A DNA stretch of 44,504 nucleotides. Origin: a virus (taxonomy: Duplodnaviria > Heunggongvirae > Uroviricota > Caudoviricetes). Where the stretch lies: the IMG/VR virus record IMGVR_UViG_2537561991_000021; one strand, written 5' to 3'. Below are positions 1 through 44,504 of the stretch, piece by piece. Within the stretch, counting starts at the first letter, position 1. Every line of letters starts with the position of its first letter. The notes beneath the pieces are model-generated. The model did no database searches. It had not been told where the DNA came from and worked only from the letters and a program-made list of their open reading frames with translations. The position numbers and the translations under genes were made by a program.

Positions 1-1020
1 GACTTCCGTTATTCTGCCGGATTCGTATAACGCCCGGTAACCACCGTAAGCATCGGCCTGAAGCACACCGCTGTAACCGGCCAGGTGTATTTTTGGTGGA
101 TGGATACCTTTCCGGTCCGGACTGTACGCGAACCAGACCGCCGGGGGCATCTGTGAACCGGCGTTACGGTCATCACGGACGTAGACCCACAGCCGGGCTG
201 TCCGGGTTTTACCGCTGCCCGGCTCCTGGACCGGGACGGGGATATCATCAGCATGGACTTTACCGGGCATCAGCACATACTGGCGCAGGACGTCATACTG
301 CGGCTCCAGTAGTTCAGCAACGGCACCAGTCCAGCGCCCCAGTGTGGCACGGCTCAGCTCCACACCCTGACGGCGGTATATCTCTGACTGGCGGTATAAC
401 GGCAGATGGTCTGCATATTTTCCGGTGACGACATGGGCCAGGAGCCCCGCTCCGGCATAACTGCGTGCAATGGGTTTTGAAGGCACCGGTGCCTGCACGA
501 TATGGTCGCACCGGCAACAGGCCAGTTTCGGACGTTGTGTTTCGATAACCTTAAAGGCGCTGCTGATAAGCTCCAGTTGCTCTGACACATCACATCCCAG
601 AGAACTGAGTTCACCACCACAGGCAGGACAGCATTCCTCTTCCGGCCGGATAACCCGGGTTTCACGGGGAAGTGAGGCCGGTAACGGTTTACGGGCTGAA
701 GACTGGCGCAGGGCGGATGGCAGTACCGGGTCATATTGCTCACCCAGCGTTTCCGCCATTTCTTCCTGAAGTGCGCTGATTCGCTCCTGTGCTTCCTGTA
801 TCTGCCGTTCGGTTTTTGCACGAAGTTTTTCTGAGCTTTTACCGAACTGCATACGTTGCAGTTTCGCAACCAGCGCCTTCAGCCGGTTGATTTCGGAAGC
901 ATAAGCCGCCACCCGCTGTGAGAGCAGGCGGTTGTATTCAGCCATCTGGCGTATGGTGTCCTGTTGCGTCTGCAACAGTGCCCGCAGGCGGGCGTTCTCA
1001 TGAGCAAGTGAGGTGTCCAT
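1..1020 (-). CDS. IS66-family transposase TnpC, N-terminal part (truncated by window edge)
   Basis: Reverse complement of 961..1020 encodes [20 protein letters not shown], matching the start of the 523-aa transposase at 34039..35610. Not in the ORF track because it runs off the window. Confidence 0.8.
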   Translation of the reverse strand, partial: MDTSLAHENARLRALLQTQQDTIRQMAEYNRLLSQRVAAYASEINRLKALVAKLQRMQFGKSSEKLRAKTERQIQEAQERISALQEEMAETLGEQYDPVLPSALRQSSARKPLPASLPRETRVIRPEEECCPACGGELSSLGCDVSEQLELISSAFKVIETQRPKLACCRCDHIVQAPVPSKPIARSYAGAGLLAHVVTGKYADHLPLYRQSEIYRRQGVELSRATLGRWTGAVAELLEPQYDVLRQYVLMPGKVHADDIPVPVQEPGSGKTRTARLWVYVRDDRNAGSQMPPAVWFAYSPDRKGIHPPKIHLAGYSGVLQADAYGGYRALYESGRITEV

Positions 1021-1039
1021 ATCCTCACTTTACAACGGG

Positions 1040-1387
1040 TTATATGCGGATTCCAGCGCGTTCCGTTCGTTTCGGGTGCTTCCAGTTGATACCTTCAAGA
1101 AGCATGGATAACTGAGCCGGAGTAAGGTGCACCTTGCCGTCACGGGTGACTGGCCAGACGAAGCGGCCCCGCTCCAGGCGTTTGGTGAAGAGGCACAGTC
1201 CGTCACTGTCAGCCCACAACACTTTTATCTGGTCACCCCGGCGTCCGCGGAAGATGAACAGGTGTCCGGAGAACGGGTCATCCTTCAGGACGTTCTGAAC
1301 TTTTGATGCCAGGCCGTTAAAACCATTTCGCATATCGGTGATACCGGCAACCAGCCAGATACGCGAACCGGCAGGGAGAGATATCAT
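1040..1387 (-). CDS. IS66 Orf2-like accessory protein (TnpB)
   Basis: 115 aa, identical to the ORF at 33672..34019; sits between orfA and tnpC as in IS66-family elements. Confidence 0.85.
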   Translation of the reverse strand: MISLPAGSRIWLVAGITDMRNGFNGLASKVQNVLKDDPFSGHLFIFRGRRGDQIKVLWADSDGLCLFTKRLERGRFVWPVTRDGKVHLTPAQLSMLLEGINWKHPKRTERAGIRI

Positions 1388-2064
1388 CAGTGGCTGCTCC
1401 CTTTCATTTCGCGGATAAGTGTCTGTAATAACGCCGGCGTCAGTTTACCTTTAAGCCTGAGAGTTCCGGCCGGCAGAATCAGCTCACAACACAGACTGTC
1501 GGACGGTGTATTTATCTGCTCTGGTTCCTGTGCGGGGGCCGGGATTTTATTATCCGGCTCCGGCGTTAACGTCACGGGAAGCAGTACCGGCATATTTTTT
1601 CCGGAAGGCAGCAGGCCACCTTTCCGGTATTGATGGCGCCAGTTGAAGAGCAGGTTATCGTTGATTCCGTTTTCCCGGGCGATCTGCGCCACACAGGCTC
1701 CGGGCTGCAGTGACTGCTCCACTAAGGCGATTTTAAACTCATAAGGGAAGTTGGGCCGCCGGGGACGTTTTTTTATCACGGGGGCTTCGGATATAACGGT
1801 GTTTTCAGGACGTACGACTGGTACCGTGGAAAATTGTCCGTAAAGGCAGGCATCAAGTTCCTGCTCCGACATGCCTGCGGGCAAAGGCCACGAAAGGCCA
1901 GCTCTCCGAAAGCGCACGAACATATTACAAACTGTTGATTTTGGTACACCCAGGCGACGCCCGGCCACAACCCGGGGTAAATGTTCTTCAAAGTGAAGAC
2001 GTAAAGCTTCAGTGATCCAGGTCCGGTGTTTCATACGATAGTGTCCATTAAAAATGATGGACAT
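1387..2064 (-). CDS. IS66-family orfA-like protein with N-terminal HTH
   Basis: 225 aa, about 97% identical to 32995..33672. C-terminal part resembles the short IS66 orfA at 32175..32576 (GINxNLLFxWR). Confidence 0.8.
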   Translation of the reverse strand: MSIIFNGHYRMKHRTWITEALRLHFEEHLPRVVAGRRLGVPKSTVCNMFVRFRRAGLSWPLPAGMSEQELDACLYGQFSTVPVVRPENTVISEAPVIKKRPRRPNFPYEFKIALVEQSLQPGACVAQIARENGINDNLLFNWRHQYRKGGLLPSGKNMPVLLPVTLTPEPDNKIPAPAQEPEQINTPSDSLCCELILPAGTLRLKGKLTPALLQTLIREMKGSSH

Positions 2065-2117
2065 TATTTTTGTAGAGCCGGAGGAAACAGACCAGACGGT
2101 TTAAATGAGCCGGTTAC

Positions 2118-2293
2118 GCTTTATATGAGCCAGGAGCATCTAAACAGGAACATGCCGGGATACCGACACCCACAGCAAGATATTCAGTTGATGTGGAAAT
2201 ATATTCCCGTGTCTCACCATCATAATTGTAAACGGTAATGTCTCCCGCCTTTGTGGTGATGAGTTCGCTATTTAATACAGCTTTATTCATCAT
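2118..2293 (-). pseudogene. tail fiber assembly protein (Tfa), N-terminal fragment truncated by IS insertion
   Basis: Start ATG overlaps the tail-fiber stop (ATGA). Encodes [59 protein letters not shown], typical of a Tfa N-terminus, then runs into the IS end. Confidence 0.6.
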
Positions 2294-3135
2294 GCGGCCC
2301 TTACGATATAATTAAAAGCGATGTTACGAGGACGAGTTTCTGTACCTACATTTTCACTAATTTCACCATAACGTTTAACACTACGAGAGCTAATAGCTCG
2401 TAGTGAGGAAGGCACATTAAGACCGGGTTCGTCCGTTTTAACTATTCCCCCGTCACCGTATGTAGCCAGTATTCCTGGGTTTACTCCTTCCCGTGCACTT
2501 CCTGCGGCGAGTCCGTCCCCTGTCCATAATTCCATATAGTGTGCATGGTCCAAAATTGTGTGTGGCTGCCAATTAAGCAAAGCGCGACCAGTATCAATCC
2601 CGCGACCGTCATCCCAGCCACGAATAAATTCACCGCGTAAATCAGGCAATTTATTGGTCGGGTAAGCCTTTGCCAGTTCCGGGTATTCTTCAGCAGAAAA
2701 AGCCGCACCGTTGCATTTCAGCCAGCCTGTTGGCGGTGTGACTGAAGGCCACGGAACAGGCACACCAACAGGTAATGCAGAACCTTCTCCCAAACCAAGG
2801 TTTTCGAGAGCCGTTTGCACAGTGCCATCCGATTTGATATCGCCAAACGGATTCTTGCGGCTCAGGTATTCAACAGCAAACCCCGATCCCAGCAATTCAA
2901 CAAAACCGGGCAGATCACCATTATCAAGCACATCCCGTTGCGTTTTGTCACTTACAAACTGGGCCAGAGCTGCAGCAATAAAGCTGGCCTGTCGAATGGC
3001 TTTGTTCACCTGCGCACTGGATGCTTTCCCTGCTGTAAATCCGGATAAAAGCGCAGGCAACGCTTCCCATTCCTCCTGCGACATAACATTGGCATTTCGA
3101 TCAGTTGCAAACGCTTTAAAGTCATTTTTCGCCAT
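2290..3135 (-). CDS. tail fiber protein
   Basis: Last structural gene before Tfa. Start assigned to the ATG overlapping the upstream stop (TGATG); the ORF track extends it to 3153. Confidence 0.7.
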
Positions 3136-3815
3136 CAGAGTAATACTCCCCATGCTCCTACATCAAAACCACTGATGAATTCGTTATCCATATCAAAACC
3201 AAAAAATTTTGAGCCTTCCGATGGGGTTTCCACCGAAGGAGTTTCAATGCCCCCCGCCCATACCCCGGCGGCTTTTACTGTGAGATACCCCTGTTTAATT
3301 GCCGCAATTAACTCACGCGATACATCTGAAATATCAGTATCAGGAAAGACCCAGACCGATATCGTCATGTCCTGGTTATCGACTATCTGCATTCGCAGCC
3401 CGGATCCTGCTGTTGCCGCGTCAAGAATTGCCGGAAGCGAATCATTCCGTCCGTCCCAGTTATTAATCGCAATCTTCGCTTTAAGGATGACACGATAAGT
3501 TTCATCGCTGAGGTACATGTATCCGGAATCAGGATCGTATGGTCCCTGCCATACACCCTGATCATATCCAAGCCCGTCGGTATCCCAGCTGAAATAAACA
3601 CCTGAGATAGGCTGGCTGACAACACGGCTACGTCCGATCCACAATCCCAGAATGTCAAGTTGCACACCAACCGCAGAGTCAATATCAAATGCAGTAATCA
3701 GCCCTCTGGTGGCCGCCGCAACATCAATAAGCGGCCGGGTCATCAGATCAACATGTGCAAGAAATTTAGGTTTGGTGGCGTGGTAGTTCGTGATTAGTTC
3801 GGTGTATTTGCTCAT
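3135..3815 (-). CDS. baseplate / tail-fiber-proximal protein (P2 gpI / Mu gp48-like)
   Basis: 226 aa, between the J-like baseplate gene and the tail fiber; ATGA overlap with the upstream stop. Confidence 0.6.
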
Positions 3816-5011
3816 GACTCCACCGTTATAACGATATTTTCCGGGGTACAGGACGCAGATTCGTTGTATCTGATATCAATGTTTGATGACGACAAAGCCC
3901 CCGGAGATTTCCCAATCGTCAGTTCCTGAATATCGTAATAGCGTGCATTCCCGCCACTCACCACGCCAAGATTCGCCGGTGAGTAAATGCGACTTAAAAG
4001 GACCGAATCACCAATCATCAGACTATTGATATAGTCGGAAATAGCCTGCTGGATCTGCTGCCCTATCTGTGAGGTATAACCCGTAAAAACTTTTAATTTA
4101 ATCCGGGCATAAACAGGCACATCACTGGAACGCGAGAATTTGATTACATGGGGATTGCCGTATTTATCCGGAACCGTAACGGATGTTGTACCGTGAGTGG
4201 CTGTCCCCTGGCCTTTATTCCCTCTGATAGCCTGAGCAATATCCATCACATCACCGCCATCCACAATTACAGCAACAGAGTGTGGCGGTAACCCGTTACC
4301 GTCCTCCGAACCAGTATCGTTTTCATAGAGTTTGTGGCGGGTTACACCGGTAACATTAGAAACAGCACCATCCAGTGCTTCAAATGGGGTTATTGATGGC
4401 AACGCAACACTTTGCGACTGGCGGATACGTAACTCCGCATCAGTTTCTGCCGGAGAGCCAACAGTAGCCGCAGCAGGATTAGTTACCGAAACCCAGCCAC
4501 GGGTTGGCGTATTAATTTCAGTGATAGTTCCAGCCAGCGCCGCCACTGCACCACTGACGGAACATGTTGCGGTCGCCATCACTGTACCATCCACGCCGAC
4601 CACCACTGAAGCAGGCAAACGCCATATCACACTATTACTGTCTTTCACGCTGCCATTAATGATGGTTGTTCCGGCAGTTCCTGTAAGAAGCAAATCAACC
4701 GTAGAATTCGTCGCGCCTTTACGTGAAATACCATTTATTTTCACGTTACTGGTCAGTGCGGCCCCATAGCCGGTTGCCGGTGAAAAACAGTTGTAGACAG
4801 TTATCGCAGTATTATTGGCATCATGAATCGCCAGCGCCATCAGAGCCACCATCTGGCCGTCTTTACTATCCGGTTCGAGGTAGGCATCACTGCCATAAAT
4901 CTGCTGAAAATAGCTAATCAGGGTGCTGAGTATCGTCTGATAATCAGGCGCACTGATCCCCTCCGCGGTTACCTTTGCAGATAAACCGAGAGAATCAAGG
5001 TTCAGAGCCAT
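3812..5011 (-). CDS. baseplate J-like protein (P2 gpJ / Mu gp47-like)
   Basis: 399 aa; size and position in a baseplate cluster; translationally coupled to neighbours. Confidence 0.7.
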   Translation of the reverse strand: MALNLDSLGLSAKVTAEGISAPDYQTILSTLISYFQQIYGSDAYLEPDSKDGQMVALMALAIHDANNTAITVYNCFSPATGYGAALTSNVKINGISRKGATNSTVDLLLTGTAGTTIINGSVKDSNSVIWRLPASVVVGVDGTVMATATCSVSGAVAALAGTITEINTPTRGWVSVTNPAAATVGSPAETDAELRIRQSQSVALPSITPFEALDGAVSNVTGVTRHKLYENDTGSEDGNGLPPHSVAVIVDGGDVMDIAQAIRGNKGQGTATHGTTSVTVPDKYGNPHVIKFSRSSDVPVYARIKLKVFTGYTSQIGQQIQQAISDYINSLMIGDSVLLSRIYSPANLGVVSGGNARYYDIQELTIGKSPGALSSSNIDIRYNESASCTPENIVITVES

Positions 5012-5364
5012 TACGCCTCCGATTTAACAGTCGTTATTCCATAGAGAGTGTCGATTTCAGCGGAAAACATGACACGTCGGGTCGTGGTATCCACCGTCGT
5101 ATTGAAAGAGAGGATTGATTTAACGCCCCGCGTTTCGAGGATGCGCTTACGGATCGCCAGGTTGTAGGTTTCCGGCTTCTGCTTACCGAGCACAGACTGG
5201 ATCCACGGGGTCCCTTCGGTGGTGTCGAGAAACCATTGCCCATACCACAATTCAAATCGCGTTTTTACCGCCTGCGCCACGGCCTCCGGTGAGTTAATCA
5301 GCCAGGTGTCATCACCGCTGCCAAAGGTGTAATCGCCATCGGCGTCTTCACGTCTGTATCGCAT
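5011..5364 (-). CDS. small baseplate protein (Mu gp46 / gp25-like wedge)
   Basis: 117 aa between the spike-like and J-like genes. Confidence 0.55.
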   Translation of the reverse strand: MRYRREDADGDYTFGSGDDTWLINSPEAVAQAVKTRFELWYGQWFLDTTEGTPWIQSVLGKQKPETYNLAIRKRILETRGVKSILSFNTTVDTTTRRVMFSAEIDTLYGITTVKSEA

Positions 5365-6113
5365 CAGTTTACCCTATCGGTATTGCTTCCACCGCGCTGA
5401 ACACCGCCATGAGTGTGCGTATCATCGATTGGCTTGCCGTTAGCCTTCACGCTCCCCAAAAACTCAACAGCACCAGTGATTTTTGAAGCCACACCAGAAA
5501 CCACAGACCCCACCATGCCCCCCATCCAGGTTAACAGGCCATGAATGGTTACTTTCTCAGAAAAATCAGCCAGAGGGGCAACCACATCAAGACCACCCGG
5601 AGCGACAATTTTAATTTTCCTGGTATCAGGATTAAGCTCAAAATAGGTGCTGCCGTCATCACTACGCAACTGTGTGGCACTGGTATTAATACCGCTAATC
5701 CTCCTTGCCTGCGACTGGGGACCGACAATACAAAACGCATCCGATAAATCATGCATTCTGTCATCGACCGTCTCCTGTATCCCGCCACTCTGCCACCAGA
5801 AATCGATGCAGCGATCGGCAAAAATCACCAGGCATTCATCGCCGGCTTTTACCGGGAAAGTTAACGTGCAGCCGCCGCCGCGCGGAAATACCACCGGCAC
5901 ATCCACCAGCAGCGGGTAATTTTTGGTTACGCGGTTGCCGTCGTTGTCGGTTTCAACCGAACGAATAGCAGGCTGCACAACCGCCGTCACCGCGTCAGGA
6001 TCGAATGACTGAACGATGCCAGGCAAAGCGACGCGGATCTGGTTCTTTGTGGTTTCCCGCTCGGATTTGAATGTTTCGGCAAGGTCGCCGCTACGAGTCT
6101 GGTCTGATATGGC
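5364..6113 (-). CDS. baseplate assembly protein V-like (spike)
   Basis: Resembles the gpV/gp45 N-terminal OB-fold region (VKAGDECLVIFADR). ATG at 6113 with an AGGAG RBS; the ORF track's TTG at 6149 lies inside the upstream terminator. Confidence 0.65.
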   Translation of the reverse strand, partial: AISDQTRSGDLAETFKSERETTKNQIRVALPGIVQSFDPDAVTAVVQPAIRSVETDNDGNRVTKNYPLLVDVPVVFPRGGGCTLTFPVKAGDECLVIFADRCIDFWWQSGGIQETVDDRMHDLSDAFCIVGPQSQARRISGINTSATQLRSDDGSTYFELNPDTRKIKIVAPGGLDVVAPLADFSEKVTIHGLLTWMGGMVGSVVSGVASKITGAVEFLGSVKANGKPIDDTHTHGGVQRGGSNTDRVN

Positions 6114-6126
6114 CATTTGATAAACT

Positions 6127-6157
6127 CCTGAAAACAAAAAACCCGCCAAGTGGCGGG
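6127..6157 (-). terminator. rho-independent terminator closing the tail-module cassette
   Basis: Minus-strand hairpin CCCGCC-ACTT-GGCGGG followed by TTTTTTGTTTT. Confidence 0.75.
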
Positions 6158-6178
6158 TCTACAGGAACAACTCTAAGT

Positions 6179-6349
6179 TTATTTTTTCTGTTTAAAATTG
6201 TCCAACTCAGGTTCTTTAACGCTTTCTGTCATGTAATCCAATCCACCAAAAGGTACTTCAAGCATTATACTGCTTTCATAATCAGCCATGGATTGCTCTG
6301 CTTGCGTTGGCTTGCTTTGCTGTGAGTTGTCATTATTTGATGTTGTCAT
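6179..6349 (-). CDS. small hypothetical protein (56 aa), third gene of the cassette
   Basis: ATG-initiated ORF MTTSNNDNSQQSKPTQAEQSMADYESSIMLEVPFGGLDYMTESVKEPELDNFKQKK, below the ORF-track size cutoff; lies between the membrane-protein gene and the terminator. Confidence 0.4.
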   Translation of the reverse strand: MTTSNNDNSQQSKPTQAEQSMADYESSIMLEVPFGGLDYMTESVKEPELDNFKQKK

Positions 6350-6352
6350 CAA

Positions 6353-6907
6353 CTATGCCTTATTTATCAAAAGAAAAGTAACCGATAATATGAAAAAACC
6401 GAAAGATAACGCAATTCCTTCAAAAAGATAACGAGCGTAAACTGCCTTTTCTTTATGAAGACTTTCGATCAATTCAACAGCTTTACCATACTGAAACATA
6501 TGGTATCTAAGCGTTTTAATTTTATCACCGTAAAATAAAAAATCATGCTCTTCTTTTCGCTTATGAATAGGCATTTTTGGTATATCTTTCAGTCCCCAAG
6601 TACGCCATAGGAAAAAAAAGCACATAACAATACAAACAAAGCACAGATATGCACAAAGTATAGATAATGTTAAAAACCAATTACTCTTTAGCCCACTTTT
6701 GAAATCAACAGTCCCAAATACAGCCAGTAGAGCAGAGGTTTCTACAGCTAAAATAGCAAGAAGGTAGTTAACTTTGTCCTCAAGACGACGATATGTTGAT
6801 TTTGCTTCCTCATATCTATCTTTATAATATGACGAAATAAAATCAGCGCCTATAGTCTCAATTGCCTTTTGTTCTTCTGTTGTATCTATTGACGAACGCT
6901 TGCTCAT
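6353..6907 (-). CDS. hypothetical membrane protein, AT-rich accessory gene
   Basis: 184 aa with a charged N-terminal region and hydrophobic helices (LLAILAVETSALLAVFGTV, WFLTLSILCAYLCFVCIVMCFFFLW, GIALSFGFFILSVTFLLI). Much lower GC than flanking tail genes. Confidence 0.7.
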   Translation of the reverse strand: MSKRSSIDTTEEQKAIETIGADFISSYYKDRYEEAKSTYRRLEDKVNYLLAILAVETSALLAVFGTVDFKSGLKSNWFLTLSILCAYLCFVCIVMCFFFLWRTWGLKDIPKMPIHKRKEEHDFLFYGDKIKTLRYHMFQYGKAVELIESLHKEKAVYARYLFEGIALSFGFFILSVTFLLINKA

Positions 6908-6914
6908 TTCTCAA

Positions 6915-7262
6915 TCAACCAACAACTTTCTTACACGGGAAAGAGCCAATAATTTTCGGAGCATCCATGCTGTTCTGCAACAACTGGACGTTCAGGAAAC
7001 GCGTTTTAGTGCCAGGTCGATGGATATACTCGAACCCATAATTGTTGCCATCTTTGGCAGGCATCAGGTCCATTTTGATCTGCATGCCTGTACCGTCTTT
7101 ACCCAACATTTTTACTTTTTGGGACGTTACTGTTTCGCCATTGATTTTAAATAATGAATCAGGGATCGCATCCATACGAAAGTTGCCGCATTGCATCGTT
7201 ATGGTGTTTGCACTTACACCAACAGACACTAATGCCAGCAATGAAAATATCCATCGTTTCAT
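6915..7262 (-). CDS. hypothetical secreted (periplasmic) protein, accessory gene
   Basis: Start at MKRWIFSLLALVSVGVSA, a signal-peptidase-I type signal with no lipobox; two Cys in the mature part. The ATG follows the upstream baseplate gene stop by 2 nt. Confidence 0.65.
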   Translation of the reverse strand: MKRWIFSLLALVSVGVSANTITMQCGNFRMDAIPDSLFKINGETVTSQKVKMLGKDGTGMQIKMDLMPAKDGNNYGFEYIHRPGTKTRFLNVQLLQNSMDAPKIIGSFPCKKVVG

Positions 7263-7264
7263 TT

Positions 7265-8329
7265 CTATAATCCTCTCTGAAAAGCAGTGCTGGATGGCAT
7301 ATCCTGCGCACCGCGCGCTTCGCACATCATATCCATGTACCACGCCTGGCCCCTTGTATCGCCAGTGTACATAATCCCGCGCACAATATAAACGCCATCC
7401 GTTGCGATGCTGGCAGGCTGCGATGTGGTGCCGCTTAGCGTAATATTTCCGTCCGTGTTCTGGTCGGTGATCTGCCCACCAGCCATAGCGATATCGTTGT
7501 TCGACAACGCGGTGCGATATACGGAAGCCTGATCCAGTTGAATGAGCCCATTAACCCGGATGTTCGGATTAATAAGCGCGCGAACGTTTACGCCGTTGCC
7601 GATGGTCTGCTGCGGCATGCCAATAAGCCCGGTAGCGCTGTTGAGCACAATCGCTTCGTGAACATATTCATTATTCGCCACCATCTGGCGCTGACCGTCT
7701 ACGAATTGCCATGTTGCGCCACATTGCCCGGCTACGTTATCCATTAGATGCCGCGTCATGCCAAAGAGCACCCGCCCCCGGGGGAATACAGTAGCAGGCA
7801 TTTCAGGCGTCAGGCCTTCGGTCGCACCTTTGGCTTCGAAGTCTTTCATCAGCGCACGGTTCACATCAGCGACCGTGTAACCGGCAGCCAGCGTCTGTGA
7901 GGTTATACTGGTGGCAAAAGCCAGATCAGTATCTGCTGCCTGAATCAGGACGTAGGAATCAACCGGACTGTCTTTTCCTGTAACCGAGTAGCGAATTTCA
8001 CCGCTGAAAATCAGTCCGTAGTTGCGGCCATCACTCTGGCCCACGTCCGCCGCATCAACCTCCCGCACGATCCCGACGTCGCTTGCCGACACCTCCGGCG
8101 CGATACCGTCGTAACCCGCAATCAGACGCACTTTCGAAAACTCCCGCCCGGTGATTCGGTTCACAGTATCTGCCGAGAGGTTATAAATTTTGATAGTCCC
8201 TACCCGGGACGCGCTGCTGATGTTGAACCAGTCGATCGTAAAGGTCACTTTAAAATCACTTAGCTCAATTCCCTGACCGTTCCCGTCCACAAGCTGCAGC
8301 TCGAAATGTCTCATCCAGTTCTGTGACAT
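7265..8329 (-). CDS. baseplate hub-like / tail protein
   Basis: 354 aa in the tail cluster between the tape measure and the spike; assigned by position only. Confidence 0.55.
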   Translation of the reverse strand: MSQNWMRHFELQLVDGNGQGIELSDFKVTFTIDWFNISSASRVGTIKIYNLSADTVNRITGREFSKVRLIAGYDGIAPEVSASDVGIVREVDAADVGQSDGRNYGLIFSGEIRYSVTGKDSPVDSYVLIQAADTDLAFATSITSQTLAAGYTVADVNRALMKDFEAKGATEGLTPEMPATVFPRGRVLFGMTRHLMDNVAGQCGATWQFVDGQRQMVANNEYVHEAIVLNSATGLIGMPQQTIGNGVNVRALINPNIRVNGLIQLDQASVYRTALSNNDIAMAGGQITDQNTDGNITLSGTTSQPASIATDGVYIVRGIMYTGDTRGQAWYMDMMCEARGAQDMPSSTAFQRGL

Positions 8330-8331
8330 GC

Positions 8332-8634
8332 TTACTCCGTTGATACCAGTAAATGGCTGCGACCGCCCAGGTCAGTTTTTGTGGGGTAATCCTGTGTGTT
8401 GTCATCACAGACCACCACCAGCTTAAAACCAAGCCCCATACAGGCGTACTGCGCCAGCAGGTCAGCACCAGTGACGAGAGGAATACCGGAGATTACCGGC
8501 TCCCCTCTGTCGTTCTGCAGGTCCATAATCCAGTACAGATCGCGCCATATGATGCTAATCCGCCAGGTAACACCACCCAGGACGATGCTGAACTGCTGGT
8601 TGTCCGCTGTCAGCGGAATTTCCTGAATTGCCAT
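8332..8634 (-). CDS. small tail protein
   Basis: 100 aa, translationally coupled inside the tail cluster. Confidence 0.5.
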   Translation of the reverse strand: MAIQEIPLTADNQQFSIVLGGVTWRISIIWRDLYWIMDLQNDRGEPVISGIPLVTGADLLAQYACMGLGFKLVVVCDDNTQDYPTKTDLGGRSHLLVSTE

Positions 8635-9221
8635 TAGCCGCCCCCCAGTAATGACGCCACGTTACCCGTGATGCTTTTCAGCAGTGAAGTATCTGGAGGC
8701 TTGGTGGTTTTGTTGCCGCTGTTCTGTACCGCCGACGTGCTGGCCCCTTCCTTCATGTTGGTTTTATCCGCGACGGAAATCTGCTGTGTCCGGGAGATAA
8801 GGACCTCCCTCAGGGTGAGGACGGCGGACAGGACGTTTTCGGTTGTCTTGTCCGTCGTCACTTCCAGCGCCCGGATCAACATGTTGCTGTACAGTCGTTT
8901 ACCGGTTACCACATCGAAGGGGATACGGCTTTCCTGCAGATCCAGTAGCTCCTGATACGTCTGCTGAGGACTCAGGCCGAGCAGGCTGGTAGCCGTCAGG
9001 TTACTGGCAAAATCCAGCAATGCGCCACCACCGGCGAAACCAACCTCCATCACCACTTCTGACGGTTTTTTATAGGCATGATCAGCGACAGCGGCCCCGA
9101 CCTCTACCGGATGCTCTGTTATTTCAAGCATATCTGTATGCTTCTCTGAAATAACAACACAGGGAACAATCATTCCTATTTTTCTGCTCTGCTGATGAAA
9201 AAGTGTAGAGAGAATATCCAC
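8634..9221 (-). CDS. tail protein following the tape measure
   Basis: 195 aa; probable GTG start overlapping the tape-measure stop. Confidence 0.5.
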   Translation of the reverse strand: MDILSTLFHQQSRKIGMIVPCVVISEKHTDMLEITEHPVEVGAAVADHAYKKPSEVVMEVGFAGGGALLDFASNLTATSLLGLSPQQTYQELLDLQESRIPFDVVTGKRLYSNMLIRALEVTTDKTTENVLSAVLTLREVLISRTQQISVADKTNMKEGASTSAVQNSGNKTTKPPDTSLLKSITGNVASLLGGG

Positions 9222-11209
9222 TAACCCACCCTCACCTGATTACTTCGCATGACCTGAGCATTTGCAGACTGTTGCCGACGTGCAACCTCATTACCGACAG
9301 CGTGCGGATCTCCACCACCGTAAATGTGGTAGGTATTTTGCTGGTTAACCTCTGTCACTTTGCCACTAATTCCCGCCACGGCAGCCTTATTAATCAGCTC
9401 CCGAGAATAGATATTTCTTCCATTCTCATGCTGGATAATGCTGCTCATCAATGCTGACATGGTTTGCGGATCGCTCATATTCAGGGCAGCCCGGGGATCC
9501 ACTCCCAGTCGTTGCGATACAGCCCTGATATACGCAGTTGTGTTGTTATTATCAGACGCAGGTGCCCAGGTAGAGATAATTTTCTCCACACTGTTTATTC
9601 CCCGTCCGGCGTACAGCATTAACTGACGAGCAAGAGCCCGTAATCCATCAAAAGCAGTTTCAAATCTGGCAAATCGCCCGCCCGGGCGTTCAAGAGAAGC
9701 CCCTGCCTGACCAGCAAAATTAAGGTTTCCCGGATTGTTATTCCGTTCTCCTCGTTTCGTAGCCTGTGCATGTTGTTCCGGCTCATCATCACCAAACCAG
9801 CCGCGTACCGTCCGGCCCACACTGCGGGGATCGAATCCCCAGTGCTCTTTAATCCAGTCGGCAGTACTGTTAGCGCTGTCTGTAACCATCGGCATCGCTG
9901 ACGGATTTTCGCTGCCCTGATTAAGTATCTGTTTGCCGATGCTGACGGCATCAGCCCAGCGGCCATCTTTGATAGCGTTGAGCAGGTCGGCGATCATGTT
10001 CAGCATTTTGCTGAATTCGCCCATCTGGTCGATGAAGTTGCTGAAATCCCACTTCAGGGACCATGATTTGGGGTCAATATTGAGCAGTTTCGCCAGCGCT
10101 TTCACCAGGTCGTTAACGGTCGTTTTAAGGTCACGAACCATCTTCAGCGCGGCATCGACCTCCGGTTTCCACTTGCCCCAGTCAATCAGGCTGTCGCCGC
10201 CTTCCTTCCAGGTCTGATAGTCCTCCCACAGGAGGGCAATACCCGCCGCCAGCGCGGTAATGAGGCCAATCGGCGACATCCAGAACGTACTGTTCAGAAT
10301 GCGCAGCGCAATCGTCAGTGCGCCAAACAGCGAGATCAACTCCCGCGTTTGCTTATCCAGCGATTGCCACCAGGTGATAAGGCCTGATGTCCCCTCAATC
10401 AGTCTGAAGAACAGCCGCCCGATAATATCCCCGAGCGCCAGAATGCCTTTTATGGCTTTCGTCAGGGTCTGCTCGATACGAGGGAAGTTGTCCAGGATAT
10501 GGCGGCGCAGGGTGTCCAGCGAACCCGCAAGCCCCCCCGCAAGATTAGAGCCGATTTTGTCACGGGCCATGCCTGCCATCGCGCCAAACTCACGCAGGGA
10601 GGTCATAAATTTGTTGGAGCTTCTGGCCGCCTCGTCAGCATTGAAGCCGATAGCTTTCGCCATTGCGCTGTACTGCCCGGAGAAGCCACCCACACCCCGG
10701 CGCATCGCCATAAGGGTATTTTCGTCAATGCCCAGCATCTGCGCATACTGGTTAGCCCGGTAATACGGCATGCTGCTGAGTTTCTGTCCAACGCCCGTAA
10801 AAATAGCGGCCATGTCACGCATGTTACCGCTGGCATCACGGGTCTGTACGCCCAGGCGATTCAGAAAGCCTTCTGCACCGGGATTGTTACGAATAAACCG
10901 GGATAGGCTTTCCAGAGAAGATCGCGCAGCGTCCACGCTGCCGCCAACCTGCGAAACCGCATAGCCAATAGACTGAATTCCCTGGACTGTCGCGCCGGTG
11001 CGCTGTGACGCCCAGTAAAGATTATCCAGGCCGGAGGCGATCTTAGCCGTGAAGGCCACCACGGACAACGCAGCTCCTTCAACAGCCAGCCCCATTTTGA
11101 TGACATTTGCAGTTGTACCGGCGAGGACAGAACCGAACTTTTTCGCTCCTGCATCATCCACACTGAAGCCAAGCGAGACGAGGAAATCTTTAATAGTTTC
11201 AGCGTTCAT
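9221..11209 (-). CDS. tail tape measure protein
   Basis: About 660 aa, Ala/Gly-rich with predicted helical regions, downstream of the chaperone. ATG at 11209 with a GGAGAGAGG RBS. Confidence 0.85.
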   Translation of the reverse strand: MNAETIKDFLVSLGFSVDDAGAKKFGSVLAGTTANVIKMGLAVEGAALSVVAFTAKIASGLDNLYWASQRTGATVQGIQSIGYAVSQVGGSVDAARSSLESLSRFIRNNPGAEGFLNRLGVQTRDASGNMRDMAAIFTGVGQKLSSMPYYRANQYAQMLGIDENTLMAMRRGVGGFSGQYSAMAKAIGFNADEAARSSNKFMTSLREFGAMAGMARDKIGSNLAGGLAGSLDTLRRHILDNFPRIEQTLTKAIKGILALGDIIGRLFFRLIEGTSGLITWWQSLDKQTRELISLFGALTIALRILNSTFWMSPIGLITALAAGIALLWEDYQTWKEGGDSLIDWGKWKPEVDAALKMVRDLKTTVNDLVKALAKLLNIDPKSWSLKWDFSNFIDQMGEFSKMLNMIADLLNAIKDGRWADAVSIGKQILNQGSENPSAMPMVTDSANSTADWIKEHWGFDPRSVGRTVRGWFGDDEPEQHAQATKRGERNNNPGNLNFAGQAGASLERPGGRFARFETAFDGLRALARQLMLYAGRGINSVEKIISTWAPASDNNNTTAYIRAVSQRLGVDPRAALNMSDPQTMSALMSSIIQHENGRNIYSRELINKAAVAGISGKVTEVNQQNTYHIYGGGDPHAVGNEVARRQQSANAQVMRSNQVRVG

Positions 11210-11386
11210 TATCCTCTCTCCATTTCTCAATGCGTCGCTGGTTATCCGCTTTTACCGCCAGATGGTCATTCAAGAGAGCAATGTCATACAAATCGACAGA
11301 GCCATCTTTAAGTGCTGTATAAGGAATTAACCCGGCGTCAACCGGATTGAGAAGGTAGGACAGCCCGTCCGGCAGGCTGTTAAACG

Positions 11387-11839
11387 TCAGCCCTGTTGCA
11401 GGCTCTGCGTCGTGCTGGTAAGGGGTGTAGGCAAAAAATTTCCCAGCGAATCGGCGACCACCCGCGCCACCAGCTGCAGCATGACCAGCAAGTCAATATC
11501 ATCAAACATCAGTTCGCCCTGGGTAAATACCGGCACCCATCCGTCCATATGACGCCGCGATACCACCGCAAGACAGGGATGAATAATCGCATCGGTGTCA
11601 TCTTCGGTCAGGGAAGACAGTTCCTCAGCGATACGCGGGAGCATGGTTTCAAACACCGGTTTTAACTGTTCGAATTTCACGGTGTCGATTTTGCCGTCAG
11701 CAGGCAAACGGGAGCGAATACTCCCGAAATCTGACATCATTCCTGCCAGCACCGGCAGAAGTTTGCGGGTCACTTTCAGCTGGTCAAAAACGCTGAGTTT
11801 TGCCGTGCGATATTTCACGCCTTTAATTTCGAATTCCAT
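11387..11839 (-). CDS. tail assembly chaperone (zero-frame product)
   Basis: 150 aa between the tube and tape-measure genes; followed by an open -1 frame (see findings). Confidence 0.75.
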   Translation of the reverse strand: MEFEIKGVKYRTAKLSVFDQLKVTRKLLPVLAGMMSDFGSIRSRLPADGKIDTVKFEQLKPVFETMLPRIAEELSSLTEDDTDAIIHPCLAVVSRRHMDGWVPVFTQGELMFDDIDLLVMLQLVARVVADSLGNFLPTPLTSTTQSLQQG

Positions 11840-11842
11840 GCA

Positions 11843-12283
11843 TTAAAACTCCCCGAGAACCTGGTCAATCTTGCCGCAGTCAAACACCCACGGCATCGTA
11901 TTACCGGTTTTAGCGTTGGCGTTATCCGGTTGTTTCTGGAACGCAACACTGCGTGCCGTGATGATGTCGCCGCTGACCTTGTTGCGGATCACGATAACGT
12001 TATTCCCCCATGTGGCAGAAGACTGGCTCTGTGCGTTATACGCCAGCGACAATTTTTTATTTGTCGGTGATGTCTTCAGAAGGTTAACGGTAATCGTCCC
12101 GCTTTTATCTGCATGGAGACTGTGCATCACTTCGCCATCAGCACCGATGGTCATGGTGTTTTTAGGACCGCCCATCGCAACCACAATCCCCTCTTCAGAA
12201 CTTGCCGAACCGTACCCGAGGTCAATCGAACCTGTCGGCCCGGTCAGCGTCGCAGTGACATCCATAAAAGAATAGGTAGACAT
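11843..12283 (-). CDS. tail tube protein
   Basis: 146 aa immediately downstream of the sheath gene. Confidence 0.7.
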   Translation of the reverse strand: MSTYSFMDVTATLTGPTGSIDLGYGSASSEEGIVVAMGGPKNTMTIGADGEVMHSLHADKSGTITVNLLKTSPTNKKLSLAYNAQSQSSATWGNNVIVIRNKVSGDIITARSVAFQKQPDNANAKTGNTMPWVFDCGKIDQVLGEF

Positions 12284-12293
12284 TCACTTCCCC

Positions 12294-13439
12294 TTAGCGA
12301 ACAACGTTAATCTGTACGTCAGCGTAATGAACCGCGCCTGCAAGTTTTATTGCAGCCTGAATCACCGGAGCCTTACGGGCTTCACGTTCTGATTGAGCCT
12401 GTTCATCCAGCGGCTGAGCGTATACGTAATAACCTTTGGGCAGTGTGTCACCTGATGACAACTGACCAAGGTCGCCCCCGTTCCATACGCCCGGAGCAAT
12501 CAGTCCATTCTGAACGGCCTGATCCAGTGATTTTTCAACATTTGATAACAGTCGGGTAATACCGGCTTCAGTCTGGGGAACTTTCGTGGTGCTGGTATAA
12601 AGCAGGTTATAGAGGTTGGTCTGCACATAATTCTGTAACCAGTCCAGGCCGTGGCGTTCATCAAAGAAATCGCCGTTAGCCATCACTCCCTGCTGGAGGA
12701 TAGCCGTATCATTCTGGTAGTACACGAATACATTGCAGTTTTTTGCATCAAGTGCCGATGCCTGGCTGACTGTCAGTGTTTCATACCCGATACCCGGCTC
12801 CTGCTTAAACTTGAGCGTAATCGCGGTATTACTGCCATTGAAATTAACCGTGAATGCCCGGCCAAATGCAGATAACGCAGCGTATTTATTACCCGATGAA
12901 TACTGAATAAAACTGCGTGAATATCCGGCGGTTTTCAGTTTTGATGCCAAATCATCGCTGGATGCAGTCTGCAGGCATTTCTCATCGCTTGTCGTAATCG
13001 CCAGAATACGGCTTACAGAAGAGGATTCGATCGCCGCAGCCACTTTCAGCCAGTCTGCATCCTGAATATCTTCATCGTCTGCAATCCCCAGCCCATACCA
13101 TGAAGTATAATCAAGCATGGCATTCACAGCCTGCTCCAGCGTCTCAGGCGTGGCCTGTTCGCTGTCTCCCTTCGTTTTCACCCAACGACCAACAAAAACC
13201 TCCTGAGGTTTCGGTGATTGAGAGAAAAACACCTGCGCAGCCTTATATTCTGGTGATTCCACGCCAAAATCTTTTCCAATATCTTCCGCGGCAGAATAAC
13301 GGCGAATGCGCTCACTTACCGGAATGATTGTGGACGGGCCGAGAATGAGTAATGCACCAAAATTTCGCCCTGATGCTGCACGCGGCGACATGATCACATC
13401 AACATTAACAACGTTTGATACAGGCAAGCCCTGTGCCAT
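12294..13439 (-). CDS. contractile tail sheath protein
   Basis: 381 aa upstream of the tube/chaperone/tape-measure set. Confidence 0.7.
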
Positions 13440-13442
13440 AGC

Positions 13443-14006
13443 TTAATCTCCGAAAAAGATGACTGGTGCATCCACCAGCGATTTAATACCGTACTCGCGC
13501 ACAACCTTCCGGCGCAGGCGCACCGTCATATCGTAGCGGCGGACCCATTGCTGATTAATAAGTTCAGGGAAGGGAGTCAGACCTGTGTAATCGCCAAGAG
13601 ACAGCCCCAGCGCATTCAGTGCTGCATTGTTCTGCGGCACAGATATACCGTCACGAAACCGGGACGCATACACCATCCCCGCCGGTCCATAAAACGAAGC
13701 CATACACTCAATCGTTTCATGCCGCCAGAGCTGAGAGCCATCATCGGTCTGTCTGGTGAATGCCGGACTGTCATCACCTGACCATCCGATAACCCCAAAC
13801 GCACACCAGTTCGTTTCAACCGGTAGCAGTGGCGGCTGCTCTTTCTGCCAGCGCGGGCGAACCATCCCGGCAGACAGACCGGAAACGTTACGTATCCACT
13901 GGCTTAACAGCCTGTCGAGCGCTTCGTCATAATCCGGATCGCCACTGGTTGGTATTAACCATCCGCGCTCTGTACTGGTGTTATTGCTCAACCGGAGTTC
14001 CCCCAT
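13443..14006 (-). CDS. head-tail joining / tail completion protein (hypothetical)
   Basis: ATG at 14006; position between the head and tail modules. Confidence 0.45.
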   Translation of the reverse strand: MGELRLSNNTSTERGWLIPTSGDPDYDEALDRLLSQWIRNVSGLSAGMVRPRWQKEQPPLLPVETNWCAFGVIGWSGDDSPAFTRQTDDGSQLWRHETIECMASFYGPAGMVYASRFRDGISVPQNNAALNALGLSLGDYTGLTPFPELINQQWVRRYDMTVRLRRKVVREYGIKSLVDAPVIFFGD

Positions 14007-14370
14007 CAAACGGCATCAACTCACAATGCGCCTGAACGAATCCGGCCCCATAAGCTGTATACGGGTCGACGAAGGTCACACGGTAATCACGGCCCTGATA
14101 CGTCACGATATCGGCATCACGGCCAGTCTGTCCCTGCGTCAGTCGCTCAGTCGTCACAATCAGAATTGCACCACTGATTACCTGCCCGGCCTGCATACGA
14201 CGGTTTTCCAGAGAGCGATCAACAGTAACGACTCCGGCAAACTGCTTTTTAACTTCGCTGTCGCTGCCGATTCCGTCCTCATCCACCGTTTGCACACGGC
14301 GTGTTACCCACAAATTGAAGTCGCAAAAATCGGGGTCAAAAAGCACATCTGTTACATCAAGAGTCGGCAT
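13981..14370 (-). CDS. head-tail connector protein (hypothetical)
   Basis: 129 aa, coupled to neighbours in the connector region. Confidence 0.45.
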   Translation of the reverse strand: MPTLDVTDVLFDPDFCDFNLWVTRRVQTVDEDGIGSDSEVKKQFAGVVTVDRSLENRRMQAGQVISGAILIVTTERLTQGQTGRDADIVTYQGRDYRVTFVDPYTAYGAGFVQAHCELMPFDGGTPVEQ

Positions 14371-14911
14371 CTTTATCCCTCACTACATGGGTAATAGCTC
14401 TGCGATATTGCCCGGTGTCAATTAATGGTTTCGCCAGATCGGTTCCGGGAGATTCGCCAGCAACACGCCGGGCAAGTTCCAGTGTTGCCCCCTTGCACCC
14501 CCGACGAGCCCGGGCTTCAACAGTACTGTCAGCAAGCGGCGTAAAGCCGGTAATGGTCATGTAACGCCTGACGCCATTAACGGCCAGCGTTCCGGCACGG
14601 TTGAGTGCACTTTCTGCTCCCGCAGCATTACCATCAAGTGCAGCCTGCGCCGCGGCTTTAAGCTGCGGCACCGTCTGCTCTTCTGCCGATTTAACGCCGG
14701 GGACCAGGTGAGGTCGTGGCGGGATGTTCTGCTCTGGTGAGCCGTATTCGTTGAGGTAACCGATGCCCGCATTACCAAACGGAACATCATCCCGTTCGCT
14801 GTCTTCCGAAGGGATGCCGACCAGCACATCTTTTTTGGTTAACGACCTGAGCGCATCCAGAATGGCCTTAGCGTTATCCACCCTCGTTGTTACACCGCTT
14901 TTGAAACTCAT
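14357..14911 (-). CDS. virion morphogenesis / head completion protein (hypothetical)
   Basis: 184 aa; ATGA overlap with the upstream stop. Confidence 0.45.
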
Positions 14912-15315
14912 AGCTGGCGACCGCCTGCACCGAACATCGTGATCAACTGATAAAATTCAGCGCCATATCGGGTGTTATTCCAGAAACCTGCATCAGGATT
15001 CAGCGTCGCGCTGGTGTCATAGCTGACGCTTACCTTATCCACGGACTTTGAGGACTGAACACCATTGGTTGAACCGCCCGGACCACCAGCCAGCATCGCT
15101 CTGCTGTCAGCCGCCCAGAGCGTCATGTAGTGAGCAACGAACAACCCGGCAAAGTACGGAAACAACTTTTTGCCGGTGACATTTTCGCTCAGCAGTTCAT
15201 CGGCCAGATTCAGACGGAACCCGATTTGGGCGTCGGGATATTTTGCCGGGTCAGCAAACTGCGGGAAGTCGCGGCGAAAATCACTTACCGCTGGCAGACT
15301 TTGATTCTTTGACAT
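14908..15315 (-). CDS. head-tail connector protein (hypothetical)
   Basis: Start tentatively at [10 protein letters not shown]; the ORF track extends upstream with a non-ATG start. Confidence 0.45.
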
Positions 15316-15649
15316 CTTTAGCCCCATTACCGCCAGTCCGGGCGGCAGTAATCTGCGCCTGCAGGCTGTCGTTCTGCTCCTGCAGTTTGAGCAATGCATC
15401 TTTAAGATCGGCAATCAGCTTATCTTTGTCGGCAATCTGCGCTTGCAGGCCGTCGATAATGGGTTGCAGATCATCGGTGTCGCTAATCACGCTTTCGGAA
15501 AGCTCAGAGTGCGCCTGGGTGAACCAGTGCGACGCGACCTCTTCCGGTACGTTATGCCGTCCCCGGCCAAACTCCTGTTTTGACTGATCGCCGAGCGTCA
15601 GCGTAAACGGGGTGTGAACATGGATGGTAACCAGCTTTTCTTTCGCCAT
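15281..15649 (-). CDS. small phage structural-module protein with coiled-coil C-terminus
   Basis: ATG at 15649 ([12 protein letters not shown]) preceded by an AAGGAAA RBS; the longer ORF-track version would read through the hairpin after the capsid gene. Confidence 0.5.
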
Positions 15650-15663
15650 TTCAGTTTCCTTCA

Positions 15664-15679
15664 GGCCCCTTTCGGGGCC
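15664..15679 (-). promoter_or_regulatory. stable stem-loop immediately after the major capsid gene
   Basis: Perfect GGCCCC-GAAA-GGGGCC hairpin 10 nt after the capsid stop, with no U-tract. Confidence 0.5.
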
Positions 15680-15689
15680 ATTCTGGTTA

Positions 15690-16631
15690 TCAGATACCGT
15701 CCACATAGGACAGAGTTTCTTTATACACTGGCTCGACTGCACCCAGCTTGCCGTAGTAAGTGACGATCTGATACAGGCCGCGATACTGCACCGGCACGCT
15801 CTGAAGCGGAACCAGCGGGTAGCGGACGTATTTTTTATCGTTGGTGTACGCAACCATGCGATCCTTATTCCCCACACCACGGCCTTTCAGCCATTTAACC
15901 GCGCGGATATTCAGCGGAACACCGTTCTGGTGATAGCTGATGGTGTTGGTCTGAAGGTACGTCAACAGGGACTGGTTACCCGCAGATGAAACGATGATGC
16001 TGGACAACAGAGCAAACTGTTCAGGCGGGATCAGCAAATCACGCGGGACCACAGAGTAACCAGAAGCGGCCCACGCATCAGACAGCACCTGGTTAATGCT
16101 TGCGCGGATTTCGTCCGGTGTTGAGGTTGCCCACGTTTTGGCAGCGTTGTTGACAGGCACGCCGTCCAGGGTAACAAGGCCTTTCAGGTTTAATGCGGAA
16201 TCGCCAACATATACCTGTTCATCGTTATCCATCTGCCATTTCAGTTGCATCCCGTCATACTTCTGCGTATCAATCGGGCGGCCGACCTGCTGAGCAGCCT
16301 GCAATTCTATGACCGTCCAGCCAAGTTCCATCCCCCACAGGTTCAGCGGGTTACCGGATTTGCCGGTATCCACGTTCACGCCAGCAATAGCGGTTGAGTC
16401 TTTGCCTACCCAGTTTTTGCCATTCGGATTTGCACCAGTACCCGCAGCGGCGAAGCTGGTATTCGTCCAGCTGGAAATGTCATCTGCGATAGAGACATCT
16501 TCACGCAACTGAATATCGCGGGTCCAGGTGTACCCCACCAGTGGCAGGTTCAGCGTCTGGTCGAGTCGCTCCAGCTCCCCGATGAGAAAGGCACCAGAGC
16601 TGTCAACGGTTGCCTGATCAAAAGTAATCAT
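15690..16631 (-). CDS. major capsid protein
   Basis: 313 aa, downstream of the scaffold and a small structural gene, followed by a strong hairpin. Confidence 0.7.
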   Translation of the reverse strand: MITFDQATVDSSGAFLIGELERLDQTLNLPLVGYTWTRDIQLREDVSIADDISSWTNTSFAAAGTGANPNGKNWVGKDSTAIAGVNVDTGKSGNPLNLWGMELGWTVIELQAAQQVGRPIDTQKYDGMQLKWQMDNDEQVYVGDSALNLKGLVTLDGVPVNNAAKTWATSTPDEIRASINQVLSDAWAASGYSVVPRDLLIPPEQFALLSSIIVSSAGNQSLLTYLQTNTISYHQNGVPLNIRAVKWLKGRGVGNKDRMVAYTNDKKYVRYPLVPLQSVPVQYRGLYQIVTYYGKLGAVEPVYKETLSYVDGI

Positions 16632-16642
16632 TCGTCTGTTCC

Positions 16643-17149
16643 TTAAATCTTCCAGGAAATTTCTGCATTGCCGTTAGCATCACCGGCACCTGTGAATTCA
16701 GCGTTGGTCAGCACCACATTTTTGCCACTGACTGACGTGGACATGAATCCACCCAGCGGCACTTTGATGGATTCATCAGTGGAGACGACAACGTATACCG
16801 GGTCGCCTTTTTTGATAGTGCTGGCATCAAAATCAGAACCGAGATTAACGGTCACGTAGCCACGCTTCATGGCGTCGCCCGGGAAGTTCTTGCCTGTTCC
16901 CACCTGGCGAACCATGTCCGGCTGCGACGTGGTCGGATAAGGGCGCACGTAGATCCCCTTCACCTTGTCTGCGGTATCACCATCTGCCAGCGGCACGAAA
17001 AAACCGTCATCATCGTATTTACCAGCCAGCCCATAGGCAGCGAAGGCGTTATCGGATTTAAGGACCACCGGTTCGACGGTTAAGTCCTGCGGGCGAGAGA
17101 CAGCCCCGGCAATACCAACAGGCATCCGGTACAGAAATACATTATTCAT
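16643..17149 (-). CDS. head structural / decoration protein
   Basis: 168 aa between the scaffold and capsid genes. Confidence 0.5.
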   Translation of the reverse strand: MNNVFLYRMPVGIAGAVSRPQDLTVEPVVLKSDNAFAAYGLAGKYDDDGFFVPLADGDTADKVKGIYVRPYPTTSQPDMVRQVGTGKNFPGDAMKRGYVTVNLGSDFDASTIKKGDPVYVVVSTDESIKVPLGGFMSTSVSGKNVVLTNAEFTGAGDANGNAEISWKI

Positions 17150-17152
17150 TTT

Positions 17153-18373
17153 TTACCCTTTACGGTTTGCCCAGAATTCAGCGTTTTGTTTGTTCAGGGA
17201 AGCGATACTGGTCATGCCCATGTTTAGGCGCTGTGCATCGCCGGTGGTGGCGCGGGTGTTTCGCCCTTTGGCAATCTCAGACACGGCATTAAACGCCATG
17301 TCGACCGATTGTTTCGGCAATTTGCGGATATCCGCATCACCGACTATCTGGCGAACCAGCGTTTTGTCAGCGGAAGCCAGAACCTCGCGTTTGAACGCGG
17401 TCGGTTTCATCTTACGGCTCAGATCGATACCCGGAACAATAACTTCGGCACGCCAGGCTGAGTCACCAGTAATCGTGGTTTCCTCTTCATCGTCCTCGCC
17501 GTCACCGGTCGGATTATCGTCAGGCTTATTATCGTTATCGCCCGTGGCATTTCCTTCCAGCTTAGCCAGCAGGGCTTTCAGTAATGTTTTGAGGTCATCA
17601 TCACTGTCGCCGGTTGGGCCTCCCCCCATCTCTGGTGCTTTGTCCGGTAGTGGTTGCTGCGGGGACAGGTTGATATTGAGATTAACGCCCTGCGGCAAAT
17701 CCCCCTCATCTCCTGTAACCGATGCGGGAGCCGACTCCACCAGTTCGTTCATGGTGTCGGCATCTCCTGTCTTGATGGCCGCACGCATGCGGTTCCACCA
17801 GTTTTTCTTTTGATTTGCCATTGTGTCTCTGTCTCCAATTGCACAACGATTTCCGGCTCTGCCTTTAGGGACAAGAGCCACATGGTTTCCGGTAATATCG
17901 ACCTGCTCAGCTTTACCTGGCTCGGTCTGCTCGTACTCCGCGTCATAGCCGCACGACACTTCGCGCAGGCCATCTTCGATAAGCTGAATGGCGTTTTCGT
18001 CTTTGACGATAAGGTCAGCCAGCATCAAATCAGACTGCTCACCCGTCCCGCGCCGGACATTCTGGAGGTGCCCGACAGCAAGCTCTTTCCAGTTCTCGGG
18101 ATTTACCAGCCGCACATTCCCGTTTTCATCTTCAGGATGCAGAATCGTGATGCTCATCCCTTCGAATGAGGCAAGCGTGGCCGGATGGAATACCTGCTCA
18201 GGAGAACGCGTGACGACTATTTCACCGAACTTATCGGGTTTCAGTTTTGGCAGGTCATCAGCACCATAGAGCTGCTTACCTGTTCGTCCTATCGGCACGT
18301 CTCTGCACAGCAACGAGCCGTCAGCCAGCTGATAGCGGGTTTCCCCCAGCCGGGTATTGAAAAAATATTTCAT
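17153..18373 (-). CDS. head scaffolding (or protease-scaffold) protein
   Basis: 406 aa with a long acidic low-complexity segment (GDNDNKPDDNPTGDGEDDEEETT), between the head-morphogenesis and capsid genes. Confidence 0.6.
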   Translation of the reverse strand: MKYFFNTRLGETRYQLADGSLLCRDVPIGRTGKQLYGADDLPKLKPDKFGEIVVTRSPEQVFHPATLASFEGMSITILHPEDENGNVRLVNPENWKELAVGHLQNVRRGTGEQSDLMLADLIVKDENAIQLIEDGLREVSCGYDAEYEQTEPGKAEQVDITGNHVALVPKGRAGNRCAIGDRDTMANQKKNWWNRMRAAIKTGDADTMNELVESAPASVTGDEGDLPQGVNLNINLSPQQPLPDKAPEMGGGPTGDSDDDLKTLLKALLAKLEGNATGDNDNKPDDNPTGDGEDDEEETTITGDSAWRAEVIVPGIDLSRKMKPTAFKREVLASADKTLVRQIVGDADIRKLPKQSVDMAFNAVSEIAKGRNTRATTGDAQRLNMGMTSIASLNKQNAEFWANRKG

Positions 18374-18387
18374 GTGTTACCTGCGAT

Positions 18388-19161
18388 TCAGGCGGGATAA
18401 GATTGGGAGGTGGGAAAAACGATTTCTTTATAACAGCGACAATTCGGGAGCTCGCCAGCGTGACCTGTCATGCCGTCAAGCGTTGGAGGTTTGCCCCATT
18501 CGACAAATTTACCTTCCATTTCCCGATGAGAATGCCTGACGTCACCATCTTCGGCTGTACGCCAGATATAACTATTCGAACCAATTGACAGCGCACGCGC
18601 CTGATCCAGCGCGCCGGTTGCACGTCCAAGTTCAGTACGGGCAATCAGGTCAGCTCTGGACTTTGCTATATCACCCGATGCGGCTATTTCTTTAGCAAAA
18701 TATTCTGCTCTCCCACCGGTCACAACAGCTTCTGTCGCCCGATTCTGGATGTCGTACACCCTGTCAGCCGCCTCGAGGGGGAGCGATTTGATGTACTTGA
18801 CCTGTTCGGCGATGATGGATTGCATCACCTGGCCCACAGGAGCGCTTTCCACAAGATTGCGGAGCTCGCGACTGATGTTCTTGCTGTGTTGCCGCCAAAC
18901 TTTCTCGTTCTGCCGGGTTAGGTCCGCAGTAAAGTTTTCCGCGACCTTTGTCGCCCAGGGGGTGATGATTTCACTGTAGCGTTCCAGCGCCTCAATAATT
19001 TCCGTGATACTGTCATTTGAACCATCGTAGCGACCATTTACGATGTCTCCGACCGCCCGCGCTATCCTGCGTAGGCTGGTTCGATAGCGGATTTCCGCCT
19101 GACGGTTCCTGCGGTTCGTCATCAGATTCGCCGATGCCGGGCGGCGCTTCATCTTCGGCAT
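18388..19161 (-). CDS. head morphogenesis protein (Mu F / SPP1 gp7 family)
   Basis: C-terminal PNCRC motif typical of Mu F-like proteins; directly downstream of the portal. The true start is probably downstream of 19161, since the ORF overlaps the portal gene. Confidence 0.7.
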   Translation of the reverse strand: MPKMKRRPASANLMTNRRNRQAEIRYRTSLRRIARAVGDIVNGRYDGSNDSITEIIEALERYSEIITPWATKVAENFTADLTRQNEKVWRQHSKNISRELRNLVESAPVGQVMQSIIAEQVKYIKSLPLEAADRVYDIQNRATEAVVTGGRAEYFAKEIAASGDIAKSRADLIARTELGRATGALDQARALSIGSNSYIWRTAEDGDVRHSHREMEGKFVEWGKPPTLDGMTGHAGELPNCRCYKEIVFPTSQSYPA

Positions 19162-20479
19162 TCTCGATGTCCTCGTCGGTAATGGATGCCCCGATGCCGG
19201 TTACGTCAGAATTTTCGCGCAAATCAGTCATAGCGGCTTTCAGTGTCATCAGACCATCACCCAGCGCCGTACTGATTGCGTTGGTAGTGTTTAACGCCAC
19301 CGTTGAGCGATCGACATCAGACATTTGCCAGAGCGGGTTAAACTCAAACGTGAAATCGTCCGGCAGCGGCTTGCCAAGCTCCGAACGATGCATGATGTCC
19401 AGTATCCGCCGCACCGGAAGACGTAAACGCCTCTCCTGTAACGAGCTTACCCGGTCGTAATAGTTGGCAAGGTCTGCATCGCCGGTAGAAAATCCTTTCG
19501 GGGACTGTCCGAACAACCGCACCAGTGGGATACCAACAGCGCCACTAATCTGTTCTGCAAACTGCGAAAGGATGTCATCCAGACCACTGAAGCTGTACTG
19601 ATGCGTTTCAAACTTATCCCGCGAGTCCATGAGTGTCATACCTTCATTGCTCTGGAACTGTCGAATCAGGTCGATATTCTTCAGCAACGCTTCATACGCA
19701 GGACCACCAAGTGCGATAAGCTCGCGTAGCTTCTCCACGCTGTAGGTGCGCAGATGCGCCTTGTAGACCAGCTGCGCCGCGCCGACAGTAGCGCTGTCGA
19801 ACGCGGTAAGACGATCCCAGATACGCTCTACAACCGACATTCCCCATTCGTTCTCGGTCATCTTCTGCTGAAATGGCAGCGTGACGCCATCAAAGCGAAT
19901 CAGGCGACTGTGATGAATGCGCCAGGCAGGAATTCCCGTTGCTGTGGTCACCACATCGTAAAACTCAGGTTTACCCAGGTCCGGCCCCATATCTTTAATG
20001 CGGCGGGTCAGTACCGGGTCGATCATCCAGCGGTCGAGCGGGAGAATCCCCTTAAACTTGCCCTTACCGATGGTTTCGGGTCGCAGCGGGGTCATTGGTG
20101 CCTGCCCCTCAATCATGATGAAACCCACCGCGCCGCCGTAGAGGCGCGACCATTTCAGCACGTCATTCAGCGCATCCCAGATTTGCAACTCATCCAGTTG
20201 TGATTCGAGAATGCCACGATCTTTTGCATCAATTTCCGACGTGATGCGAATGCCTTTGCGGGTCATATCATCCGGGATAGCATCGACTGCTTCGCCGATG
20301 ATCCAGGATGAACGATAGGACCATTCCACCAGCATGCGGTTACGACTGGTGAAATTAGCCCGGTAGGTGGATGCTGAGTGCTGGTTAGGTGTCTGCATCC
20401 CTACGCGGGCAATAAAATTCTCATAACCATCAGCTGTGGCCTGCGCAGTTCGCCGCAGGGCTTGTTTGTTTCGTGCCAT
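19013..20479 (-). CDS. portal protein
   Basis: 488 aa immediately downstream of the large terminase (ATGA overlap), with an acidic C-terminus. Confidence 0.75.
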   Translation of the reverse strand: MARNKQALRRTAQATADGYENFIARVGMQTPNQHSASTYRANFTSRNRMLVEWSYRSSWIIGEAVDAIPDDMTRKGIRITSEIDAKDRGILESQLDELQIWDALNDVLKWSRLYGGAVGFIMIEGQAPMTPLRPETIGKGKFKGILPLDRWMIDPVLTRRIKDMGPDLGKPEFYDVVTTATGIPAWRIHHSRLIRFDGVTLPFQQKMTENEWGMSVVERIWDRLTAFDSATVGAAQLVYKAHLRTYSVEKLRELIALGGPAYEALLKNIDLIRQFQSNEGMTLMDSRDKFETHQYSFSGLDDILSQFAEQISGAVGIPLVRLFGQSPKGFSTGDADLANYYDRVSSLQERRLRLPVRRILDIMHRSELGKPLPDDFTFEFNPLWQMSDVDRSTVALNTTNAISTALGDGLMTLKAAMTDLRENSDVTGIGASITDEDIENAEDEAPPGIGESDDEPQEPSGGNPLSNQPTQDSAGGRRHRKWSLRWFK

Positions 20480-22101
20480 CAGGCCTGTCTCCCTAGCAGC
20501 TCCCAGATGTTCAGGGCTGAATTCATTGGGGCATAGTTGATCATCACCGAGTCGGCAAGGTTTGGCGATCGGGTTCCATCAGGCTGTTTATCAATAACGA
20601 TTTTTCCCACACCATTAATGGAATAGGTCGGCTGCGAAAGCTCGATGATGAGTTTATCTTTGAGTGCCATGCTACTGCTGATTGAGATGATTTCGTCCGG
20701 GTTGTAAGCCATACCTTCAACCACGGCGCGCCAGGTATTCTGAAAAAGTTTACGTAACCGCCACCAGCTCTGGGCTTTGGCGTTAGCGAAGAAGTCCTTG
20801 TTCAGACGTGCGGCTTGCCCGTTGTCCCCGCGAACAGCTTCATCATCCGGATCAAATACCGCGCCACTACCTCGAAACGGTGTGGCAAGTATTGACGGTC
20901 GACGCGCAGCGTTACGCAGTTCGTTGATAGCGCGTGCATCGCCGCGAACGCCAGCGCCCAGCCCGTCCTCGTCAAAGCGAAACTCTTCGAGGTTGTCCTG
21001 TTCGCAAAAGCCGAAAACCTTCTCGACGGACTGATAAATGTCGCTGCCCACACCGGACCATTCCCGCACATTTTCCAGGAGGAAGCCATGACGGGTGGAA
21101 AAGGCATTTTTGTCCCTGCCTTCGTCGGCGACATCCATCGCGCCAAGTCGTTTGCCTGTTGGCTGGATACCCAGTTTGATATGCGCATCAACGGCAGCCT
21201 GTACCCATTCGGATGGAATCAGAACGCCTTCCGCTGATGCGCTGTAGTTCAGATCAAGTTCCTGTGCCACCACCACCGGATTATCGATTTTCTCGCATTC
21301 CCTGCGATACCACTCTTCATCCTTGCGAGGATCATCCCGCCAGTGGAATGTGAATACCGGTATCTTCCCGCCATGACGCTTCTGAGCGAACGGGTTAGCC
21401 ATGCCGTTAACTGAACTCAGGTCGATACGGCAACGCGTCGTTTGTGACAACGCCGCATCAATCAGCAGAGGACGCTGAAGGAATGCAGCCTCATCAACCA
21501 GATAAAGCGTGGTACGGTCACCACGACCAATATTATCGCCAGCCTCGCCTTTGATAACGGCACCAGTTTCAGGAAACTCAACACGCATATATGGCGCGTG
21601 CTTCTTCTCGCTCCACGAACCGCGAAACTCTACAGGTAGCGTTTCCACGAACTTGCGTGCCTTCCAGAACAATGCTTTCGGGTCACCGGTGCTGTCGACG
21701 TATTCCTCTTTACGGGAGCCGAAACCGATAACCATTTCTTTGTTGAAGAGACAAAGCGAGCAGGCCAGTCCGATCGCGGTCCAACTGAGCCCCATTTCAC
21801 GGGATTTTTCGGTAATACCATTCTCCCGATTGCCCCAGCGTTCCATAATCCAGTGGATCCACTCCTCCTGCTTAGGGAAGAGTAAAAACGGAATGGTCAC
21901 CGGCAGGCCATAATCAATATTACGCGGGTCCGTTGTCATGCCCCAGTCGATGATGAACTGAGCCGGATTGGTTCGGTAAAACTGCTTCAATACGGGCAAT
22001 ATTTCAGGATTCTGGCGAATGCGCTGTAGGCGTTCCATCCGCCATTCAAAAACCATCTGGTAATCAGGATGTTTAAAATCGAAGGGGAATGGTAACGGCA
22101 T
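20479..22101 (-). CDS. terminase large subunit
   Basis: 540 aa; Walker B-like LYLVDEAAF; sits between the small terminase and portal genes. Confidence 0.8.
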
Positions 22102-22103
22102 AC

Positions 22104-22676
22104 TTAGCCCATCATTTTTCTATACGCCTCTGCAGCCTGCTCCGGCGTTAAGTTGGTAATTTCTGTTCTGACGGGTCCTCCATCAGCGCCAGTCACTTCA
22201 TTTTTGACGTTGTCTTTAAACGCCTGAACAGAAACATGACGCCCAAGCAACTCAAGGTTTTTAACCTTATCAGGCCACTTAATCTTTTTAAGGATCCCGA
22301 CCATTTCTCTGTCATCTCCTCGCCCCTCAAACATTTCAGCGAGGTTAAATCCACTCAGGTACCGACGCCACGATTCCGGCCACGCAGACAGAGGCTTAAT
22401 ACTTAAATCGTCCTCCAGGATGTCAGCCACATCGAGCCTGTCGATCTCAACCAGTCGCATCAGCACATAATTAGCATCAATGCCCAGTTGATCAATACGC
22501 TCCTGCTTTAGCTCGTTAATACGGGCGCGTATCTCAGGTTTACCGTATAGTTCAGCCCCCGTAACATGTGCTCGCCTGGAGACGTAGCCTGCGCGAATAG
22601 CTGCTTGTGTAGCATTCAGATCGACAAGAAACTCGCGACAAAACACCTCGTGTTTTGCTTTCAGCTTCTTAGTCAT
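22104..22676 (-). CDS. terminase small subunit
   Basis: 190 aa immediately upstream of the large terminase, first gene after the lysis cassette. Confidence 0.7.
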
Positions 22677-22737
22677 TTTATTTTCCAGTTATCAGGTCAT
22701 TATCGAAGCCCCTCCTGGAAGAGCTTCTGTAATGCTA

Positions 22738-23262
22738 TTACCGGGACTGTTCTATTTGTCGGACACCAGCCAACTGGTTATTCGCCTTCTCGATGGCTGC
22801 CAACAGTGGGTTAATCCACAGAACAGCCTGGCAATATGTCAACGTTCTGGTGGTAGTGGCACGATCACCGGCTGAGTCAATGTCCCCGGAATCGGCGTGC
22901 AATGCGCTGGCGCGTAAACGGTTCGCGTAGTTGAGCAACCCGACAGCAATATCAACAGGAACAGGGAAATCACAGTTCTTTTCACGGAGCAGAACCTCAC
23001 GGTATTTGATGACTGTCTTCTCGTGACCGATGTCGACCAGAGAATTTAATCGGCTTGCGTTTTCTGCTATCTGGTTAAAACGATTGAAGTTTAATGCCTG
23101 ATTAGCTATCACTTTCCCTTGATATTCAGCTTCACCTTCCGCTTTATCAGCCCGCAACTTTTCTGCCTGATACTTGCTGTGGTAATGGTTTGCAGACCAG
23201 ACGAGCGCCCCAAAGGCAGAGAAGAAAAATGCCGCGATGACAATCTTATAAGTCAGCTTCAT
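22738..23262 (-). CDS. lysis protein, Rz-like i-spanin candidate
   Basis: N-terminal transmembrane helix (IVIAAFFFSAFGALVW) followed by a charged, predicted coiled-coil region; overlaps the endolysin 3' end. Confidence 0.6.
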   Translation of the reverse strand: MKLTYKIVIAAFFFSAFGALVWSANHYHSKYQAEKLRADKAEGEAEYQGKVIANQALNFNRFNQIAENASRLNSLVDIGHEKTVIKYREVLLREKNCDFPVPVDIAVGLLNYANRLRASALHADSGDIDSAGDRATTTRTLTYCQAVLWINPLLAAIEKANNQLAGVRQIEQSR

Positions 23263-23722
23263 TTACCACCCCACCAGCATCTTTAAACCTGGAAATCAGG
23301 TCACCGATTTTATGTTCATACTGACCGTAACCTGCACCAGGTAACGACGCCCAGATATTGCTGCAACGGTCGATTGCCTGACGAATATCGCCACGGTCAA
23401 TCATCGGTAAAGCGCCACGCTCTTTAATCTGCTGCAGCGCCACAGCGTCCTGACTTTCTGGCGAAAAATCTTTCAGGCCAAGCTGCTTGCGGTAGGCATC
23501 CCACCAGCGTGAAAGAAGCTGATACCGGCCTGCGGCTGTTGATTTAAGCTTCGGGTTTAGCGTGACAAGTTTGCGAGGGTGATCGGAGTAATCAGTGAAC
23601 AACTCACCTCCGACGATAACGTCATAACCGTGATTACGTGTCGGTTGTCGCCCGTTATCCGTTCCTTCTGACCATGCCACCATATCCAGGAAAGCTTTGC
23701 GTTGGGAATTTAGTGTCTGCAT
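23246..23722 (-). CDS. R: endolysin, lambda R-like lytic transglycosylase
   Basis: 158 aa; MQTLNSQRKAFLDMVAWSEGTDNGRQPTRNHGYDVIVGGELFTDYSDHPRKL is nearly identical to lambda R as recalled from memory. Confidence 0.9.
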   Translation of the reverse strand: MQTLNSQRKAFLDMVAWSEGTDNGRQPTRNHGYDVIVGGELFTDYSDHPRKLVTLNPKLKSTAAGRYQLLSRWWDAYRKQLGLKDFSPESQDAVALQQIKERGALPMIDRGDIRQAIDRCSNIWASLPGAGYGQYEHKIGDLISRFKDAGGVVNEADL

Positions 23723-23725
23723 GAA

Positions 23726-24067
23726 TTACTCCTTAGAGCCACCAAACTTGTTACCGATTACTCGCATTGCAGCCCCACGAATAGCATCGACACCGATCAG
23801 CCCAACACCACCACCAATGGCAACAGAAAGAGATTTAGGCCATCCAACATACTCAAGAGCGGATGCAAAGGTCAGCGTCAGAGCACCACAGAGCAAAATC
23901 TCAAGCGTTTTTCGTTTCCAGCCGCCGCCACCGCCAAAATAGGCAATGCGCAAGCCAGCCATAACAATTGACATAACCACTGCGCCCAACGGCGTATCTC
24001 CACGCCACCAACTTTGTAAGAGTTCCAGTAAGTCAGGCCAGGAATGAGGAGCATTGTGCATTTTCAT
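23726..24067 (-). CDS. holin with dual-start motif
   Basis: Begins MKMHNAPHSW (Met-Lys-Met as in lambda S107/S105), preceded by a GGAGGTG RBS, and has hydrophobic helices. The ORF-track start at 24085 includes the RBS. Confidence 0.8.
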   Translation of the reverse strand: MKMHNAPHSWPDLLELLQSWWRGDTPLGAVVMSIVMAGLRIAYFGGGGGWKRKTLEILLCGALTLTFASALEYVGWPKSLSVAIGGGVGLIGVDAIRGAAMRVIGNKFGGSKE

Positions 24068-24163
24068 ACTTCCCACCTCCGCCATTACGGGGTGTTGTTG
24101 AAAGGCGGGCCCTGCGTATACGCCCGTAGGATTGGGTTATGAGCCGTCCTTCGGTGGGCCCTG

Positions 24164-24191
24164 AATACAAAAAAAGTTCGCCATAGCGAAC
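24164..24191 (-). terminator. rho-independent terminator in the Q-to-holin region
   Basis: Minus-strand hairpin GTTCGC-TATG-GCGAAC followed by TTTTTTTGTATT. Confidence 0.65.
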
Positions 24192-24418
24192 CTTGTTAAA
24201 TTTGTTAAAAAAGGAAGTTATTTAACATAATGTACGTTATAGGAACCACACGATCCCCGCTCGCAATAGATTTGCGATGAAAGGCCTATTTAATCAACTT
24301 AAGTGGTCCAGAATGACGAAATTCGAGTGAATAAAAGGTGCATAAAAAAGGGCAAAAACTGCATAGCGTTTTTTCGCAGCGAAAGCCCTGTTTTATTAGC
24401 TTTTCCCCAGAATGGGGC

Positions 24419-24445
24419 AATAAAAAAGGCCCCCTTGCGGAAGCC
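24419..24445 (-). terminator. second rho-independent terminator in the Q-to-holin region
   Basis: Minus-strand stem GGCTTCC-GCAA-GGGGGCC (two G-U pairs, GNRA-type loop) followed by TTTTTTATT. Confidence 0.55.
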
Positions 24446-24512
24446 TCTTCGTGATGAACTGTTTTCAACAGATATCAGGCTAATCGGCTTTTTGGAATTC
24501 CACAACTATTTT

Positions 24513-24853
24513 TTATCTTACCTTGATGCCTGATGCCGTCAGATGTTTACGACAGTCCTGAATACCTTCGTTATAACCCGCATCGTAGAAGCTATCCGGC
24601 TTTGCCTTCAGCGCAGGAAGCGTAACGCTGGTAGCTCTTCGTTCGGCCAGAACACCTGCCTGAAAGAGTGTCCACATCAACTGAACTGCTGAATCACAGT
24701 AAGTAACATCTTCACTGTACAATTCTCGTTCAATCCGATGCCAAGTTGAGCCTTCATTGATGCGCCAATATTACCTTTGACCTGCAACGACAGGTCTGGG
24801 TACCTCTGTTCCATGAAGCTTTCAAATCTGTTGCGAACGCTGATCAGAGCCAT
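24513..24853 (-). pseudogene. frameshifted hypothetical gene directly after Q
   Basis: A 58-codon ATG ORF with an AAGGGA RBS (MALISVRNRFESFMEQ...) overlaps a -1-frame ORF of 69 aa or more (24513..24722). No slippery heptamer is visible in the overlap. Confidence 0.4.
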
Positions 24854-24884
24854 CTGGTTCCCTTACGTGATTGATTGCTGGATA

Positions 24885-25307
24885 TTATGCCGCCGAGCAG
24901 CTCCTACGCAAAGTCCTGATAGCCTGAGGCTTTGACTGAACCGACTGATCCATTTCGAGCACCACATCCAGCATGGCTAAGCAACCGTCAATAAATCCCT
25001 CTGCCGCCTGAAGCCTCTTCAGAACGTGGGTGTGAGATACGCCGAGCTTCTCACCCATCGCCCGCACGGGCATGGCCTGGACGTAATGCCACTCAAGGAG
25101 CGTGCACAGATACGGATCTTTTTTCTTCAGGCAGCTCATAGCGGAGTTGATGATAAGACCGTCATTGTCACTGCATTTCAGCCTTCCAGACTGCGTCGCG
25201 GGTAGCAGATTCTTAAACCCGGCTGCAACAGGAGGAAAGTAGACGCTACCACCTTCACTCGCTGCCCAGCCACCCCAGCGCTCTAAAACCTGTTGAATAT
25301 TACGCAT
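24885..25307 (-). CDS. Q: late-gene antiterminator Q (QuuD-like)
   Basis: 140 aa; MRNIQQVLERWGGWAA...AAGFK...LLEWHYV...KRLQAAEGFIDGCL resembles DLP12 QuuD-type antiterminators as recalled; located upstream of the lysis cassette. Confidence 0.8.
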   Translation of the reverse strand: MRNIQQVLERWGGWAASEGGSVYFPPVAAGFKNLLPATQSGRLKCSDNDGLIINSAMSCLKKKDPYLCTLLEWHYVQAMPVRAMGEKLGVSHTHVLKRLQAAEGFIDGCLAMLDVVLEMDQSVQSKPQAIRTLRRSCSAA

Positions 25308-25436
25308 AGCTCTGACCTCTACGTTTTGCTACGAAAAAATTTTCTGAGAACCACGTCTGTTTATCCGTGGGTGTGGATAACGCAGTTCCGATTCGCTTAT
25401 TACACGCTGTTATGTGCAAAAAATTCCTTGTTCGGC

Positions 25437-25608
25437 CTGTACCAATCTGTACCCACCTGTACCAGCTCTTTTCAAACCTTTTCCCCAAGCGACTTATATA
25501 TATATATGGGGTTCTTAGTAATTAGGTTGGTACAGATGGTACAGTTGGTACTGACCTTTAAATTCAATTAGTTAAAATGTACCAACCTCTATTTTGAGGC
25601 TGGTACAG
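25437..25608. repeat. iteron-like heptamer array flanking a (TA)7 tract; candidate replication origin
   Basis: CTGTACC at 25437, 25447 and 25457 (10-bp phasing); (TA)n at about 25494..25507; inverted copies GGTACAG at 25529, 25539 and 25602, GGTACTG at 25548, TGTACC at 25578. Confidence 0.6.
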
Positions 25609-27781
25609 GTTGGGACACCGCCTCAAAAATTCGAGTCATTTTCCCCCCAATTCGCCTTTGGGCACGCTTATACCCGCAATTTTGCAAAACATTACTAATT
25701 CGCATTTCTTCGCGTTTTCCGATGCGGTCAGGATTTAGCCCAATCGCATCACGCAAAACATCACTTGCGCGTAAAAATTCGCAATTTCGCGGAAGTTCAT
25801 TAGTCATCAGGTCTGGCGTGTCGAGCCATTTCTCTACCGTTTCAAGCCAAGCATCCTTGATGGTGTACTGTTCATGGACACTCGCTGCCAGTTGTTCAGC
25901 CTCACGGAACTGGATACCCCCCAGACGCTGAAACACCTCACGAGCCTCAGCCCAAAGTAAAAGGAGATCTCTTTTTATCGCTTTCACGTCGACTTTCGAC
26001 ACTTCCACGGGGAGCCAGCGACGGTTACCAGTCTTGTCCGCAAGGAATTCGTCCTCATTGGTGGTACCAACGAACACCAGGCGACGAGGAAACTGGGTGG
26101 CGAACTCCCGGTATTTCGGGATCCAGTTTTCGTGAGTACGCGTCACAAACGCTTTGATTGACTCCAGCTCTTTGGTATTAAGTCCGCGCAGTTCACCAAT
26201 CTCTGCCACCAGCCGACCACGCATTTTTCGAGCGAGATCATCGTCTTTTTCGGCAAAAGAGATTTCAGTAAAAAACGCAGGATCAGGGCTCAGTGCCTCC
26301 ACTCCGGAAGACTTACCGCAGCCCTGCGGACCAACGAGGATCGGCACCATATCCGCTTTGATGCCTGGCTCCAGTACTCGCCCCGCCAACGCGGTCCACA
26401 TGTACATAGACACCGCACGGGTATAAGGCGTGTCGGCTGTACCGAAGTGCGTATGGTAGAAACATTCGATGCGCGGCACGCCATCCCACTCCAGCCCGTT
26501 CAGCCAGGTAATCGCTGAATCGAATGGTTGTTCATCGGCTGCAAGTAACACCACATCGCGAATAAGTTCACGACCAACAGGTTTAAATCCCCGCTTTTCC
26601 ATCGTGATGCGCAGGCGCGCATAATCCGCATCGGTGAATGCTCGCCATTGTCCGGATCCTGCAGAGGCAAACATGATTTCGTCGCGGAACTGGTCAAAGC
26701 GAATATCGATGTCCACAAAATCAGGGCGTACTACTGCTTTGGCTGCGTTGCTGATGGTTGCCTCGATACGCCCCCATTTATCACGCTCGAAAGCAGGCAG
26801 CGGTAAAGGTTCCGCCACTTCGGTGCTGGTCAGATCTTCGAAATCGTCGTTGCGGATCCCGATGGCATTAAGGAAATCTCCGTCATCACGATGCGCACAA
26901 CTGGCATGCAGGCATTTAAAATGCCCCTGCTCAAAGCCCGCGGTTCCCGCAGGAAAATAAGCTGTGCTTGTTGGATCGCCCCCGCTACTGTGGCCGTCTT
27001 CAAACGGACAGCGGATATATCGTTCACCATTTGCGCCATCCAGCAGCGTCCAGCCATTGGCATCAAGATATTCAGCTGTATCATCCGTCGCGCCGGGCGT
27101 GAATGCTGATCGGTCGCGCATCTTCGTGTTGCCCGCTTCGGTGGTTACCGACACAGGGAGTTGTTCAGCCAGGCGCTGCCACAGCGTTTCAAGCTGCTCA
27201 CCAGTAATAGCCGGAGGTTCATCCGGCAAACCACCGTCCCATTCAATACGCGCGCCGCTGCTGTGCGTACCACAGGCAACGAACTGCTGCCCGTTCGCCA
27301 GCAACTCGATAATGCCCATATCCCCCGCCAGGCGATGGATACGCTTACAGAAATCACCATCAACGGCCAGCAGATACAGACACTTATTACTGTTTGCTCG
27401 CCAGCGTCGCGGCGGCAACTCCCCCAGAAGTTGCACAAGCGTTTTGCGAATATCTGCCTGAATGTCTTCATCTTCGCTATCGCAGTCCAGCGCCAGCCAG
27501 CCATGGCCTGTACGCACGCAGATGCCATAATCCGGTTCATTCGACCAGCGGGCAAAATCATGCTCAGTAACAACATACCCGGTCCATTGAGCAATACCGG
27601 TGACCTGGCGGTCCCGGTTATAGCGACTTGGCGTCTTACCCAGCGCTTTCAGTTTACTATCAGGGGATATGGTCGCACCGGGGTTACATACAACTGGGAG
27701 AAGATGATCAGTTCTCCCCAATACCAGGTCGAAATGAAACCACTCATCAGGCGTAGCTCCCCATGGTTTGCTATCGGACAT
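25589..27781 (-). CDS. DNA primase / replication initiator with C-terminal P-loop NTPase
   Basis: 730 aa; Walker A GPQGCGKSS; Cys/His cluster CPFEDGH...CLHASCAH; tightly coupled to the cro-like gene (TAACCCATG). Confidence 0.7.
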   Translation of the reverse strand: MSDSKPWGATPDEWFHFDLVLGRTDHLLPVVCNPGATISPDSKLKALGKTPSRYNRDRQVTGIAQWTGYVVTEHDFARWSNEPDYGICVRTGHGWLALDCDSEDEDIQADIRKTLVQLLGELPPRRWRANSNKCLYLLAVDGDFCKRIHRLAGDMGIIELLANGQQFVACGTHSSGARIEWDGGLPDEPPAITGEQLETLWQRLAEQLPVSVTTEAGNTKMRDRSAFTPGATDDTAEYLDANGWTLLDGANGERYIRCPFEDGHSSGGDPTSTAYFPAGTAGFEQGHFKCLHASCAHRDDGDFLNAIGIRNDDFEDLTSTEVAEPLPLPAFERDKWGRIEATISNAAKAVVRPDFVDIDIRFDQFRDEIMFASAGSGQWRAFTDADYARLRITMEKRGFKPVGRELIRDVVLLAADEQPFDSAITWLNGLEWDGVPRIECFYHTHFGTADTPYTRAVSMYMWTALAGRVLEPGIKADMVPILVGPQGCGKSSGVEALSPDPAFFTEISFAEKDDDLARKMRGRLVAEIGELRGLNTKELESIKAFVTRTHENWIPKYREFATQFPRRLVFVGTTNEDEFLADKTGNRRWLPVEVSKVDVKAIKRDLLLLWAEAREVFQRLGGIQFREAEQLAASVHEQYTIKDAWLETVEKWLDTPDLMTNELPRNCEFLRASDVLRDAIGLNPDRIGKREEMRISNVLQNCGYKRAQRRIGGKMTRIFEAVSQPVPASK

Positions 27782-27784
27782 GGG

Positions 27785-27997
27785 TTAAGCCTTTTTATCG
27801 TTTTGTGAGCCATACAACAGCCAATTAGGGTCGCAATCCAATGCTATAGACATTTCAAGAAGATAACGTGGCCGAGCAATAACACCACTTTCAATTCTGT
27901 TTATTGCCTGCTGGCTCACTCCTGTGAGCTCAGCCAACGTAACTTGCGTCATTTTGAGTTCTTTACGTCGTTCTTTTACTCGGGTCGCTAAGGTCAT
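27785..27997 (-). CDS. Cro-like HTH (XRE family) regulator
   Basis: 70 aa from the ATG at 27997 with a GAGGTG RBS; HTH region QVTLAELTGVSQQAINRIESG; divergent from the CI-like gene. Confidence 0.75.
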   Translation of the reverse strand: MTLATRVKERRKELKMTQVTLAELTGVSQQAINRIESGVIARPRYLLEMSIALDCDPNWLLYGSQNDKKA

Positions 27998-28117
27998 TGC
28001 TTTCACCTCATACAATTTTAGTGGTATTTAGCAACAACAAATGAGGTTTGTCAAATACAACAAAAATTGTTTTTAATGTGGGTATACACATTAATACAAC
28101 CCAGAAGGACTAATCCC
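27998..28117. promoter_or_regulatory. divergent promoter/operator region of the immunity switch
   Basis: Inverted repeats ACAAA-N5-TTTGT (28037..28051) and ATACAA-N6-TTGTTT (28055..28072); TTGACA on the minus strand and TTGTCA-N18-TTTAAT on the plus strand. Confidence 0.55.
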
Positions 28118-28741
28118 ATGTCTCTCGCAGCCCGTTTTAAAGCACGTCGTTTGGAATTAGGAATGACTCAAGTGGAAGTAGCGAATTCTGCAGGGGTTAG
28201 CCAACAATCCATAGAATCCATCGAAAGTGGACGAACCAGAAAGCCACGCAATCTTCTGGATCTGGCTAAGGCCTTGAAATGTAGCCCAGACTGGCTACTG
28301 AACGGTAAAAATATTATGCCTCTCGCGGAGATAAGTACCAGACGCATACCTATATTAAGTTACGTTCAGGCAGGAGAGCTTACAGAAGCAAGAGACATAA
28401 CAGATCTGACAGGGGAATTTGAATATATTTTGGCAGACTCTGACATTCCAGAAACATGCTTCGCATTACGTATTGATGGCGACAGCATGCAACCAGAGTT
28501 TAAAGAAGGAGACATTGTTATCATCGATCCTGATCTATGTCCTGCACCAGGGGAGTTTGTTGTCGCCAAAAACGACGGTCACGAAGCTACATTTAAAAAA
28601 TACCGTCCATTAGGAATCGGCATCGACGACTTTGAATTAATCCCCCTAAATCCTGATTACCCTATTTTTCGTAGTGCAGATATGAACTTACAGATCATAG
28701 GTGTAATGATCGAACACCGTATTTACCGCCGTAAACGTTAG
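28118..28741 (+). CDS. CI-like repressor (HTH-XRE plus LexA-type S24 peptidase domain)
   Basis: N-terminal HTH (MTQVEVANSAGVSQQSIESIESG) and C-terminal autoprotease signature (GDSM...K). ATG at 28118 with an AGAAGGA RBS; the ORF track extends to 28067. Confidence 0.8.
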   Translation: MSLAARFKARRLELGMTQVEVANSAGVSQQSIESIESGRTRKPRNLLDLAKALKCSPDWLLNGKNIMPLAEISTRRIPILSYVQAGELTEARDITDLTGEFEYILADSDIPETCFALRIDGDSMQPEFKEGDIVIIDPDLCPAPGEFVVAKNDGHEATFKKYRPLGIGIDDFELIPLNPDYPIFRSADMNLQIIGVMIEHRIYRRKR

Positions 28742-28757
28742 TATTCCCACCGTAAAT

Positions 28758-28777
28758 ATCGGGAGGCGTAACAGCCT
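28758..28777 (+). terminator. hairpin after the CI-like gene (possible terminator)
   Basis: GGGAGGC-GTAACA-GCCTCCC stem-loop 17 nt after the stop; weak T-tract. Confidence 0.4.
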
Positions 28778-28867
28778 CCCTTACCCCATTTGTAAAGTCT
28801 TACAAATTAAATTCACTTAAATATCAATAAAGTAGTATTCACACCCCACAAAATACCACGTTTGCGG

Positions 28868-28896
28868 TTTACACAATACAACTCAAATTGTATCTT
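28868..28896 (+). promoter_or_regulatory. candidate early promoter with overlapping operator palindrome
   Basis: TTTACA-N17-TATCTT; the spacer carries the perfect inverted repeat ATACAA-CTCAAA-TTGTAT (28876..28893), related to the motifs in the cI/cro region. Confidence 0.5.
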
Positions 28897-29063
28897 TAGC
28901 CACAAGTCGAACGGCGCGACTCTAAACCATGCGTCGGGACCGTGGCGGGACAGGATGTCGGCAATACGGGTCAGTAAGTTCCCTTTGGGGTGCGGCGAAG
29001 CACTGCCTACTGATACAAGTCGAAGCCGCCGAACCACCAAAGTGAACTGAATGAGGAAACGGC

Positions 29064-29258
29064 GTGAAAACATATAAACCGCTCAAAGGTGAATGCCCTG
29101 CTTGCCAAACACAGCTTCAGACACCAAAGCCAAAACGATACCAAATCAACGAATGTTATGAGCACTGCCCTGGATGTGGTGCTTTCCTGCATACCATTGC
29201 AACGCACTGGCGTGTCCGCTTCAACCTTGTGGTACCACGTACGCACAATACCAACTGA
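29064..29258 (+). CDS. small zinc-ribbon protein, first gene of the early operon
   Basis: 64 aa, GTG start after a GAGGAAA RBS; Cys pairs CPAC and CPGC. Confidence 0.5.
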   Translation: MKTYKPLKGECPACQTQLQTPKPKRYQINECYEHCPGCGAFLHTIATHWRVRFNLVVPRTHNTN

Positions 29259-29289
29259 ATCATCCATGTAATTGCTGTGTGTAGTCTTT

Positions 29290-29316
29290 GCCCGCCGCAA
29301 GTGACGGGCTTTTTTA
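29290..29316 (+). terminator. rho-independent terminator / attenuator after the first early gene
   Basis: GCCCG...CGGGC stem (extendable) followed by TTTTTT. Confidence 0.5.
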
Positions 29317-29520
29317 TGTCTGAAAGCGCACTCGCAACAGCGCGCTCCCCGATATGAAAAAAGGAATACAACCGATGAAACCTGAACACCTCTATCGACT
29401 GACGGGGCGCGATGTTCTCCGTTATCGCCGTAAAAACTTCGATTTGATGACCGGTCTGGCCGTTGCCACTGCGCTCGGTCTGATCATCACTTTCATTCTC
29501 CTTGTTGCGAGGACCACAGT

Positions 29521-30423
29521 ATGAGTTTAGAAACCAGTCTCGAACTTAATAATCAACTTCTGGCACAACATAATGCGCTGCTTGAACGTCTTATCCGCAC
29601 AATGGCATCAGGTATTGTTATGCATCCTGACACGATTTCACGAGTGCAGGAATGTCGGGATACAGCAACTGAAACTGAAAATATGTCAGCGGCAATGACA
29701 CTGGATGATCTGGAGTTCAGCGACGTTATCGCACTGGCTGGTTTCTACCCGGTAGCCACCCCTATCACAGAAGACATGCTGCAACGTGCTGTTGCCTACC
29801 GTGATGCTGAAGGCGATAAACGAGTAGTTCAGATTGATCCTCTCGACAGCGCATTGCAGGGCGTCAAACGAGCCAGGGCACTGCATAAACCCGCTCTTCT
29901 GGACCTGTCCCGTAACATTCTTAAGTTCTGGGACGACCTGCCAACCATCGGCGAGCGACGTGCTTTTGCCGAGCAACTACTTGATGCACCTGCAGATGGG
30001 CGTGATGAAGTTAAGCCGAAAAAGGCCAGTAACAAAGATGGAGAACGCACGGGGCCGTTTTACGTCAAAAATGTATCCGGCACAGCAGCCAGTGAACTCC
30101 ACACCTTACGCAAGTTGAACGAGATGCTTAAAAAAGGCCATATCGAGATCAACCGTGTTGAGTACCTTCAGCTGCAGGAAGAATTTGCACGCAGAGACGC
30201 AGCAAATTCCAGCCAGAATAATGACGCCAAAGATGACCATACAATTGATTTCGCGGCACTACGCAAACAAGCTGAAGGGTTGATCCTCCAGTTAGCAAAA
30301 GGGGGTTACCGGGCAGAAGCTATTGCAATTCTGGAAAAACAGGGAGCCAGGAAACTTGGTGAAGTAACGGATGAAAATCTCGCTGAAGTAATCACCCTGG
30401 CTGAAAAAGCACTGGAGGGTTAA
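29521..30423 (+). CDS. hypothetical early protein
   Basis: 300 aa, ATG with a GAGGA RBS; no recognisable motif. Confidence 0.6.
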
Positions 30424-30425
30424 TC

Positions 30426-31727
30426 ATGCCAGACGTTCATGCACAACTTTCTCCATCATCAGCGCATCGATGGATGCGCTGCCCAGGAAGTCTGGCGCTG
30501 GAGGCCACACAACCGGATAAAGAAACAACTTTTGCAATCGAGGGCACTGCAGCGCACGCGCTTGCTGAAAAAGTTCTACGAAACAGGCAAAGCCACCCGG
30601 AACACTACGCCGGATGCAATGTTTCTATGTTTCTCGGCTCATACCCCCTTCGCGAAAATCCTGATGATACATCTGGCCCACAGGTGGATGATGAAATGGT
30701 CGAAGCCGTTGGCCGGTATGTTGATACGGTCTGGACTCTTGCACAGAATAATGAACTATTGGTTGAACAACGTGTTGATTTCTCACATATAACGGGGGTG
30801 GAAGAATCTTTCGGAACTGCCGACGGCATAATCATCGCTGGTAACGAATTACAAATCCACGACCTGAAATATGGCAAAGGCGTCCGCATTGATGCAGAAC
30901 AAAATGAGCAACTACAACTGTATGCTCTGGGTGCGCTCGAACAATTCAGCATGCTGTATGACTTTGAGACTGTAAGATTATTTATTCACCAGCCAAGGCT
31001 CAACCACGTTTCAGAATGGTCGTTAACCGTACAGGAACTTCAGTCTTTCGGTGAACGGGCACAGGAGGCCGCAACCAGTGCGATCCTTGTTCTCAATATT
31101 GCTGAATGCGAAGGCATTGAGACACTACCGCTGGAAAACTTCATACCTGGAGAAAAACAGTGCCGCTTCTGTAAAGCAAAAGCTATTTGCACTGCCCAGA
31201 AAATGCAGCATTTACAAACAGCGGCCAGCGATTTTGAAGATCTGACAAAGCCTGTCAGCGAAATAATCACCAATGCCAGCGCACGTGTACCTCTGTTAAC
31301 CATTGAGCAGCTTGCGGAGATCTATAGCCAGGCCGACTTTATTGAATCCTGGCTAAAGGCAGTACGGGACCGGGTTCACAATGAACTCAATGCCGGACAT
31401 CCGGTACCGGGGTTTAAACTGGTAACAGGAAAACAAGGTAACCGGGCCTGGAGTGATGAAGAGGCAGCTCGCGCACTTCTGAAGGACCAGTTCAGGTACA
31501 AAACTGAAGAAGTATTCGACTTTAAACTTATTAGTCCCACAAAAGCCGAAAAACTTATCAAAAAGGCCAGTCCACGCCGTTGGTCAAAAGTCGAGGCACT
31601 GATAACACGAGCTGATGGTAAACCAACCGTCATTCCCGAGTCAGACCCACGCCCCGCACTCAATATCAACCCTGTAAATGATTTCGACGACGTATCCGAC
31701 GATACGCTAACCGCAGACCTCATCTGA
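30426..31727 (+). CDS. PD-(D/E)XK nuclease, Cas4-like with Fe-S cysteine cluster
   Basis: 433 aa; N-terminal Cys (RCPGS) plus C-terminal [10 protein letters not shown], the spacing seen in Cas4/AddB-type nucleases; located upstream of the SSB-like gene. Confidence 0.65.
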
Positions 31728-31742
31728 TTTAAGGAAATACCC

Positions 31743-32102
31743 ATGAAACTGAAGCTGAACAATGTTCGTCTGGCCTTCCCGTCTCTGTTTGAAGCTAAAA
31801 CTGTAAACGGCGAAGGCGATCCGCGTTTCTCCGCAGTATTTTTAATGTCTCCCAAACACCCACAACTGGAAGAAATCCGTAAAGCTATGAAGCAGGTAGC
31901 GAAGGAAAAATGGGGAGAGAAGTGGGAGCCCATTTATAACCAGCTGGAGAAAAAACTCAATCTGTGCCTGCATGATGGTGATGAAAAAGCAGAGTATGAA
32001 GGCTTCCCCGGTAATTTCTTCCTGAATGCTGCTAACAAAGCGCGCCCAGCTGTTCTTGATCGCGATCGTTCGCCACTTATTCAGGCTGACGGACGTCCCT
32101 AT
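31743..32102 (+). pseudogene. putative ssDNA-binding protein, 5' part (split by IS insertion)
   Basis: Reading frame runs into the IS end at 32103 (GTAAGCG); continues in frame at 35642. Confidence 0.6.
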
Positions 32103-32174
32103 GGTAAGCGTACAGCCTGAACCGTCTGGTCAGAATCTGACGAATTAGACAAAGTGGTGTCCACCAAATAAGTA

Positions 32175-32576
32175 GTGGGAACCAAAGTATCAGATATGCA
32201 GAAAAATGTGACTCCCGGCAGGCGAAAAGGCTGCCCTAATTATCCTCCCGAATTTAAACAGCAGCTCGTTGCTGCCTCCTGTGAACCCGGGATATCCATC
32301 TCAAAACTTGCTCTTGAAAATGGCATTAACGCCAATCTGTTGTTCAAATGGCGACAACAATGGCGCGAGGGAAAGCTGCTATTACCTTCTTCAGAGAGCC
32401 CCCAGCTACTTCCTGTGACTCTCGATGCAGCTGCCGAACAGCCAGAATCGCTCGCAGAGGACCCGGAAACCCTCAGTATCAGCTGTGAGGTAACGTTCCG
32501 GCACGGGACGCTCCGCTTCAATGGCAATGTCAGCGAAAAGCTCCTGACTCTGCTGATACAGGAACTGAAGCGATGA
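32175..32576 (+). CDS. IS66-family orfA (short form)
   Basis: 133 aa; GINANLLFKWRQQWREGKLL region shared with the longer orfA-like proteins. Confidence 0.75.
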   Translation: MGTKVSDMQKNVTPGRRKGCPNYPPEFKQQLVAASCEPGISISKLALENGINANLLFKWRQQWREGKLLLPSSESPQLLPVTLDAAAEQPESLAEDPETLSISCEVTFRHGTLRFNGNVSEKLLTLLIQELKR

Positions 32577-32920
32577 TCCCGTTACCTTCCGGGACCAAAA
32601 TTTGGCTGGTTGCCGGTATCACCGATATGAGAAATGGCTTCAACGGCCTGGCTGCGAAAGTACAAACGGCGCTGAAAGACGATCCCATGTCCGGCCATGT
32701 TTTCATTTTCCGGGGCCGCAGCGGCAGTCAGGTTAAACTGCTGTGGTCCACCGGTGACGGACTGTGCCTCCTGACCAAACGGCTGGAGCGTGGGCGCTTC
32801 GCCTGGCCGTCAGCCCGTGATGGCAAAGTGTTCCTTACGCAGGCGCAGCTGGCGATGCTGCTGGAAGGTATCGACTGGCGACAGCCTAAGCGGCTGCTGA
32901 CCTCCCTGACCATGCTGTAA
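32573..32920 (+). CDS. IS66 Orf2-like accessory protein (TnpB)
   Basis: 115 aa, clearly related to the orfB at 33672..34019. Confidence 0.8.
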   Translation: MIPLPSGTKIWLVAGITDMRNGFNGLAAKVQTALKDDPMSGHVFIFRGRSGSQVKLLWSTGDGLCLLTKRLERGRFAWPSARDGKVFLTQAQLAMLLEGIDWRQPKRLLTSLTML

Positions 32921-32994
32921 ATCTCTTTATCCTGGTTGTCAGTAACCGGCTCATTTAAACCGTCTGGTCTGTTTCCTCCGGCTCTACAAAAATA

Positions 32995-33672
32995 ATGTCC
33001 ATCATTTTTAATGGACACTATCGTATGAAACACCGGACCTGGATCACTGAAGCTTTACGTCTTCACTTTGAAGAACATTTACCCCGGGTTGTGGCCGGGC
33101 GTCGCCTGGGTGTACCAAAATCAACAGTTTGTAGTATGTTCGTGCGCTTTCGGAGAGCTGGCCTTTCGTGGCCTTTGCCCGCAGGCATGTCGGAGCAGGA
33201 ACTTGATGCCTGCCTTTACGGACAATTTTCCACGGTACCAGTCGTACGTCCTGAAAGCACCGTTATATCCGAAGCCCCCGTGGTAAAAAAACGTCCCCGG
33301 CGGCCCAACTTCCCTTATGAGTTTAAAATCGCCTTAGTGGAGCAGTCACTGCAGCCCGGAGCCTGTGTGGCGCAGATCGCCCGGGAAAACGGAATCAACG
33401 ATAACCTGCTCTTCAACTGGCGCCATCAATACCGGAAAGGTGGCCTGCTGCCTTCCGGAAAAAATATGCCGGCACTGCTTCCCGTGACGTTAACGCCGGA
33501 GCCGGATAATAAAATCCCGGCCCCCGCACAGGAACCAGAGCAGATAAATACACCGTCCGACAGTCTGTGTTGTGAGCTGGTTCTGCCGGCCGGAACTCTC
33601 AGGCTTAAAGGTAAACTGACGCCGGCGTTATTACAGACACTTATCCGCGAAATAAAAGGGAGCAGCCACTGA
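32995..33672 (+). CDS. IS66-family orfA-like protein with N-terminal HTH
   Basis: 225 aa, about 97% identical to 1387..2064. Confidence 0.8.
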   Translation: MSIIFNGHYRMKHRTWITEALRLHFEEHLPRVVAGRRLGVPKSTVCSMFVRFRRAGLSWPLPAGMSEQELDACLYGQFSTVPVVRPESTVISEAPVVKKRPRRPNFPYEFKIALVEQSLQPGACVAQIARENGINDNLLFNWRHQYRKGGLLPSGKNMPALLPVTLTPEPDNKIPAPAQEPEQINTPSDSLCCELVLPAGTLRLKGKLTPALLQTLIREIKGSSH

Positions 33673-34019
33673 TGATATCTCTCCCTGCAGGTTCGCGTAT
33701 CTGGCTGGTTGCAGGTATCACCGATATGCGAAATGGCTTTAACGGCCTGGCATCAAAAGTTCAGAACGTCCTGAAGGATGACCCGTTCTCCGGACACCTG
33801 TTCATCTTCCGCGGACGCCGGGGTGACCAGATAAAAGTGTTGTGGGCTGACAGTGACGGACTGTGCCTCTTCACCAAACGCCTGGAGCGGGGCCGCTTCG
33901 TCTGGCCAGTCACCCGTGACGGCAAGGTGCACCTTACTCCGGCTCAGTTATCCATGCTTCTTGAAGGTATCAACTGGAAGCACCCGAAACGAACGGAACG
34001 CGCTGGAATCCGCATATAA
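33672..34019 (+). CDS. IS66 Orf2-like accessory protein (TnpB)
   Basis: 115 aa, identical to 1040..1387. Confidence 0.85.
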   Translation: MISLPAGSRIWLVAGITDMRNGFNGLASKVQNVLKDDPFSGHLFIFRGRRGDQIKVLWADSDGLCLFTKRLERGRFVWPVTRDGKVHLTPAQLSMLLEGINWKHPKRTERAGIRI

Positions 34020-34038
34020 CCCGTTGTAAAGTGAGGAT

Positions 34039-35610
34039 ATGGACACCTCACTTGCTCATGAGAACGCCCGCCTGCGGGCACTGTTGCAGACGCAACAGGA
34101 CACCATCCGCCAGATGGCTGAATACAACCGCCTGCTCTCACAGCGGGTGGCGGCTTATGCTTCCGAAATCAACCGGCTGAAGGCGCTGGTTGCGAAACTG
34201 CAACGTATGCAGTTCGGTAAAAGCTCAGAAAAACTTCGTGCAAAAACCGAACGGCAGATACAGGAAGCACAGGAGCGAATCAGCGCACTTCAGGAAGAAA
34301 TGGCGGAAACGCTGGGTGAGCAATATGACCCGGTACTGCCATCCGCCCTGCGCCAGTCTTCAGCCCGTAAACCGTTACCGGCCTCACTTCCCCGTGAAAC
34401 CCGGGTTATCCGGCCGGAAGAGGAATGCTGTCCTGCCTGTGGTGGTGAACTCAGTTCTCTGGGATGTGATGTGTCAGAGCAACTGGAGCTTATCAGCAGC
34501 GCCTTTAAGGTTATCGAAACACAACGTCCGAAACAGGCCTGTTGCCGGTGCGACCATATCGTGCAGGCACCAGTACCTTCAAAACCCATTGCACGCAGTT
34601 ATGCCGGAGCGGGGCTTCTGGCCCATGTTGTCACCGGGAAATATGCAGACCATCTGCCGTTATACCGCCAGTCAGAAATATACCGTCGTCAGGGAGTGGA
34701 GCTGAGCCGTGCCACACTGGGGCGCTGGACAGGTGCTGTTGCTGAACTGCTGGAGCCGCTGTATGACGTCCTGCGCCAGTATGTGCTGATGCCCGGTAAA
34801 GTCCATGCTGATGATATCCCCGTCCCGGTCCAGGAGCCGGGCAGCGGTAAAACCCGGACAGCCCGGCTGTGGGTCTACGTCCGTGATGACCGTAACGCCG
34901 GTTCACAGATGCCCCCGGCGGTCTGGTTCGCGTACAGTCCGGACCGGAAAGGTATCCATCCACAAAATCACCTGGCCGGTTACAGCGGTGTGCTTCAGGC
35001 CGATGCTTACGGTGGTTACCGGGCGTTATACGAATCCGGCAGAATAACGGAAGTCGCGTGTATGGCTCATGCCCGGAGAAAAATCCACGATGTGCATGCA
35101 AGAGCGCCCACCTACATCACCACGGAAGCCCTGCAGCGTATCGGTGAACTGTATGCCATCGAGGCAGAGGTCCGGGGCTGTTCAGCAGAACAGCGTCTGG
35201 CGGCAAGAAAAGCCAGAGCCGCGCCACTGATGCAGTCACTGTATGACTGGATACAGCAACAGATGAAAACACTGTCGCGTCACTCAGATACGGCAAAAGC
35301 GTTCGCATACCTGCTGAAACAGTGGGATGCACTGAACGTGTACTGCAGTAATGGCTGGGTGGAAATCGACAACAACATCGCAGAGAACGCCTTACGGGGA
35401 GTGGCCGTAGGCCGGAAAAACTGGATGTTCGCGGGTTCCGACAGCGGTGGTGAACATGCGGCGGTGTTGTACTCGCTGATCGGCACATGCCGTCTGAACA
35501 ATGTGGAGCCAGAAAAGTGGCTGCGTTACGTCATTGAACATATCCAGGACTGGCCGGCAAACCGGGTACGCGATCTGTTGCCCTGGAAAGTTGATCTGAG
35601 CTCTCAGTAA
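34039..35610 (+). CDS. IS66-family transposase TnpC
   Basis: 523 aa with leucine-zipper-like N-terminus and CPACGG...CxxC zinc motif; right inverted repeat 30 bp downstream. Confidence 0.85.
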
Positions 35611-35641
35611 ATATCAATACGGTTCTGACGAGTCGCTTACT

Positions 35642-35836
35642 CCCTATGCAGGGTGCTATGTAAACGCCGTTATCGATATCTGGGCACAGGACAATAATTT
35701 CGGTAAACGCATTAATGCCTCACTCGGCGGAGTCCAGTTCCTGCGAGACGGCGATGCATTCGCTGGCGGCGGAGTGGCAAGCGCTGACGATTTCGACGAT
35801 ATCAGCGAAGGTGCTGATGCTGAAGCACTAATTTAA
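35642..35836 (+). pseudogene. putative ssDNA-binding protein, 3' part
   Basis: In-frame continuation after the IS, ending in an acidic tail (ADDFDDISEGADAEALI) typical of SSB C-termini. Confidence 0.6.
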
Positions 35837-35888
35837 CCCTACTTCATAGACGCCCGGTTAAACACCGGGCTACTGATTAGGCGTATAA

Positions 35889-36518
35889 TCACTCAGGAAT
35901 CTTAATCTTTCTCAATTCTTTATTTAGTTCACAGTTCTTTTTCTTAGACGGGAAAGTATCATACATCCAAAAACCAACAGTCTCTAAAACTATTATCATA
36001 ACCATATACACAAGATAATTTAAAAGGCCTTCATTTTGCCCTATGGAAATAATGCAGATAATAGAAAAAAGGGTAAACAGCACAAAACACAGAAAGGAAA
36101 ACAGACGACTAATAATAAATAAAAAACCTGAAAAATCAACATTAATAAAAAACACTCCGTTATCTTTCTCTATATAATTCTGAAGCTTAATCAACTGATT
36201 TATATACTGTCTTTTTTCTAATCTATTGCAAATGTAAATAACATCTCTTCGGTTATAAGATGATTGCAATTTCAGCGCATCACGAATAATTTTATCATTT
36301 ATTCTTTTTTCTATGGCACTCTTATCCTCCTCATCCAGATAACGTTCATACTTAACTAAATATAAAATTAACTTCTTAACATATTTAGGCTCTTTATACT
36401 TATAATTAAAAATGATCTTTCTTATCCAGACTCCCATAACAATCAAACATGAAAAAATATATCCAGCTATTTTCTCCAGATGCTCTGTATGGTCAATCAA
36501 GTATTGGATCATATGCAT
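35889..36518 (-). CDS. AT-rich hypothetical membrane protein, antisense to the early operon
   Basis: 209 aa, Lys/Ile/Tyr/Asn-rich, with hydrophobic helices (IFSCLIVMGVWI, FLFIISRLFSFLCFVLFTLFSIICIISI, YLVYMVMIIVLETVGFWMY); GC far below flanking phage genes. Confidence 0.65.
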   Translation of the reverse strand: MHMIQYLIDHTEHLEKIAGYIFSCLIVMGVWIRKIIFNYKYKEPKYVKKLILYLVKYERYLDEEDKSAIEKRINDKIIRDALKLQSSYNRRDVIYICNRLEKRQYINQLIKLQNYIEKDNGVFFINVDFSGFLFIISRLFSFLCFVLFTLFSIICIISIGQNEGLLNYLVYMVMIIVLETVGFWMYDTFPSKKKNCELNKELRKIKIPE

Positions 36519-36564
36519 AATTAATCTTTTAATCAGTTAATAGAATAAAAACCAAGGTAAACAC

Positions 36565-38628
36565 ATGTCCAATATACTATGGGGCGACCTGGAAACCTAT
36601 TGCGAAATCCCTATTACGAACGGTACCCATGCGTATGCCGAAGGCGTTGAAGTGATGCTTTTCGCATGGGCTATCAACGACGGGCCAGTAAACGTGTGGG
36701 ATATCACTGCCGGTGGTGGTATTCCACACGGCTTATACGAAGCAATCGCAGACCCTGAAACCCTGCTTTATTTCCATAACTCTCACTTCGACCGCACCGT
36801 TCTGCGTTATGCAATGCCGCGCCTGGCACCGCCAGTCGAACGTTGGCGCGACACAATGGTGCAGGCGCTGGCGCACGGTCTCCCGGGGTCTCTGGGGGAA
36901 CTCTGCGAAGTACTAGGCGTCCCGCAAGACAAAGCGAAGGACAAAGAAGGTAAAGCGCTGATCCAGCTGTTCTGTAAGCCACGCCCGAAAAACAGCAAAC
37001 TGCGCCGGGCCACCAGCAAAACCCACCCGGAAGAATGGCGGCGCTTTGTTGCTTACGCCGGACTGGATATCGAGGCAATGCGCGAAGTCTATAAACGTCT
37101 GCCGAAGTGGAATTATCAGGGGACAGAACTGGCGCTCTGGCATCGTGATCAGCAGATCAATGACCGGGGCGTCTGCATGGACGTGGAACTCGCACGCGCT
37201 GCGATCGACGCGGTAGACCAGGAACAAAAGCGCCTGGCAAAGCGTACACAGGAAATGACTGATGGCGAAGTGCAGGCAGCCACACAACGAGACGCGTTGA
37301 TTAAGCACATTGTTGAATCCTACGGTGTGGAGCTACCAGACATGCAACGCAGTACTCTGGAACGTCGTATTGCCGACCCCGATTTACCATCTGCCGTGAA
37401 AGAACTGCTGGCTATCCGCCTGCAGGCCAGTACTACCAGCACCAGTAAATACAAGGCACTGATGAAAGGCGTAAGCCACGACGGGCGCTTACGCGGTACG
37501 CTACAGTTCTGCGGGGCGTCACGTACCGGTCGTTGGGCCGGACGGCTATTCCAGCCCCAGAACCTTCCCCGCCCTTCACTAAAACAGGAACAAATAGACG
37601 AAGGCATCGAAGCACTGAAAGCCGGATGTGCAGACCTGCTGTTTGACAATATCATGGAACTAACCAGTTCAGCGTTACGTGGCTGCATTATCGCGCCAAC
37701 AGGCAAAAAGCTGGTGGTAAGTGACTTGTCGAACATTGAAGGCCGTATGCTGGCATGGCTGGCGGGAGAAGAATGGAAACTGAATGCATTCAGAGAGTAC
37801 GACGCCGGAACGGGTCCGGACTTATATAAACTGGCGTATGCAAAAGCTTTCGATATTGCACCAGATGATGTTGATAAACACATGCGTCAGATCGGTAAAG
37901 TCATGGAACTCGGTCTGGGTTATGGTGGTGGTGTGTCGGCCTTCATCACTTTTGCACTGGTTTACGGTCTCGATCTCGACGAGCTGGCGAACGCCGCACT
38001 ACCAAACATTCCCCGCGATGTTATCCGCGAGGCGAAAAGCTGGTACGACGAATCGGTTAAACGCAAGTCAACCTACGGGCTTTCTGAACGGGTATTTATC
38101 GCCTGCGACTCACTTAAACGTCTCTGGCGCCGGGCGCATCCCGCGACCTGTGATTTCTGGTACGAACTGGAGCGCACCGTCCGCACTGCAATCGCCACAC
38201 CGCAAAAAACATTGTATTGCGGTTATCTTAAAATCCGCCGCGATGGCGCGTGGCTGCGCATACAGCTACCATCCGGACGCGCTGTATGCTACCCGTCTCC
38301 GGTTATCGAAAAAGGGAATATCACCTACATGGGGGTTAACTCTTATTCGCGTAAATGGCAACGACTCAAAACCTACGGCGGAAAGCTGGTGGAGAACATC
38401 ACCCAGGCGGCCGCCCGCGACATTCTGGCCGGAAACATGCCGCTTATCGAAGATGCCGGTTACAGCATTGTGCTGACGGTACACGACGAGGTGATCACCG
38501 AAGCACCTGACACAGAAGATTTCAACGATAAAGCGCTTTCCGCGCTTCTCTCCACTGACCCCGAATGGGCGCCCGATATCCCACTGAACGCTGGCGGTTT
38601 TGAGGCGTACCACTACAAAAAAGATTGA
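36565..38628 (+). CDS. family A DNA polymerase with 3'-5' exonuclease domain
   Basis: Exonuclease motifs [23 protein letters not shown]; polymerase motif A DLSNIEGR, motif [17 protein letters not shown], motif C VHDEV. Confidence 0.9.
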
Positions 38629-38692
38629 TATAACTCACCTTATCGAGCTATGGCGACATGCTGAATTCGAGTAAATTAAAGGAACAATACTT

Positions 38693-39454
38693 ATGCAGGA
38701 ACTAACTGAAATGCCGATCACCTATCCATACCCGAGAGAAACTTTTCCTGACTTTTTGAGGGAGTGTGGGTTCACCAATTTTTCCCACGAACAGCGTGAG
38801 ACTTGTGACTGCTATCGTTTAACGAATGGCGTAATTGTTAACCTTTACACCACCCGGACCATTCAGTTTCAAGGTAACCCTCAAGAACGTCCCAATGTTG
38901 AAACTGCAATAATGACCCATTTAGGAACGCCGCCCACGGCAACACCACTAGCCGTAGAACAGCCATCTGAGCTCCCCAAAAAGATATTCATTGTTCACGG
39001 CCATGACCATACTGCAAAGGAGCAACTTGAGCTAATCCTTCATAAACTTGGATTACCAGACCATTTCATTTTGCAGAATACGGGAGGGACTGGACTCACC
39101 ATTATTGAAGAGCTTGAACGTGAAATTGGGCAAGGACAAACTGCTACCCGTTTCGGGATTGTTCTTTTGACACCTGATGATATGGGATACTCAAAGCGCG
39201 CCGGTGAAGCAGAAATCCAACCCCGCGCAAGACAGAACGTTGTACTCGAGATGGGTATGCTTCTTTCGTCCTTAGGGCGCAGCAATGTAGCAATCCTTCA
39301 GAAACAGCACCTAGAACAGCCTTCTGATGCTAACGGGATTTTGTATCTGAATTTCAACGACCATGTACGTGAAACAGTTCCTCGTCTAGTGCAACGGTTA
39401 CAAAATTCTGGTTTCGAATTTACACAAGCTCAAATAGCTAACGCTTCCTCGTAA
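38693..39454 (+). CDS. TIR-like domain protein (predicted nucleotide-binding TIR-like fold) with a unique N-terminal domain
   Basis: 253 aa; C-terminal region KIFIVHGHDH...GIVLLTPDDMG...ARQNVVLEMGMLLSSLGRSNVAILQ...PSDANGILYL matches the recalled consensus of the TIR-like nucleotide-binding family. Lower GC than neighbours; own RBS and terminator. Confidence 0.6.
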   Translation: MQELTEMPITYPYPRETFPDFLRECGFTNFSHEQRETCDCYRLTNGVIVNLYTTRTIQFQGNPQERPNVETAIMTHLGTPPTATPLAVEQPSELPKKIFIVHGHDHTAKEQLELILHKLGLPDHFILQNTGGTGLTIIEELEREIGQGQTATRFGIVLLTPDDMGYSKRAGEAEIQPRARQNVVLEMGMLLSSLGRSNVAILQKQHLEQPSDANGILYLNFNDHVRETVPRLVQRLQNSGFEFTQAQIANASS

Positions 39455-39477
39455 TTACCCCTTATTGTTGATTACAA

Positions 39478-39502
39478 CCCTGCATCGCGGGGTTTTTTAT
39501 TT
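39478..39502 (+). terminator. rho-independent terminator after the TIR-like gene
   Basis: CCCTGC-ATC-GCGGGG stem (one G-U pair) followed by TTTTTTATTT. Confidence 0.7.
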
Positions 39503-39517
39503 GGGAATAAAAACCCT

Positions 39518-39652
39518 ATGTCATTTAAATACCGGGACAGTCCGCTTTATTACCGGACTGTGCGGGAGGCTTTGCACCTTGAACAGTCCGGCGGGTACGA
39601 CCGGGCGATGCAGGTCTGGGCCAAAGCGAACGTCGGTTTGATTTTTGTCTGA
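39518..39652 (+). CDS. small hypothetical protein (44 aa)
   Basis: ATG ORF MSFKYRDSPLYYRTVREALHLEQSGGYDRAMQVWAKANVGLIFV between the terminator and the zinc-finger gene; below the ORF-track cutoff. Confidence 0.3.
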   Translation: MSFKYRDSPLYYRTVREALHLEQSGGYDRAMQVWAKANVGLIFV

Positions 39653-39688
39653 TGCAGAACATGCGCGAAAAGCGTAAGGAGGTGGACG

Positions 39689-39883
39689 ATGTCTAATATC
39701 GATAATAAGGGTTGGGGGTTCCCCGCTCTGTCAAAAAAAGCACATTTCTTTAATTCGGGGGAAGCCATATCACTATGCGGAAAATGGATGTTCATAGGTA
39801 TCAGGATTGATGAATGGCATGACCATCCTGAGAACTGCGCTATCTGCATGAAGAAACGCAAAAAGCAGGAAGGCGAAAGCTAA
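39689..39883 (+). CDS. small zinc-finger-like protein
   Basis: 64 aa with a strong AAGGAGG RBS; Cys/His cluster (C...HDHPENCAIC); stop overlaps the VRR-NUC start (TAATG). Confidence 0.55.
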   Translation: MSNIDNKGWGFPALSKKAHFFNSGEAISLCGKWMFIGIRIDEWHDHPENCAICMKKRKKQEGES

Positions 39884-40170
39884 TGGCCTATGAACGTGAA
39901 AACCTAATCGAAAAGCACCTCGTCGCTGAAGTAAAAAAGGCTGGCGGGGTTGCCTTTAAGTTCGTATCCCCCGGTCGCCGCTCGGTACCAGATCGCATTG
40001 TTCTGCTACCCGGCGGTCGTATCATTTTCGTTGAATGTAAATCCCCCGGCAAGCCACCACGGCCTGACCAGTTGCGCGAACACGGACGGTTGCGCGCGCT
40101 GGGCTTTACCGTAGTGGTGCTGGATAGCAAAAATCTGGAGGCCATTATTTTAAGCCGCAATAAAGGATAA
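39883..40170 (+). CDS. VRR-NUC domain nuclease
   Basis: 95 aa; PD-(D/E)XK-type residues in DRIVLLPGGRIIFVECKSPGK, as in VRR-NUC proteins. Confidence 0.7.
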   Translation: MAYERENLIEKHLVAEVKKAGGVAFKFVSPGRRSVPDRIVLLPGGRIIFVECKSPGKPPRPDQLREHGRLRALGFTVVVLDSKNLEAIILSRNKG

Positions 40171-40182
40171 AAGACTTATGCT

Positions 40183-40980
40183 TTAATCCGTATTTTTAAC
40201 ACGTATTTCGAAACACCCTTTTAATTTAGCTATTTCCTTTTTAGAGGACATGATTGTGAATCTCATCCCTTTTAAATCATTAACAAATTCAAATTTTGCG
40301 CTATTTGACTCACAATCACCAACAACAAAACCACTACCAAATGAATTGAGCAACACTTTAGTATTACTACCATCTACCATATAATATTCGTTATTTTTAA
40401 ATGCAGTAACCTTCCCGAATGTATAGCTCAATATCAACAACGTTATCACCCCTAAAGGAAAAGCTGACTTTAGGATTTTTAAATCGATATAATAAAATAC
40501 GTTCTTATACTCTGCAAGCCTCCCAAATTTTCTAATGCTCTCCATATGATGTTCGTGTCTCTTACTATGGATTGGCATGGACACCACATTGTGATAATTC
40601 AACAAAAGCATAGCAAATAATAAAATATCCTGAACACTCATCACAGAAGTTTCGGAGAAATAACCAAAAGGCCAATGAAATCCTATTATACAAATATTAG
40701 CCATTAGCATAACAACTATAAATACAATAAATGGAACATAATATTTCCCTTTCAAATCAAACATCAACGCCGCATATAAGGCGCCGAGAAATAAAAAACT
40801 AAAAAACAAAAGCCACACAGCCGAATACAATAGCGTATTTAAGTCTATTTTAATAAAAAGGTCTGGATAGCCATAATACGATGCAACACCTTTCTGAAAA
40901 GAATATGCCATCGCATAAGCTAACGCTGAAAACATAGTTAATAAAGAAACTTGCTTTGTAAATATTTTCGCCAGGGGCAT
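40183..40980 (-). CDS. AT-rich polytopic membrane protein with C-terminal soluble domain, antisense to the early operon
   Basis: 265 aa; strong GGAGG RBS; five or more hydrophobic helices in the N-terminal 150 aa and a soluble C-terminal domain of about 110 aa; very low GC. Confidence 0.65.
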   Translation of the reverse strand: MPLAKIFTKQVSLLTMFSALAYAMAYSFQKGVASYYGYPDLFIKIDLNTLLYSAVWLLFFSFLFLGALYAALMFDLKGKYYVPFIVFIVVMLMANICIIGFHWPFGYFSETSVMSVQDILLFAMLLLNYHNVVSMPIHSKRHEHHMESIRKFGRLAEYKNVFYYIDLKILKSAFPLGVITLLILSYTFGKVTAFKNNEYYMVDGSNTKVLLNSFGSGFVVGDCESNSAKFEFVNDLKGMRFTIMSSKKEIAKLKGCFEIRVKNTD

Positions 40981-41043
40981 ACCCGCCTCCGTTAGTTATA
41001 TATATAGAGAGAGAAGTGACCATATTCTACCATAGGTGTATTA

Positions 41044-42438
41044 ATGAATAGCATATTCCACCCCAGAGTTTATCAAAACCTCATAATCAATCACCAAACT
41101 AACATTCTGCGCGGCAACATCTGGGCGGGTATGGGAATGGGTAAAACCGTGGCAACGCTCACTGCGCTGGAAGATCTCTTTATGGCAGGGGCAGAAACAT
41201 GCCCCGCACTGGTCCTCGCGCCGCTGCGCGTGGCTGCCAGCACATGGCCGGATGAAGCACTGAAGTGGGGACATTTGCGCAATATCGAGGTGCAGCCAAT
41301 TATTGGTAATGCCAAAGCGCGCTCTATGGCGCTGACGAACAGCAACGCAAGCGTGTTCACCATCAACTACGATAACCTTGTCTGGCTGATTGAAGAATTG
41401 GGAGAACGATGGCCGTTCGGTACTGTCATTCCAGATGAAAGCACCCGGCTAAAATCCTTCCGGCTGCGCGGTGGTGGTAAGCGCGCGGCGGCGCTGGGCA
41501 AAGTGGCGCATAAGTATGTCCGGCGCTGGATAAATCTCACCGGTACGCCAGCACCGAACGGCCTGGTAGATTTGTGGGGACAATCGTGGTTTGTGGACCA
41601 GGGGCAACGTCTCGGGCGCACTTACGGCGCGTTTACCTCACGCTGGTTCAACTCGATACAGTTTCCGGGGCAGAGCTGGACCAAACTGGAGCCTTTTGCT
41701 CACTCACAGGGTGAAATACAGCGAGCGTTAGCCGATGTAACCCTCTCGCTGGATGCGGCCGACTGGTTCGATATCAAAGACCCCATCCATAACGTAATCC
41801 GCGTGGATATGCCACCGAAGGCCCGTCAGCAGTATCGTGAAATGGAAAAGGAAATGTTCCTCGAGCTGAATGGCGAAGGCATCGAAGCACCGAACGCCGC
41901 GGCAAAGACACTGAAGTGTCTGCAAATCGCCAGCGGCGCAGTATACACAGATGACACCGGAAGTTGGTCAGAACTGCATGACACCAAACTACAGGCGCTG
42001 GACAGCATACTGACCGAAGCAGCTGGCGCACCTGTGCTGGTTGCTTATCACTGGAAACACGATCTTGAACGCTTGCTTAAAGCATTCCCTCGCGGTCGTC
42101 ACCTCGACCAGGATCCACAGACACTGCGCGACTGGAATTCCGGAAAGATTCCTGTTCTCTTTGCACACCCAGCCAGCGCGGGCCACGGCCTGAACATGCA
42201 GGACGGCGGAAATATACTGGTATTTTTCTCACACTGGTGGGACCTGGAGCAATATCAGCAAATTATTGAACGTATCGGCCCCACCAGGCAGATACAGGCC
42301 GGACACAATCGTCCGGTATTTATTCACCACATTATTGCTGCCGACACTATGGATGAAATGGTGATGGAGCGGCGCAACTCAAAACGAACAGTGCAGGACA
42401 TCCTGCTCGATGCCATGAAAAAGAGAGGTATAGCATGA
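41044..42438 (+). CDS. SNF2/DEAD-like superfamily II helicase
   Basis: Walker A GMGMGKT, DExx box VIPDESTRLK, C-terminal helicase motifs (GHGLNMQ, QIIERIGPTRQ). Confidence 0.8.
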   Translation: MNSIFHPRVYQNLIINHQTNILRGNIWAGMGMGKTVATLTALEDLFMAGAETCPALVLAPLRVAASTWPDEALKWGHLRNIEVQPIIGNAKARSMALTNSNASVFTINYDNLVWLIEELGERWPFGTVIPDESTRLKSFRLRGGGKRAAALGKVAHKYVRRWINLTGTPAPNGLVDLWGQSWFVDQGQRLGRTYGAFTSRWFNSIQFPGQSWTKLEPFAHSQGEIQRALADVTLSLDAADWFDIKDPIHNVIRVDMPPKARQQYREMEKEMFLELNGEGIEAPNAAAKTLKCLQIASGAVYTDDTGSWSELHDTKLQALDSILTEAAGAPVLVAYHWKHDLERLLKAFPRGRHLDQDPQTLRDWNSGKIPVLFAHPASAGHGLNMQDGGNILVFFSHWWDLEQYQQIIERIGPTRQIQAGHNRPVFIHHIIAADTMDEMVMERRNSKRTVQDILLDAMKKRGIA

Positions 42439-42635
42439 GCGAGAAACCCGACGATTTACTCACCCCGGATGAAGTATGCCAAAAGTTAGGTATTACACAG
42501 AAAACGCTATGTGAGTGGAATATTAAGCATCGTCATCGGGCTATCCTGGCACCAATTCGTTTCAGTGCAAAAGTAGTTCGTTATGAGCGCCGAAATATCG
42601 ACGCTTTTATTCAAAAATGTCGCAGCCAGTATTAA
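42435..42635 (+). CDS. xis: excisionase / AlpA-like DNA-binding protein
   Basis: 66 aa; LLTPDEVCQKLGITQKTL HTH with downstream basic region; last gene of the early operon, converging on the integrase. Confidence 0.6.
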   Translation: MSEKPDDLLTPDEVCQKLGITQKTLCEWNIKHRHRAILAPIRFSAKVVRYERRNIDAFIQKCRSQY

Positions 42636-44035
42636 CCTCGCCGCCGTAGCAATGCCACCTGCGCAAGTATGCTCCGCTCGTGAGCCTCGAAAGCTTCGCG
42701 CTTCAACGCAATCTCTTCCTGTAAAATCTCATCAGAAAAGTCGTAATGTTCTGCCATCGGGTCATCTGACTTGCTGGAGTGGTGAAGGCAAAGGAGGCTG
42801 ATTTCCCTTCGGTCTGAGCGGGAATAGCCTCTTTCCTTCATCAAGGCAATAACATTGCTCTTAAGGAATTTACGGCACATCGTATTAAATGCACCGTCTT
42901 TCCCTTTAACAGTCCCATCATGTTTTATTCCTTTTACAGCCCCGTCCGGGCTGTATGTTTTCACCAGCTTATCCAGTGATCGTTTTGAAAATGGCTGCAT
43001 TGGATCACGTGGCTGCAAAAATACATAATCCCTGTTGCACTCAGGAACTGAATCACGCCAGGCTTTCTGCTCGTCGATAATCCGCCGGATCTCAGGGGTT
43101 ATCGGCAGGCGGAAAGCCTTTTGTGTTTTCATAGCCCCTCGCATGCCGATAACCCCTTCCGGATAAACAATTTCACCAGCCTCCTCGTGAACGTAGTCCC
43201 AGCGCAGGTTATGGACATTAATCGGACGAACACCAGTGATGATCATGAAGCGAACAGCATTCTTCTGGTGTACAGAGGTGCAGGCAGCAACATTGAGCCA
43301 GAGTCGGGCGATTGATTCAATATCGGTAAAAAGCCGTGTGGGGGTAGGTTTCTGTACGCGGGAGGAAACATAATCATCTGGCAGACTGGCGGCAACATTG
43401 CGGCCGTTGCAAAGAGTAGGTGCGCAGAACTTCCAGAACCGACGGAGCTCGGCAAACAACTCCAGGGCGTTATTGTTCGAGCGAGTAGCGATCCACTCGT
43501 CCAGCACTTCCACCAGCCGATTGTATGTTACGTCGCTGAACACCTCGCGCTCGCCGAACGTTGCTTTAATCCGGTCGATACGCACCCCGTAGGTTGTGAA
43601 ACTGTCCGGGCTCAGCTTCTGCCGGGCGACTTTGGCTTTGAGGTCATCCCGGTACATTTCCAGCGCTGCATGTACGGACTCTGCCCGCAGGCCACCGTCA
43701 GCCATACCTAGCGCTTTTTCGCGCGCCAGCTGGATAGCGAGCTCCGGCCACTCGCCGAGCTTTTTACCTTTGAGGCCCATCTTTTTTGGAAACTCGGCGT
43801 AAAATGTAACCTTACCGGCTTTGCTGAAATCGATACGGAGATAGTTCTCTTTTTCGTATTTGGAACGGCGAGCCACGCCGGAAGCAGCGAGGATGATTTT
43901 GGCGGCAGCAACACAGATTTTCATGTGTGCGCTAGTATAGGGGGGTTTACAGGCGTCCCATTTTTCAGAAGCGGCTAAAACATCGTCATTATTGGGGCTA
44001 TCCGGATTATGTGTTACAGTGCGCGGCATTCTCAA
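42632..44035 (-). CDS. int: tyrosine-type site-specific integrase
   Basis: C-terminal catalytic region (GVRPINVHNLRWDY, LLCLHHS, EHYDFS) with a candidate arm-binding N-terminal domain. The ORF-track start is TTG; the true start is probably an internal ATG. Confidence 0.75.
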   Translation of the reverse strand: MRMPRTVTHNPDSPNNDDVLAASEKWDACKPPYTSAHMKICVAAAKIILAASGVARRSKYEKENYLRIDFSKAGKVTFYAEFPKKMGLKGKKLGEWPELAIQLAREKALGMADGGLRAESVHAALEMYRDDLKAKVARQKLSPDSFTTYGVRIDRIKATFGEREVFSDVTYNRLVEVLDEWIATRSNNNALELFAELRRFWKFCAPTLCNGRNVAASLPDDYVSSRVQKPTPTRLFTDIESIARLWLNVAACTSVHQKNAVRFMIITGVRPINVHNLRWDYVHEEAGEIVYPEGVIGMRGAMKTQKAFRLPITPEIRRIIDEQKAWRDSVPECNRDYVFLQPRDPMQPFSKRSLDKLVKTYSPDGAVKGIKHDGTVKGKDGAFNTMCRKFLKSNVIALMKERGYSRSDRREISLLCLHHSSKSDDPMAEHYDFSDEILQEEIALKREAFEAHERSILAQVALLRRRG

Positions 44036-44234
44036 TCCTTATCTGCGTAGGCGCAGAAAACAAGCTCACACATACAAGTCTTTTCTACGGGACAAAATGC
44101 AATGTGTTGCGGTTTAGTGTTGCTGGACTGAGTTTATCAAGGTTAAATACACTGGATCAACATACAGTAAGTTAATGACAGTAAAGCATACAAACTCGAT
44201 ACAACTTACTGATTTTAAAATGATTTAACGGTAA

Positions 44235-44504
<270 letters not shown>

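Follow-up and report, generated by a model that had tools for sequence, protein, structure and literature searches.

The window analysed here, the whole stretch of 44,504 nt, corresponds to positions 3..44506 of draft contig ADUO01000178.1 (assembly GCA_000188775.2). Its left end carries an IS element, a broken tail-fibre assembly (Tfa) gene and a tail-fibre gene, with the following features:

1..2117, minus strand: ISCro1, an IS66-family element, of whose 2,699 bp the 2,117 next to the IRL are present, identified by Pfam matches and by 98.8% identity to 32942..35640
1..1020, minus strand: left tnpC, first 340 codons (PF13007, PF13005, PF03050)
1040..1387, minus strand: left tnpB (PF05717, E 5e-40)
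1387..2064, minus strand: left tnpA (PF01527)
2114..2293, minus strand: truncated Tfa gene, the counterpart of Mu U and e14 TfaE, a 59-aa ORF of 58 native codons with an IS-encoded stop
2118..2125: 8-bp target-site duplication GCTTTATA from the ISCro1 insertion, visible copy (partner copy beyond the window edge)
2290..3153, minus strand: tail-fibre gene in its present switch state (PF07484)
2785..2810, plus strand: Pin/Gin-type crossover site TTCTCCCAAACCAAGGTTTTCGAGAG, 26 bp, one segment boundary

The left IS ends with the contig and splits a Tfa gene

The Pfam matches of tnpA, tnpB and tnpC bore out the original prediction that positions 1..2117 are an IS66-family copy on the minus strand, and copies identical to it are annotated in RefSeq as ISCro1. 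Both IS copies of the window have tnpA (HTH), tnpB (IS66 Orf2) and tnpC (DDE_Tnp_IS66, zinc finger, leucine zipper) in this order. As in other IS66-family members, terminal inverted repeats (IRL GTAACCGGCTCATTTAAACCGT, IRR GTAAGCGACTCGTCAGAACCGT) and an 8-bp target duplication go with ISCro1. The outer IRL end of the left copy is position 2117. A single side of its duplication is visible in the window, and both sides were read in sister loci: in seven of them that span the element, TATAAAGC (in IS sense) was found on both sides of the 2,699-bp IS. The source contig terminates 2 nt to the left of window position 1, and the left IS is cut at position 1 because the draft contig ends there; its apparent truncation is a contig end of the draft assembly. 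Indeed, at least seven sister assemblies have the same left insertion, with the IS complete and the rest of Tfa directly beyond it.

As predicted, the IS end at 2117 cuts the Tfa reading frame after 58 codons. The ORF at 2114..2293 consists of 58 Tfa codons plus 2 nt, next to which come an IS-encoded base and stop. The 59-aa product gave no Pfam match in our own profile scan; its precomputed match is to the N-domain PF28596 (Caudo_TAP_N). The PF02413 domain appears only when Tfa is rejoined across the IS with the remainder from sister genomes. The rejoined protein has 201 aa, with PF02413 at residues 79-200 (E 2.5e-33); thousands of intact 200-aa proteins match it from end to end at 90-94% identity. 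The N- and C-domains that define the family (PF02413, Mu U, P2 G) are not in one frame in the window, and the gene is a disrupted member of the Tfa family. In sister genomes, the annotation places a 127-aa C-terminal ORF with a full PF02413 domain downstream of the IS; read-out from the IS might conceivably allow this ORF to be expressed. The function of this gene product (Tfa-A) is presumably lost.

The broken Tfa gene lies in a putative invertible fibre cassette

The source contig ends inside the IS, and the context of the Tfa gene was read in sister genomes sharing the insertion allele. There, more tail-fibre sequence is present beyond the left IS, as had been expected, in the order Tfa C-part, intact Tfa of 139 aa (PF02413), Gp53-like tip, resolvase-family invertase and yfhH. 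The intact 139-aa gene is, in these sister genomes, the full-length Tfa elsewhere in the prophage that the original prediction itself had named as refuting it.

The fibre gene has a constant N-terminal part ending ...ENLGLGE and a variable C-terminal tip (Collar domain) at ~2290..2784. A scan of both strands with the crossover pattern revealed 1 site, with 0 expected in 100 shuffles. This site, at 2785..2810, includes the published e14 P-segment repeat CCTTCTCCCAAACCAA, and the 16-nt core is identical. The partner is located ~1.8 kb left of the window edge and is found in sister locus L001 as an inverted repeat at 10215..10234; the segment is thus delimited by two ~26-bp inverted crossover sites with an AAACC-NN-GGTTT core. 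Moreover, the two fibre isoforms have 117 aa in common and diverge exactly at the crossover site. Judged by these sequence features, the disrupted Tfa gene sits in an invertible host-range segment of the e14 P/Mu G type. The original prediction missed this cassette, one crossover site of which is inside the window.

Both orientations of the segment occur in nature. Orientation A, as in the window, was found in six loci (L001, L006, L008, L009, L012, L013) and the flipped orientation B in five (L005, L007, L010, L011, L014), all with the same IS. Furthermore, two NCTC PacBio assemblies each contain one main and one minor contig in opposite states. The assembled contigs of both states argue that the cassette still flips, although minor PacBio contigs indicate a mixed population only indirectly. 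In sister genomes, the invertase gene (PF00239, PF02796) adjoins the segment and is outside the window; in all copies that were examined, a 1-nt deletion interrupts its reading frame. Because of this deletion, another chromosomal invertase paralogue most likely flips the segment in trans; FDAARGOS_1059 has 6 invertase-like places. In principle, the frameshift could also be bypassed rather than complemented. The e14 segment can be inverted by each of PinE, PinQ and PinR, and PinE also flips the G segment of Mu and the H segment of Salmonella (PMC12529663).

A hybrid IS unit splits the ssDNA-binding gene

The right-hand part of the window contains the second ISCro1 copy and the right end of the prophage:

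31743..35836, plus strand: DUF2815/Enc34-type ssDNA-binding gene, split by the hybrid (PF10991, E 1.5e-22)
32096..32103: 8-bp duplication TCCCTATG, left copy (right copy at 35641..35648)
32104..32941, plus strand: 5' 838 bp of an ISEc8-type IS66 element (IRL, tnpA, tnpB; PF01527, PF05717), which abuts the IRL of ISCro1
32942..35640, plus strand: complete ISCro1, 2,699 bp, with tnpA, tnpB and tnpC intact
42632..44035, minus strand: integrase gene
44274..44291: attachment core AATTGTGATATGTGTGAA, 18 bp, in yfhL, right prophage end

An SSB-like gene had been described as split, and this was found to be the case for the PF10991 gene, with its N part at 31743..32103 and its C part at 35649..35836. 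The right ISCro1 did not insert alone. The duplication TCCCTATG flanks a 3,537-bp hybrid made up of 838 bp of ISEc8 plus ISCro1, and when the uninterrupted gene of FDAARGOS_1059 is compared with the window, the alignment blocks overlap by 8 nt at the hybrid. The proteins of the ISEc8-type part, WP_001171554 and WP_000612591, are also found in elements annotated as ISEc8 family. The right-hand insertion is missing from the 99.96-99.99%-identical prophage of FDAARGOS_1059, which has an intact 549-bp ssDNA-binding gene. Other assemblies with the split gene are short-read drafts only, broken at the IS. As judged by coverage, ETEC H10407 and strain 08_3449 seemed to have a similar element, but they were rejected as carriers of the same hybrid: there, ISCro1 lies beside a complete ISEc8 or is inserted 275 bp further into ISEc8.

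Both IS copies lie within the prophage

The two IS copies had been taken to bracket the prophage. A second copy of the attachment core is located next to yfhH at 8317..8334 of L001, a 99.96%-identical genome, ~3.7 kb left of window position 1. The cores are outside both IS copies, and therefore both are internal to a prophage of ~48 kb, which rules out bracketing.

The annotation of FDAARGOS_1059 has frameshifts in two structural genes. Both ORFs are intact in the window (406 aa at 17153..18373 and 354 aa at 7265..8329), and the frameshifts were therefore not taken as decay of the source prophage.

Other explanations for the arrangement

Three other explanations were weighed, two of which concern the left contig end. 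The junction of IS and Tfa is within 2.1 kb of the end of a draft contig and might come from mis-assembly of a chimeric end. This is effectively refuted, since the identical junction and 59-aa product are found in at least 24 contigs of independent assemblies, among them one closed chromosome and several PacBio assemblies. It is also conceivable that the left IS of the source strain really is a remnant, or has lost its outer flank by an IS-mediated adjacent deletion, with the rest of Tfa, the alternative half of the cassette and the invertase gone and the switch locked and dead. The source assembly does stop inside this IS, and the visible left tnpC has a 3-nt difference at 88..95 that is unique to the left copy. 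However, this change is in frame, a contig that ends in a multi-copy IS is usual behaviour of draft assemblers, and over the visible 2,117 nt and the 14 kb next to them the window is 99.96% identical to FDAARGOS_1059, which has a complete IS between the two copies of its duplication. Such a loss in the source strain is very improbable, and we read the left IS as a complete element at a contig end.

The original prediction also held that recombination between the inverted IS copies would invert the late genes and the immunity region and that the prophage is likely defective or at least impaired in adsorption. The geometry was described correctly: the copies are inverted, with their tnpA-proximal (IRL) ends facing inward over 30,824 nt. 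Their identity, given as about 97%, was measured to be 98.8% over 2,117 nt (23 substitutions and 3 indel columns), and the longest perfect run is 427 nt. Judged by these values, the 2.7-kb repeats would be a plausible substrate for RecA. Moreover, in a related enterobacterium, homologous recombination between IS copies has been documented to cause inversions (PMC3072379), and the Tfa and ssDNA-binding genes are indeed both split. A 31-kb inversion between the IS copies is thus geometrically possible, but it was not observed. The source contig and FDAARGOS_1059 are collinear. This relative carries the left IS alone; without the right-hand IS it cannot have inverted, and the arrangement seen is therefore the ancestral one. 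The two insertions together were present in 0 of 5,426 complete E. coli genomes, and because no complete genome holds both, no isomer could be found among them; short junction patterns are blind to inversion isomers, in which each IS end keeps its own flank. An exchange of target duplications between the copies, the footprint of a past inversion, was considered and rejected: the left IRL flank TATAAAGC (in IS sense) is unlike the flanks of the right element, GGTTGTCA and TCCCTATG, and matches its own IRR flank in the sister genomes. As to the defect, both IS copies lie inside the prophage, and the cassette of the sister genomes includes an intact alternative fibre tip and Tfa. The break in Tfa stands, but any impairment of adsorption would affect at most one of the two switch states. 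Taken together, an inverting, fibre-less and defective prophage seems improbable, and an IS insertion into the fibre cassette is the reading that we follow below.

DISCUSSION

We consider it very probable that ISCro1 hit the invertible fibre cassette of a ~48-kb prophage in yfhL and that a hybrid element inserted later in the ssDNA-binding gene. This history starts from what was observed: the anatomy of the locus, the duplicated target sites, the two states of the switch and the frameshift of the invertase. One transposition of ISCro1 into the Tfa gene of a temperate, myovirus-like E. coli prophage in yfhL would have created the left 8-bp duplication. The cassette would then consist of the constant 5' part of the fibre gene, a crossover site, tip A and Tfa-A with ISCro1, followed by Tfa-B and tip B in inverted orientation, the second crossover site and the invertase gene. 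In the state of the window, the fibre would have tip A and its cognate chaperone would be broken; after site-specific inversion, the fibre would have tip B and be followed by the intact Tfa-B. The loss of Tfa-A function, inversion in trans and any effect on virions are inferred. The cassette, now 4.6 kb including the IS, is probably still flipped, most likely by a trans-acting invertase paralogue. The second ISCro1 would be a later, lineage-restricted event, in which the hybrid ISEc8'-ISCro1 unit went into the phage ssDNA-binding gene.

Mainly, these data are a correction: what looked like a fibre-less prophage bracketed by IS copies is an IS in a classic host-range cassette at a contig end. 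A partial IS at the edge of a sequence should not be taken as a truncation or a boundary, and a gene disruption within an invertible cassette inactivates one switch state only. We are dealing with ordinary prophage decay on a known switch. The type of invertible segment and ISCro1 were already known, and the damage, while real, is conditional and comes as no surprise. What stands out is a Pin-type segment that is enlarged 2.5-fold by an IS and lies beside a frameshifted invertase, yet is found in both orientations. The occurrence of both orientations despite the frameshift agrees with reports that several chromosomal Pin paralogues service one segment.

A more speculative idea is that the IS turned a switch between two host ranges into an on/off switch of fibre maturation, flipped by invertases elsewhere while its own invertase is dead; we regard this as rather unlikely. 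In its bolder version, the host would keep the flipping cassette for its own benefit and not for virions, in analogy to the anti-adsorption protein StfE2 of e14, which is reported to be made by PinQ-driven inversion.

Comparison with known systems

The phage resembles the group of Escherichia phage vB_EcoM-606R2, to which it is 97.5% identical over ~80% of the late region, and it is 83% identical to Salmonella phage SEN34. The 606R2 record has the same yfhH-side end, in which invertase, tip and Tfa are followed by an oppositely oriented Tfa and fibre. The 606R2 and SEN34 records are without the IS and have an intact Tfa beside the fibre gene, and their tips and Tfa sequences are different.

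The left IS copy does not differ from ISCro1/IS679-type IS66 elements: it has in common with them the length of 2,699 bp, repeats starting with GTAA, tnpA, tnpB and tnpC, and the 8-bp duplication. The right copy differs from them in its fusion with 838 bp from the start of an ISEc8-type element and in that the duplication flanks the fusion and not ISCro1 alone.

The closest parallels of the cassette are the P segment of e14 with PinE, the G segment of Mu with Gin and the C segment of P1 with Cin. All of them have a serine invertase gene beside a segment with inverted 26-bp sites, one crossover site inside the fibre gene and two alternative C-terminal ends of the fibre, with a separate Tfa gene behind each of them, and here, too, both orientations are present among sequenced genomes. 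Unlike e14, the phage is a myovirus similar to SEN34 and vB_EcoM-606R2 and resides in yfhL. In contrast to the segments of e14, Mu and P1, the segment described here has one of its two Tfa genes broken by a 2.7-kb IS, and its cis invertase gene is frameshifted.

Insertion of ISCro1 into the Tfa gene

Window positions 1..2117 are occupied by an IS66-family element in minus-strand orientation. Its identical counterparts, present in thousands of E. coli genomes, are annotated by RefSeq as ISCro1, a name taken from Citrobacter rodentium. The outer end of the element's left inverted repeat (IRL) lies at position 2117, next to the gene for the tail fiber assembly chaperone, Tfa. The features at this edge are as follows:

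1..1020, minus strand, initial 340 codons of tnpC (PF13007, PF13005, PF03050)
1040..1387, minus strand, tnpB, 115 aa (PF05717, E 5e-40)
1387..2064, minus strand, tnpA, 225 aa (PF01527)
2114..2293, minus strand, truncated Tfa ORF: 58 codons plus 2 bases of Tfa, then an IS-encoded stop
2118..2125, 8-bp target duplication GCTTTATA (window strand), found on both sides of the IS in 7 sister loci

The original prediction had the IS end at 2117 cut Tfa after 58 codons; the ORF, the IS end, and the stop as read agree with this, and its sequence facts are therefore correct. It had also proposed looking for the rest of Tfa past the left edge, and in sister genomes the remainder is indeed present there. 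The truncated gene is common to at least 24 contigs, as judged by exact look-up of its 59-aa product, and the closed chromosome of strain FDAARGOS_1059 matches window positions 3..16001 at 99.96%. Seven loci extend across the whole element; in these, the IS measures 2,699 bp and has an identical 8 bp on either side. When the window's 176 nt of Tfa were joined to the far-side sister sequence, minus one copy of the duplication, we obtained a 201-aa ORF with PF02413 over residues 79-200 (E 2.5e-33); from end to end, it is 90-94% identical to intact Tfa proteins of 200 aa, of which there are thousands. The Tfa lesion is a plain single transposition and not a deletion.

Positions 3..44506 of contig ADUO01000178.1 (GCA_000188775.2) match the window exactly, and the contig terminates 2 bases left of window position 1. 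The cut in the left IS is an assembler halt within a multicopy element, and no biological meaning is to be drawn from the missing 582 bp. The tnpC of the left copy differs by 3 nt, in frame (window 88..95, QN to PKI), from both the right copy and the FDAARGOS_1059 copy; with the contig end less than 100 nt away, an assembly error may be the cause.

The interrupted gene lies in an invertible fiber cassette

Past the Tfa remainder, the sister genomes carry, in order:

an intact 139-aa Tfa (Tfa-B), on the opposite strand
a Gp53-like fiber tip, on the same strand as the 139-aa Tfa
a resolvase-family invertase gene (9599..10152 of sister locus L001; outside the window, ~1.8-2.4 kb left of position 1)
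one hypothetical gene
a duplicated yfhL 5' end, adjoining yfhH

A 20-nt inverted repeat connects the start of this alternative tip with a site within the window's fiber gene:

2785..2810, crossover site TTCTCCCAAACCAAGGTTTTCGAGAG, inside the fiber gene

This site is the sole match to a degenerate hix/gix-type pattern, for which 0 matches were expected (100 shuffles). The repeat of the e14 P segment, printed as CCTTCTCCCAAACCAA (PMC12529663), is contained in it. By the inverted repeat, the pattern match, and the e14 repeat, the region is an invertible host-range cassette of the e14 P/Mu G type, within which ISCro1 lies.

We used marker blasts (constant fiber, tip A, Tfa N-part, IS, Tfa C-part, Tfa-B, tip B, invertase) on 11 loci, tips A and B being the alternative fiber C termini. 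The order was that of the window in 6 loci; in the other 5, the entire segment was reversed, IS included, and the constant part was joined to tip B, followed by intact Tfa-B. The two predicted fibers have 117 residues in common, up to ...ENLGLGE, and diverge thereafter. In each of two NCTC PacBio assemblies, the locus was present twice, once on a chromosome-scale contig and once, in the opposite state, on a small extra contig, which is what a mixed culture yields.

The segment occurs in both orientations despite a deletion in its own invertase gene: the adjoining ORF is broken by loss of 1 nt in a GGG run (ATGGGCCG to ATGGCCG), which leaves the catalytic and DNA-binding domains disconnected. 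Among complete genomes, 14 have this very 554-bp allele, ETEC H10407 and O103:H2 12009 being two of them. On the FDAARGOS_1059 chromosome, we found five further invertase-like places. According to PMC12529663, the e14 segment is inverted by PinE, PinQ, and PinR alike, and PinE also inverts the G segment of Mu and the H segment of Salmonella. Given these five places and the reported cross-activity of the Pin proteins, the cassette is likely inverted in trans, by invertases from elsewhere in the chromosome. A related prophage of strain QA-1986 630 (L002 5444..8229, NZ_CP101920.1), integrated at a different chromosomal site, has a cassette of this type with ISCro1 in its invertase gene; the module has thus been hit by ISCro1 a second time, independently.

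The right-hand insertion and the proposed 31-kb inversion

The right-hand ISCro1 is part of a 3,537-bp insert flanked by an 8-bp duplication:

32096..32103 and 35641..35648, duplication TCCCTATG

In it, a complete ISCro1 directly abuts the initial 838 bp of an ISEc8-type element, which comprise the IRL, tnpA, and tnpB. Removal of the insert restores a 549-bp DUF2815/Enc34-type ssDNA-binding gene, intact in FDAARGOS_1059, which bears out the split SSB-like gene of the original prediction. Since TCCCTATG flanks the whole hybrid, the data suggest that the hybrid moved as a unit, with the ISEc8 IRL and the ISCro1 right repeat (IRR) as transposition ends. The IRLs of ISEc8 and ISCro1 have a common ending (AACCGTCTGG). 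The ISEc8-ISCro1 junction was found in 0 of 5,426 complete E. coli genomes; H10407 and strain 08_3449 were rejected as carriers, their arrangements being different. The split gene was seen in a few draft assemblies only. By these distributions, the right-hand insertion is later than that in Tfa and restricted to one lineage.

A 31-kb inversion between the two IS copies had been proposed, and the geometry for it is present. The copies are inverted (92..2117 with 32942..34967 and 1..96 with 34960..35055; spacing in the repeat finder, 30,824 nt) and of RecA-grade similarity: direct alignment gave 98.8% identity instead of the predicted 97% or so (23 substitutions and 3 indel columns in 2,117 nt), with a longest perfect run of 427 nt. 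Inversions between repeated IS copies are on record in Citrobacter rodentium (PMC3072379). No sign of such an inversion was seen here: the window, the 3,537-bp insertion aside, is collinear with the single-IS relative FDAARGOS_1059, and the flanking duplications are unexchanged between the two copies. No long-read genome with both copies was present in the collections searched.

Prophage ends and gene content

The right end of the prophage contains the following features:

42632..44035, integrase gene
44274..44291, 18-bp core AATTGTGATATGTGTGAA, inside yfhL

In a sister genome, the core recurs ~3.7 kb left of window position 1. The predicted bracketing of the prophage by the IS copies thus does not hold, and prophage DNA flanks both copies: ~3.1 kb lie outside the left IS (Tfa remainder, other cassette half, invertase, cargo gene) and 8.6 kb outside the right IS (DNA polymerase A, TIR, VRR-NUC, SNF2-type helicase, integrase). 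The ferredoxin gene yfhL (44230..44490), inside which the prophage is integrated, stays open because the prophage provides a substitute 5' end with a different 16-residue start.

The early region encodes a 253-aa TIR-domain protein (38693..39454, plus strand) with a full-length match to the PADLOC candidate defense family PDC-S35 (E 7e-109), probably a phage-borne defense gene. Two AT-rich ORFs (35889..36518 and 40183..40980, both minus strand; local GC, 0.37-0.40) run opposite to the early operon and look like morons; a PADLOC search with them gave no match. In sister loci L005, L006, and L013, the baseplate J gene (equivalent to window 3812..5011) is interrupted by an extra IS3-family element, an additional, independent decay of the same prophage.

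The observation behind the original prediction is real, and its interpretation needs recentering: what matters biologically is an invertible tail fiber cassette of a known kind, one of whose two chaperone genes has been hit by an IS. Particles lacking fibers would be expected for at most one switch state; the flipped state has intact Tfa-B. In this lineage, the ssDNA-binding gene of the prophage is split and its cis invertase is dead, in addition to the Tfa hit, and the prophage may well be defective. The case is one of ordinary prophage decay on top of a well-known switch system.

Follow-up and report, generated by a model that had tools for sequence, protein, structure and literature searches.

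HK97 gp15 and P22 SieA are inner-membrane proteins that block the entry of phage DNA. Anti-phage systems reportedly also reside at fixed hotspots of prophages and satellites, such as those of P2 and P4, as Rousset et al. are said to have described in 2022. As given in PMC3594210, the Hendrix/Juhala definition of a moron is extra DNA that separates two genes which are neighbours in related phages; it has a deviant GC content, its own terminator and its own promoter, with expression in the repressed prophage. The same source presents HK97 gene 15 as a moron of the tail operon, with its own terminator, that codes for an inner-membrane exclusion protein (Juhala et al. 2000; Cumby et al. 2012, via PMC3594210). 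PycTM has been described as a pore-forming effector of abortive infection (PMC11224242), and the papers found that mention it deal with canonical cyclase-linked systems only.

The locus analyzed here lies in a viral DNA stretch of 44,504 nucleotides (Caudoviricetes; IMG/VR record IMGVR_UViG_2537561991_000021), the whole of which is called the window. A preliminary description, made from the letters alone, had reported three tightly coupled genes and a strong intrinsic terminator between a hub-like and a spike gene. All of these were confirmed at the hub-spike junction, on the minus strand, in the order A, B, C (115, 184 and 56 amino acids) and terminator. The features considered are as follows:

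7265..8329, minus strand: baseplate hub gene (phrog_196 baseplate hub, 7.8e-89), the conserved left flank
6915..7262, minus strand: gene A, 115 aa, predicted exported protein of ~97 aa in its mature form
6353..6907, minus strand: gene B, 184 aa, predicted inner-membrane protein
6179..6349, minus strand: gene C, 56 aa, acidic micro-protein
6130..6160 (stem 6160..6139), minus strand: rho-independent terminator, adjoining the spike ribosome-binding site on its upstream side
5364..6113/6116, minus strand: central spike gene (Pfam spike N-terminal domain, 6.7e-44, and GpV Apex motif), the conserved right flank
about 6161..6914, minus strand: exchangeable cargo slot, bounded by the A stop codon and the terminator hairpin
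24885..25307, minus strand: Q-family antiterminator (PF06530 Phage_antitermQ, 5e-42, full model length)
24173..24194, minus strand: tR'-like intrinsic terminator, a 9-bp stem followed by TTTTTTGT, in the interval from the Q gene to the holin gene
23726..24085, minus strand: holin gene, downstream of the tR'-like terminator

Two nucleotides separate the hub stop codon from the ATG of A, 7 nt the A stop codon from the ATG of B, and 3 nt the B stop codon from the ATG of C. The hub gene, which also gave a sub-threshold Pfam match (E217_GP41, 6.8e-5), is 95-99% identical among relatives that carry other cargo. A composition sharply different from that of the tail genes had been claimed for all three genes. 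This is correct for B and C, which are AT-rich (GC 0.337 and 0.368, versus 0.543 in the hub and 0.527 in the spike; GC3 of 0.25 in B versus 0.61 in the hub), but A, with a GC of 0.425, is intermediate and shows no sharp contrast. Homologues of A form 386 clusters at 90% identity and those of B form 12, and C is found behind every examined B homologue, which indicates that A, B and C are real genes rather than chance open reading frames. Their PHROG families are all of 'unknown function', and none of them had a match at curated threshold in Pfam, NCBIfam and PADLOC scans.

The preliminary description had proposed to compare related prophages for presence or absence of the genes at this junction, and the relatives do differ. 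In blastn alignments, homology to relatives with other cargo ends at 6915-6927 and at 6147-6160, and these breakpoints place the slot ends at the A stop codon and at the terminator. The slot measures only 25-78 bp in loci L020, L025-L028 and L034, where the spike gene follows soon after A. In other relatives it is filled with 408-1834 bp of unrelated cargo, always with a GC of 0.34-0.45. The relatives fill it with at least 10 mutually unrelated AT-rich cargoes, among them a DUF2335 protein, a tRNA_anti-like protein that is secreted, and a B-like plus C-like pair that has diverged. When the cargoes were scanned against Pfam and PADLOC, the DUF2335 and tRNA_anti-like proteins alone were recognized, and no defence family (PADLOC 2023) was matched.

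Gene A lies directly behind the hub gene in 18 of ~21 phage records with a hub identity of at least 50%. Of the 39 E. coli genomes matching the region, 18 have A but neither B nor C. The empty-slot relatives have the order hub-A-spike, with A directly adjoining the spike gene. Between ~7000 and ~5800, locus L042 matches the window at 90-100% identity, and outside this segment, on both sides, at only 56-64%; its B and C are 98% identical to those of the window, its A 66% and its spike 68%. The spike N-terminal domain can thus be read as a recombination flank of the slot. In L013, B and C are accompanied by an unrelated lipoprotein instead of A, and both genes are absent from most relatives, the phage isolates in the collection included. 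The difference in family size between A and B, the gene order in empty slots and the mosaic identities of L042 together indicate that the junction consists of two adjacent accessory positions, one held by A and the other, the slot, by B and C, and is not a three-gene system. By the same comparison, B+C appears as a rare mobile pair that is genetically independent of A.

The A-B-C cassette of the preliminary description therefore has to be divided, since A is mostly found without B and C, adjoins the spike in empty slots, and is represented by differing alleles where B and C are present; the 'periplasmic plus inner-membrane pair' corresponds to two neighbouring but independent accessory positions. 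It had named homologues of all three genes at this position in every related tail module, with demonstrated virion-structural roles, as an observation that would speak against its view. A homologue of A is present there in almost every one, but homologues of B and C are not. The claim that the genes are accessory and not virion parts is supported.

The terminator has the sequence ACCCGCC-ACTT-GGCGGG followed by TTTTTTGTTTT, with a 9-bp stem, 6 GC and a T-run. It is the sole terminator-like match in 5000..8500 and the top match in 5600..25500, and its predicted RNA fold (-20.2 kcal/mol, z = -3.55) was equalled by 0 of 200 shuffles. The same hairpin is found in all cargo-bearing relatives except YP3 (L002), which has a weaker one. 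Compensatory stem variants are present in L032 and L019, and L025-L028 and L034, whose slots are empty, lack the hairpin. Since it is kept with cargo, missing without cargo, and subject to compensatory stem changes, the terminator belongs to the slot and not to any single cargo.

The preliminary description had concluded that such a terminator must be leaky, or that the downstream baseplate and fibre genes need a promoter of their own. A third answer is antitermination by Q. The Q gene is situated upstream of the lysis, head and tail genes on the same strand, and this arrangement indicates that all of the late operon is driven by a lambda-type Q antiterminator acting with the tR'-like terminator. 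No sigma-70-like promoter scoring at least 9/12 was found on the coding strand upstream of A or B. The best candidate found by eye, TTGCAG-17-GAAAAT within the 3'-terminal part of A, reaches only 7/12, and this part of A shows no excess of synonymous-site conservation that would point to an embedded promoter.

Relative to L020, L025-L028 and L034, B+C is extra DNA, with deviant GC and its own terminator, as in a moron. It shares with the HK97 gene 15 morons the location between tail genes, the deviant GC, the terminator and a small inner-membrane product, as well as a late operon that is read through in lytic growth. It differs from them in that a promoter was not found and that the cargo is a two-gene pair. 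In addition, many unrelated cargoes are hosted in series at one fixed docking site, and the terminator is owned by the site. With the P2/P4 hotspots the slot has in common conserved flanks, a high turnover of AT-rich cargo, and the presence of membrane proteins and toxin-like pairs; unlike those hotspots, it lies inside a baseplate operon, between the hub and spike genes of SEN34/Brunovirus-like phages, and its cargoes have no PADLOC 2023 match.

The secreted and membrane proteins of the preliminary description were both recovered. The N-terminus of A, MKRWIFSLLALVSVGVSA↓NT, is a typical SPase-I signal peptide, and in the 30 homologues compared the signal peptide and residues C25/C110 are invariant. 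A is predicted to be a Sec-exported, disulfide-bonded small beta-barrel that belongs to a large Enterobacterales family. The identical protein WP_000832849.1 (NZ_CP193497.1) was named 'STY1065/STY2022 family phage-derived protein' by PGAP; no model of NCBIfam release 20.0 matched A, and the name may come from a rule absent from that library. Literature searches with STY1065/STY2022 and the three WP_ accessions gave nothing relevant, and a transcriptome paper on ST64B does not cover the hub-spike junction.

Mature A is 98, 77 or 66% identical in relatives whose hub, plug and Dit proteins are at least 95% identical. Hafnia phage yong1 and more distant phages with the hub gene lack A, and it is only versus the distant, non-enterobacterial hub-bearing phages that A constitutes extra DNA between genes. 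Lipoproteins occupy its position in L011 and L013, the latter being unrelated to A, and in some lineages an A domain is fused to a lipoprotein. Given the signal peptide and cysteine pair, the allelic diversity beside invariant neighbours and the lipoprotein substitutes, A is probably an accessory protein that acts in the cell envelope. Its co-variation with the tape-measure C-terminus or the spike tip amounted to a general phylogenetic correlation only.

When phage records were searched by tblastn, A matched only its own family beside hub genes and no characterized Sie protein. A fold search of its model against the viral predicted structures of BFVD returned no meaningful match, and its profile found nothing relevant among PDB sequences. 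The nearest fold-level matches were the periplasmic lysozyme inhibitors PliC/MliC, with avidins and Cap15 scoring equal or higher. Like A, the phage exclusion proteins T4 Sp (spackle), Cor of phi80/N15 and T5 Llp are small exported proteins or lipoproteins, but A has no sequence similarity to these or to PliC/MliC, and the barrel topology is common. In relatives, an SLT lytic transglycosylase domain is part of the tape-measure protein; the tape-measure protein of the window has no Pfam SLT match. A test of paralogy between A and the 124-aa slot cargo of L033 gave an hhalign probability of 33%.

B has three hydrophobic helices, and its AF2 model (pLDDT 80.5) places helices at 21-66, 77-104 and 129-183. 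An N-in/C-out topology in the inner membrane is predicted, with a long N-terminal amphipathic helix, which contains an invariant RLEDK motif, leading to TM1, followed by TM2, a basic cytoplasmic helical segment and TM3. B matched the PADLOC PycTM model PDLC02365 (E 2.6e-4, 19.3 bits; residues 31-140 on positions 8-109 of 165) and the PADLOC CBASS 2TM effector (7e-3); these matches are weak and fall in transmembrane segments, where composition can inflate scores. B has no match to the Pfam PycTM model (PF18967) or to Pfam SLATT even at E ≤ 10, and no SLATT match in NCBIfam.

A profile search with the B family retrieved 78 remote representatives and linked B to proteins of ~165 aa, with whole-library E values down to 4e-14. 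In an alignment of B with 57 of these representatives, 18 of the 58 sequences matched PADLOC PycTM (best 1.1e-8, full length) and 7 matched NCBIfam SLATT_1 (best 1.2e-6). The link of B to SLATT is hence only transitive and would hold at the superfamily level. These matches, direct and through intermediates, indicate that B is a remote relative of the PycTM/SLATT pore-forming effectors. As in PycTM, SLATT, CBASS-2TM and CARF-TM proteins, ~160-185 residues are arranged as an N-terminal amphipathic helix, a TM hairpin and a C-terminal helix, and carriage by mobile elements is also common to B and the PycTM/SLATT superfamily. The remote relatives of B are found in mobile or defence-like settings, as Tn7-like cargo or with UvrD, SocA_Panacea or RelA_SpoT neighbours, and they occur also outside phages, again with a tiny partner. 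In contrast to the Pycsar, CBASS and CARF systems, B is accompanied by no PycC, CD-NTase, CARF or other nucleotide-signalling partner, and no cyclase was found near B in the window or beside any homologue examined. It also differs from PycTM/SLATT proteins in failing the curated Pfam and NCBIfam models, and in having as its partner a cytoplasmic micro-protein of 34-65 aa. Searches for B by tblastn in 50,697 phage records gave no match at E ≤ 1e-3, and its profile found nothing relevant among PDB sequences.

C carries 10 D+E versus 5 K+R and has no hydrophobic segment. The alignment of 9 orthologues revealed an N-terminal part that is polar and of low complexity, followed by the conserved motif YExxIMxxVPFGxL...TES[H/Y] and then a basic tail. 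C is predicted to be an acidic, disordered cytoplasmic micro-protein. A small ORF, tightly coupled or overlapping, is located downstream of every B homologue examined. A tiny partner ORF also lies behind the distant B relatives of L051, L053, L055, L056 and L058, and a TES[Y/F]-type motif recurs in the partners of distant B-like proteins in L017 and L056 (in the latter the ORF is uncalled). The partners of B-like proteins measure 34-65 aa.

With moderate confidence, we explain the junction as a moron-type hotspot in the Q-antiterminated tail operon of an E. coli prophage, which carries a candidate membrane-acting anti-phage module. A would be a long-standing, fast-diversifying resident of the junction that acts in the cell envelope, where it would most plausibly exclude or interfere with incoming phages. 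The slot cargo would be swapped by homologous recombination in its flanks, namely the 3' end of A on one side and the terminator and spike N-terminal domain on the other. During lytic growth, Q-modified RNA polymerase would ignore the terminator, so that expression of the spike, baseplate and fibre genes continues. Cargo transcripts that are independent of Q, such as any made in the lysogen, would stop at the terminator, and the downstream tail genes would be insulated from them. C would be made in step with B; its VPFG...TES[Y/H] motif would attach it to B's helical bundle in the cytoplasm, and C would in this way set the activity of B, for example as a labile inhibitor or a trigger-sensing subunit. 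Upon infection by another phage, B would permeabilize or depolarize the inner membrane, and the infection would be aborted.

A more specific form of this explanation is put forward tentatively. B+C could be the prophage member of a class of two-gene membrane systems that is widespread but has not been described before, and that is controlled by a micro-protein and not by a nucleotide messenger. Such a class might consist of a SLATT/PycTM-like three-helix effector with a coupled cytoplasmic micro-protein of 34-65 aa that bears a TES[Y/F/H]-type motif, and might be carried in the tail-operon slot, at the cargo end of Tn7-like elements and in defence-island-like neighbourhoods. Separately, the hub-spike junction of SEN34-like phages might be a dedicated docking site, whose terminator and flank homology would admit any cargo for expression and leave the Q-driven tail operon undisturbed.

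The preliminary description had attributed the locus to superinfection exclusion. In its classical form, B would keep related phages from delivering their DNA by blocking the channel or tape-measure step, with A as a periplasmic help and C as an accessory. The location in the tail operon beside genes for envelope penetration is in agreement with this, as are the inner-membrane B, the exported A, the precedent of HK97 gp15, a tail-operon moron that blocks genome injection (PMC3594210), the diversification of A alleles expected of an arms-race protein, and the lipoproteins of L011 and L013, which recall Cor and Llp. The export of A, the membrane location of B and the accessory nature of the genes can be retained from that attribution, but A and B/C are genetically independent, and no similarity to a Sie protein was found: B has no sequence similarity to gp15/YebO, and from its lack of a match in the 50,697 phage records it is unrelated to any Sie protein encoded there. 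Its only remote relatives are effector-type TM proteins of the PycTM/SLATT kind, also found outside phages with a tiny partner, and it is hard to see what an acidic partner in the cytoplasm would contribute to a passive block of entry. The likeness to PycTM/SLATT thus favours an effector-type mechanism over a block of DNA entry, and we consider classical exclusion rather doubtful.

Unlikely, in our judgement, is an action of the genes in lytic growth only, from the Q-dependent late transcript, in which case they would not be lysogenic-conversion genes; they might shield the phage-producing cell or its progeny at a late stage of infection, for example by stopping re-adsorption or lysis from without, or change the membrane state before lysis. 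A, B and C are packed so tightly behind the hub, with gaps of 2, 7 and 3 nt, that late-only expression would be compatible with their arrangement. The outcome of the promoter search upstream of A or B is consistent with it, and where the slot is empty no terminator follows A, which must then share its transcript with the spike. However, a conserved, cargo-restricted terminator with compensating stem changes would be functionless in a transcript that is always antiterminated, and the cargo is optional, rich in AT and subject to horizontal exchange.

There is only a slight probability that B+C is a selfish addiction pair of the toxin-antitoxin type with no anti-phage role, B being a membrane toxin and C its labile antidote, so that loss would be counter-selected. 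The coupled two-gene architecture, the small disordered acidic partner and the mobility across prophages and Tn7-like elements would suit such a pair, but empty slots and slots with other cargo speak for ready turnover; since many prophage toxin-antitoxin systems act as defences, this alternative is not cleanly separable from an anti-phage module. That any of the three proteins forms part of the virion or takes part in tail assembly, as the position inside the baseplate cluster and the retention of A beside the hub in most enterobacterial relatives might suggest, is hardly credible, because the signal peptide and invariant cysteine pair take A out of the cytoplasm, where tails are assembled, A drops from 98% to 66% identity beside near-constant hub, plug and Dit proteins, A is missing from phage yong1 and the more distant hub-bearing phages, and B and C are lacking in most relatives, phage isolates among them.

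If B+C protects lysogens as a membrane-acting anti-phage module, it would represent a peptide-regulated branch of a pore-forming effector superfamily that, to our knowledge, is so far known from cyclic-nucleotide signalling (Pycsar, CBASS and type III CRISPR). The pair is compact, with two genes in ~730 bp, and easily testable. The slot could also serve as a discovery tool, since the signature 'A stop codon ... ACCCGCC-loop-GGCGGGTTTTTT-spike RBS' would allow accessory and defence candidates to be harvested, and it could reach thousands of enterobacterial prophages. The junction further offers a clean example of how Q antitermination would make a terminator inside a structural operon tolerable. 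Its carriers are pathogenic E. coli (O103:H2, O55:H7, O45:H2 and ETEC H10407), and in these, phage resistance conferred by prophages bears on phage therapy and on the typing of strains. One further contig, L015, was considered as an independent, Mu-like context of A-B-C and rejected as chimeric or degenerate; it retains the series hub 3' end-A-B-C-terminator-spike 5' end.

The junction between the baseplate hub and spike genes carries three minus-strand ORFs (genes A, B and C, together the cassette) and a terminator:

7265..8329, minus strand, baseplate hub gene (phrog_196, 7.8e-89)
6915..7262, minus strand, gene A, ORF of 115 aa
6353..6907, minus strand, gene B, ORF of 184 aa
6179..6349, minus strand, gene C, ORF of 56 aa
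6160..6139, minus strand, terminator 3' of C (9-bp GC-rich hairpin and T-run)
5364..6116, minus strand, spike gene (Apex motif)

Gaps of 2 nt (hub-A), 7 nt (A-B) and 3 nt (B-C) separate the genes, whose GC content (A 0.425, B 0.337, C 0.368) is below that of the hub (0.54) and the spike (0.53). Genes for a Dit-like protein, a plug, a sheath initiator and baseplate J surround the hub and spike. The terminator is the sole terminator-like site in 5000..8500 and the top-ranked one in 5600..25500; its RNA folds with -20.2 kcal/mol (z = -3.55). The preliminary description of the cassette, its terminator and its flanks was accurate as to ORFs, hairpin, GC content and hub and spike matches. In the minus-strand RNA fold of 6120..6180, UUCCUG, upstream of the terminator hairpin, pairs as an outer stem with CAGGAG, the Shine-Dalgarno of the spike gene. 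This stem, possibly formed by chance, would sequester the spike ribosome-binding site in a terminated or unprocessed transcript.

E. coli O103:H2 12009, O55:H7 DEC5B, O45:H2 and other strains carry the cassette with 100% identity and ETEC H10407 with 99.9%; it is chromosomal in every case. Related sequenced phages are vB_EcoM-606R2 and its kin, Yersinia phage YP3 and Salmonella phage SEN34 (Brunovirus).

The three genes had been taken for one superinfection-exclusion system. The whole cassette was found in 21 of the 39 matching E. coli genomes, and only the A part of the query in the other 18. The A family comprises 386 clusters (90% identity) across Enterobacterales, that of B only 12, and an A homologue lies 3' of the hub in nearly all phage records with a hub at least 50% identical. 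Among the 21 genome loci and 13 viral contigs compared at the junction, the slot between A and the spike is empty in six (L020, L025-L028 and L034), with A reaching the spike within 25-78 bp. In a Serratia locus (L013), B+C stands behind an unrelated 224-aa lipoprotein (4147..4821; lipobox FLSSC) in place of A. In L042, B/C is 98% identical to the window, whereas A is 66% and the spike 68% identical. Here high identity is confined to about 7000-5800 (the end of A, genes B and C in full, the terminator and the N-domain of the spike) and drops to 56-64% on both sides, which is the signature of homologous-recombination exchange in conserved flanks. These data indicate that B+C moves independently of A and that the three genes are not a unit. 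One further contig, L015 (Logan contig SRR25209402_75), joins portal gene fragments to the 3' end of the hub, A-B-C, the terminator, 51 spike codons and Mu-like tail genes; it reflects either an assembly error or extensive rearrangement of a prophage.

Comparison of the junction in related prophages, a check proposed in the preliminary description, revealed that B+C is absent from many of them, the slot being empty or filled with other cargoes. In blastn alignments with relatives carrying other cargo, homology ends with the stop codon of A (6915-6927) on one side and within the terminator (6147-6160) on the other. Besides B+C, the slot holds a diverged B-like protein (186 aa) and its partner (65 aa) in L017 (hhalign probability 96%, E 5e-9), or in other relatives soluble proteins (170 or 173 aa), a protein of 266 aa, a membrane-anchored protein of 138 aa, a DUF2335 membrane protein, small secreted proteins or a 121-aa gene on the reverse strand. 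Two loci (L007 and L024) carry, between the A homologue and the spike, a pair of 243 and 142 aa, neither of which matched in Pfam or PADLOC; visual inspection suggests that the 142-aa protein begins with a helix like those of HEPN-like proteins, AISRAYYGMYHSA. Three others (L030, L032 and L037) encode a secreted protein (about 245 aa) bearing a tRNA_anti-like OB-fold domain (PF12869, 1.1e-15), which is unusual in a prophage protein that is exported. Every cargo is AT-rich (GC 0.34-0.45).

A hairpin of the form ACCCGCC-loop-GGCGGGTTTTTTGCTTTCTGGAGCC lies directly 5' of the spike start in almost all cargo-bearing loci, independently of the cargo. The stems of L032 (GGCCGC...GTGGCC) and L019 differ in sequence yet stay complementary, and the hairpin is absent from the five loci where A abuts the spike ribosome-binding site. 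Retention with any cargo, complementary stem variants and absence from empty slots mark the terminator as a selected feature of the occupied slot rather than one private to the B+C cassette.

The preliminary description held that either this terminator is leaky or a downstream promoter is needed. Two features farther upstream bear on this point:

24885..25307, minus strand (the same as the tail genes), Q-family antiterminator gene (PF06530, 5e-42, full model length)
24194..24173, minus strand, strong intrinsic terminator in the Q-holin interval

After Q and this terminator come the holin, endolysin, terminase, head and tail genes. This order corresponds to the lambda pR'-tR' arrangement, with 24194..24173 in the place of tR', and both the late promoter and the qut site are expected within 24195..24884. 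Q-modified polymerase passes through intrinsic terminators, so the tail genes need neither a leaky terminator nor a second promoter. By the same token, a slot terminator that the late transcript ignores serves a purpose only when transcription independent of Q reaches the slot, which is the best argument at hand, though an indirect one, for expression of the cargo outside the lytic programme. No promoter match of at least 9/12 was obtained on the coding strand upstream of A or B, and synonymous conservation in the 3' end of A was nothing unusual; the missing promoter is the weakest point of this argument.

All A homologues retain a signal peptide at the N-terminus and two cysteines that never vary (precursor C25 and C110), and none has a lipobox. 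The AF2 model of A (pLDDT 82.7) is a small all-beta barrel. At the A position of Klebsiella aerogenes (L011, 4098..4988), the A domain forms the C-terminal 90 aa of a lipoprotein of 296 aa (lipobox SATGC). A is strikingly allelic: in loci whose hub, plug, Dit and sheath initiator share 95-99% identity with the window, mature A shares 98%, 77% or 66%. Being exported and fast-diversifying, A cannot be a tail part; most plausibly it is an envelope-acting exclusion or interference protein. A protein identical to A in one 2020s assembly bears the PGAP name 'STY1065/STY2022 family phage-derived protein', older assemblies call A hypothetical, and a scan of A against NCBIfam release 20.0 found no STY1065/STY2022 model.

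The AF2 model of B (pLDDT 80.5) has three long helices (21-66, 77-104 and 129-183). The positive-inside distribution in the B sequence suggests an N-in/C-out topology, in which the N-terminal helix and residues 105-160 would form a cytoplasmic bundle. Invariant residues concentrate just before TM1 (YxxxRYxE......YxRLEDKxN). B matched no Pfam or NCBIfam model; in PADLOC it matched PycTM (2.6e-4) and a CBASS 2TM effector (7e-3). Searching 1.84 billion representatives with the B family profile yielded 78 proteins at E <= 1e-3, most of 160-190 aa and aligned end to end. In an alignment of B with 57 remote relatives, 18 sequences matched PycTM models (best 1.1e-8, full length), 7 matched SLATT_1 (1.2e-6) and a few CARF-TM effectors.

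A tiny ORF follows every B homologue examined, after a few-base gap or with a 4-nt overlap. Members of the C family begin with a polar, acidic part, share the motif YExxIMxxVPFGxL...TES[H/Y] and end in a basic tail. Partners of distant B relatives are 34-54 aa long, several with a hydrophobic-TES-aromatic signature (KVVTESY in L017; QIVTESY in an uncalled ORF of L056). Remote B-C-like pairs sit in mobile or defence-like settings: in L055 (5001..5701), P0141, a remote B-like gene, and the 53-aa partner overlapping it adjoin Tn7-like tnsD/tnsC/tnsB at the transposon's cargo end, and the neighbours in L051 and L056 are UvrD, SocA_Panacea or RelA_SpoT.

PycTM has been described as a cyclic pyrimidine-activated, pore-forming effector of abortive infection (PMC11224242). 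No cyclase was found beside B or any relative examined, and B has the micro-protein C instead. We propose that the prophage carries B+C in a plug-in slot, that B belongs to the SLATT/PycTM kind of membrane effectors, presumably pore-forming, and that C would be its cytoplasmic regulator. Putatively expressed in the lysogen and responding to a putative trigger, the pair would abort or block infection by other phages at the inner membrane, the phenotype we infer. A possible non-lethal block of DNA entry, of the kind exerted by HK97 gp15 or P22 SieA (PMC3594210), is the main rival and corresponds to the reading first proposed. Superinfection exclusion is partly supported as a putative function, but not as that of a single three-gene unit. 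Tail-operon morons, prophage cargo hotspots and 2TM effectors are known kinds, and a literature search found no paper mentioning proteins A, B or C. Three things appear to be new: the junction slot with its resident terminator as a docking site, the allelic family of exported proteins at the A position, and a PycTM/SLATT-like protein paired with a micro-protein, not with a nucleotide-signalling enzyme.

In the RefSeq annotation of O103:H2 12009, the region is a complete-looking prophage adjoining yfhL/shoB, with integrase, replication module, Q antiterminator, lysis, head and tail genes. The minor head protein is frameshifted in that record (window about 18388..19123), and the prophage may be defective; near the Q gene (about 24.9 kb) the window is offset by 2 nt from that record, and so derives from a close relative and not from this very strain. 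Two further AT-rich islands cover the DUF4406 / VRR-NUC / start-of-methyltransferase region (36001..36500, GC 0.284) and the integrase gene (40001..41000, GC 0.35-0.38). The tape-measure protein (9221..11209, minus strand) is without a Pfam SLT match, whereas those of relatives match SLT or carry a lytic transglycosylase annotation; the C-terminal part of the window's protein appears conserved nonetheless (NNPGNLNF...). Within 311..2290, a pin/Gin-type recombinase gene, annotated as a frameshifted pinE in O103:H2 12009, adjoins oppositely oriented tail-fibre tip and tail-fibre-assembly genes, an arrangement resembling the invertible host-range switches of the Mu G-segment / e14 P-segment type.

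Follow-up and report, generated by a model that had tools for sequence, protein, structure and literature searches.

The locus between the tail tube and tape-measure genes of the 44,504-nucleotide stretch of DNA analyzed here (the window; IMG/VR record IMGVR_UViG_2537561991_000021) very probably encodes a tail assembly chaperone pair of the G/GT type, in which the longer protein arises by a programmed -1 frameshift near the end of the chaperone gene. The source phage is a temperate Escherichia coli myovirus, present here as a prophage. Direct support for this reading comes from the geometry of the open reading frames (ORFs), the identities of the two domains, the lack of an independent start for the second one, selection on the slip site, a switch of coding constraint at that site, and natural in-frame fusions of the two domains. 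That the tail chaperone genes of long-tailed phages commonly use a conserved -1 frameshift has stood in textbooks since 2004. The definition of the G/GT-type pair is said to come from Xu, Hendrix and Duda in that year; it also calls for two proteins at a fixed ratio, both needed for tail assembly and both absent from the virion.

On the minus strand, the genes follow in the order tail sheath, tail tube, chaperone, and tape measure (Table 1), with the chaperone locus lying between the tube and tape-measure genes. Homologs of the tape-measure protein carry annotations such as tail length tape measure or SLT-domain protein, and its ATG is preceded by GGAGAGAGGATA. Translation of the ORF at 11839..11387 gave a 150-aa chaperone ending in ...VVADSLGNFLPTPLTSTTQSLQQG, which confirmed the gene end at 11387 given in the original prediction. 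The T-TTT-TTG heptamer proposed there as the slip site on the minus strand proved exact to the base (TTTTTTG at 11438..11432) and lies in register with the chaperone frame, AA[T TTT TTG]. Read from the last base of the heptamer, the G at 11432, the -1 frame encodes 77 residues (AYTPYQHDAEPATGLTFNSLPDGLSYLLNPVDAGLIPYTALKDGSVDLYDIALLNDHLAVKADNQRRIEKWREDNER), where about 78 had been predicted, and closes with a TGA at 11201..11199, so that, as also foreseen, it runs over the tape-measure start, sharing 11 nt with the tape-measure ORF. The predicted long product comprises 213 aa (136 + 77) versus 150 aa for the short one. Upstream, the -1 frame is open already from 11492, 18 codons 5' of the heptamer, and the latter is the last of three overlapping heptamers in the slip region (GGGAAAT at 11444..11438, AAATTTT at 11441..11435, and TTTTTTG).

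The extension has no evident start or ribosome binding site of its own. Its first ATG, GTG, or TTG in the window is codon 49, located within the DUF6889 domain, and a canonical start ahead of this domain occurs in only 17 of 68 distinct loci, only one of which carries a Shine-Dalgarno-like (SD-like) sequence. On this evidence, independent initiation of the extension was rejected.

Table 1. Features of the chaperone locus and its neighbors in the window
Feature	Position	Strand	Basis
Tail sheath gene	12294..13439	-	Pfam DUF3383, E=1e-100; "tail sheath" in the annotation of Salmonella phage SEN34
Tail tube gene, directly upstream of the chaperone	11843..12283	-	Pfam KPP10_Orf10 (= DUF3277 / Phage_Tube_PhiTE), E=8.8e-61
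Short (G-like) tail assembly chaperone, 150 aa, stop TGA 11389..11387	11387..11839	-	ORF list, Pfam, PHROG
Slip region G-GGA-AAT-TTT-TTG, 13 nt, three in-register X-XXY-YYZ heptamers	11432..11444	-	Conserved among relatives
T-TTT-TTG heptamer, minimal conserved shift site; P-site Phe TTT, A-site Leu TTG	11432..11438	-	
-1 extension, 77 codons + TGA 11201..11199 (linker, then T-like domain)	11199..11432	-	
DUF6889 (PF21829) match, conserved core of the T-like domain	11208..11324	-	Pfam, PHROG
RefSeq stand-alone "DUF6889 family protein" model, CTG start	11199..11363	-	NZ_CP027388 annotation mapped to the window
Tape-measure gene, ATG 11209..11207	9221..11209	-	ORF list; weak PhageMin_Tail match

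Both parts of the predicted long product belong to known families, with the Pfam gathering thresholds exceeded in each case. The chaperone matches Phage_TAC_15 (PF21822; E=4.9e-31, 108.3 bits against a cutoff of 22, profile positions 1-122 of 127) and PHROG 1688, "tail assembly chaperone" (E=3.6e-65), which, together with the gene order, bears out the identity and the position upstream of the tape-measure gene that had been read from the DNA at the outset. The -1 translation matches DUF6889 (PF21829; E=1.2e-20, 73.4 bits against a cutoff of 23.9, profile positions 2-40 of 40) and PHROG 4364, "unknown function" (E=1.9e-23), and judged by these profile matches the extension is a real protein domain. 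In a confident AlphaFold2 (AF2) model, residues 141-153 form a disordered linker and residues 157-213 a helical domain, and the fold matches of the model in BFVD are myovirus tail assembly chaperones, including the tape measure chaperone of phage Moogle. Searches of the PDB returned neither a significant match to the model (Foldseek) nor a sequence relative (phmmer). No family other than Phage_TAC_15 and DUF6889 appeared in the Pfam search at E<=0.1, no model was found in NCBIfam, and the literature search yielded no paper mentioning DUF6889 and none on this chaperone family. In distant relatives (26-32% identity), the chaperone and DUF6889 domains form a single ORF of 191-210 aa, which in three of five contexts directly follows a short Phage_TAC_15 paralog; these natural fusions indicate that the long form is a bona fide protein.

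In the window, it is common for the -1 frame to stay open beyond a stop codon: among the 67 ORFs of 120 aa or more, 29 have a -1 extension of 50 codons or more, usually owing to a following gene that occupies that frame, and the single-sequence observation is therefore weak when taken alone. For the same reason, that neighboring genes often lie in the -1 frame, a within-window null for the open frame was uninformative, and comparative tests were used instead. The contig search for relatives used a four-sequence alignment as query, and the comparisons covered 68 distinct related loci with 44-100% protein identity, 58 species-level loci, and 64 distinct intact segments. The -1 extension measures 62-66 codons in 55 of the 58 species-level loci, and the extension in the +1 frame is typically shorter than 10 codons. 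With one further locus (L105) found intact in this region on re-reading, the number of loci with an unbroken -1 frame rises to 56 of 58; the two broken frames, one with an indel and one with a nonsense codon, come from draft or metagenome-derived (MAG) assemblies. Stop codons in this frame among relatives, named in the original prediction as evidence that would count against it, are thus mostly absent.

Codon-phase analysis of the 68 distinct sequences showed the -1 frame to be under purifying selection that begins at the slip site. In the body of the chaperone gene, mean entropy at frame-0 positions 1/2/3 is 0.79/0.54/1.41, the third position being the most variable. The peak of variability flips to frame-0 position 2, which is position 3 of the -1 frame, in the 10-codon interval holding the motif, and stays there in the 14-codon overlap (0.78/1.33/0.94) and past the chaperone stop (0.57/1.38/0.74). 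The Pfam match of the extension and this comparative evidence lift the single-sequence observation far above chance. Together, a domain lacking its own start, an invariant motif, and a flip of constraint at that motif uphold the G/GT-type frameshift proposed from the letters of the DNA.

The slip site itself is under selection at the nucleotide level, with synonymous variation suppressed. The sequence G-GGA-AAT-TTT-TTG recurs unchanged in each of the 14 diverse phage and prophage loci compared and in most of the 58 species-level loci. Third-position entropy across its codons GGA, AAT, TTT, and TTG is 0.20, 0, 0, and 0.47 bits, compared with 1-1.8 bits in codons upstream, and the codons are retained in 62, 62, 64, and 59 of 64 segments, respectively. 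By comparison, a Phe codon 20 codons upstream varies between TTC (39) and TTT (24). An in-register slippery heptamer is thus conserved within the overlap, and T-TTT-TTN is the sole one found in every intact locus (TTTTTTG in 59, TTTTTTT in three, and TTTTTTC in two of the 64 distinct segments). In two loci (L123 and L145), a -1-frame stop lies immediately next to the T-run and rules out slipping on the upstream heptamers in these loci. The heptamer chosen in the original prediction is the one kept in all intact loci. The conceptual "...FFAY..." peptide fits a slip on either of the two upstream heptamers, whereas a slip on T-TTT-TTG would yield "...FLAY...".

Stimulatory elements were sought around the site with negative results. 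The single-sequence fold downstream was no better than that of shuffled sequences (MFE z = -0.56), RNAalifold on 35 diverse sequences returned no conserved pairs (0), and no AGGAGG-like element that could act as an upstream SD-like stimulator was seen in the window sequence. A downstream stimulatory RNA was rejected on the two null folding results, and the slip site does not fall into the stimulated class represented by dnaX and IS3-type elements. The absence of stimulators agrees with lambda and P2; with none found, slip efficiency would rest on the heptamers alone. The A-site codons UUG and AAU are both of the "heterogeneous" kind, which on average promotes shifting less strongly in E. coli (PMC4066793). 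One tentative and somewhat doubtful possibility is that the A-AAT-TTT-TTG core within G-GGA-AAT-TTT-TTG acts as a compound slip site in which registers overlap and the upstream portion is selected in its own right. The retention of GGA, despite its position outside the T-run, points in this direction, as does the loss of A-AAT-TTT in three lineages, in two of which T-TTT-TTG has changed to the stronger T-TTT-TTT (Fisher p=0.014, with small n and phylogeny ignored). With such a site, no RNA stimulator would be needed to set the G:GT ratio, and there would be two long isoforms, ...GNFF-A... and ...GNFL-A....

Alternatives to a ribosomal shift concern either the way in which the fusion is made or its very existence. 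RNA polymerase might add an extra U at the T6 run, giving an mRNA that encodes the 213-aa protein in one frame with no shift by the ribosome. An extra T does create exactly this fusion, as in one public assembly (L015) in which a one-base insertion makes the run T7 and the same 213-aa protein is read as a single ORF; moreover, what is invariant across loci is a T-run of 6-7 followed by G, C, or T, and the lack of an RNA stimulator would fit this mechanism as well. Productive slippage by bacterial RNA polymerase, however, generally needs about 8-9 or more A/T, and the run is shorter than this both in the window (T6) and in the family (T6-T7). T7 is rare and could reflect a sequencing error: of 80 close IMG/VR loci, 79 have T6, as counted in a search with the single protein that returned only relatives of 94-100% identity. 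The conserved GGA outside the homopolymer is explained by the ribosomal heptamer A-AAT-TTT, but not by the polymerase model, and the identical T6G of P2 is described as a site of translational frameshifting (PMC3091744, PMC3931495). Slippage of the polymerase is accordingly considered quite improbable.

The DUF6889 ORF could also be a gene in its own right, translated from a non-canonical or internal start into a protein of about 54 aa that is never joined to the chaperone. RefSeq indeed lists a 54-aa "DUF6889 family protein", ORFs of 51-59 aa are called in other records, and extension codon 29 is an ATG in some relatives, preceded in some loci by an SD-like sequence. Annotated starts vary among relatives and are not conserved, however; the RefSeq start is a CTG, and in the window no ATG, GTG, or TTG is available before the codon already mentioned. 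Constraint on the -1 frame begins at the slip motif inside the chaperone ORF, more than 20 codons 5' of any annotated start, and in distant relatives the domain is covalently joined to the chaperone domain, which leaves a separate gene very improbable. That the open frame and heptamer are coincidental, and that the 150-aa protein alone is made, might be argued from the frequency of long -1 extensions in the window and from in-register heptamers that occur elsewhere in it by chance too. This explanation is refuted by the Pfam match of the extension (E=1e-20), by a -1 ORF whose presence and length, like the motif, are conserved in relatives with as little as 44% protein identity, and by the purifying selection seen in the codon-phase analysis, and its probability is practically negligible.

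For the preferred reading, we infer a slip made by the ribosome. The majority of ribosomes would stop at 11387 and release the 150-aa chaperone, and a minority would slip back by one base at 11444..11432, with T-TTT-TTG as the minimal site and the overlapping A-AAT-TTT probably assisting. The slipped ribosomes would read the 77 codons of the -1 frame and produce the 213-aa protein, in which the chaperone domain is predicted to be followed by a flexible linker and then by the small helical T-like domain (DUF6889). Translation of this form would terminate just within the tape-measure gene. If the pair works like lambda gpG/gpGT and P2 E/E+E', the tape-measure protein would be covered by both forms and tube subunits would be brought in by the T-like domain, with a fixed slip rate setting the ratio of short to long form.

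The closest functional parallel is P2 E/E+E' (Christie et al., 2002), for which the slip heptamer is TTTTTTG (PMC3091744) and E' overlaps the tape-measure start and has neither a ribosome binding site nor a hairpin (PMC3091744, PMC3931495). The present locus likewise belongs to a myovirus and has the identical T6G, a pair placed between the tube and tape-measure genes, and a -1 ORF that overlaps the tape-measure start without its own ribosome binding site or a downstream hairpin. In contrast to P2, the proteins are larger (150/213 aa versus 91/142 aa), the T6G forms the end of a longer conserved sequence, G-GGA-AAT-TTT-TTG, which holds two more in-register heptamers, and no sequence homology to the P2 proteins is detectable (Pfam, E<=0.1). 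In lambda (Levin, 1993; Xu, Hendrix and Duda, 2004, 2013, 2014), an abundant short chaperone, gpG, is accompanied by a rare -1 fusion, gpGT, whose extra domain is believed to deliver the tail tube protein to the tape measure (PMC5009743). The same logic, with the pair directly upstream of the tape-measure gene, is recognized here from sequence; lambda differs in being a siphovirus and shares no sequence homology, so that the likeness to both the P2 and lambda pairs is one of function and not of sequence family. The lambda slip heptamer is G-GGA-AAG, which the first heptamer here, G-GGA-AAT, resembles, whereas the heptamer kept in all relatives is T-TTT-TTN and not G-GGA-AAN.

True homology is found in Klebsiella phage Mulock (CPT_Mulock_014/015, MN098327), with 67% nucleotide identity, the same gene order, G-GGA-AAT-TTT-TTG, and the same -1 stop. 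Its GenBank record annotates a "tape measure chaperone" and a joined "tape measure chaperone frameshift product", an annotation made by analogy only; the genome announcement neither discusses nor tests it. A similar reinterpretation was made for Pakpunavirus / Andersonviridae in the phage Adele paper, where a downstream "hypothetical protein" became a -1 extension with a conserved poly-T (GTTTTT) slip site, based on an uninterrupted -1 frame in many genomes (PMC12846349). The sheath and tube families of these phages are the same or related (KPP10 / E217-type), but they are lytic jumbo-like myoviruses with another slip-site context.

These findings imply that DUF6889 and PHROG 4364 represent the frameshift-encoded C-terminal domain of Phage_TAC_15 chaperones, and that the separate "DUF6889 family protein" genes listed by RefSeq most likely reflect annotation artefacts. 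Among 5,426 complete E. coli genomes, 368 matched, and the DUF6889 gene is called separately in all 28 of the extension-spanning matches listed, including the CTG-started model in the exact homolog of the window (NZ_CP027388). The value of the result thus lies in curation and not in a new biological principle, since a homolog has already been annotated as a frameshift product. In the distant relatives, frameshifting appears to have been replaced by gene duplication, with tandem short and long genes. The chaperone family would offer a clean comparative case of a stimulator-free compound slip site and may serve as a natural system for how chaperone stoichiometry is encoded.

The contractile-tail module lies on the minus strand of the window (Table), and all coordinates of the original prediction, which had proposed a G/GT-type -1 frameshift in the tail assembly chaperone gene, agreed with the translation and ORF list of the window. 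The 3' part of the chaperone ORF reads ...GCC GAT TCG CTG GGA AAT TTT TTG CCT ACA..., and from the last base of the slip heptamer the -1 frame, open already from 11492, was read for 77 residues (about 78 had been proposed) to a TGA at 11201..11199, 8 nt beyond the tape-measure ATG. In the tape-measure start region (window 11195..11225, minus strand), AAATGGAGAGAGGATAATGAACGCTGA encodes the C-terminus of the extension, ...KWREDNER, and also includes the SD-like GGAGAGAGGA and the tape-measure ATG. These last residues are strongly conserved in Enterobacterales and differ in high-GC in-frame fusions (...KAAEDEAA...); their conservation may be partly due to the overlapping translation-initiation signal. 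Elsewhere (2711..3175, plus strand), a 154-aa ORF has an in-register T-TTA-AAG and a 108-codon -1 extension; since longer ORFs on the minus strand (2290..3153 and 3135..3815) overlap it, it is probably spurious and not a second frameshift site.

Table. Features of the chaperone locus, related loci, and the predicted chaperone-DUF6889 fusion
Feature	Position	Strand	Details
Tail sheath	13439..12294	-	Pfam DUF3383, E=1e-100
Tail tube	12283..11843	-	KPP10_Orf10/DUF3277, E=9e-61
Tail assembly chaperone ORF, 150 aa	11839..11387	-	Pfam Phage_TAC_15, E=4.9e-31; PHROG 1688 'tail assembly chaperone', E=3.6e-65
Slip region G-GGA-AAT-TTT-TTG	11444..11432	-	three overlapping in-register X-XXY-YYZ heptamers, T-TTT-TTG last
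Slip heptamer T-TTT-TTG	11438..11432	-	in register with chaperone frame
RefSeq/PGAP 'DUF6889 family protein', 54 aa	window 11199..11363; L001 (related locus) 2038..2202	-	CTG start
Tape-measure gene, 662 aa	ATG at 11209	-	ORF list
Tandem short/long chaperone genes	L096 108..1238; L158 2499..3630; L159 231..1285		
Fusion, chaperone domain	terminal helix residues 117-136		AlphaFold2; confident; helix ends exactly at slip site
Fusion, linker	residues 141-153		AlphaFold2; disordered, pLDDT below 50
Fusion, T-like domain	residues 157-213		AlphaFold2; three helices

The extension corresponds to Pfam DUF6889 (E=1.2e-20, whole 40-position profile covered) and to PHROG 4364 (E=1.9e-23). The 13-nt motif was identical in all 14 phage or prophage loci of a first set (E. 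coli, Yersinia, Salmonella, Klebsiella, Citrobacter, and Hafnia phages; down to ~66% nucleotide identity), and in each of them the -1 frame was open from the motif until a stop codon that overlaps the start of the tape-measure gene. A second set comprised 58 usable species-representative Enterobacterales loci with 44-86% protein identity (59 returned, one truncated), in which the extension past the frame-0 stop measured 62-66 codons in 55 of 58 and the +1 frame was typically closed within 10 codons. The three exceptions were re-read: L105 carries an indel early in the chaperone, with motif and extension intact, L131 an indel within the T domain, and L148, an Arsenophonus MAG, a nonsense codon in the linker plus a deletion that falls within the extension domain. 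Interruption of the -1 frame by stops, which would speak against the frameshift, was limited to two of the 58 loci, both draft assemblies. Two records with Flavobacteriia labels, OM284015 'Elizabethkingia phage EKP1' and CACSKA010000001 'Chryseobacterium sp. 18061' (L109), contain a tail module of enterobacterial type in which the slip region is the same (~70% nucleotide, 69% amino acid identity); contamination or mislabelling makes the stated host or organism look doubtful.

Nucleotide-level selection was assessed by a survey of motif codons in 64 distinct segments and by phase analysis of the full alignment of 68 distinct sequences. Third-position entropy reached 1-1.8 bits in the 20 codons upstream of the motif, and the motif codons themselves were kept (GGA 62/64, AAT 62/64, TTT 64/64, TTG 59/64); a comparison phenylalanine codon 20 codons upstream was TTC in 39 segments and TTT in 24. 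Mean entropy at frame-0 positions 1/2/3 was 0.79/0.54/1.41 in the chaperone body, 0.00/0.05/0.16 in the 12-nt motif, 0.78/1.33/0.94 in the 14 codons from the motif to the frame-0 stop, and 0.57/1.38/0.74 beyond that stop. Exactly in the sliding window containing the motif, position 3 gave way to position 2, where the -1 frame has its wobble base, as the most variable phase; from the motif onward the sequence therefore evolves as -1-frame coding sequence, even while frame 0 is still open. Such a switch is the signature that would be expected of translation entering the -1 frame at the motif.

G-GGA-AAT has been lost in five loci (L109, L126, L128, L142, L154) through a synonymous change in the preceding leucine codon and, together with A-AAT-TTT, in three others (L123, L125, L145); T-TTT-TTN is retained in every intact locus, making T-TTT-TTG, the heptamer named in the original prediction, the minimal conserved site. 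The T-run alone can serve in L123 and L145, where it is immediately adjoined by a TAG or TAA stop in the -1 frame. GGA, a minor glycine codon, lies outside the T-run, yet it is conserved and provides the first A of A-AAT-TTT. The latter heptamer belongs to the R_RR.U_UU.Y class, found by Sharma et al. to be unexpectedly shift-prone in E. coli, and UUG and AAU are 'heterogeneous' A-site codons, weaker according to the same authors (PMC4066793). T-TTT-TTT replaces T-TTT-TTG in two of the three loci lacking A-AAT-TTT (Fisher p=0.014, for a small sample uncorrected for phylogeny). The pattern hints at a compound slip site. Slippage on T-TTT-TTG predicts the junction ...GNFL-AYTPY... and slippage on either upstream heptamer ...GNFF-AYTPY.... 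As to stimulators, the 115 nt from the motif onward folded no better than shuffled sequences (z = -0.56), RNAalifold predicted zero base pairs in 35 diverse sequences, and the window sequence has no SD-like element upstream of the slip site.

The fusion, used as a query against 1.84 billion representative proteins, recovered distant relatives (191-210 aa, 26-32% identical to it) in which a single ORF carries both Phage_TAC_15 and DUF6889. Of five genomic contexts, three (L096, L158, L159) have a 159-170-aa Phage_TAC_15 paralogue directly ahead of the long gene (191-209 aa), and two (L097, L157) showed the long gene alone. The tandem genes are a two-gene equivalent of G and GT in which frameshifting plays no part, and so offer a gene-duplication alternative to programmed frameshifting in the same family. 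A 98%-identical prophage on a Logan contig (SRR23924998; L015 1895..1910) reads GGGAAATTTTTTTG, with T7 rather than T6, giving an in-frame 213-aa chaperone-DUF6889 fusion (P0001; cluster of 16 member sequences). T6 occurs in 79 of the 80 close IMG/VR loci, which makes T7 a rare variant and a possible error; it could stem from misreading of the homopolymer during sequencing, from a genuine mutation, or from a read derived from cDNA. Three further database proteins (P0128, P0076, P0142) combine parts of the chaperone locus with foreign sequence, such as the last 60 extension residues behind an unrelated N-terminus or the chaperone behind a DUF977 regulator; chimeric assembly or rearrangement of prophage remnants probably accounts for them.

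The open -1 frame of a single sequence is not more than chance would give, since in this compact genome an extension of 50 or more codons in the -1 frame follows 29 of the 67 window ORFs that are 120 aa or longer, usually because that frame is taken by the next gene; the case rests on the other evidence, and a coincidence of frame and heptamer is scarcely credible. Independent initiation of the DUF6889 ORF, itself highly improbable, is contradicted by the codon-phase analysis, by the natural fusions, and by the start-codon survey: the window has no ATG, GTG, or TTG in the extension upstream of the domain, the first being codon 49, within it, and only 17 of 68 distinct related loci have a canonical start ahead of the domain, one of these 17 with an SD-like sequence. 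The RefSeq model of the identical sequence (E. coli 2011C-4251) begins at CTG (window 11363), and start positions vary among annotators from record to record. Judged from sequence, the extension would have no means of separate translation. Transcriptional slippage on T6 is also unlikely, given that the run is short and that conservation of GGA would be left unexplained.

The G/GT-type reading is supported by the DUF6889 domain, the missing start, the conservation of the motif, and the switch of codon phase, and the locus very probably uses stimulator-free programmed -1 ribosomal frameshifting to produce two chaperones, the major one of 150 aa and the minor one of 213 aa. By analogy with lambda gpG/gpGT, the model from which the chaperone roles are inferred (PMC5009743), both forms would bind the tape measure via their shared domain, and the extra domain of the long form would recruit tube subunits. 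As modelled by AlphaFold2 (mean pLDDT 85.7), the fusion falls into three parts (Table). Its Foldseek matches among predicted structures include myovirus tail assembly chaperones, one of them the Citrobacter phage Moogle protein annotated as 'tape measure chaperone'; Foldseek found no solved structure resembling it, and phmmer no sequence relative in the PDB.

The locus has the arrangement of the conserved tail-chaperone frameshift described by Xu, Hendrix and Duda (2004). P2 E/E+E', although unrelated in sequence, is closest in detail, sharing a myovirus context, TTTTTTG, an extension overlapping the tape-measure start, and no RBS or hairpin; the lack of a stimulator here matches the hairpin missing from the P2 slip site (PMC3091744). 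A true homologue in Klebsiella phage Mulock is already annotated with a joined 'tape measure chaperone frameshift product' that terminates at this -1 stop, and for pakpunaviruses, whose tail genes are related, a published study argues in the same way (PMC12846349). In RefSeq E. coli genomes, most GenBank phage records, Pfam, and PHROGs, the extension is either omitted or given as a small protein of its own, with unknown function. The region was matched in 368 of 5,426 complete E. coli genomes in RefSeq, and all 28 extension-spanning matches among those listed carry a separate 'DUF6889 family protein'; other GenBank records have 51-59-aa ORFs with differing starts, one called 'NTP pyrophosphohydrolase', and the PHROG 4364 entry reads 'unknown function'. 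Such free-standing gene models look like artefacts of an unmodelled frameshift. The locus is an unannotated example of a well-known tail-chaperone frameshift, and its main use is annotation correction for DUF6889 and PHROG 4364; of minor curiosity are the possible compound slip site and the occurrence of frameshifting and duplication as alternatives within one chaperone family.

Follow-up and report, generated by a model that had tools for sequence, protein, structure and literature searches.

The locus raises the question of what occupies the 817 nt between the antiterminator gene Q (24885-25307, minus strand) and the start of a lambda-type holin gene (24067), and of where in this gap the late genes are switched on. 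The window, i.e., the whole 44,504-nt stretch of viral DNA that was analysed, had previously been described without database searches (the sequence-only reading), and several points of that description were seen again: a 58-codon ORF continued in the -1 frame, a pair of intrinsic terminators, and the absence of tRNA and toxin genes from the gap. Its assignment of the gap to a Q-dependent late control region also stood, with a Q protein matching PF06530, a Q-linked promoter motif, terminators and lysis genes downstream. The region is most probably an ordinary late-gene switch of an E. coli temperate myovirus prophage with a Q of the Q21/Q933W family, in which the accessory gene beside Q is broken and the late promoter pR' follows that accessory gene. 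The analysis documents features of the sequence and how far they are conserved, the agreement of palindrome with Q class, and compensatory hairpin changes, from which we can only infer promoter activity, Q binding, pausing and read-through at the switch. About 60-150 of 5426 complete E. coli genomes contain this prophage type, among them ETEC H10407 and O103, O111, O55 and O45 strains, and the core result is routine annotation, in that the late promoter, the predicted Q-binding site and the terminators are placed for it.

All features of the switch region lie on the minus strand of the window, except for a candidate antisense promoter (24202-24231, plus strand). The 140-aa Q protein matched PF06530 over its full length (E 5e-42), is named 'antiterminator Q family protein' in RefSeq and showed 42-47% identity to Q of Stx phages. 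Searched against the PDB as a single sequence it gave no match, and a profile was thus needed; the profile built from nine Q relatives matched the phage 21 Q structures 6P18 and 6JNX at E 9e-10, limited to residues 8-87. The holin S gene of the lambda family (23726-24067, minus strand; PF05106, E 1e-27; TIGR01594, E 7e-40; RefSeq) is the first late gene and starts with Met-Lys-Met (24067 and 24061), 24067 being the RefSeq start. It is followed on the same strand by genes for a GH24 lysozyme, an Rz-like protein, terminase, and head and tail proteins; an IS66 insertion was observed in the tail-fibre region. ARAGORN detected no tRNA or tmRNA. No Rfam family was found in the whole window at gathering score, and at E<=5 the segment 24000-24960 gave sub-threshold terminator-like matches only.

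The sequence-only reading had held that the late promoter and the Q site could not be placed confidently. By comparison with related loci, both can be placed with fair confidence at 24505-24477, on the minus strand. The proposed pR' consists of a -35 hexamer TTGTGG (24505-24500), a 17-nt spacer and a -10 hexamer TAGCCT (24482-24477), and would start transcription at about 24472-24469. The proposed Q-binding element is the palindrome TGGAATTCCA (24493-24502) together with the A run that extends to 24489, and is assigned from the class pairing with the Q helix (see below). The 17-mer TTGTGGAATTCCAAAAA (24505-24489) was present once in the window compared to 0.01 expected occurrences, and exact copies were found in 57 viral contigs. 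Forty-four of these were Q-type contexts, with the order Q, ORF, motif in 23, the motif directly after Q with no ORF in 18, and truncated loci with the same flanks in three; the remaining 13 were unrelated chance matches inside coding sequence. This distribution shows that the motif travels with Q and not with the ORF. All 16 distinct Q-linked variants had a -10 of the form TAnnnT (T1, A2 and T6 kept) and a 17-nt spacer, and none of the chance matches did. Besides, a prophage approximately 97% identical downstream was found to contain a different Q allele with its own palindrome and -10 within the Q end, and its own hairpin where the first terminator stands in the window.

Both hexamers of the proposed pR' are weak (3/6 consensus positions each), and the consensus promoter scan did not report it. 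No TAnnnT pause element was found within +1 to +25 of the predicted start; AACAGT (24462-24457) is a candidate only, resembling the lambda pause element AACGAT. The GTTAAGAGTGG box of most relatives reads GATATCTGTTGAAAAC here, and the TAAGAG and TACATT boxes of relatives are missing from this variant. Two other placements were rejected. The 31 nt that separate Q from the ORF, considered as a promoter site, contain nothing but the Shine-Dalgarno sequence, and Rahnella and Yersinia have only 15 nt there; the tandem TTTAACAA repeat before the last terminator, considered as a Q site, is absent in many relatives.

Both terminators of the earlier description were supported by folding and by compensatory changes, but three terminator-like hairpins and not two were found between the proposed promoter and the holin. 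The first, t1 (24450-24421, minus strand; GGCTTCC/GGGGGCC and a T run; dG -17.1 kcal/mol, z -2.7), is the equivalent of tR' and lies about 20-50 nt past the predicted start site; three of its pairs showed compensatory changes among 10 variants, and some relatives have another hairpin at that place. The second, t1b (24389-24343, minus strand; dG -14.6, z -1.7), is a weaker hairpin with a T run, kept in 21 diverged variants including those of phages without Q; flanked by an A tract on the upstream side and a T tract on the downstream side, it has the form of a terminator on either strand. The third, t2 (24194-24166, minus strand; GGTTCGC/GCGAACT and T7; dG -10.4, z -3.9), corresponds in relatives to other hairpin-plus-T-run sequences, with one compensatory pair. 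The terminator scan reported only t2 (24194-24173), while folding showed t1 and t2. The number of terminator-like sites in the region (three, compared to 2.6 in shuffled sequence) was not above expectation, and support for the terminators therefore comes from the compensatory changes across prophages.

The switch may be pictured as follows, after the model of phages 21, lambda and 933W. In the lysogen or early in infection, polymerase would start near 24470 and stop at t1, with a leader of some 50 nt as the product. Once made, Q would bind the palindrome and load onto polymerase paused near the promoter. The Q-loaded polymerase would then ignore t1, the second hairpin and t2, and the holin, lysozyme, Rz, terminase and structural genes would be transcribed after read-through.

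The description of the gap as one control region held only in part: the Q switch is there, but about 200 nt of it (24405-24199) form a separate conserved module that is shared with related phages lacking Q, and of which t1b is the first element. In these phages a 90-aa helix-turn-helix regulator (phrog_16553) takes the place of Q. The module contains a near-invariant non-coding block (24263-24199, minus strand) that reads CGAG..GATCG.GTGG...ATAACGTACATTATGTTAAAT, seven variable nt and TTTTTTAACAAATT. An 18-mer of this block was found in 55 viral contigs, in the module context in 51 and in unrelated sequence in four, and the block was conserved ahead of different downstream genes as well as in phages without Q. 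When 21 module variants were folded to a consensus, both strands came out at about -9 kcal/mol, and no helix other than the terminator was supported. The module thus described is a conserved non-coding element before the late genes, whichever regulator the phage uses.

Two other readings of this module were weighed. According to the first, which is tentative and rather doubtful but compatible with the Q-switch explanation, the module 24405-24199 is a regulatory element that makes a constitutive plus-strand antisense RNA opposing leaky transcription to the holin. The best sigma-70-like match in the block, which is also the best of the whole 2-kb region, lies on the plus strand (24202-24231; TTGTTA, 18 nt, CATAAT; 9/12), and this candidate antisense promoter would give an RNA of about 160-190 nt, with its start some 7 nt past CATAAT (near 24238) and its end at the bidirectional hairpin at about 24345-24400, which has a T-rich tail on the plus strand also. 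Among the 21 variants both hexamers were invariant while the 7-nt stretch in the spacer varied in sequence at a fixed length, and roughly 35 nt past the -10 were conserved, as would be seen in a seed region. Against an antisense RNA, the 21 variants gave no supported consensus structure beyond the terminator, Rfam had no match on either strand, and the conservation pattern also fits a protein-binding site. If the reading were true, the module would be an independent element common to Q-bearing and Q-less temperate phages with a VapE-type primase, and a safety lock on the lysis genes.

According to the second, which we consider unlikely, the functional late promoter lies in the block 24263-24199, reads to the holin under a phage activator, and leaves the unit at 24505-24477 secondary or inactive. 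The block is almost invariant in the 21 diverged variants, directly precedes the first late gene, whichever gene that may be, is present in the phages with the 90-aa regulator, and contains a weak late-strand match (TTAAAT, 17 nt, AATTAT). However, the late-strand -10 of the window variant is AATTTA, without the critical last T, and a canonical terminator, t2, comes right after the block in Q-bearing phages. A further candidate, TTGCGA-19-TATAAC (about 24266-24236), was rejected as a promoter, as neither hexamer is conserved and relatives read GGCGAG...GATAAC. A promoter in the block would also leave unexplained that the palindrome changes with the Q allele, which is what the preferred placement of pR' at 24505-24477 accounts for.

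With pR' placed there, the ORF next to Q falls upstream of it, the ORF stop being 8 nt from the -35. The ORF is well initiated, as had been stated: a Shine-Dalgarno sequence AAGGGA (24864-24859) stands five nt 5' of the ATG of the 58-codon ORF (24853-24677, minus strand), which encodes the N-terminal fragment of a PF26207 (Phage_phiTE_015) gene. The C-terminal part follows in the -1 frame (24736-24513, minus strand; placed by pairwise alignment with H10407) and ends at the stop codon 24515-24513; a listed 69-aa ORF (24722-24513) is the same continuation. One A is missing between 24737 and 24736, where the window reads GGCATC^GGATTG and H10407 reads GGCATCAGGATTG. Residues 1-38 of the fragment are identical to the intact 113-aa protein WP_001174014.1 of ETEC H10407, the E. 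coli member of PF26207, and the two fragments joined equal this protein except for the deletion. Thus, comparison with related prophages bears out the claim that the ORF is the frameshifted form of an intact gene, the 113-aa ORF being intact in H10407 and others. Among 63 complete E. coli genomes with the segment, the deletion was absent from 61 and present in two at most; alignments of these 61 were at 95-99% across the deletion site, and all rows listed span 62 nt, meaning that the extra base is present.

A sequencing or assembly error that hides an intact gene of the real strain is a very unlikely cause of the frameshift, although the deletion allele was seen only here and in at most one other of the 63 genomes, and three other genes of the prophage are flagged as frameshifted in RefSeq, which could reflect systematic indel errors. 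The missing base is outside any homopolymer, and two IMG/VR contigs from other assemblies, 100% identical to the window over 3819 nt and over 2759 nt, share both the deletion and a linked C at 24399. The 58-aa and 69-aa fragments are separate entries in the protein collection, and the prophage appears to be decaying, as judged from the IS66 insertion in its tail-fibre region. Programmed -1 ribosomal frameshifting would fit a downstream part that is in the -1 frame and completes the homologue, but is effectively refuted by the intact homologues: the 13 that were aligned, which come from Escherichia, Rahnella, Yersinia and uncultured sources, are all encoded in a single frame. The junction GGCATCGGATTG contains no slippery heptamer.

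Local copies of Pfam and NCBIfam gave no match for the ORF, probably because the PF26207 model is newer than those copies; all 14 homologues carry a precomputed PF26207 assignment, and the Rahnella, Yersinia and Escherichia sp. loci are labelled alike. PHROGs returned families without known function and one dubious 'head closure' label covering half of the protein. The family is very small, with 16 cluster representatives among 1.84 billion in an exhaustive profile search. An AlphaFold2 model of the protein was mediocre (pLDDT 72, pTM 0.45, four helices), a Foldseek comparison with the PDB and viral structures gave nothing significant except one uncharacterised Salmonella phage protein, and a literature search for phiTE_015 returned no paper.

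The sequence-only reading had put the ORF in the slot where lambdoid phages carry cargo. This does not agree with its position: because the ORF lies upstream of the best-supported late promoter, it would be the gene that ends the early (Q) transcription unit, and not cargo of the post-terminator slot. In Rahnella, Yersinia and Escherichia sp. the ORF adjoins Q directly, and cargo (methyltransferases, a lipase, DUF6037) is found further downstream, after promoter and terminator. In phages of the vB_EcoM-611R5 type the ORF is gone through an internal 285-nt deletion. From t1 to the holin, the window has conserved non-coding sequence and only short ORFs (up to 76 aa, from the ORF list alone). Judged from these comparisons, the ORF is a decayed, dispensable accessory gene with a 1-bp deletion in this strain.

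The assignment of the palindrome to Q was made by a comparison of 62 Q loci from other Enterobacterales together with the viral loci, in which class was defined by the 16 residues before the AEGF motif. Each putative recognition-helix class of Q was found with its own palindrome: TGGAATTCCA with SHTxVLKRLQ, TTCGTWACGAA with CSEGKIRQxLM, TTGCGTACGCAA with CADGTIRKQ, GCGGNCCGC with DEKxxRI or SERE, GCGCTACGC with xIRQQxQ (SEGFIRQQLQ in two of three loci) and TTACGWWCGTAA with CSDxxIGK. The -10 begins 15 nt past the palindrome centre at nearly all forward sites, in five of seven palindrome classes; in the TTGCGTACGCAA class the -10 position mostly reads nAnnnT, and GTAATTAC has a single Q-linked site. 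These results suggest that the relatives of Q933W form at least six specificity classes, and that each class is paired with a palindrome of its own, set at a constant distance to the -10. The pairing of Q class and palindrome would serve as a rule to find late promoters, and therefore to predict which Q controls which stx or cargo gene. There are also hints that the binding geometry differs from the direct repeat of the Q21 structures. In the literature searched, no paper mentioned both 'Q binding element' and 933W.

Compared to phage 21 (Q21; 6P18, 6P19, 6JNX; OL657228), the window has a Q of the same family, PF06530, although only distantly related, and a promoter just past the early genes. 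In OL657228 the annotation runs from the -35 through a Q-binding element located in the spacer to the -10, the start site and a pause element, with a terminator that ends near +50; both switches have a Q-specific element between -35 and -10 (predicted in the window), a terminator within about 50 nt of the start, and a dual-start holin. Q21, however, binds a direct repeat (ATTGAGCA, AATGAGCA), whereas the element in the window is a 10-bp palindrome; the binding mode assumed for the window Q thus differs from the structurally solved one. An extra gene lies between Q and pR' in the window, unlike in phage 21; and tRNAs lie between tR' and S in phage 21, where the window has two more terminators and the conserved non-coding module.

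The closest characterised Q is that of the Stx phage 933W/Sp5, whose palindrome TTACGATCGTAA lies at the same 15 nt from the -10 and whose initial transcribed sequence TAAGAGTGGTTAC...CCACG is common to close relatives of the window Q. In lysogens Sp5 PR' is active, and termination yields its leader as a by-product RNA; this leader was mapped at 258 nt, has an RNase E cut at +173 and its 3′ end at +258, and is processed to the 74-nt Hfq-binding StxS (PMC7547250). The published coordinates do not fit NC_002695.2 and were reconciled via the published lengths (+173, +258), which put the start 5-8 nt past a -10 lying 15 nt after the palindrome centre. The first terminator in the window is about 50 nt from the predicted start, in contrast to the 258-nt leader of Sp5, and the predicted leader of about 50 nt showed no sequence similarity to that of Sp5 and no Rfam match. 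The palindrome and recognition helix of Stx phages also differ from those of the window Q, and Stx phages carry stx as cargo, whereas neither stx nor a tRNA nor other cargo follows the switch here. PF26207 proteins such as WP_001174014.1 are intact, unlike the window copy with its 1-bp deletion. Lambda has a Q of the unrelated family PF03589 and no gene between Q and pR', but the same logic, with a promoter-proximal terminator, a Q site between -35 and -10, and then S, R and Rz, and the holin of the window with its Met-Lys-Met dual start is lambda-like.

Sequence comparison and analogy with characterized phages indicate that the 817-nt gap between Q (24885–25307, minus strand; 140 aa, PF06530, E 5e-42) and the lambda-type holin gene (start 24067, minus strand) belongs to a standard late switch (Q, pR', tR') of the Q21/Q933W family, in agreement with the Q-dependent late control region recognized in the sequence-only reading. 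No tRNA, tmRNA or Rfam families were found in the Q–holin region, which bears out the absence of tRNA noted there.

The 58-codon ORF described in that reading was recovered at 24853–24677 (minus strand), with a good ribosome-binding site and continuing in the -1 frame to a stop at 24515–24513. The proposed comparison with homologues in related prophages showed an intact 113-aa gene in the ETEC strain H10407 and a deletion here. The alignment to H10407 contained two differences in 961 nt, one A missing after 24737 (GGCATC^GGATTG) and C/T at 24399; with the A restored, the ORF encodes WP_001174014.1 (Pfam PF26207; 'phiTE_015 family protein' in newer RefSeq annotations). Programmed frameshifting was excluded, there being no slippery site and all homologues being single-frame. 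Among 63 complete E. coli genomes with the segment, 61 align across the site at 95–99%, with the extra base present in every row listed among those 61; the deletion was confirmed only in the window's own genome, and at most one other of the 63 could carry it. The site contains no homopolymer, and two IMG/VR contigs (100% identical locally) share both the deletion and its linked C at 24399; a genuine mutation in a single strain lineage is therefore most likely. In vB_EcoM-611R5 and relatives, a 285-nt internal deletion has removed all of the gene except the ribosome-binding site, the ATG and the final 56 nt, and a third prophage class lacks it altogether; the gene is dispensable. PF26207-type proteins had only 16 cluster representatives in 1.84 billion, and a model of the ORF protein gave four helices at moderate confidence, for which a fold search returned no informative match. 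In Rahnella, Yersinia ruckeri and Escherichia sp., homologues approximately 45% identical to the E. coli protein immediately follow a Q gene of PF06530, with methyltransferases, a lipase and other cargo further downstream, ahead of the holin. The ORF had been assigned to the late cargo slot, but it lies upstream of the proposed late promoter, in the early unit, and is a broken, dispensable accessory gene of that unit, not late cargo.

The 17 nt that immediately follow the stop codons of these homologues are identical to the window (TTGTGGAATTCCAAAAA), where they occur once. Exact matches were found in 57 viral contigs: 23 with the order Q, ORF, motif; 18 with a Q (60–70% identical) followed directly by the motif without the ORF; three truncated loci with the same flanks; and 13 unrelated chance matches within coding sequence. 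The motif is thus linked to Q rather than to the ORF, and it looks like a promoter, with a candidate -35 TTGTGG (24505–24500, minus strand) and, after a 17-nt spacer, a candidate -10 TAGCCT (24482–24477, minus strand), both assigned by comparison. TAnnnT was present at the -10 position in 16 of 16 distinct Q-linked variants (TAGCCT, TAGTCT, TAATCT, TAATGT, TAACCT, TACTCT) and in none of the chance matches. Thus, the late promoter and Q site, which had been considered not confidently placeable, can now be placed by comparison with relatives; promoter activity, Q binding, pausing and read-through are predicted from such comparison and from the behaviour of lambda, 21 and 933W.

The spacer of the candidate promoter contains a perfect palindrome, TGGAATTCCA (24502–24493), followed by an A run. 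A further 62 Q genes, more distant and drawn from other Enterobacterales, were retrieved. Q classes were defined by the 16 residues before the conserved AEGF motif, likely the recognition helix, and each class was found paired with a palindrome of its own, either downstream of Q or within the 3′ end of the gene: TGGAATTCCA with SHTxVLKRLQ, TTCGTWACGAA with CSEGKIRQxLM, TTGCGTACGCAA with CADGTIRKQ, GCGGNCCGC with DEKxxRI or SERE, GCGCTACGC with xIRQQxQ (SEGFIRQQLQ in 2/3 loci), and TTACGWWCGTAA with CSDxxIGK (933W type). TAnnnT, expected by chance at 1 site in 64, starts exactly 15 nt past the palindrome centre at nearly all forward sites in five of the seven palindrome classes; in the TTGCGTACGCAA class this position is mostly occupied by nAnnnT, and the GTAATTAC palindrome was represented by a single Q-linked site. 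Three to five palindrome-plus-(-10) units were also observed within a few kb of one Q in seven comparison loci (L096, L097, L102, L110, L112, L118, L090) from Erwinia, Kalamiella, Rosenbergiella and unnamed Enterobacteriaceae, where one Q may control several promoters.

One E. coli prophage with a different Q allele matches the window at approximately 97% identity between 24433 and the holin. It has the GCGCTACGC palindrome and its own -10 inside the Q end, and a different hairpin in the place of t1, the first terminator. Mosaic joints among related prophages (comparison locus L005 3048–3470 vs. window 24885–25307) fall within the ORF at 24569 and within the t1 hairpin at 24433, i.e., at functional-unit ends. 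Q, promoter and t1 are swapped as a block, which independently supports that the three work together.

Both terminators of the sequence-only reading were present on the minus strand, t1 at 24450–24421 (dG -17.1, z -2.7) and t2 at 24194–24166 (dG -10.4, z -3.9), and folding revealed one more hairpin, t1b (24389–24343, minus strand), which is weaker and carries a T run. The raw count of terminator-like sites was not above that of shuffled sequence; the terminators owe their credibility to the relatives. Three base pairs differ on both sides among ten t1 variants and remain paired, and relatives contain other hairpin-plus-T-run sequences at the position of t2. A 67-nt copy of the t1b region (84% identical) was also detected in an unrelated prophage of E. 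coli EC2001 (locus L075, 1501–1567), where it separates the small and large terminase genes, and the t1b hairpin may be a portable terminator module.

No cargo was found between t1 and the holin in the window. This stretch contains a conserved non-coding module (24405–24199) present in 146 E. coli genomes; an 18-mer from it occurred in 55 viral contigs, 51 in module context and four in unrelated sequence. The module comprises t1b, which is a bidirectional hairpin, approximately 100 variable nt, and a near-invariant block (CGAG..GATCG.GTGG...ATAACGTACATTATGTTAAAT, 7 variable nt, TTTTTTAACAAATT). It was observed ahead of the late genes in phages with and without Q (comparison loci L142, L143, L150, L153 and L171 among them); in those without Q, related VapE-type phages, it begins right after the stop of a 90-aa helix-turn-helix regulator (phrog_16553) in the place of Q and is followed by a different structural gene set. 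Its strongest sigma-70 match is on the plus strand (TTGTTA-18-CATAAT, 24202–24231), with both hexamers invariant and the variable spacer stretch of fixed length, a pattern that would fit an antisense promoter and equally a protein-binding site. Consensus folding of the module gave no supported structure; the module may encode an antisense RNA, a reading of low probability.

The window corresponds in reverse complement to E. coli FDAARGOS_1059 chromosome NZ_CP066032.1 2580997–2625500, where the prophage of approximately 40 kb is integrated beside yfhL. It encodes an integrase, a DEAD-box helicase, a family A DNA polymerase, DUF2800 and DUF2815 proteins, a LexA-like repressor, a Cro-like protein, a VapE primase-helicase and Q, and, all on the minus strand, the late genes for the holin, a GH24 lysozyme, an Rz-like protein, terminase and myovirus head and tail proteins. 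According to RefSeq annotation, an IS66 element breaks the tail-fibre end and truncates the tail fibre assembly gene, and three further genes are frameshifted (an ANR-family regulator, a DUF2213 head protein and a baseplate-region gene). These frameshifts are consistent with a decaying prophage, which is probably defective in this strain. Among the early genes, a TIR-domain protein gene (I6I16_RS12610, ~35148–35909, plus strand) adjoins the DNA polymerase and is possible anti-phage defence cargo. Approximately nine TGGTACA/TGTACCA copies, spaced 9–10 bp apart and grouped into three clusters that alternate in orientation (25434–25617), flank an (AT)6 run (25496–25508) between the VapE stop and the Q start; they look like iterons around an unwinding element and may mark a replication origin, or alternatively could be a regulator-binding array upstream of Q.

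At 24059–24100, the holin begins Met-Lys-Met, as does the dual-start lambda S gene, and its Shine-Dalgarno sequence lies within a predicted hairpin (CACCCCG...CGGAGGTG). This hairpin resembles the structure by which lambda sets its ratio of holin to antiholin.

In Stx phage Sp5, dRNA-seq and Term-seq located where PR' transcripts start and where they end at tR', and the published lengths put an RNase E cut (GU^AUU) at +173 and the 3′ end at +258 (PMC7547250). The coordinates given in that paper disagree with the current RefSeq version, and the start was located via these lengths, 5–8 nt after TATCAT, the hexamer found 15 nt downstream of the palindrome TTACGATCGTAA. The 22 nt that come next (TAAGAGTGGTTAC.TTGCCACG) are common to Sp5 and close relatives of the window's Q. 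This anchor, the shared leader and the allele swap support the placement of the promoter and Q element. No convincing pause element was identified after the inferred start in the window's variant, because GATATCTGTTGAAAAC replaces the TAAGAG box; AACAGT (24462–24457) is only a candidate. In the curated record of phage 21, the -35 TTGACA lies 7 nt after the Q stop with the Q-binding element in the spacer, the start site is 7 nt after the -10, the pause element spans +2 to +8, and the terminator ends near +50. Apart from the pause element, the window has the same order, with t1 ending approximately 50 nt past the inferred start, except that it contains a palindrome whereas the Q element of phage 21 is a direct repeat, and that it carries an extra gene between Q and the promoter.

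Follow-up and report, generated by a model that had tools for sequence, protein, structure and literature searches.

Genes and repeats between cro and Q

The window, that is, the whole stretch of 44,504 nucleotides that was analysed, contains a Pri-Rep-type gene that stands alone between cro and the gene for the antiterminator Q, and the 281-bp gap upstream of Q holds an array of short repeats (Table 1). The matching prophage has genes for terminase, portal, head, tail, baseplate, holin, endolysin, DNA polymerase, and integrase. In the window copy, the SSB gene is interrupted by IS66-family elements, and this copy may no longer be able to replicate.

Table 1. Coordinates of genes, iterons, and other signals at the locus
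Feature	Position	Strand	Description
Antiterminator Q gene	24885..25307	-	Pfam Phage_antitermQ, E = 5e-42; downstream neighbour, outside the origin
DnaA box	25372..25380	-	TTATCCACA, perfect consensus; 57 bp past the last iteron; only one in the window
Q-side iteron set	25437..25464	-	Three copies at 10-bp spacing, inverted relative to the primase-side set
Q-side iterons	25437-25444, 25447-25454, 25457-25464	reverse	TGGTACAG, GGGTACAG (one mismatch), TGGTACAG
Central AT-rich spacer	25465..25527		63 bp, ∼33-37% G+C; presumed DNA-unwinding element
Alternating tract (TA)6T	25495-25507		13 nt, inside the spacer
Primase-side iteron set	25528..25553	+	Three copies at 9-bp spacing
Primase-side iterons	25528-25535, 25537-25544, 25546-25553	forward	TGGTACAG, TGGTACAG, TGGTACTG
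Stop-codon iteron group	25577..25618	mixed	Three copies flanking or overlapping the end of the primase gene
Iteron copy	25577-25584	reverse	TGGTACAT, directly 3′ of the primase stop codon
Hairpin from inverted iteron pair	25578..25607	-	12-bp stem, 6-nt loop, then TTTT on the transcribed strand (terminator scan)
Primase stop codon	25589-25591	-	TAG
Pri-Rep-type gene	25589..27781	-	730 residues: putative N-terminal primase-polymerase region, VapE-like helicase/initiator ATPase, predicted C-terminal winged helix
Iteron copy	25601-25608	forward	TGGTACAG, within the last codons of the primase gene
Iteron copy	25611-25618	forward	TGGGACAC, degenerate
Wing-strand codons	25622..25639	-	Residues M715-E720 (MTRIFE), second strand of the predicted wing; proposed determinant of iteron specificity

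A motif scan of the window located 9-10 copies of TGGTACAG within 25437-25618. An earlier note on this DNA had described three copies of CTGTACC at exact 10-bp spacing, and these were borne out, with one mismatch in the middle copy. It had also placed inverted copies beyond a TA run at about 10-bp phasing; three such copies are present, but their spacing is 9 bp, and the starts given as 25539 and 25548 were each one base off. The alternating tract, read earlier as (TA)7, is (TA)6T. Further copies were indeed found at the 3′ end of the primase gene (25577-25584 and 25601-25608), where they form an inverted pair flanking the TAG stop, and a degenerate TGGGACAC copy nearby had been missed.

The window contains 39 matches to the motif with at most one mismatch, 8 of which lie inside 172 bp. 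Shuffled windows had a mean of 25.1 matches per window, or ∼0.1 per 172 bp, and none reached 39; by arithmetic from the shuffle rate, the Poisson probability of at least 8 matches in 172 bp is ∼1e-13. Chance clustering is excluded, because 8 matches occur where ∼0.1 is expected. The sole exact copy elsewhere in the window is at 4582, and one-mismatch matches are scattered at the background frequency. The iteron repeats are thus a genuine, non-random cluster. The spacer between the two opposed sets has a core, CCCCATATATATATATAAGTCG, that most enterobacterial relatives share, including those in which every iteron is different.

Other signals in the region were also considered. The DnaA box sits inside an inverted repeat, TTATCC-N8-GGATAA, and is invariant across E. 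coli relatives of both iteron classes but is not kept in other Q-linked relatives (loci L052, L034, and L038); because it is absent from Q-linked relatives of other lineages, it was not counted as origin evidence, and it is at most a possible part of the origin. In a promoter scan, the minus strand from the primase gene to Q, which is reached only by transcription across the array, had no σ70-like promoter; the one match in the gap, on the plus strand at 25551-25578, is directed away from both genes, and the total from the scan was at the level of shuffled sequence. The IHF consensus, WATCAANNNNTTR, has no exact match in the origin region, and a one-mismatch match seen by eye at 25555-25576, where the sequence is AT-rich and conserved, is not claimed as a site. 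Since an Rfam scan of 24800-25900 at E ≤ 1 gave only a chance-level c4-a1b1 match inside Q (16.3 bits, compared with a gathering score of 46.7 bits), a known RNA family does not explain the region.

The Pri-Rep protein and its covariation with the iterons

The 730-residue protein has a VapE-like domain (Pfam PF05272, E = 2.3e-60), and residues 384-657 align with Rep1 of SaPI1 (PDB 7PDS, 7pds_A; E = 7.2e-34 with phmmer). The Prim-Pol family PF09250 is precomputed for many homologues of 61-94% identity, which are named “replication protein” and in some cases bifunctional primase/polymerase; in the window protein itself hmmscan gave no match to PF09250 at E ≤ 0.001, and the N-terminal part of the AlphaFold model is of moderate confidence. 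Since pLDDT falls to 25-36 at residues ∼500-590, the ATPase core of the full-length model is poor, and the model served only to give the order of domains. The C-terminal domain has the order helix-helix-helix-β-hairpin and is predicted to be a winged helix of residues ∼641-721; its sequence profile gave no match in the PDB at E ≤ 10. SaPI Rep initiates replication via a C-terminal winged helix that recognizes iterons (PMC9371898). The DNA-binding module of the phage protein is likely to be the C-terminal winged helix and not the N-terminal domain, for which a DNA-binding assay had been suggested earlier, and iteron binding would then be a function of the C-terminal domain.

The layout of the array is kept in 89 of the 89 relatives read, including Yersinia, Hamiltonella APSE-1, and Caulobacter phages, and the arrangement at the stop codon, two copies and one inverted, is present in all of them. 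The iteron sequence varies among relatives and falls into about 13 types. The array follows the primase gene whatever comes next, as can be seen in Yersinia phage YeP4, APSE-1, Caulobacter phage Jess A, and relatives at ∼50% identity, and it stays with the primase gene where the next gene encodes a small HTH protein or is some other non-Q gene. Of 5,426 complete E. coli genomes, 140 have a match to the origin region, and in 99 of these the match covers at least 80% of the region.

Iteron type tracks a stretch of five or six residues on the second strand of the wing; in the window protein these are MTRIFE, inside the strand E714-721 of the AlphaFold model. A scripted table covers 86 loci, namely 83 relatives, the window itself, and two prophages from the sample that were fetched a second time; it contains 15 wing-strand classes, and a mismatched iteron occurs at none of the loci. 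The wing MTRIFE is paired with TGGTACAG, K[CS]KVWE (including KCKVWE) with TGGTTCCA, KMRIFE and KQRIWE with GGGACAG, LMKVW with GGTAACAG, VQRVWV with GGTTACAG, QQR[IV]F with GTTGTCTAG, and QIRVWV with GGTGGTCTAG. It should be noted that the VQRVW class has GGTTACAG in most loci and GGTAACAG in locus L081 and that the VLKVW class has mixed iterons; therefore, the six residues do not fully fix specificity. The wing strand is the only segment of the protein that changes together with the iterons. Proteins of the MTRIF class have 77-100% core identity to the window protein, and those with KCKVW have up to 99.4%; the pairing of wing and iteron is incongruent with the remainder of the protein. The E. 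coli prophage DEC5B, which is ∼98% identical to the window, differs from it almost only in a 250-bp cassette containing the iterons and wing residues, with 100 differences in 25400-25650 and ∼22 in the other 6.1 kb; DEC5B, like strain IAI1, has an origin of the TGGTTCCA type.

The covariation is not an artefact of overlap between coding sequence and repeats: the MTRIFE codons overlap no iteron, and in two relatives (L059 and L071) the proteins end at MTRIFEPV and the same iterons are kept. Because wing residues and iterons are at most ∼200 bp apart, some of the covariation could come from joint inheritance and not from recognition. The most diverged pair within the TGGTACA class has 95% identity at iteron positions compared with 71% at other positions, and the iterons are, on this comparison, under selection.

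The array as a probable replication origin and the alternatives

Very probably, a temperate, myovirus-like prophage of E. coli uses the array as its vegetative replication origin, one of the Pri-Rep/iteron type that was originally defined in staphylococcal pathogenicity islands. This reading, an iteron-type origin beside an initiator/primase gene, had been put forward in the earlier note and is supported by the homology with SaPI Rep, the match to the SaPI/PICI layout, the conservation of the layout, and the covariation between iterons and wing, from which we infer the binding, melting, and origin activity of the array. In the proposed mechanism, primase-polymerase, self-loading hexameric helicase, and initiator would be combined in one chain of 730 residues, and the C-terminal winged helix would bind the 8-bp iterons, which are one helical turn apart in two opposed sets beside the 63-bp spacer, with the third group at the Pri-Rep stop codon. 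Binding on both flanks would set helicase rings head to head, and the spacer, with its (TA)6T tract, would melt; the N-terminal domain would prime, and the family-A DNA polymerase, SSB, and nuclease genes of the prophage would complete the replisome. The invariant recognition helix may read the GGT-rich half that the iterons share, and wing residues 715-720 may read the variable half.

A more far-reaching proposal, which we consider unlikely, is that the origin is a replication-coupled gate for late gene expression and that the five- or six-residue wing strand is a compact, swappable recognition code. The gate is suggested because transcription from the early promoter can reach Q by no other path than through the origin and because the first iteron pair gives a terminator-like hairpin. 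If it were true, transcription would reach Q or not depending on whether Pri-Rep occupies the iterons or a fork passes, and the late genes would be on only after replication starts; the wing code, if true, would set replicon identity among co-resident prophages.

The hairpin also underlies an explanation that we regard as very unlikely, in which the repeats at the stop codon act chiefly as an intrinsic terminator or attenuator to curb read-through into Q and their likeness to the other repeats is secondary. The stem, loop, and TTTT run on the transcribed strand are consistent with such a function, as are the predicted fold of the RNA from 25560-25635, which includes the stem (−26.9 kcal/mol, z = −5.1), and an equivalent hairpin in YeP4 that is followed by ATTTTT. 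However, the stem is made of two iteron copies and its sequence shifts with the iteron class in every relative, a terminator accounts for just 2 of the 9-10 copies, and, since the T run is missing in the DEC5B/IAI1/SEC470 group, the role is not conserved. The hairpin may nevertheless act, weakly, as an intrinsic terminator separating the primase gene from Q, which fits the origin model as an added function and not as a replacement for it.

A shade less probable again is that the repeats bind another phage or host protein as a pac site, a partition site, or an incompatibility/copy-control locus like the crr of P4. Phased short repeats are also typical of the sites bound by terminase small subunits and centromere-binding proteins, and the left arms of the window and DEC5B differ in three accessory segments. 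On the other hand, no partition genes lie beside the array and the prophage, with its integrase gene, is integrative; the terminase genes are ∼3 kb away, and the terminase small subunit (WP_000162796.1) is the same in prophages with different iterons. In addition, the motif cluster is not repeated elsewhere in the window, unlike the ori and crr of P4, and the adjoining gene encodes a homologue of a proven iteron-binding initiator.

The least probable explanation, also raised earlier, is that the repeats are operators for a transcription factor controlling Q, and hence the late genes, with no role in replication: the array does lie in the gap upstream of Q, and with no separate Q promoter detected anything bound there sits on the path of the early transcript, but DEC5B and the window-matching FDAARGOS_1059 prophage have identical protein accessions for Q and Cro and repressors under adjacent accession numbers together with wholly different iterons, the array follows the primase gene even where Q is not next, a regulator varying with the iterons was not found (only the primase wing covaries), and the layout of the array matches experimentally defined origins.

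Interpretation of the array as an origin provides a concrete origin and initiator candidate for a widespread group of enterobacterial prophages. Literature searches found no description of this origin in these phages and no published description of the origins of YeP4-6, APSE-1 (from Hamiltonella, an aphid symbiont), or Caulobacter phage Jess A. The ∼13 naturally matched iterons and wing strands, carried by proteins that are almost identical elsewhere, are a ready data set for how the wing of a winged helix reads DNA, and the series could be used for building orthogonal origins.

Comparison with known replicons

The array is most likely a well-supported new example of a known origin design and not a new kind of mechanism. 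The iteron plasmids (pSC101, F, R6K, and RK2, with initiators of the RepA/TrfA type) resemble the window in having phased direct repeats and an AT-rich unwinding element, a presumed one in the window. The perfect DnaA box near the array in the window copy is a further likeness, but relatives beyond E. coli do not keep it. Plasmid iterons measure 17-22 bp, and the Rep proteins that bind them have tandem winged helices and bring in host DnaA, DnaB, and DnaC, whereas the window has 8-bp units and an initiator that would itself be the helicase.

In λ the origin is part of the early rightward operon, after cro and before Q, and the array in the window has the same position; both have iterons beside an AT-rich region, the iterons of λ overlap the coding sequence of the initiator, as those of the window do in part, and in λ-type phages initiator specificity and iterons are swapped between related phages as a module, as they probably are in the window group. 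However, λ has O and P, whereas in the window cro is followed directly by Pri-Rep, and no matches to the O or P families were found between cro and Q. An origin of the λ O/P type was therefore rejected, the Pri-Rep gene being the only one between cro and Q. Because the Pri-Rep initiator would itself be helicase and primase, no DnaB loader is implied. The λ O iterons are ∼19-bp inverted repeats inside the gene, whereas those of the window are 8 bp and mostly outside it.

The α protein of satellite phage P4 is a single polypeptide with primase and helicase parts and, at its C terminus, a winged-helix domain that binds the origin and recognizes octamer type I iterons, TGTTCACC; this combination of a multi-domain polypeptide and short repeated octamers is similar to that proposed for the phage Pri-Rep. 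Replication of P4 depends on iteron clusters at two separate sites, ori and crr, whereas the window has a single cluster; the absence of a second cluster from the window eliminates a P4 α ori/crr system.

The SaPI/PICI replicons (SaPI1 Rep1, SaPI5 PriRep5, and EcCICFT073) have a helicase core homologous with that of the phage Pri-Rep, SaPI5 has a fusion of primase and Rep as the phage protein probably does, and their C-terminal winged helix is predicted in the phage protein also. In SaPI origins, six to twelve iterons follow rep directly, and their orientation reverses across an AT-rich centre (PMC9371898), and the E. coli PICIs have the same layout (PMC6092414); the phage array likewise lies directly 3′ of its gene, with two opposed sets of short iterons around an AT-rich centre. 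PICI Pri-Rep has only distant homology with P4 proteins, and pri-rep-ori plasmids, with Δori and Δpri controls, were tested for maintenance at the restrictive temperature (PMC6092414). There are also differences. SaPI iterons are penta- or hexanucleotides and those of the phage are 8 bp; the proposed phage origin has an additional iteron group across the stop codon, encoding a dispensable protein tail, and is flanked by the initiator gene on one side and by Q, the late-gene antiterminator, on the other.

SaPIs and PICIs are satellites, whereas the window element is the genome of a complete temperate phage of ∼40 kb with structural, lysis, DNA polymerase, and SSB genes. A PICI would be a small, helper-dependent element without most structural and lysis genes, and the matching prophage has such genes; the window element thus shares the PICI type of replicon but is not a PICI. 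The layout that has been presented as a hallmark of PICI satellites also occurs in complete phages of Escherichia, Yersinia, Hamiltonella, and Caulobacter, among which YeP4-6 have database entries for complete phage genomes that name the host, and its occurrence there bears on where the satellite replicons came from.

Anatomy and setting of the repeat array

The array comprises nine copies of the TGGTACAG motif, counting one degenerate copy. Eight of the 39 matches in the window (at most one mismatch to TGGTACAG) are concentrated in 172 bp, where about 0.1 would be expected, and shuffled sequences never attained 39 matches; a chance origin of the cluster is excluded. The earlier note described three CTGTACC copies at exact 10-bp spacing and further copies at the 3' end of the primase gene, and both are present, together with a degenerate copy missing from its list; its inverted triplet also exists, but at 9-bp rather than about 10-bp spacing, and the tract it gave as (TA)7 is (TA)6T.

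Features of the array, its surroundings and the interrupted SSB gene
Feature	Position	Strand	Remarks
Holin gene	23726-24085	-	Pfam scan
Antiterminator Q	24885-25307	-	Pfam scan
Gap, primase gene to Q			281 bp
Iteron triplet	25437, 25447, 25457	reverse	exact 10-bp spacing
Central spacer between triplets	(TA)6T at 25495-25507		63 bp, 33-37% G+C
Iteron triplet	25528, 25537, 25546	forward	9-bp spacing
Single iteron	25577	reverse	directly beyond primase stop codon
Single iteron	25601	forward	within primase's last codons
Degenerate iteron	25611
VapE-domain protein (primase)	25589-27781	-	730 aa; Pfam scan
Cro-like HTH gene	27785-28015	-	Pfam scan
LexA-type repressor gene	28067-28741	divergent
IS66-family ORFs	32175-32576, 32573-32920, 32995-33672, 33672-34019, 34039-35610		two TnpA/TnpB pairs, one 523-aa DDE transposase

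The genes around the array, identified by Pfam scans, all lie on the minus strand. The 451-bp array region is 100% identical in a prophage that E. coli FDAARGOS_1059 carries integrated next to yfhL; this prophage has a complete head, tail, baseplate and lysis gene set and a left arm encoding a DUF2800 protein, an Enc34-type SSB, a family-A DNA polymerase, a VRR-NUC nuclease, a DEAD/DEAH-box helicase (annotated as SNF2-related in strain DEC5B) and an integrase. Among 5,426 complete E. coli genomes, 140 matched the region, and in 99 the match extended over 80% or more of it. In the window, IS66-family material interrupts the Enc34-type ssDNA-binding protein gene (31743-35610), which is intact in the FDAARGOS_1059 prophage, and the SSB ORF (31743-32120) covers only profile positions 1-115 of 176; because of this insertion the window's prophage copy may be replication-defective, the origin sequence itself being intact. 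A 253-aa ORF directly downstream of the window's DNA polymerase gene (38693-39454, plus strand) equals in length and relative position a TIR-domain-annotated gene of the FDAARGOS_1059 prophage (29899-30660 in its fetched locus, L001), and on this basis looks like a defence-type accessory gene within the replication arm; the DEC5B prophage has different genes at the corresponding place.

The window has a single perfect DnaA box, TTATCCACA at 25372-25380 on the minus strand, inside an inverted repeat, TTATCC-N8-GGATAA (25364-25383), in the Q leader; the box is invariant in E. coli relatives, whichever of the two iteron classes they carry, and gives way to other sequence in three Q-linked related loci (L052, L034, L038). 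Alternating purine-pyrimidine tracts recur within or near related origins (at about 4830-4870 in loci L085 and L086 and 4740-4760 in L084), the position of the (TA) tract holding CGCGTGCGCGCGCACGCATGTATG in L085 and GCGCGCGC in L084; CTCGCGCGTGCGCGCG precedes the next gene in many contigs, and in many enterobacterial loci tracts lie about 250 nt beyond the primase stop. The origin centre may require an alternating, easily distorted tract, not AT-richness alone.

Iterons and the primase wing strand

Residues 384-657 of the primase align with chain A of PDB 7PDS (E=7e-34), the Rep1-DNA complex of the staphylococcal island SaPI1 (PMC9371898), and its homologues are annotated as replication protein or bifunctional primase/polymerase, many with PF09250 (Prim-Pol). 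AlphaFold models, one full-length and one of residues 596-730, have three helices (641-653, 672-680 and 689-701) and then a beta hairpin at the C-terminal end (strands 704-711 and 714-721), with block-mean pLDDT of 81-91 in this domain. The ten final residues, AVSQPVPASK (25592-25621), are iteron DNA translated, and iteron-encoded tails differ in other classes (PLEPRGTT, PVSQPDPTS); residues beyond E720 appear to be a dispensable by-product of the origin/gene overlap.

The case for an origin is strongest in its comparative evidence. One layout is common to all 89 related loci, which comprise 80 viral contigs, six complete E. coli genomes and the phages YeP4 (Yersinia), APSE-1 (Hamiltonella) and Jess A (Caulobacter). 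Two copies, with an inverted partner, lie at the stop codon; a triplet at 9-bp spacing, the central spacer and two to four inverted copies follow. The earlier note proposed looking for the CTGTACC core at the equivalent position in related phages; the layout recurs there, with iterons of about 13 sequence types. Selection on the iterons is indicated by the most diverged pair of the TGGTACA class, with 95% identity at iteron positions against 71% at all others. Annotated ORF P4 of APSE-1 (2861-3082 of locus L088) lies wholly inside the predicted origin, in its iteron sets and AT-rich spacer; Pfam gave no match for this hypothetical gene, which is probably not real. APSE-1 has an additional mirrored iteron group beyond the second set, absent from the window.

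In E. coli DEC5B, IAI1 and SEC470 the array flanks are almost identical to those of the window, and all iterons are swapped position for position to TGGTTCCA/TGGAACCA; the primases are 97-98% identical, with differences essentially confined beyond residue 714 (KMTRIFEAVSQPVPASK versus KKCKVWEPLEPRGTT). Over 6.4 kb, the window and DEC5B have 100 differences within 25400-25650 and about 22 elsewhere. In a scripted table of 86 loci (83 relatives, the window, and L003 and L072, re-fetches of prophages already counted), each of the roughly 13 iteron types is tied to particular residues of the second wing strand that directly follow a conserved Gly-Lys.

Wing strands and their iterons
Wing strand	Iteron
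MTRIFE	TGGTACAG
K[CS]KVWE	TGGTTCCA
KMRIFE, KQRIWE	GGGACAG
LMKVW	GGTAACAG
VQRVWV	GGTTACAG
QQR[IV]F	GTTGTCTAG
QIRVWV	GGTGGTCTAG
VCRVWE (APSE-1)	GGTTGTTAC

No mismatched combination of strand and iteron class occurs among the 86 loci, although two cases are looser. The VQRVW class has GGTTACAG in most loci and GGTAACAG in one (L081), and VLKVW-paired origins (L034, L038, L051) hold GGATACA and GGTTACA variants within one array, suggesting relaxed specificity or an intermediate in a specificity switch. Core identity to the window is 77% to 100% for MTRIF proteins and up to 99.4% for KCKVW proteins; given this incongruence, the cassette moves as a matched unit from one background to another. Wing strand and iterons are physically close, so co-inheritance has a share in the covariation. 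A side effect of overlapping coding was rejected as its explanation, since no iteron overlaps the MTRIFE codons (25622-25639) and the proteins of L059 and L071 end at MTRIFEPV with iterons unchanged.

Alternative roles and a proposed mechanism

The array is unlikely to serve for packaging or partition: prophages that differ in their iterons share one terminase small subunit accession, and the element integrates and has no partition genes. The earlier note's other reading, that the repeats are operators bound by a transcription factor for late-gene activation through Q, is contradicted by DEC5B and the FDAARGOS_1059 prophage, which share their Q and Cro protein accessions but not their iterons, and by YeP4 and many contigs, in which a small HTH-like protein or another gene, not Q, follows primase and array; gene order indicates linkage of the array to the primase, not to Q.

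In the transcript, the stop-codon inverted iteron pair gives a 12-bp hairpin and then TTTT (fold of 25560-25635, -26.9 kcal/mol, z = -5.1), which may terminate some transcripts ahead of Q; the T run is absent from the DEC5B group. No separate Q promoter was detected between the primase gene and Q. Early transcription probably must cross the origin to reach Q, which leaves room for coupling of replication with late expression, itself unlikely. A c4-a1b1 Rfam match inside the Q coding region (25202-25242) was treated as chance (16.3 bits against a 46.7-bit gathering score, E=0.31).

For the array as a replication origin, we infer binding, melting and origin activity as follows. The C-terminal winged helix of the primase would bind the iterons, which at 9-10-bp spacing would lie on one helix face, oppositely oriented either side of the AT-rich spacer; helicase rings would assemble head to head and melt the DNA at (TA)6T, with priming by the N-terminal domain and extension by the phage polymerase and SSB. 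Since the recognition helix REEMRISNVLQNC hardly varies and a GGT-rich half is common to all iteron types, this helix would read the common half and wing strand 715-720 the variable one.

Relation to SaPI and PICI origins

SaPI Reps are self-loading helicases and initiators whose C-terminal winged helix recognises iterons, six to twelve of which lie directly downstream of rep, oppositely oriented on either side of an AT-rich centre (PMC9371898). E. coli PICIs have the same organisation, and their pri-rep-ori plasmids were assayed for maintenance at restrictive temperature with delta-ori and delta-pri controls (PMC6092414). Literature searches found no description of the window's origin itself. 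The likeness of the system to P4 alpha is by analogy. The proposal of an iteron-type origin adjoining an initiator/primase gene is supported, at the sequence level, by the SaPI Rep homology, the SaPI/PICI-like layout and the iteron/wing covariation. The window layout fits the published description at every point, and the array is of a known kind, that of the SaPI/PICI Pri-Rep-ori replicons; what is new relative to these is an additional group of iterons straddling the stop codon and the clear pairing of wing strand with iteron.

Follow-up and report, generated by a model that had tools for sequence, protein, structure and literature searches.

In coliphage 434, our reference for annotated operators and promoters (record OL657226.1), the genes cro and cI (the latter encoding an HTH plus an S24 domain) are divergent and are controlled from 14-bp operators of the type ACAA-N6-TTGT, with both -35 hexamers of the cro-cI spacer lying in the 9-mer TTGTCAAAT; past cI come OL2, a 9-bp spacer (TTACAnnAT), OL1 and then the -10 of a promoter that reads in the direction of cI. 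All of this, including the geometry of O_R, recurs in the locus described here. Phage lambda is organized likewise: its cI and cro diverge from a tripartite O_R, O_L/P_L lies past cI and points the same way, and the repressor is an S24 protein that cleaves itself. Its operators, however, are 17 bp long and of other sequence, the fold of its Cro is different, and the proteins of our locus are much closer to those of 434. The closest CI proteins among deposited phages (57-60% identity) belong to the lambdoid Enterobacter phage CobraSix, Klebsiella phage ST16-OXA48phi5.2 and Yersinia phage vB_YenM_29.18. The geometry of their O_R and O_L is identical to that of our locus, while their recognition helix reads QQSW instead of QQSI, every O_R and O_L position is occupied by ACAG-N6-CTGT, and the phages carry cII and O/P-type replication genes. 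The first-pass annotation of our locus had proposed that one repressor acts at both early promoters, as in lambda; homology with 434, both in the proteins and in the layout of the DNA, supports such a control, but makes 434, not lambda, the closest model.

The locus lies in a 44.5-kb stretch of DNA, which was analysed as a whole and is called the window below. The window is an E. coli prophage, integrated beside yfhL and 99.98-100% identical to one in strain FDAARGOS_1059. We conclude that the locus is very probably the immunity (lysis/lysogeny) cassette of this prophage, homologous to the immunity region of phage 434, with functional steps that are predicted by homology. The region is real but ordinary: it belongs to the very well-known 434-type family, found here in a non-lambdoid prophage. 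Gene pair, operator sequences and operator spacing are all colinear with 434, as is the way in which the operators overlap promoter hexamers. The two genes are as follows.

27785-27997, minus strand: cro-like gene, 70 aa, ATG at 27997, single HTH_3 domain
28118-28741, plus strand: cI-like repressor gene, 207 aa, HTH_3 plus Peptidase_S24 (Pfam)

The reading frames of this divergent pair had been placed exactly in the first-pass annotation, including the gap between them (27998-28117, exactly 120 bp), and Pfam and the homology with 434 bore out their identity. The ORF map and Pfam domains of the window and the PGAP annotation of an identical locus all gave a divergent HTH plus S24 repressor and a single-domain HTH Cro; in public genomes, cI carries no more than the label 'LexA family protein' and cro 'helix-turn-helix domain-containing protein'.

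The HTH_3 domain of the 70-aa product was recognized by Pfam with an E value of 1.7e-14, and the top solved-structure match of the protein was phage 434 Cro (3CRO/2CRO/1ZUG; E 1.9e-19), to which it is 56% identical. Its recognition helix opens with Gln-Gln and reads QQAINR in the alignment. The N-terminal domain of the CI-like protein had the 434 repressor as its top solved-structure match (1PER/2OR1/1RPE; E 5.9e-16), and the protein also matched lambda repressor (3BDN; E 5.8e-15). The identity with 434 cI was 52% in the N-terminal domain, 35% in the C-terminal domain and 40% over the whole protein. R10, Q17, Q28, Q29, S30, I31, E32 and R43 were retained, while Q33 was replaced by Ser, and the recognition helix reads QQSIES. 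We take the DNA-contact residues of the 434 repressor (base and backbone) to include Arg10, Gln17, Gln28, Gln29, Ser30, Gln33 and Arg43; with this assumption, the alignment indicates that all of them are present in the CI-like repressor except Gln33, which is Ser.

The cleavage and catalytic motifs also matched those of 434 cI: Ala85-Gly86 in VQAG, Ser123 in GDSM and the Lys of ATFKK. From these residues, RecA-dependent cleavage of CI is plausible. Since some relatives (L003) encode KilAC antirepressor-like proteins, we considered that induction might depend on an antirepressor or another signal rather than on RecA-stimulated self-cleavage. We judge this quite improbable, because the S24 domain is complete, its Ala-Gly site and its Ser and Lys motifs are shared with 434 cI and all relatives, and no antirepressor gene was seen beside the cassette.

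Comparison of the window with the 434 record, with the cro start codon as the common origin, placed the following elements in the spacer between cro and cI.

28012-28025, no strand: OR1, ACAATTTTAGTGGT, differing from ACAA-N6-TTGT at one base; directly adjacent to the -10 of P_R
28031-28026, minus strand: putative P_R -10 (cro promoter), CTAAAT, separated by a 17-nt gap from its -35; placed by positional homology to the annotated 434 pR -10
28034-28047, no strand: OR2, ACAACAAATGAGGT, weak, with the right half-site off consensus
28048-28056, no strand: -35 spacer TTGTCAAAT, holding the overlapping P_RM -35 TTGTCA (28048-28053, plus strand) and P_R -35 TTGACA (28054-28049, minus strand)
28057-28070, no strand: OR3, ACAACAAAAATTGT, perfect consensus, within the P_RM spacer
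28071-28077, plus strand: putative P_RM -10, TTTTAA or TTTAAT; placed by positional homology to the annotated 434 pRM -10

The resulting 14-8-14-9-14 bp layout of O_R was common to the window, 434 and three relatives, namely a diverged E. coli homologue (L006; 79% DNA identity, CI 93% identical), a Sodalis locus (L015; 78% amino-acid identity) and an Acerihabitans locus (L022; 71%). OR1 (ACAAACTTTCTTGT in 434) and its annotated 434 counterpart lie equally far from the cro start and are each followed by an 8-bp gap; OR1 of the window was unchanged in L006, and a site was found in the matching place in the Sodalis and Acerihabitans loci. OR2 (ACAATGTATCTTGT in 434) lies 8 bp past OR1 and 9 bp ahead of OR3, like its counterpart in 434, and 6 of its 8 core bases match; the same slot is occupied by ACAGCTAATCATGT in L006, by ACTTGAATTATTGT in the Sodalis locus and by ACAGAATAATGTGT in the Acerihabitans locus. 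The 9-mer that follows is shared letter for letter with 434, whose record annotates both -35 signals in it, and was kept in more than 15 related loci. OR3 (ACAGTTTTTCTTGT in 434) was unchanged in L006 and reads ACAACTAAAATTGT in the other two, while the TTTAAT version of the P_RM -10 was kept in L006 and in the Sodalis locus. A simple promoter scanner made no call for P_R or P_RM. An ATACAA half-site in the cI leader (28094-28099) was also considered as an operator, but it was not conserved in L006 and was rejected. Both inverted repeats initially reported in the spacer are thus real (OR1 and OR3), but there are three operators, the degenerate OR2 having been overlooked.

On the other side of cI, we found the following elements.

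28761-28780, plus strand: GC-rich hairpin after cI, GGGAGGC-N6-GCCTCCC
28823-28836, no strand: OL3 position, ATCAATAAAGTAGT, degenerate; matched to the annotated 434 OL3 by a five-way alignment
28855-28868, no strand: OL2, ACCACGTTTGCGGT, weak; starts 23 bp upstream of OL1, like in 434
28868-28896, plus strand: P_L-like promoter, TTTACA-N17-TATCTT, scanner match
28878-28891, no strand: OL1, ACAACTCAAATTGT, perfect, overlapping the P_L -10

The hairpin had a folding energy of -16.1 kcal/mol (z = -3.6, no shuffle folding equally well). It is likely the end of the P_RM transcript, termination being predicted despite a weak T-run. A different hairpin was found in this position in L006 and in L007, a heteroimmune locus of the same phage type. 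The positions of OL1, OL2 and OL3 all align with OL1-3 and pL of 434. OL1 reads ACAATCTTCCTTGT in 434 and is followed there by AATTTT, versus ATCTTT in the window; it was unchanged in L006 despite the divergence of its flanks. OL2 reads ACAATATTTATTGT in 434, and the spacer that separates it from OL1 is TTACAACAT in 434 versus TTACACAAT in the window. At the OL2 position, a perfect palindrome, ACCACATTTGTGGT, was present in L006 and L008, ACCTCTTTTATTGT in the Sodalis locus and ACTAATTTTATTGT in the Acerihabitans locus. Binding of the repressor to OL3 is doubtful, judging from its degenerate sequence. A conserved block at 28802-28814 was considered as an IHF site or a promoter, with support for neither.

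The P_L-like promoter lies 135 bp past the cI stop codon and was the sole sigma-70-like match of the scanner within 27700-29200. GTTTACA and the position of the -10 were kept in 434 (where pL is annotated), in L006 and in the Sodalis and Acerihabitans loci. The third, perfect repeat that the first-pass annotation had seen overlapping this promoter therefore exists and corresponds to OL1, but the sites at 28855-28868 and 28823-28836 had escaped notice. The description of the promoter as divergent has to be corrected, since it is co-oriented with cI, exactly like P_L of lambda and 434.

We determined how often such sites occur in the window. A search for ATACAA-N6-TTGTAT with at most two mismatches returned three sites, at 28010-28027 (1 mismatch), 28055-28072 (1 mismatch) and 28876-28893 (perfect), a count that is not significant alone, as 19 of 100 shuffles reached at least 3. 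The perfect 14-mer ACAA-N6-TTGT was present only twice (28057-28070 and 28878-28891), versus 0.65 expected from composition, and both copies fell within the 442 bp of non-coding DNA that flank cI, for which the chance is about 1e-4. Thus, it is the placement beside cI, and not the count, that carries weight. One-mismatch versions of the 14-mer elsewhere (19 in all, e.g. at 25418 and 44092) were rejected as operators, their number being about that predicted by chance. Taken alone, the 18-bp match count would allow the inverted repeats to be chance features of AT-rich promoter DNA, with the regulators binding elsewhere. This is extremely improbable, because all the sites in the immunity region are at positions homologous to annotated 434 operators and because they are kept across genera, varying together with the recognition helix. 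We consider them as putative operators of the 434 type.

Further evidence for this came from the relatives. The Sodalis and Acerihabitans loci, which have the same recognition helix as the window, keep ACAA-type sites in their O_R as well as the order OL2, 9-bp spacer, OL1 and -10. The heteroimmune L007 has a different cro and a different cI, and the repeats in both its O_R and its O_L are CTTAACT/AGTTAAG. In L007 and in other E. coli genomes of different immunity, about 98% identity with the window was regained exactly from 28900, 3 bases ahead of where the 434 annotation would put the P_L start. Operators thus vary with the repressor, and exchange involves the whole cassette as one unit ending at the P_L start.

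The locus also differs from that of 434 in several respects. The site with the best consensus is OR3 and not OR1, the latter having an off-consensus half-site (ACCA/TGGT), with OR2, OL2 and OL3 degenerate as well, so that the sites may be filled in another order than in 434. At position 5 of the half-sites, the window mostly has C or T, compared with G, A or T in 434, and the repressor carries Ser at residue 33. In the window, cI is not followed by hex, nor cro by cII, nor P_L by N, nutL or boxA, and the lambdoid early circuit (cII past cro; N and a boxA/boxB nut site past P_L) was not found at this locus. The cassette is furthermore set in a non-lambdoid backbone, with a VapE primase, PolA, DUF2800/DUF2815 and myovirus-type tail genes. 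It would thus work like imm434, but the early circuitry of the phage is not lambdoid. As its operators and contact residues match those of 434, cross-immunity is conceivable: judging from these sequences, the prophage might be cross-immune with coliphage 434 or lambda imm434 despite the unrelated backbone.

The genes on the two sides of the cassette were as the first-pass annotation had described them, with the primase on the cro side and the replisome genes on the cI side. The minus strand carries cro, a gene for a 730-aa VapE-type primase/helicase that begins within 4 nt of cro, a Q-like antiterminator gene, lysis genes and myovirus-like structural genes. The plus strand carries, from about 630 nt past cI, a 49-aa gene, a 300-aa gene and genes for a DUF2800 nuclease, a DUF2815/Enc34 ssDNA-binding protein, PolA, a helicase and an integrase. 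Escherichia phage vB_EcoM-606R2, deposited as a phage genome, has the same replication module (PolA 98% identical), and Yersinia YeP4, Bordetella BPP-1 and APSE phages have it in more distant form, which indicates that the backbone is not lambdoid.

A 3.5-kb insertion of the IS66 family (32104-35640, with an 8-bp duplication) splits the gene of the DUF2815/Enc34 ssDNA-binding protein (31743-32120, truncated) and is absent from the otherwise 99.98% identical L001. The lytic programme of the IS66-bearing copy may consequently be crippled or defective, and the switch could be a relic in this copy, CI serving only to silence the remnant and to give superinfection immunity. We consider this unlikely: cro, cI and the operators are 100% identical to those of the uninterrupted copy, the related vB_EcoM-606R2 was deposited as a phage, and the regulatory logic itself is unaffected by the insertion.

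By homology with 434, the immunity cassette would work as follows. In the lysogen, CI dimers are predicted to bind the 14-bp ACAA-N6-TTGT operators. Binding to OR1 and, cooperatively, to the weak OR2 would block P_R and keep cro, the VapE primase/helicase, Q, the lysis genes and the structural genes silent. Binding to OL1 and OL2 would block P_L and silence the leader, a zinc-ribbon ORF and an RprA-like module (both described below) and, as they are reached by read-through, also the genes for the DUF2800 nuclease, the ssDNA-binding protein, PolA and the helicase. CI at OR2 probably aids P_RM, and CI at OR3 would shut it off, providing autoregulation. After DNA damage, RecA would stimulate the self-cleavage of CI at Ala85-Gly86 through the Ser123/Lys dyad. 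Cro would then occupy the same sites, of which OR3 has the best consensus, so that P_RM would be turned off and the phage committed to lysis. A point against this account is that no cII-like gene to establish lysogeny was found after cro.

Between P_L and the replication genes, three further elements were found.

28900-29063, plus strand: P_L leader, about 160 nt, with its 5' end at the junction of the exchangeable immunity cassette; P_L start predicted near 28903
29064-29258, plus strand: unannotated, putative coding 64-aa ORF with two CxxC pairs, a GTG start and a GAGGA ribosome-binding site; first ORF past P_L
29255-29315, plus strand: RprA-like 3' module, comprising 24 nt identical to processed RprA, then a hairpin (GCCCG..CGGGC) and T6

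The leader was considered as a structured RNA, but the segment 28900-29066 folded no better than shuffles (z = -0.36). A search for boxA/nut elements found no boxA-like site in 28897-29320; the P_L leader of the diverged homologue L006 carries CGCTCTTTAACAA. The 64-aa ORF gave only sub-threshold zinc-ribbon matches in Pfam and no match in a PHROG search. Its slot is occupied by different ORFs in L006 and L008, and its stop codon sits in the conserved CTGAATC that opens the RprA-like module.

These elements bear on the earlier placement of the promoter directly at the head of the replisome operon, which does not hold: about 480 nt, comprising the leader, the 64-aa ORF and the RprA-like hairpin with its T6, separate it from the first conserved gene. 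The hairpin and T6 at 29290-29315, lying between P_L and the replisome genes, count against a simple model in which P_L drives the replisome. P_L might instead mainly drive a transcript of about 415 nt that ends at 29290-29315, in which case it would serve a small RNA or peptide 'moron' under repressor control and not the replisome operon. The position of the RprA-type terminator module between P_L and the next genes speaks for this, as do the absence of a boxA-like site from the leader and the fact that the module is invariant in five variants while the slot between P_L and the module is variable. However, no other sigma-70-like promoter was found between 29317 and the starts of the 49-aa and 300-aa genes, which would then need read-through from P_L; the terminator may be leaky, having a clean stem of only 5 bp and, for the 47-nt module, a folding energy of -11.5 kcal/mol versus -14.9 kcal/mol for host RprA; and the first P_L terminator is also read through in lambda and 434. 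We therefore hold the short transcript to be the somewhat less probable reading, although it is compatible with the main explanation. As the stretch from the RprA-like terminator to the next genes yielded no sigma-70-like promoter, the replisome genes under the 434-type control proposed here probably need read-through of this rather weak terminator.

The RprA-like element is the most unusual feature of the region. Rfam at gathering thresholds returned nothing for the whole window. Below the threshold, the module matched RF00034 (RprA) with 48.2 bits (E 2e-5), model positions ~58-108 aligning well, but this falls short of the gathering score of 70 needed for membership under the full model. The last 47 nt of RprA correspond to its processed form (PMC9262595). 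Positions 29270-29293 were identical, 24 nt out of 24, to the first 24 nt of these last 47 nt in host RprA (the host rprA sequence was verified). As in host RprA, the identical stretch is followed by a terminator hairpin and a U-run of the same fold, and the module forms the same two hairpins as the last 47 nt of RprA, with the energies mentioned above. In contrast, the 5' two-thirds of RprA are not conserved in the module; these include nt 30-70, a region reported to pair with narP mRNA (PMC9262595). The module also differs from RprA in its setting, a phage-promoter transcript in which it forms part of the 3' UTR of a small ORF.

The RprA-like core was invariant across five prophage variants with differing upstream ORFs, and prophages of unlike immunity share it. 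The module was present in 179 of 5426 complete E. coli genomes, with 27 places on plasmids, and in one plasmid it again lay directly past the stop codon of a small ORF. A near-identity search of deposited phages returned no more than a 39-nt stretch, corresponding to the RprA-like core. Neither an RprA-like phage RNA nor phage vB_EcoM-606R2 turned up in searches of the literature.

The module may be a functional small RNA derived from a 3' UTR or an Hfq competitor, or it may be a mere borrowed terminator. Our tentative proposal, to which we give limited credence, is that the transcript from CI-controlled P_L has, at its 3' end, a mobile copy of the 47-nt processed form of RprA, gated by a 434-type switch; the possible cross-immunity towards coliphage 434 or lambda imm434 is a separate matter.

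For the phage family, the gain is first one of naming: a 434-type repressor and Cro, six operator positions and three promoters. The locus also illustrates cleanly how an imm434-type cassette, bounded by a junction at the P_L start, was transferred whole into a phage with BPP-1/APSE-like replication genes. If the module is released and bound by Hfq, induction or infection would put a mimic or a competitor of processed RprA into the Hfq network of the host. The RprA-like module, which phages and plasmids carry as a derivative of a core small RNA of enterobacteria, could matter more than the switch itself.

The predicted promoter P_L (28868-28896, plus strand), 3' of cI, is followed by a module resembling the 3' part of the host small RNA RprA. 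The elements of this region are:

28788-28814, inverted repeat ATTTGTAAAGTCTTACAAAT, overlapping the block ACAAATTAAATTC
28855-28868, OL2 position, with the sequence ACCACGTTTGCGGT
28900-29063, P_L leader, in which ACAAGTCGAA occurs twice, at 28902 and 29015
29064-29258, plus strand, unannotated 64-aa ORF with a GTG start, a GAGGA ribosome-binding site and two CxxC pairs
29255-29315, plus strand, RprA-like 3' module, also found in the related prophage loci L006, L007, L008, L009 and L044

In the last of these, 24 nucleotides (29270-93) agreed at every position with the beginning of RprA in its processed 47-nt form, and were followed by a hairpin and then T6. Against Rfam RF00034 the module scored 48.2 bits, short of the gathering score (70). 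Five prophage variants carried it unchanged, and the ORFs upstream of it differed between them. It was present in 179 of 5426 complete E. coli genomes and was plasmid-borne at 27 places; in one plasmid it again came after the stop codon of a short ORF. A literature search disclosed no paper describing this module.

The 64-aa ORF is the first one downstream of the P_L-like promoter, and a PHROG search with it gave no match. Because unrelated ORFs occupy the same slot in L006 (a diverged E. coli homologue) and L008, this position behaves like an exchangeable 'moron' slot. The P_L leader shares 98% identity with heteroimmune relatives and showed no significant fold. No boxA was found in it, in contrast to L006, which has the boxA-like CGCTCTTTAACAA at the equivalent place.

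At OL2, L006 and L008 have the perfect palindrome ACCACATTTGTGGT. The window's site departs from it in two places, and may be a weakened operator in the window's lineage. The block ACAAATTAAATTC is kept upstream of OL3 in L006, Sodalis (L015) and Acerihabitans (L022). Phage 434 also has a recognisable version of this block upstream of OL3, where the block bears no annotation.

Two further features lie outside this region:

38693-39454, plus strand, TIR-domain protein gene (PGAP annotation of an identical locus)
32104-35640, IS66-family element with three transposase genes and an 8-bp target duplication

The TIR-domain gene, located inside the prophage and flanked by PolA and by VRR-NUC and helicase genes, is a possible prophage-borne defence gene. 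The IS66-family element interrupts the gene for a DUF2815/Enc34 ssDNA-binding protein. Since it is absent from the prophage of strain FDAARGOS_1059, otherwise 99.98% identical, the window copy of the prophage may be replication-defective.
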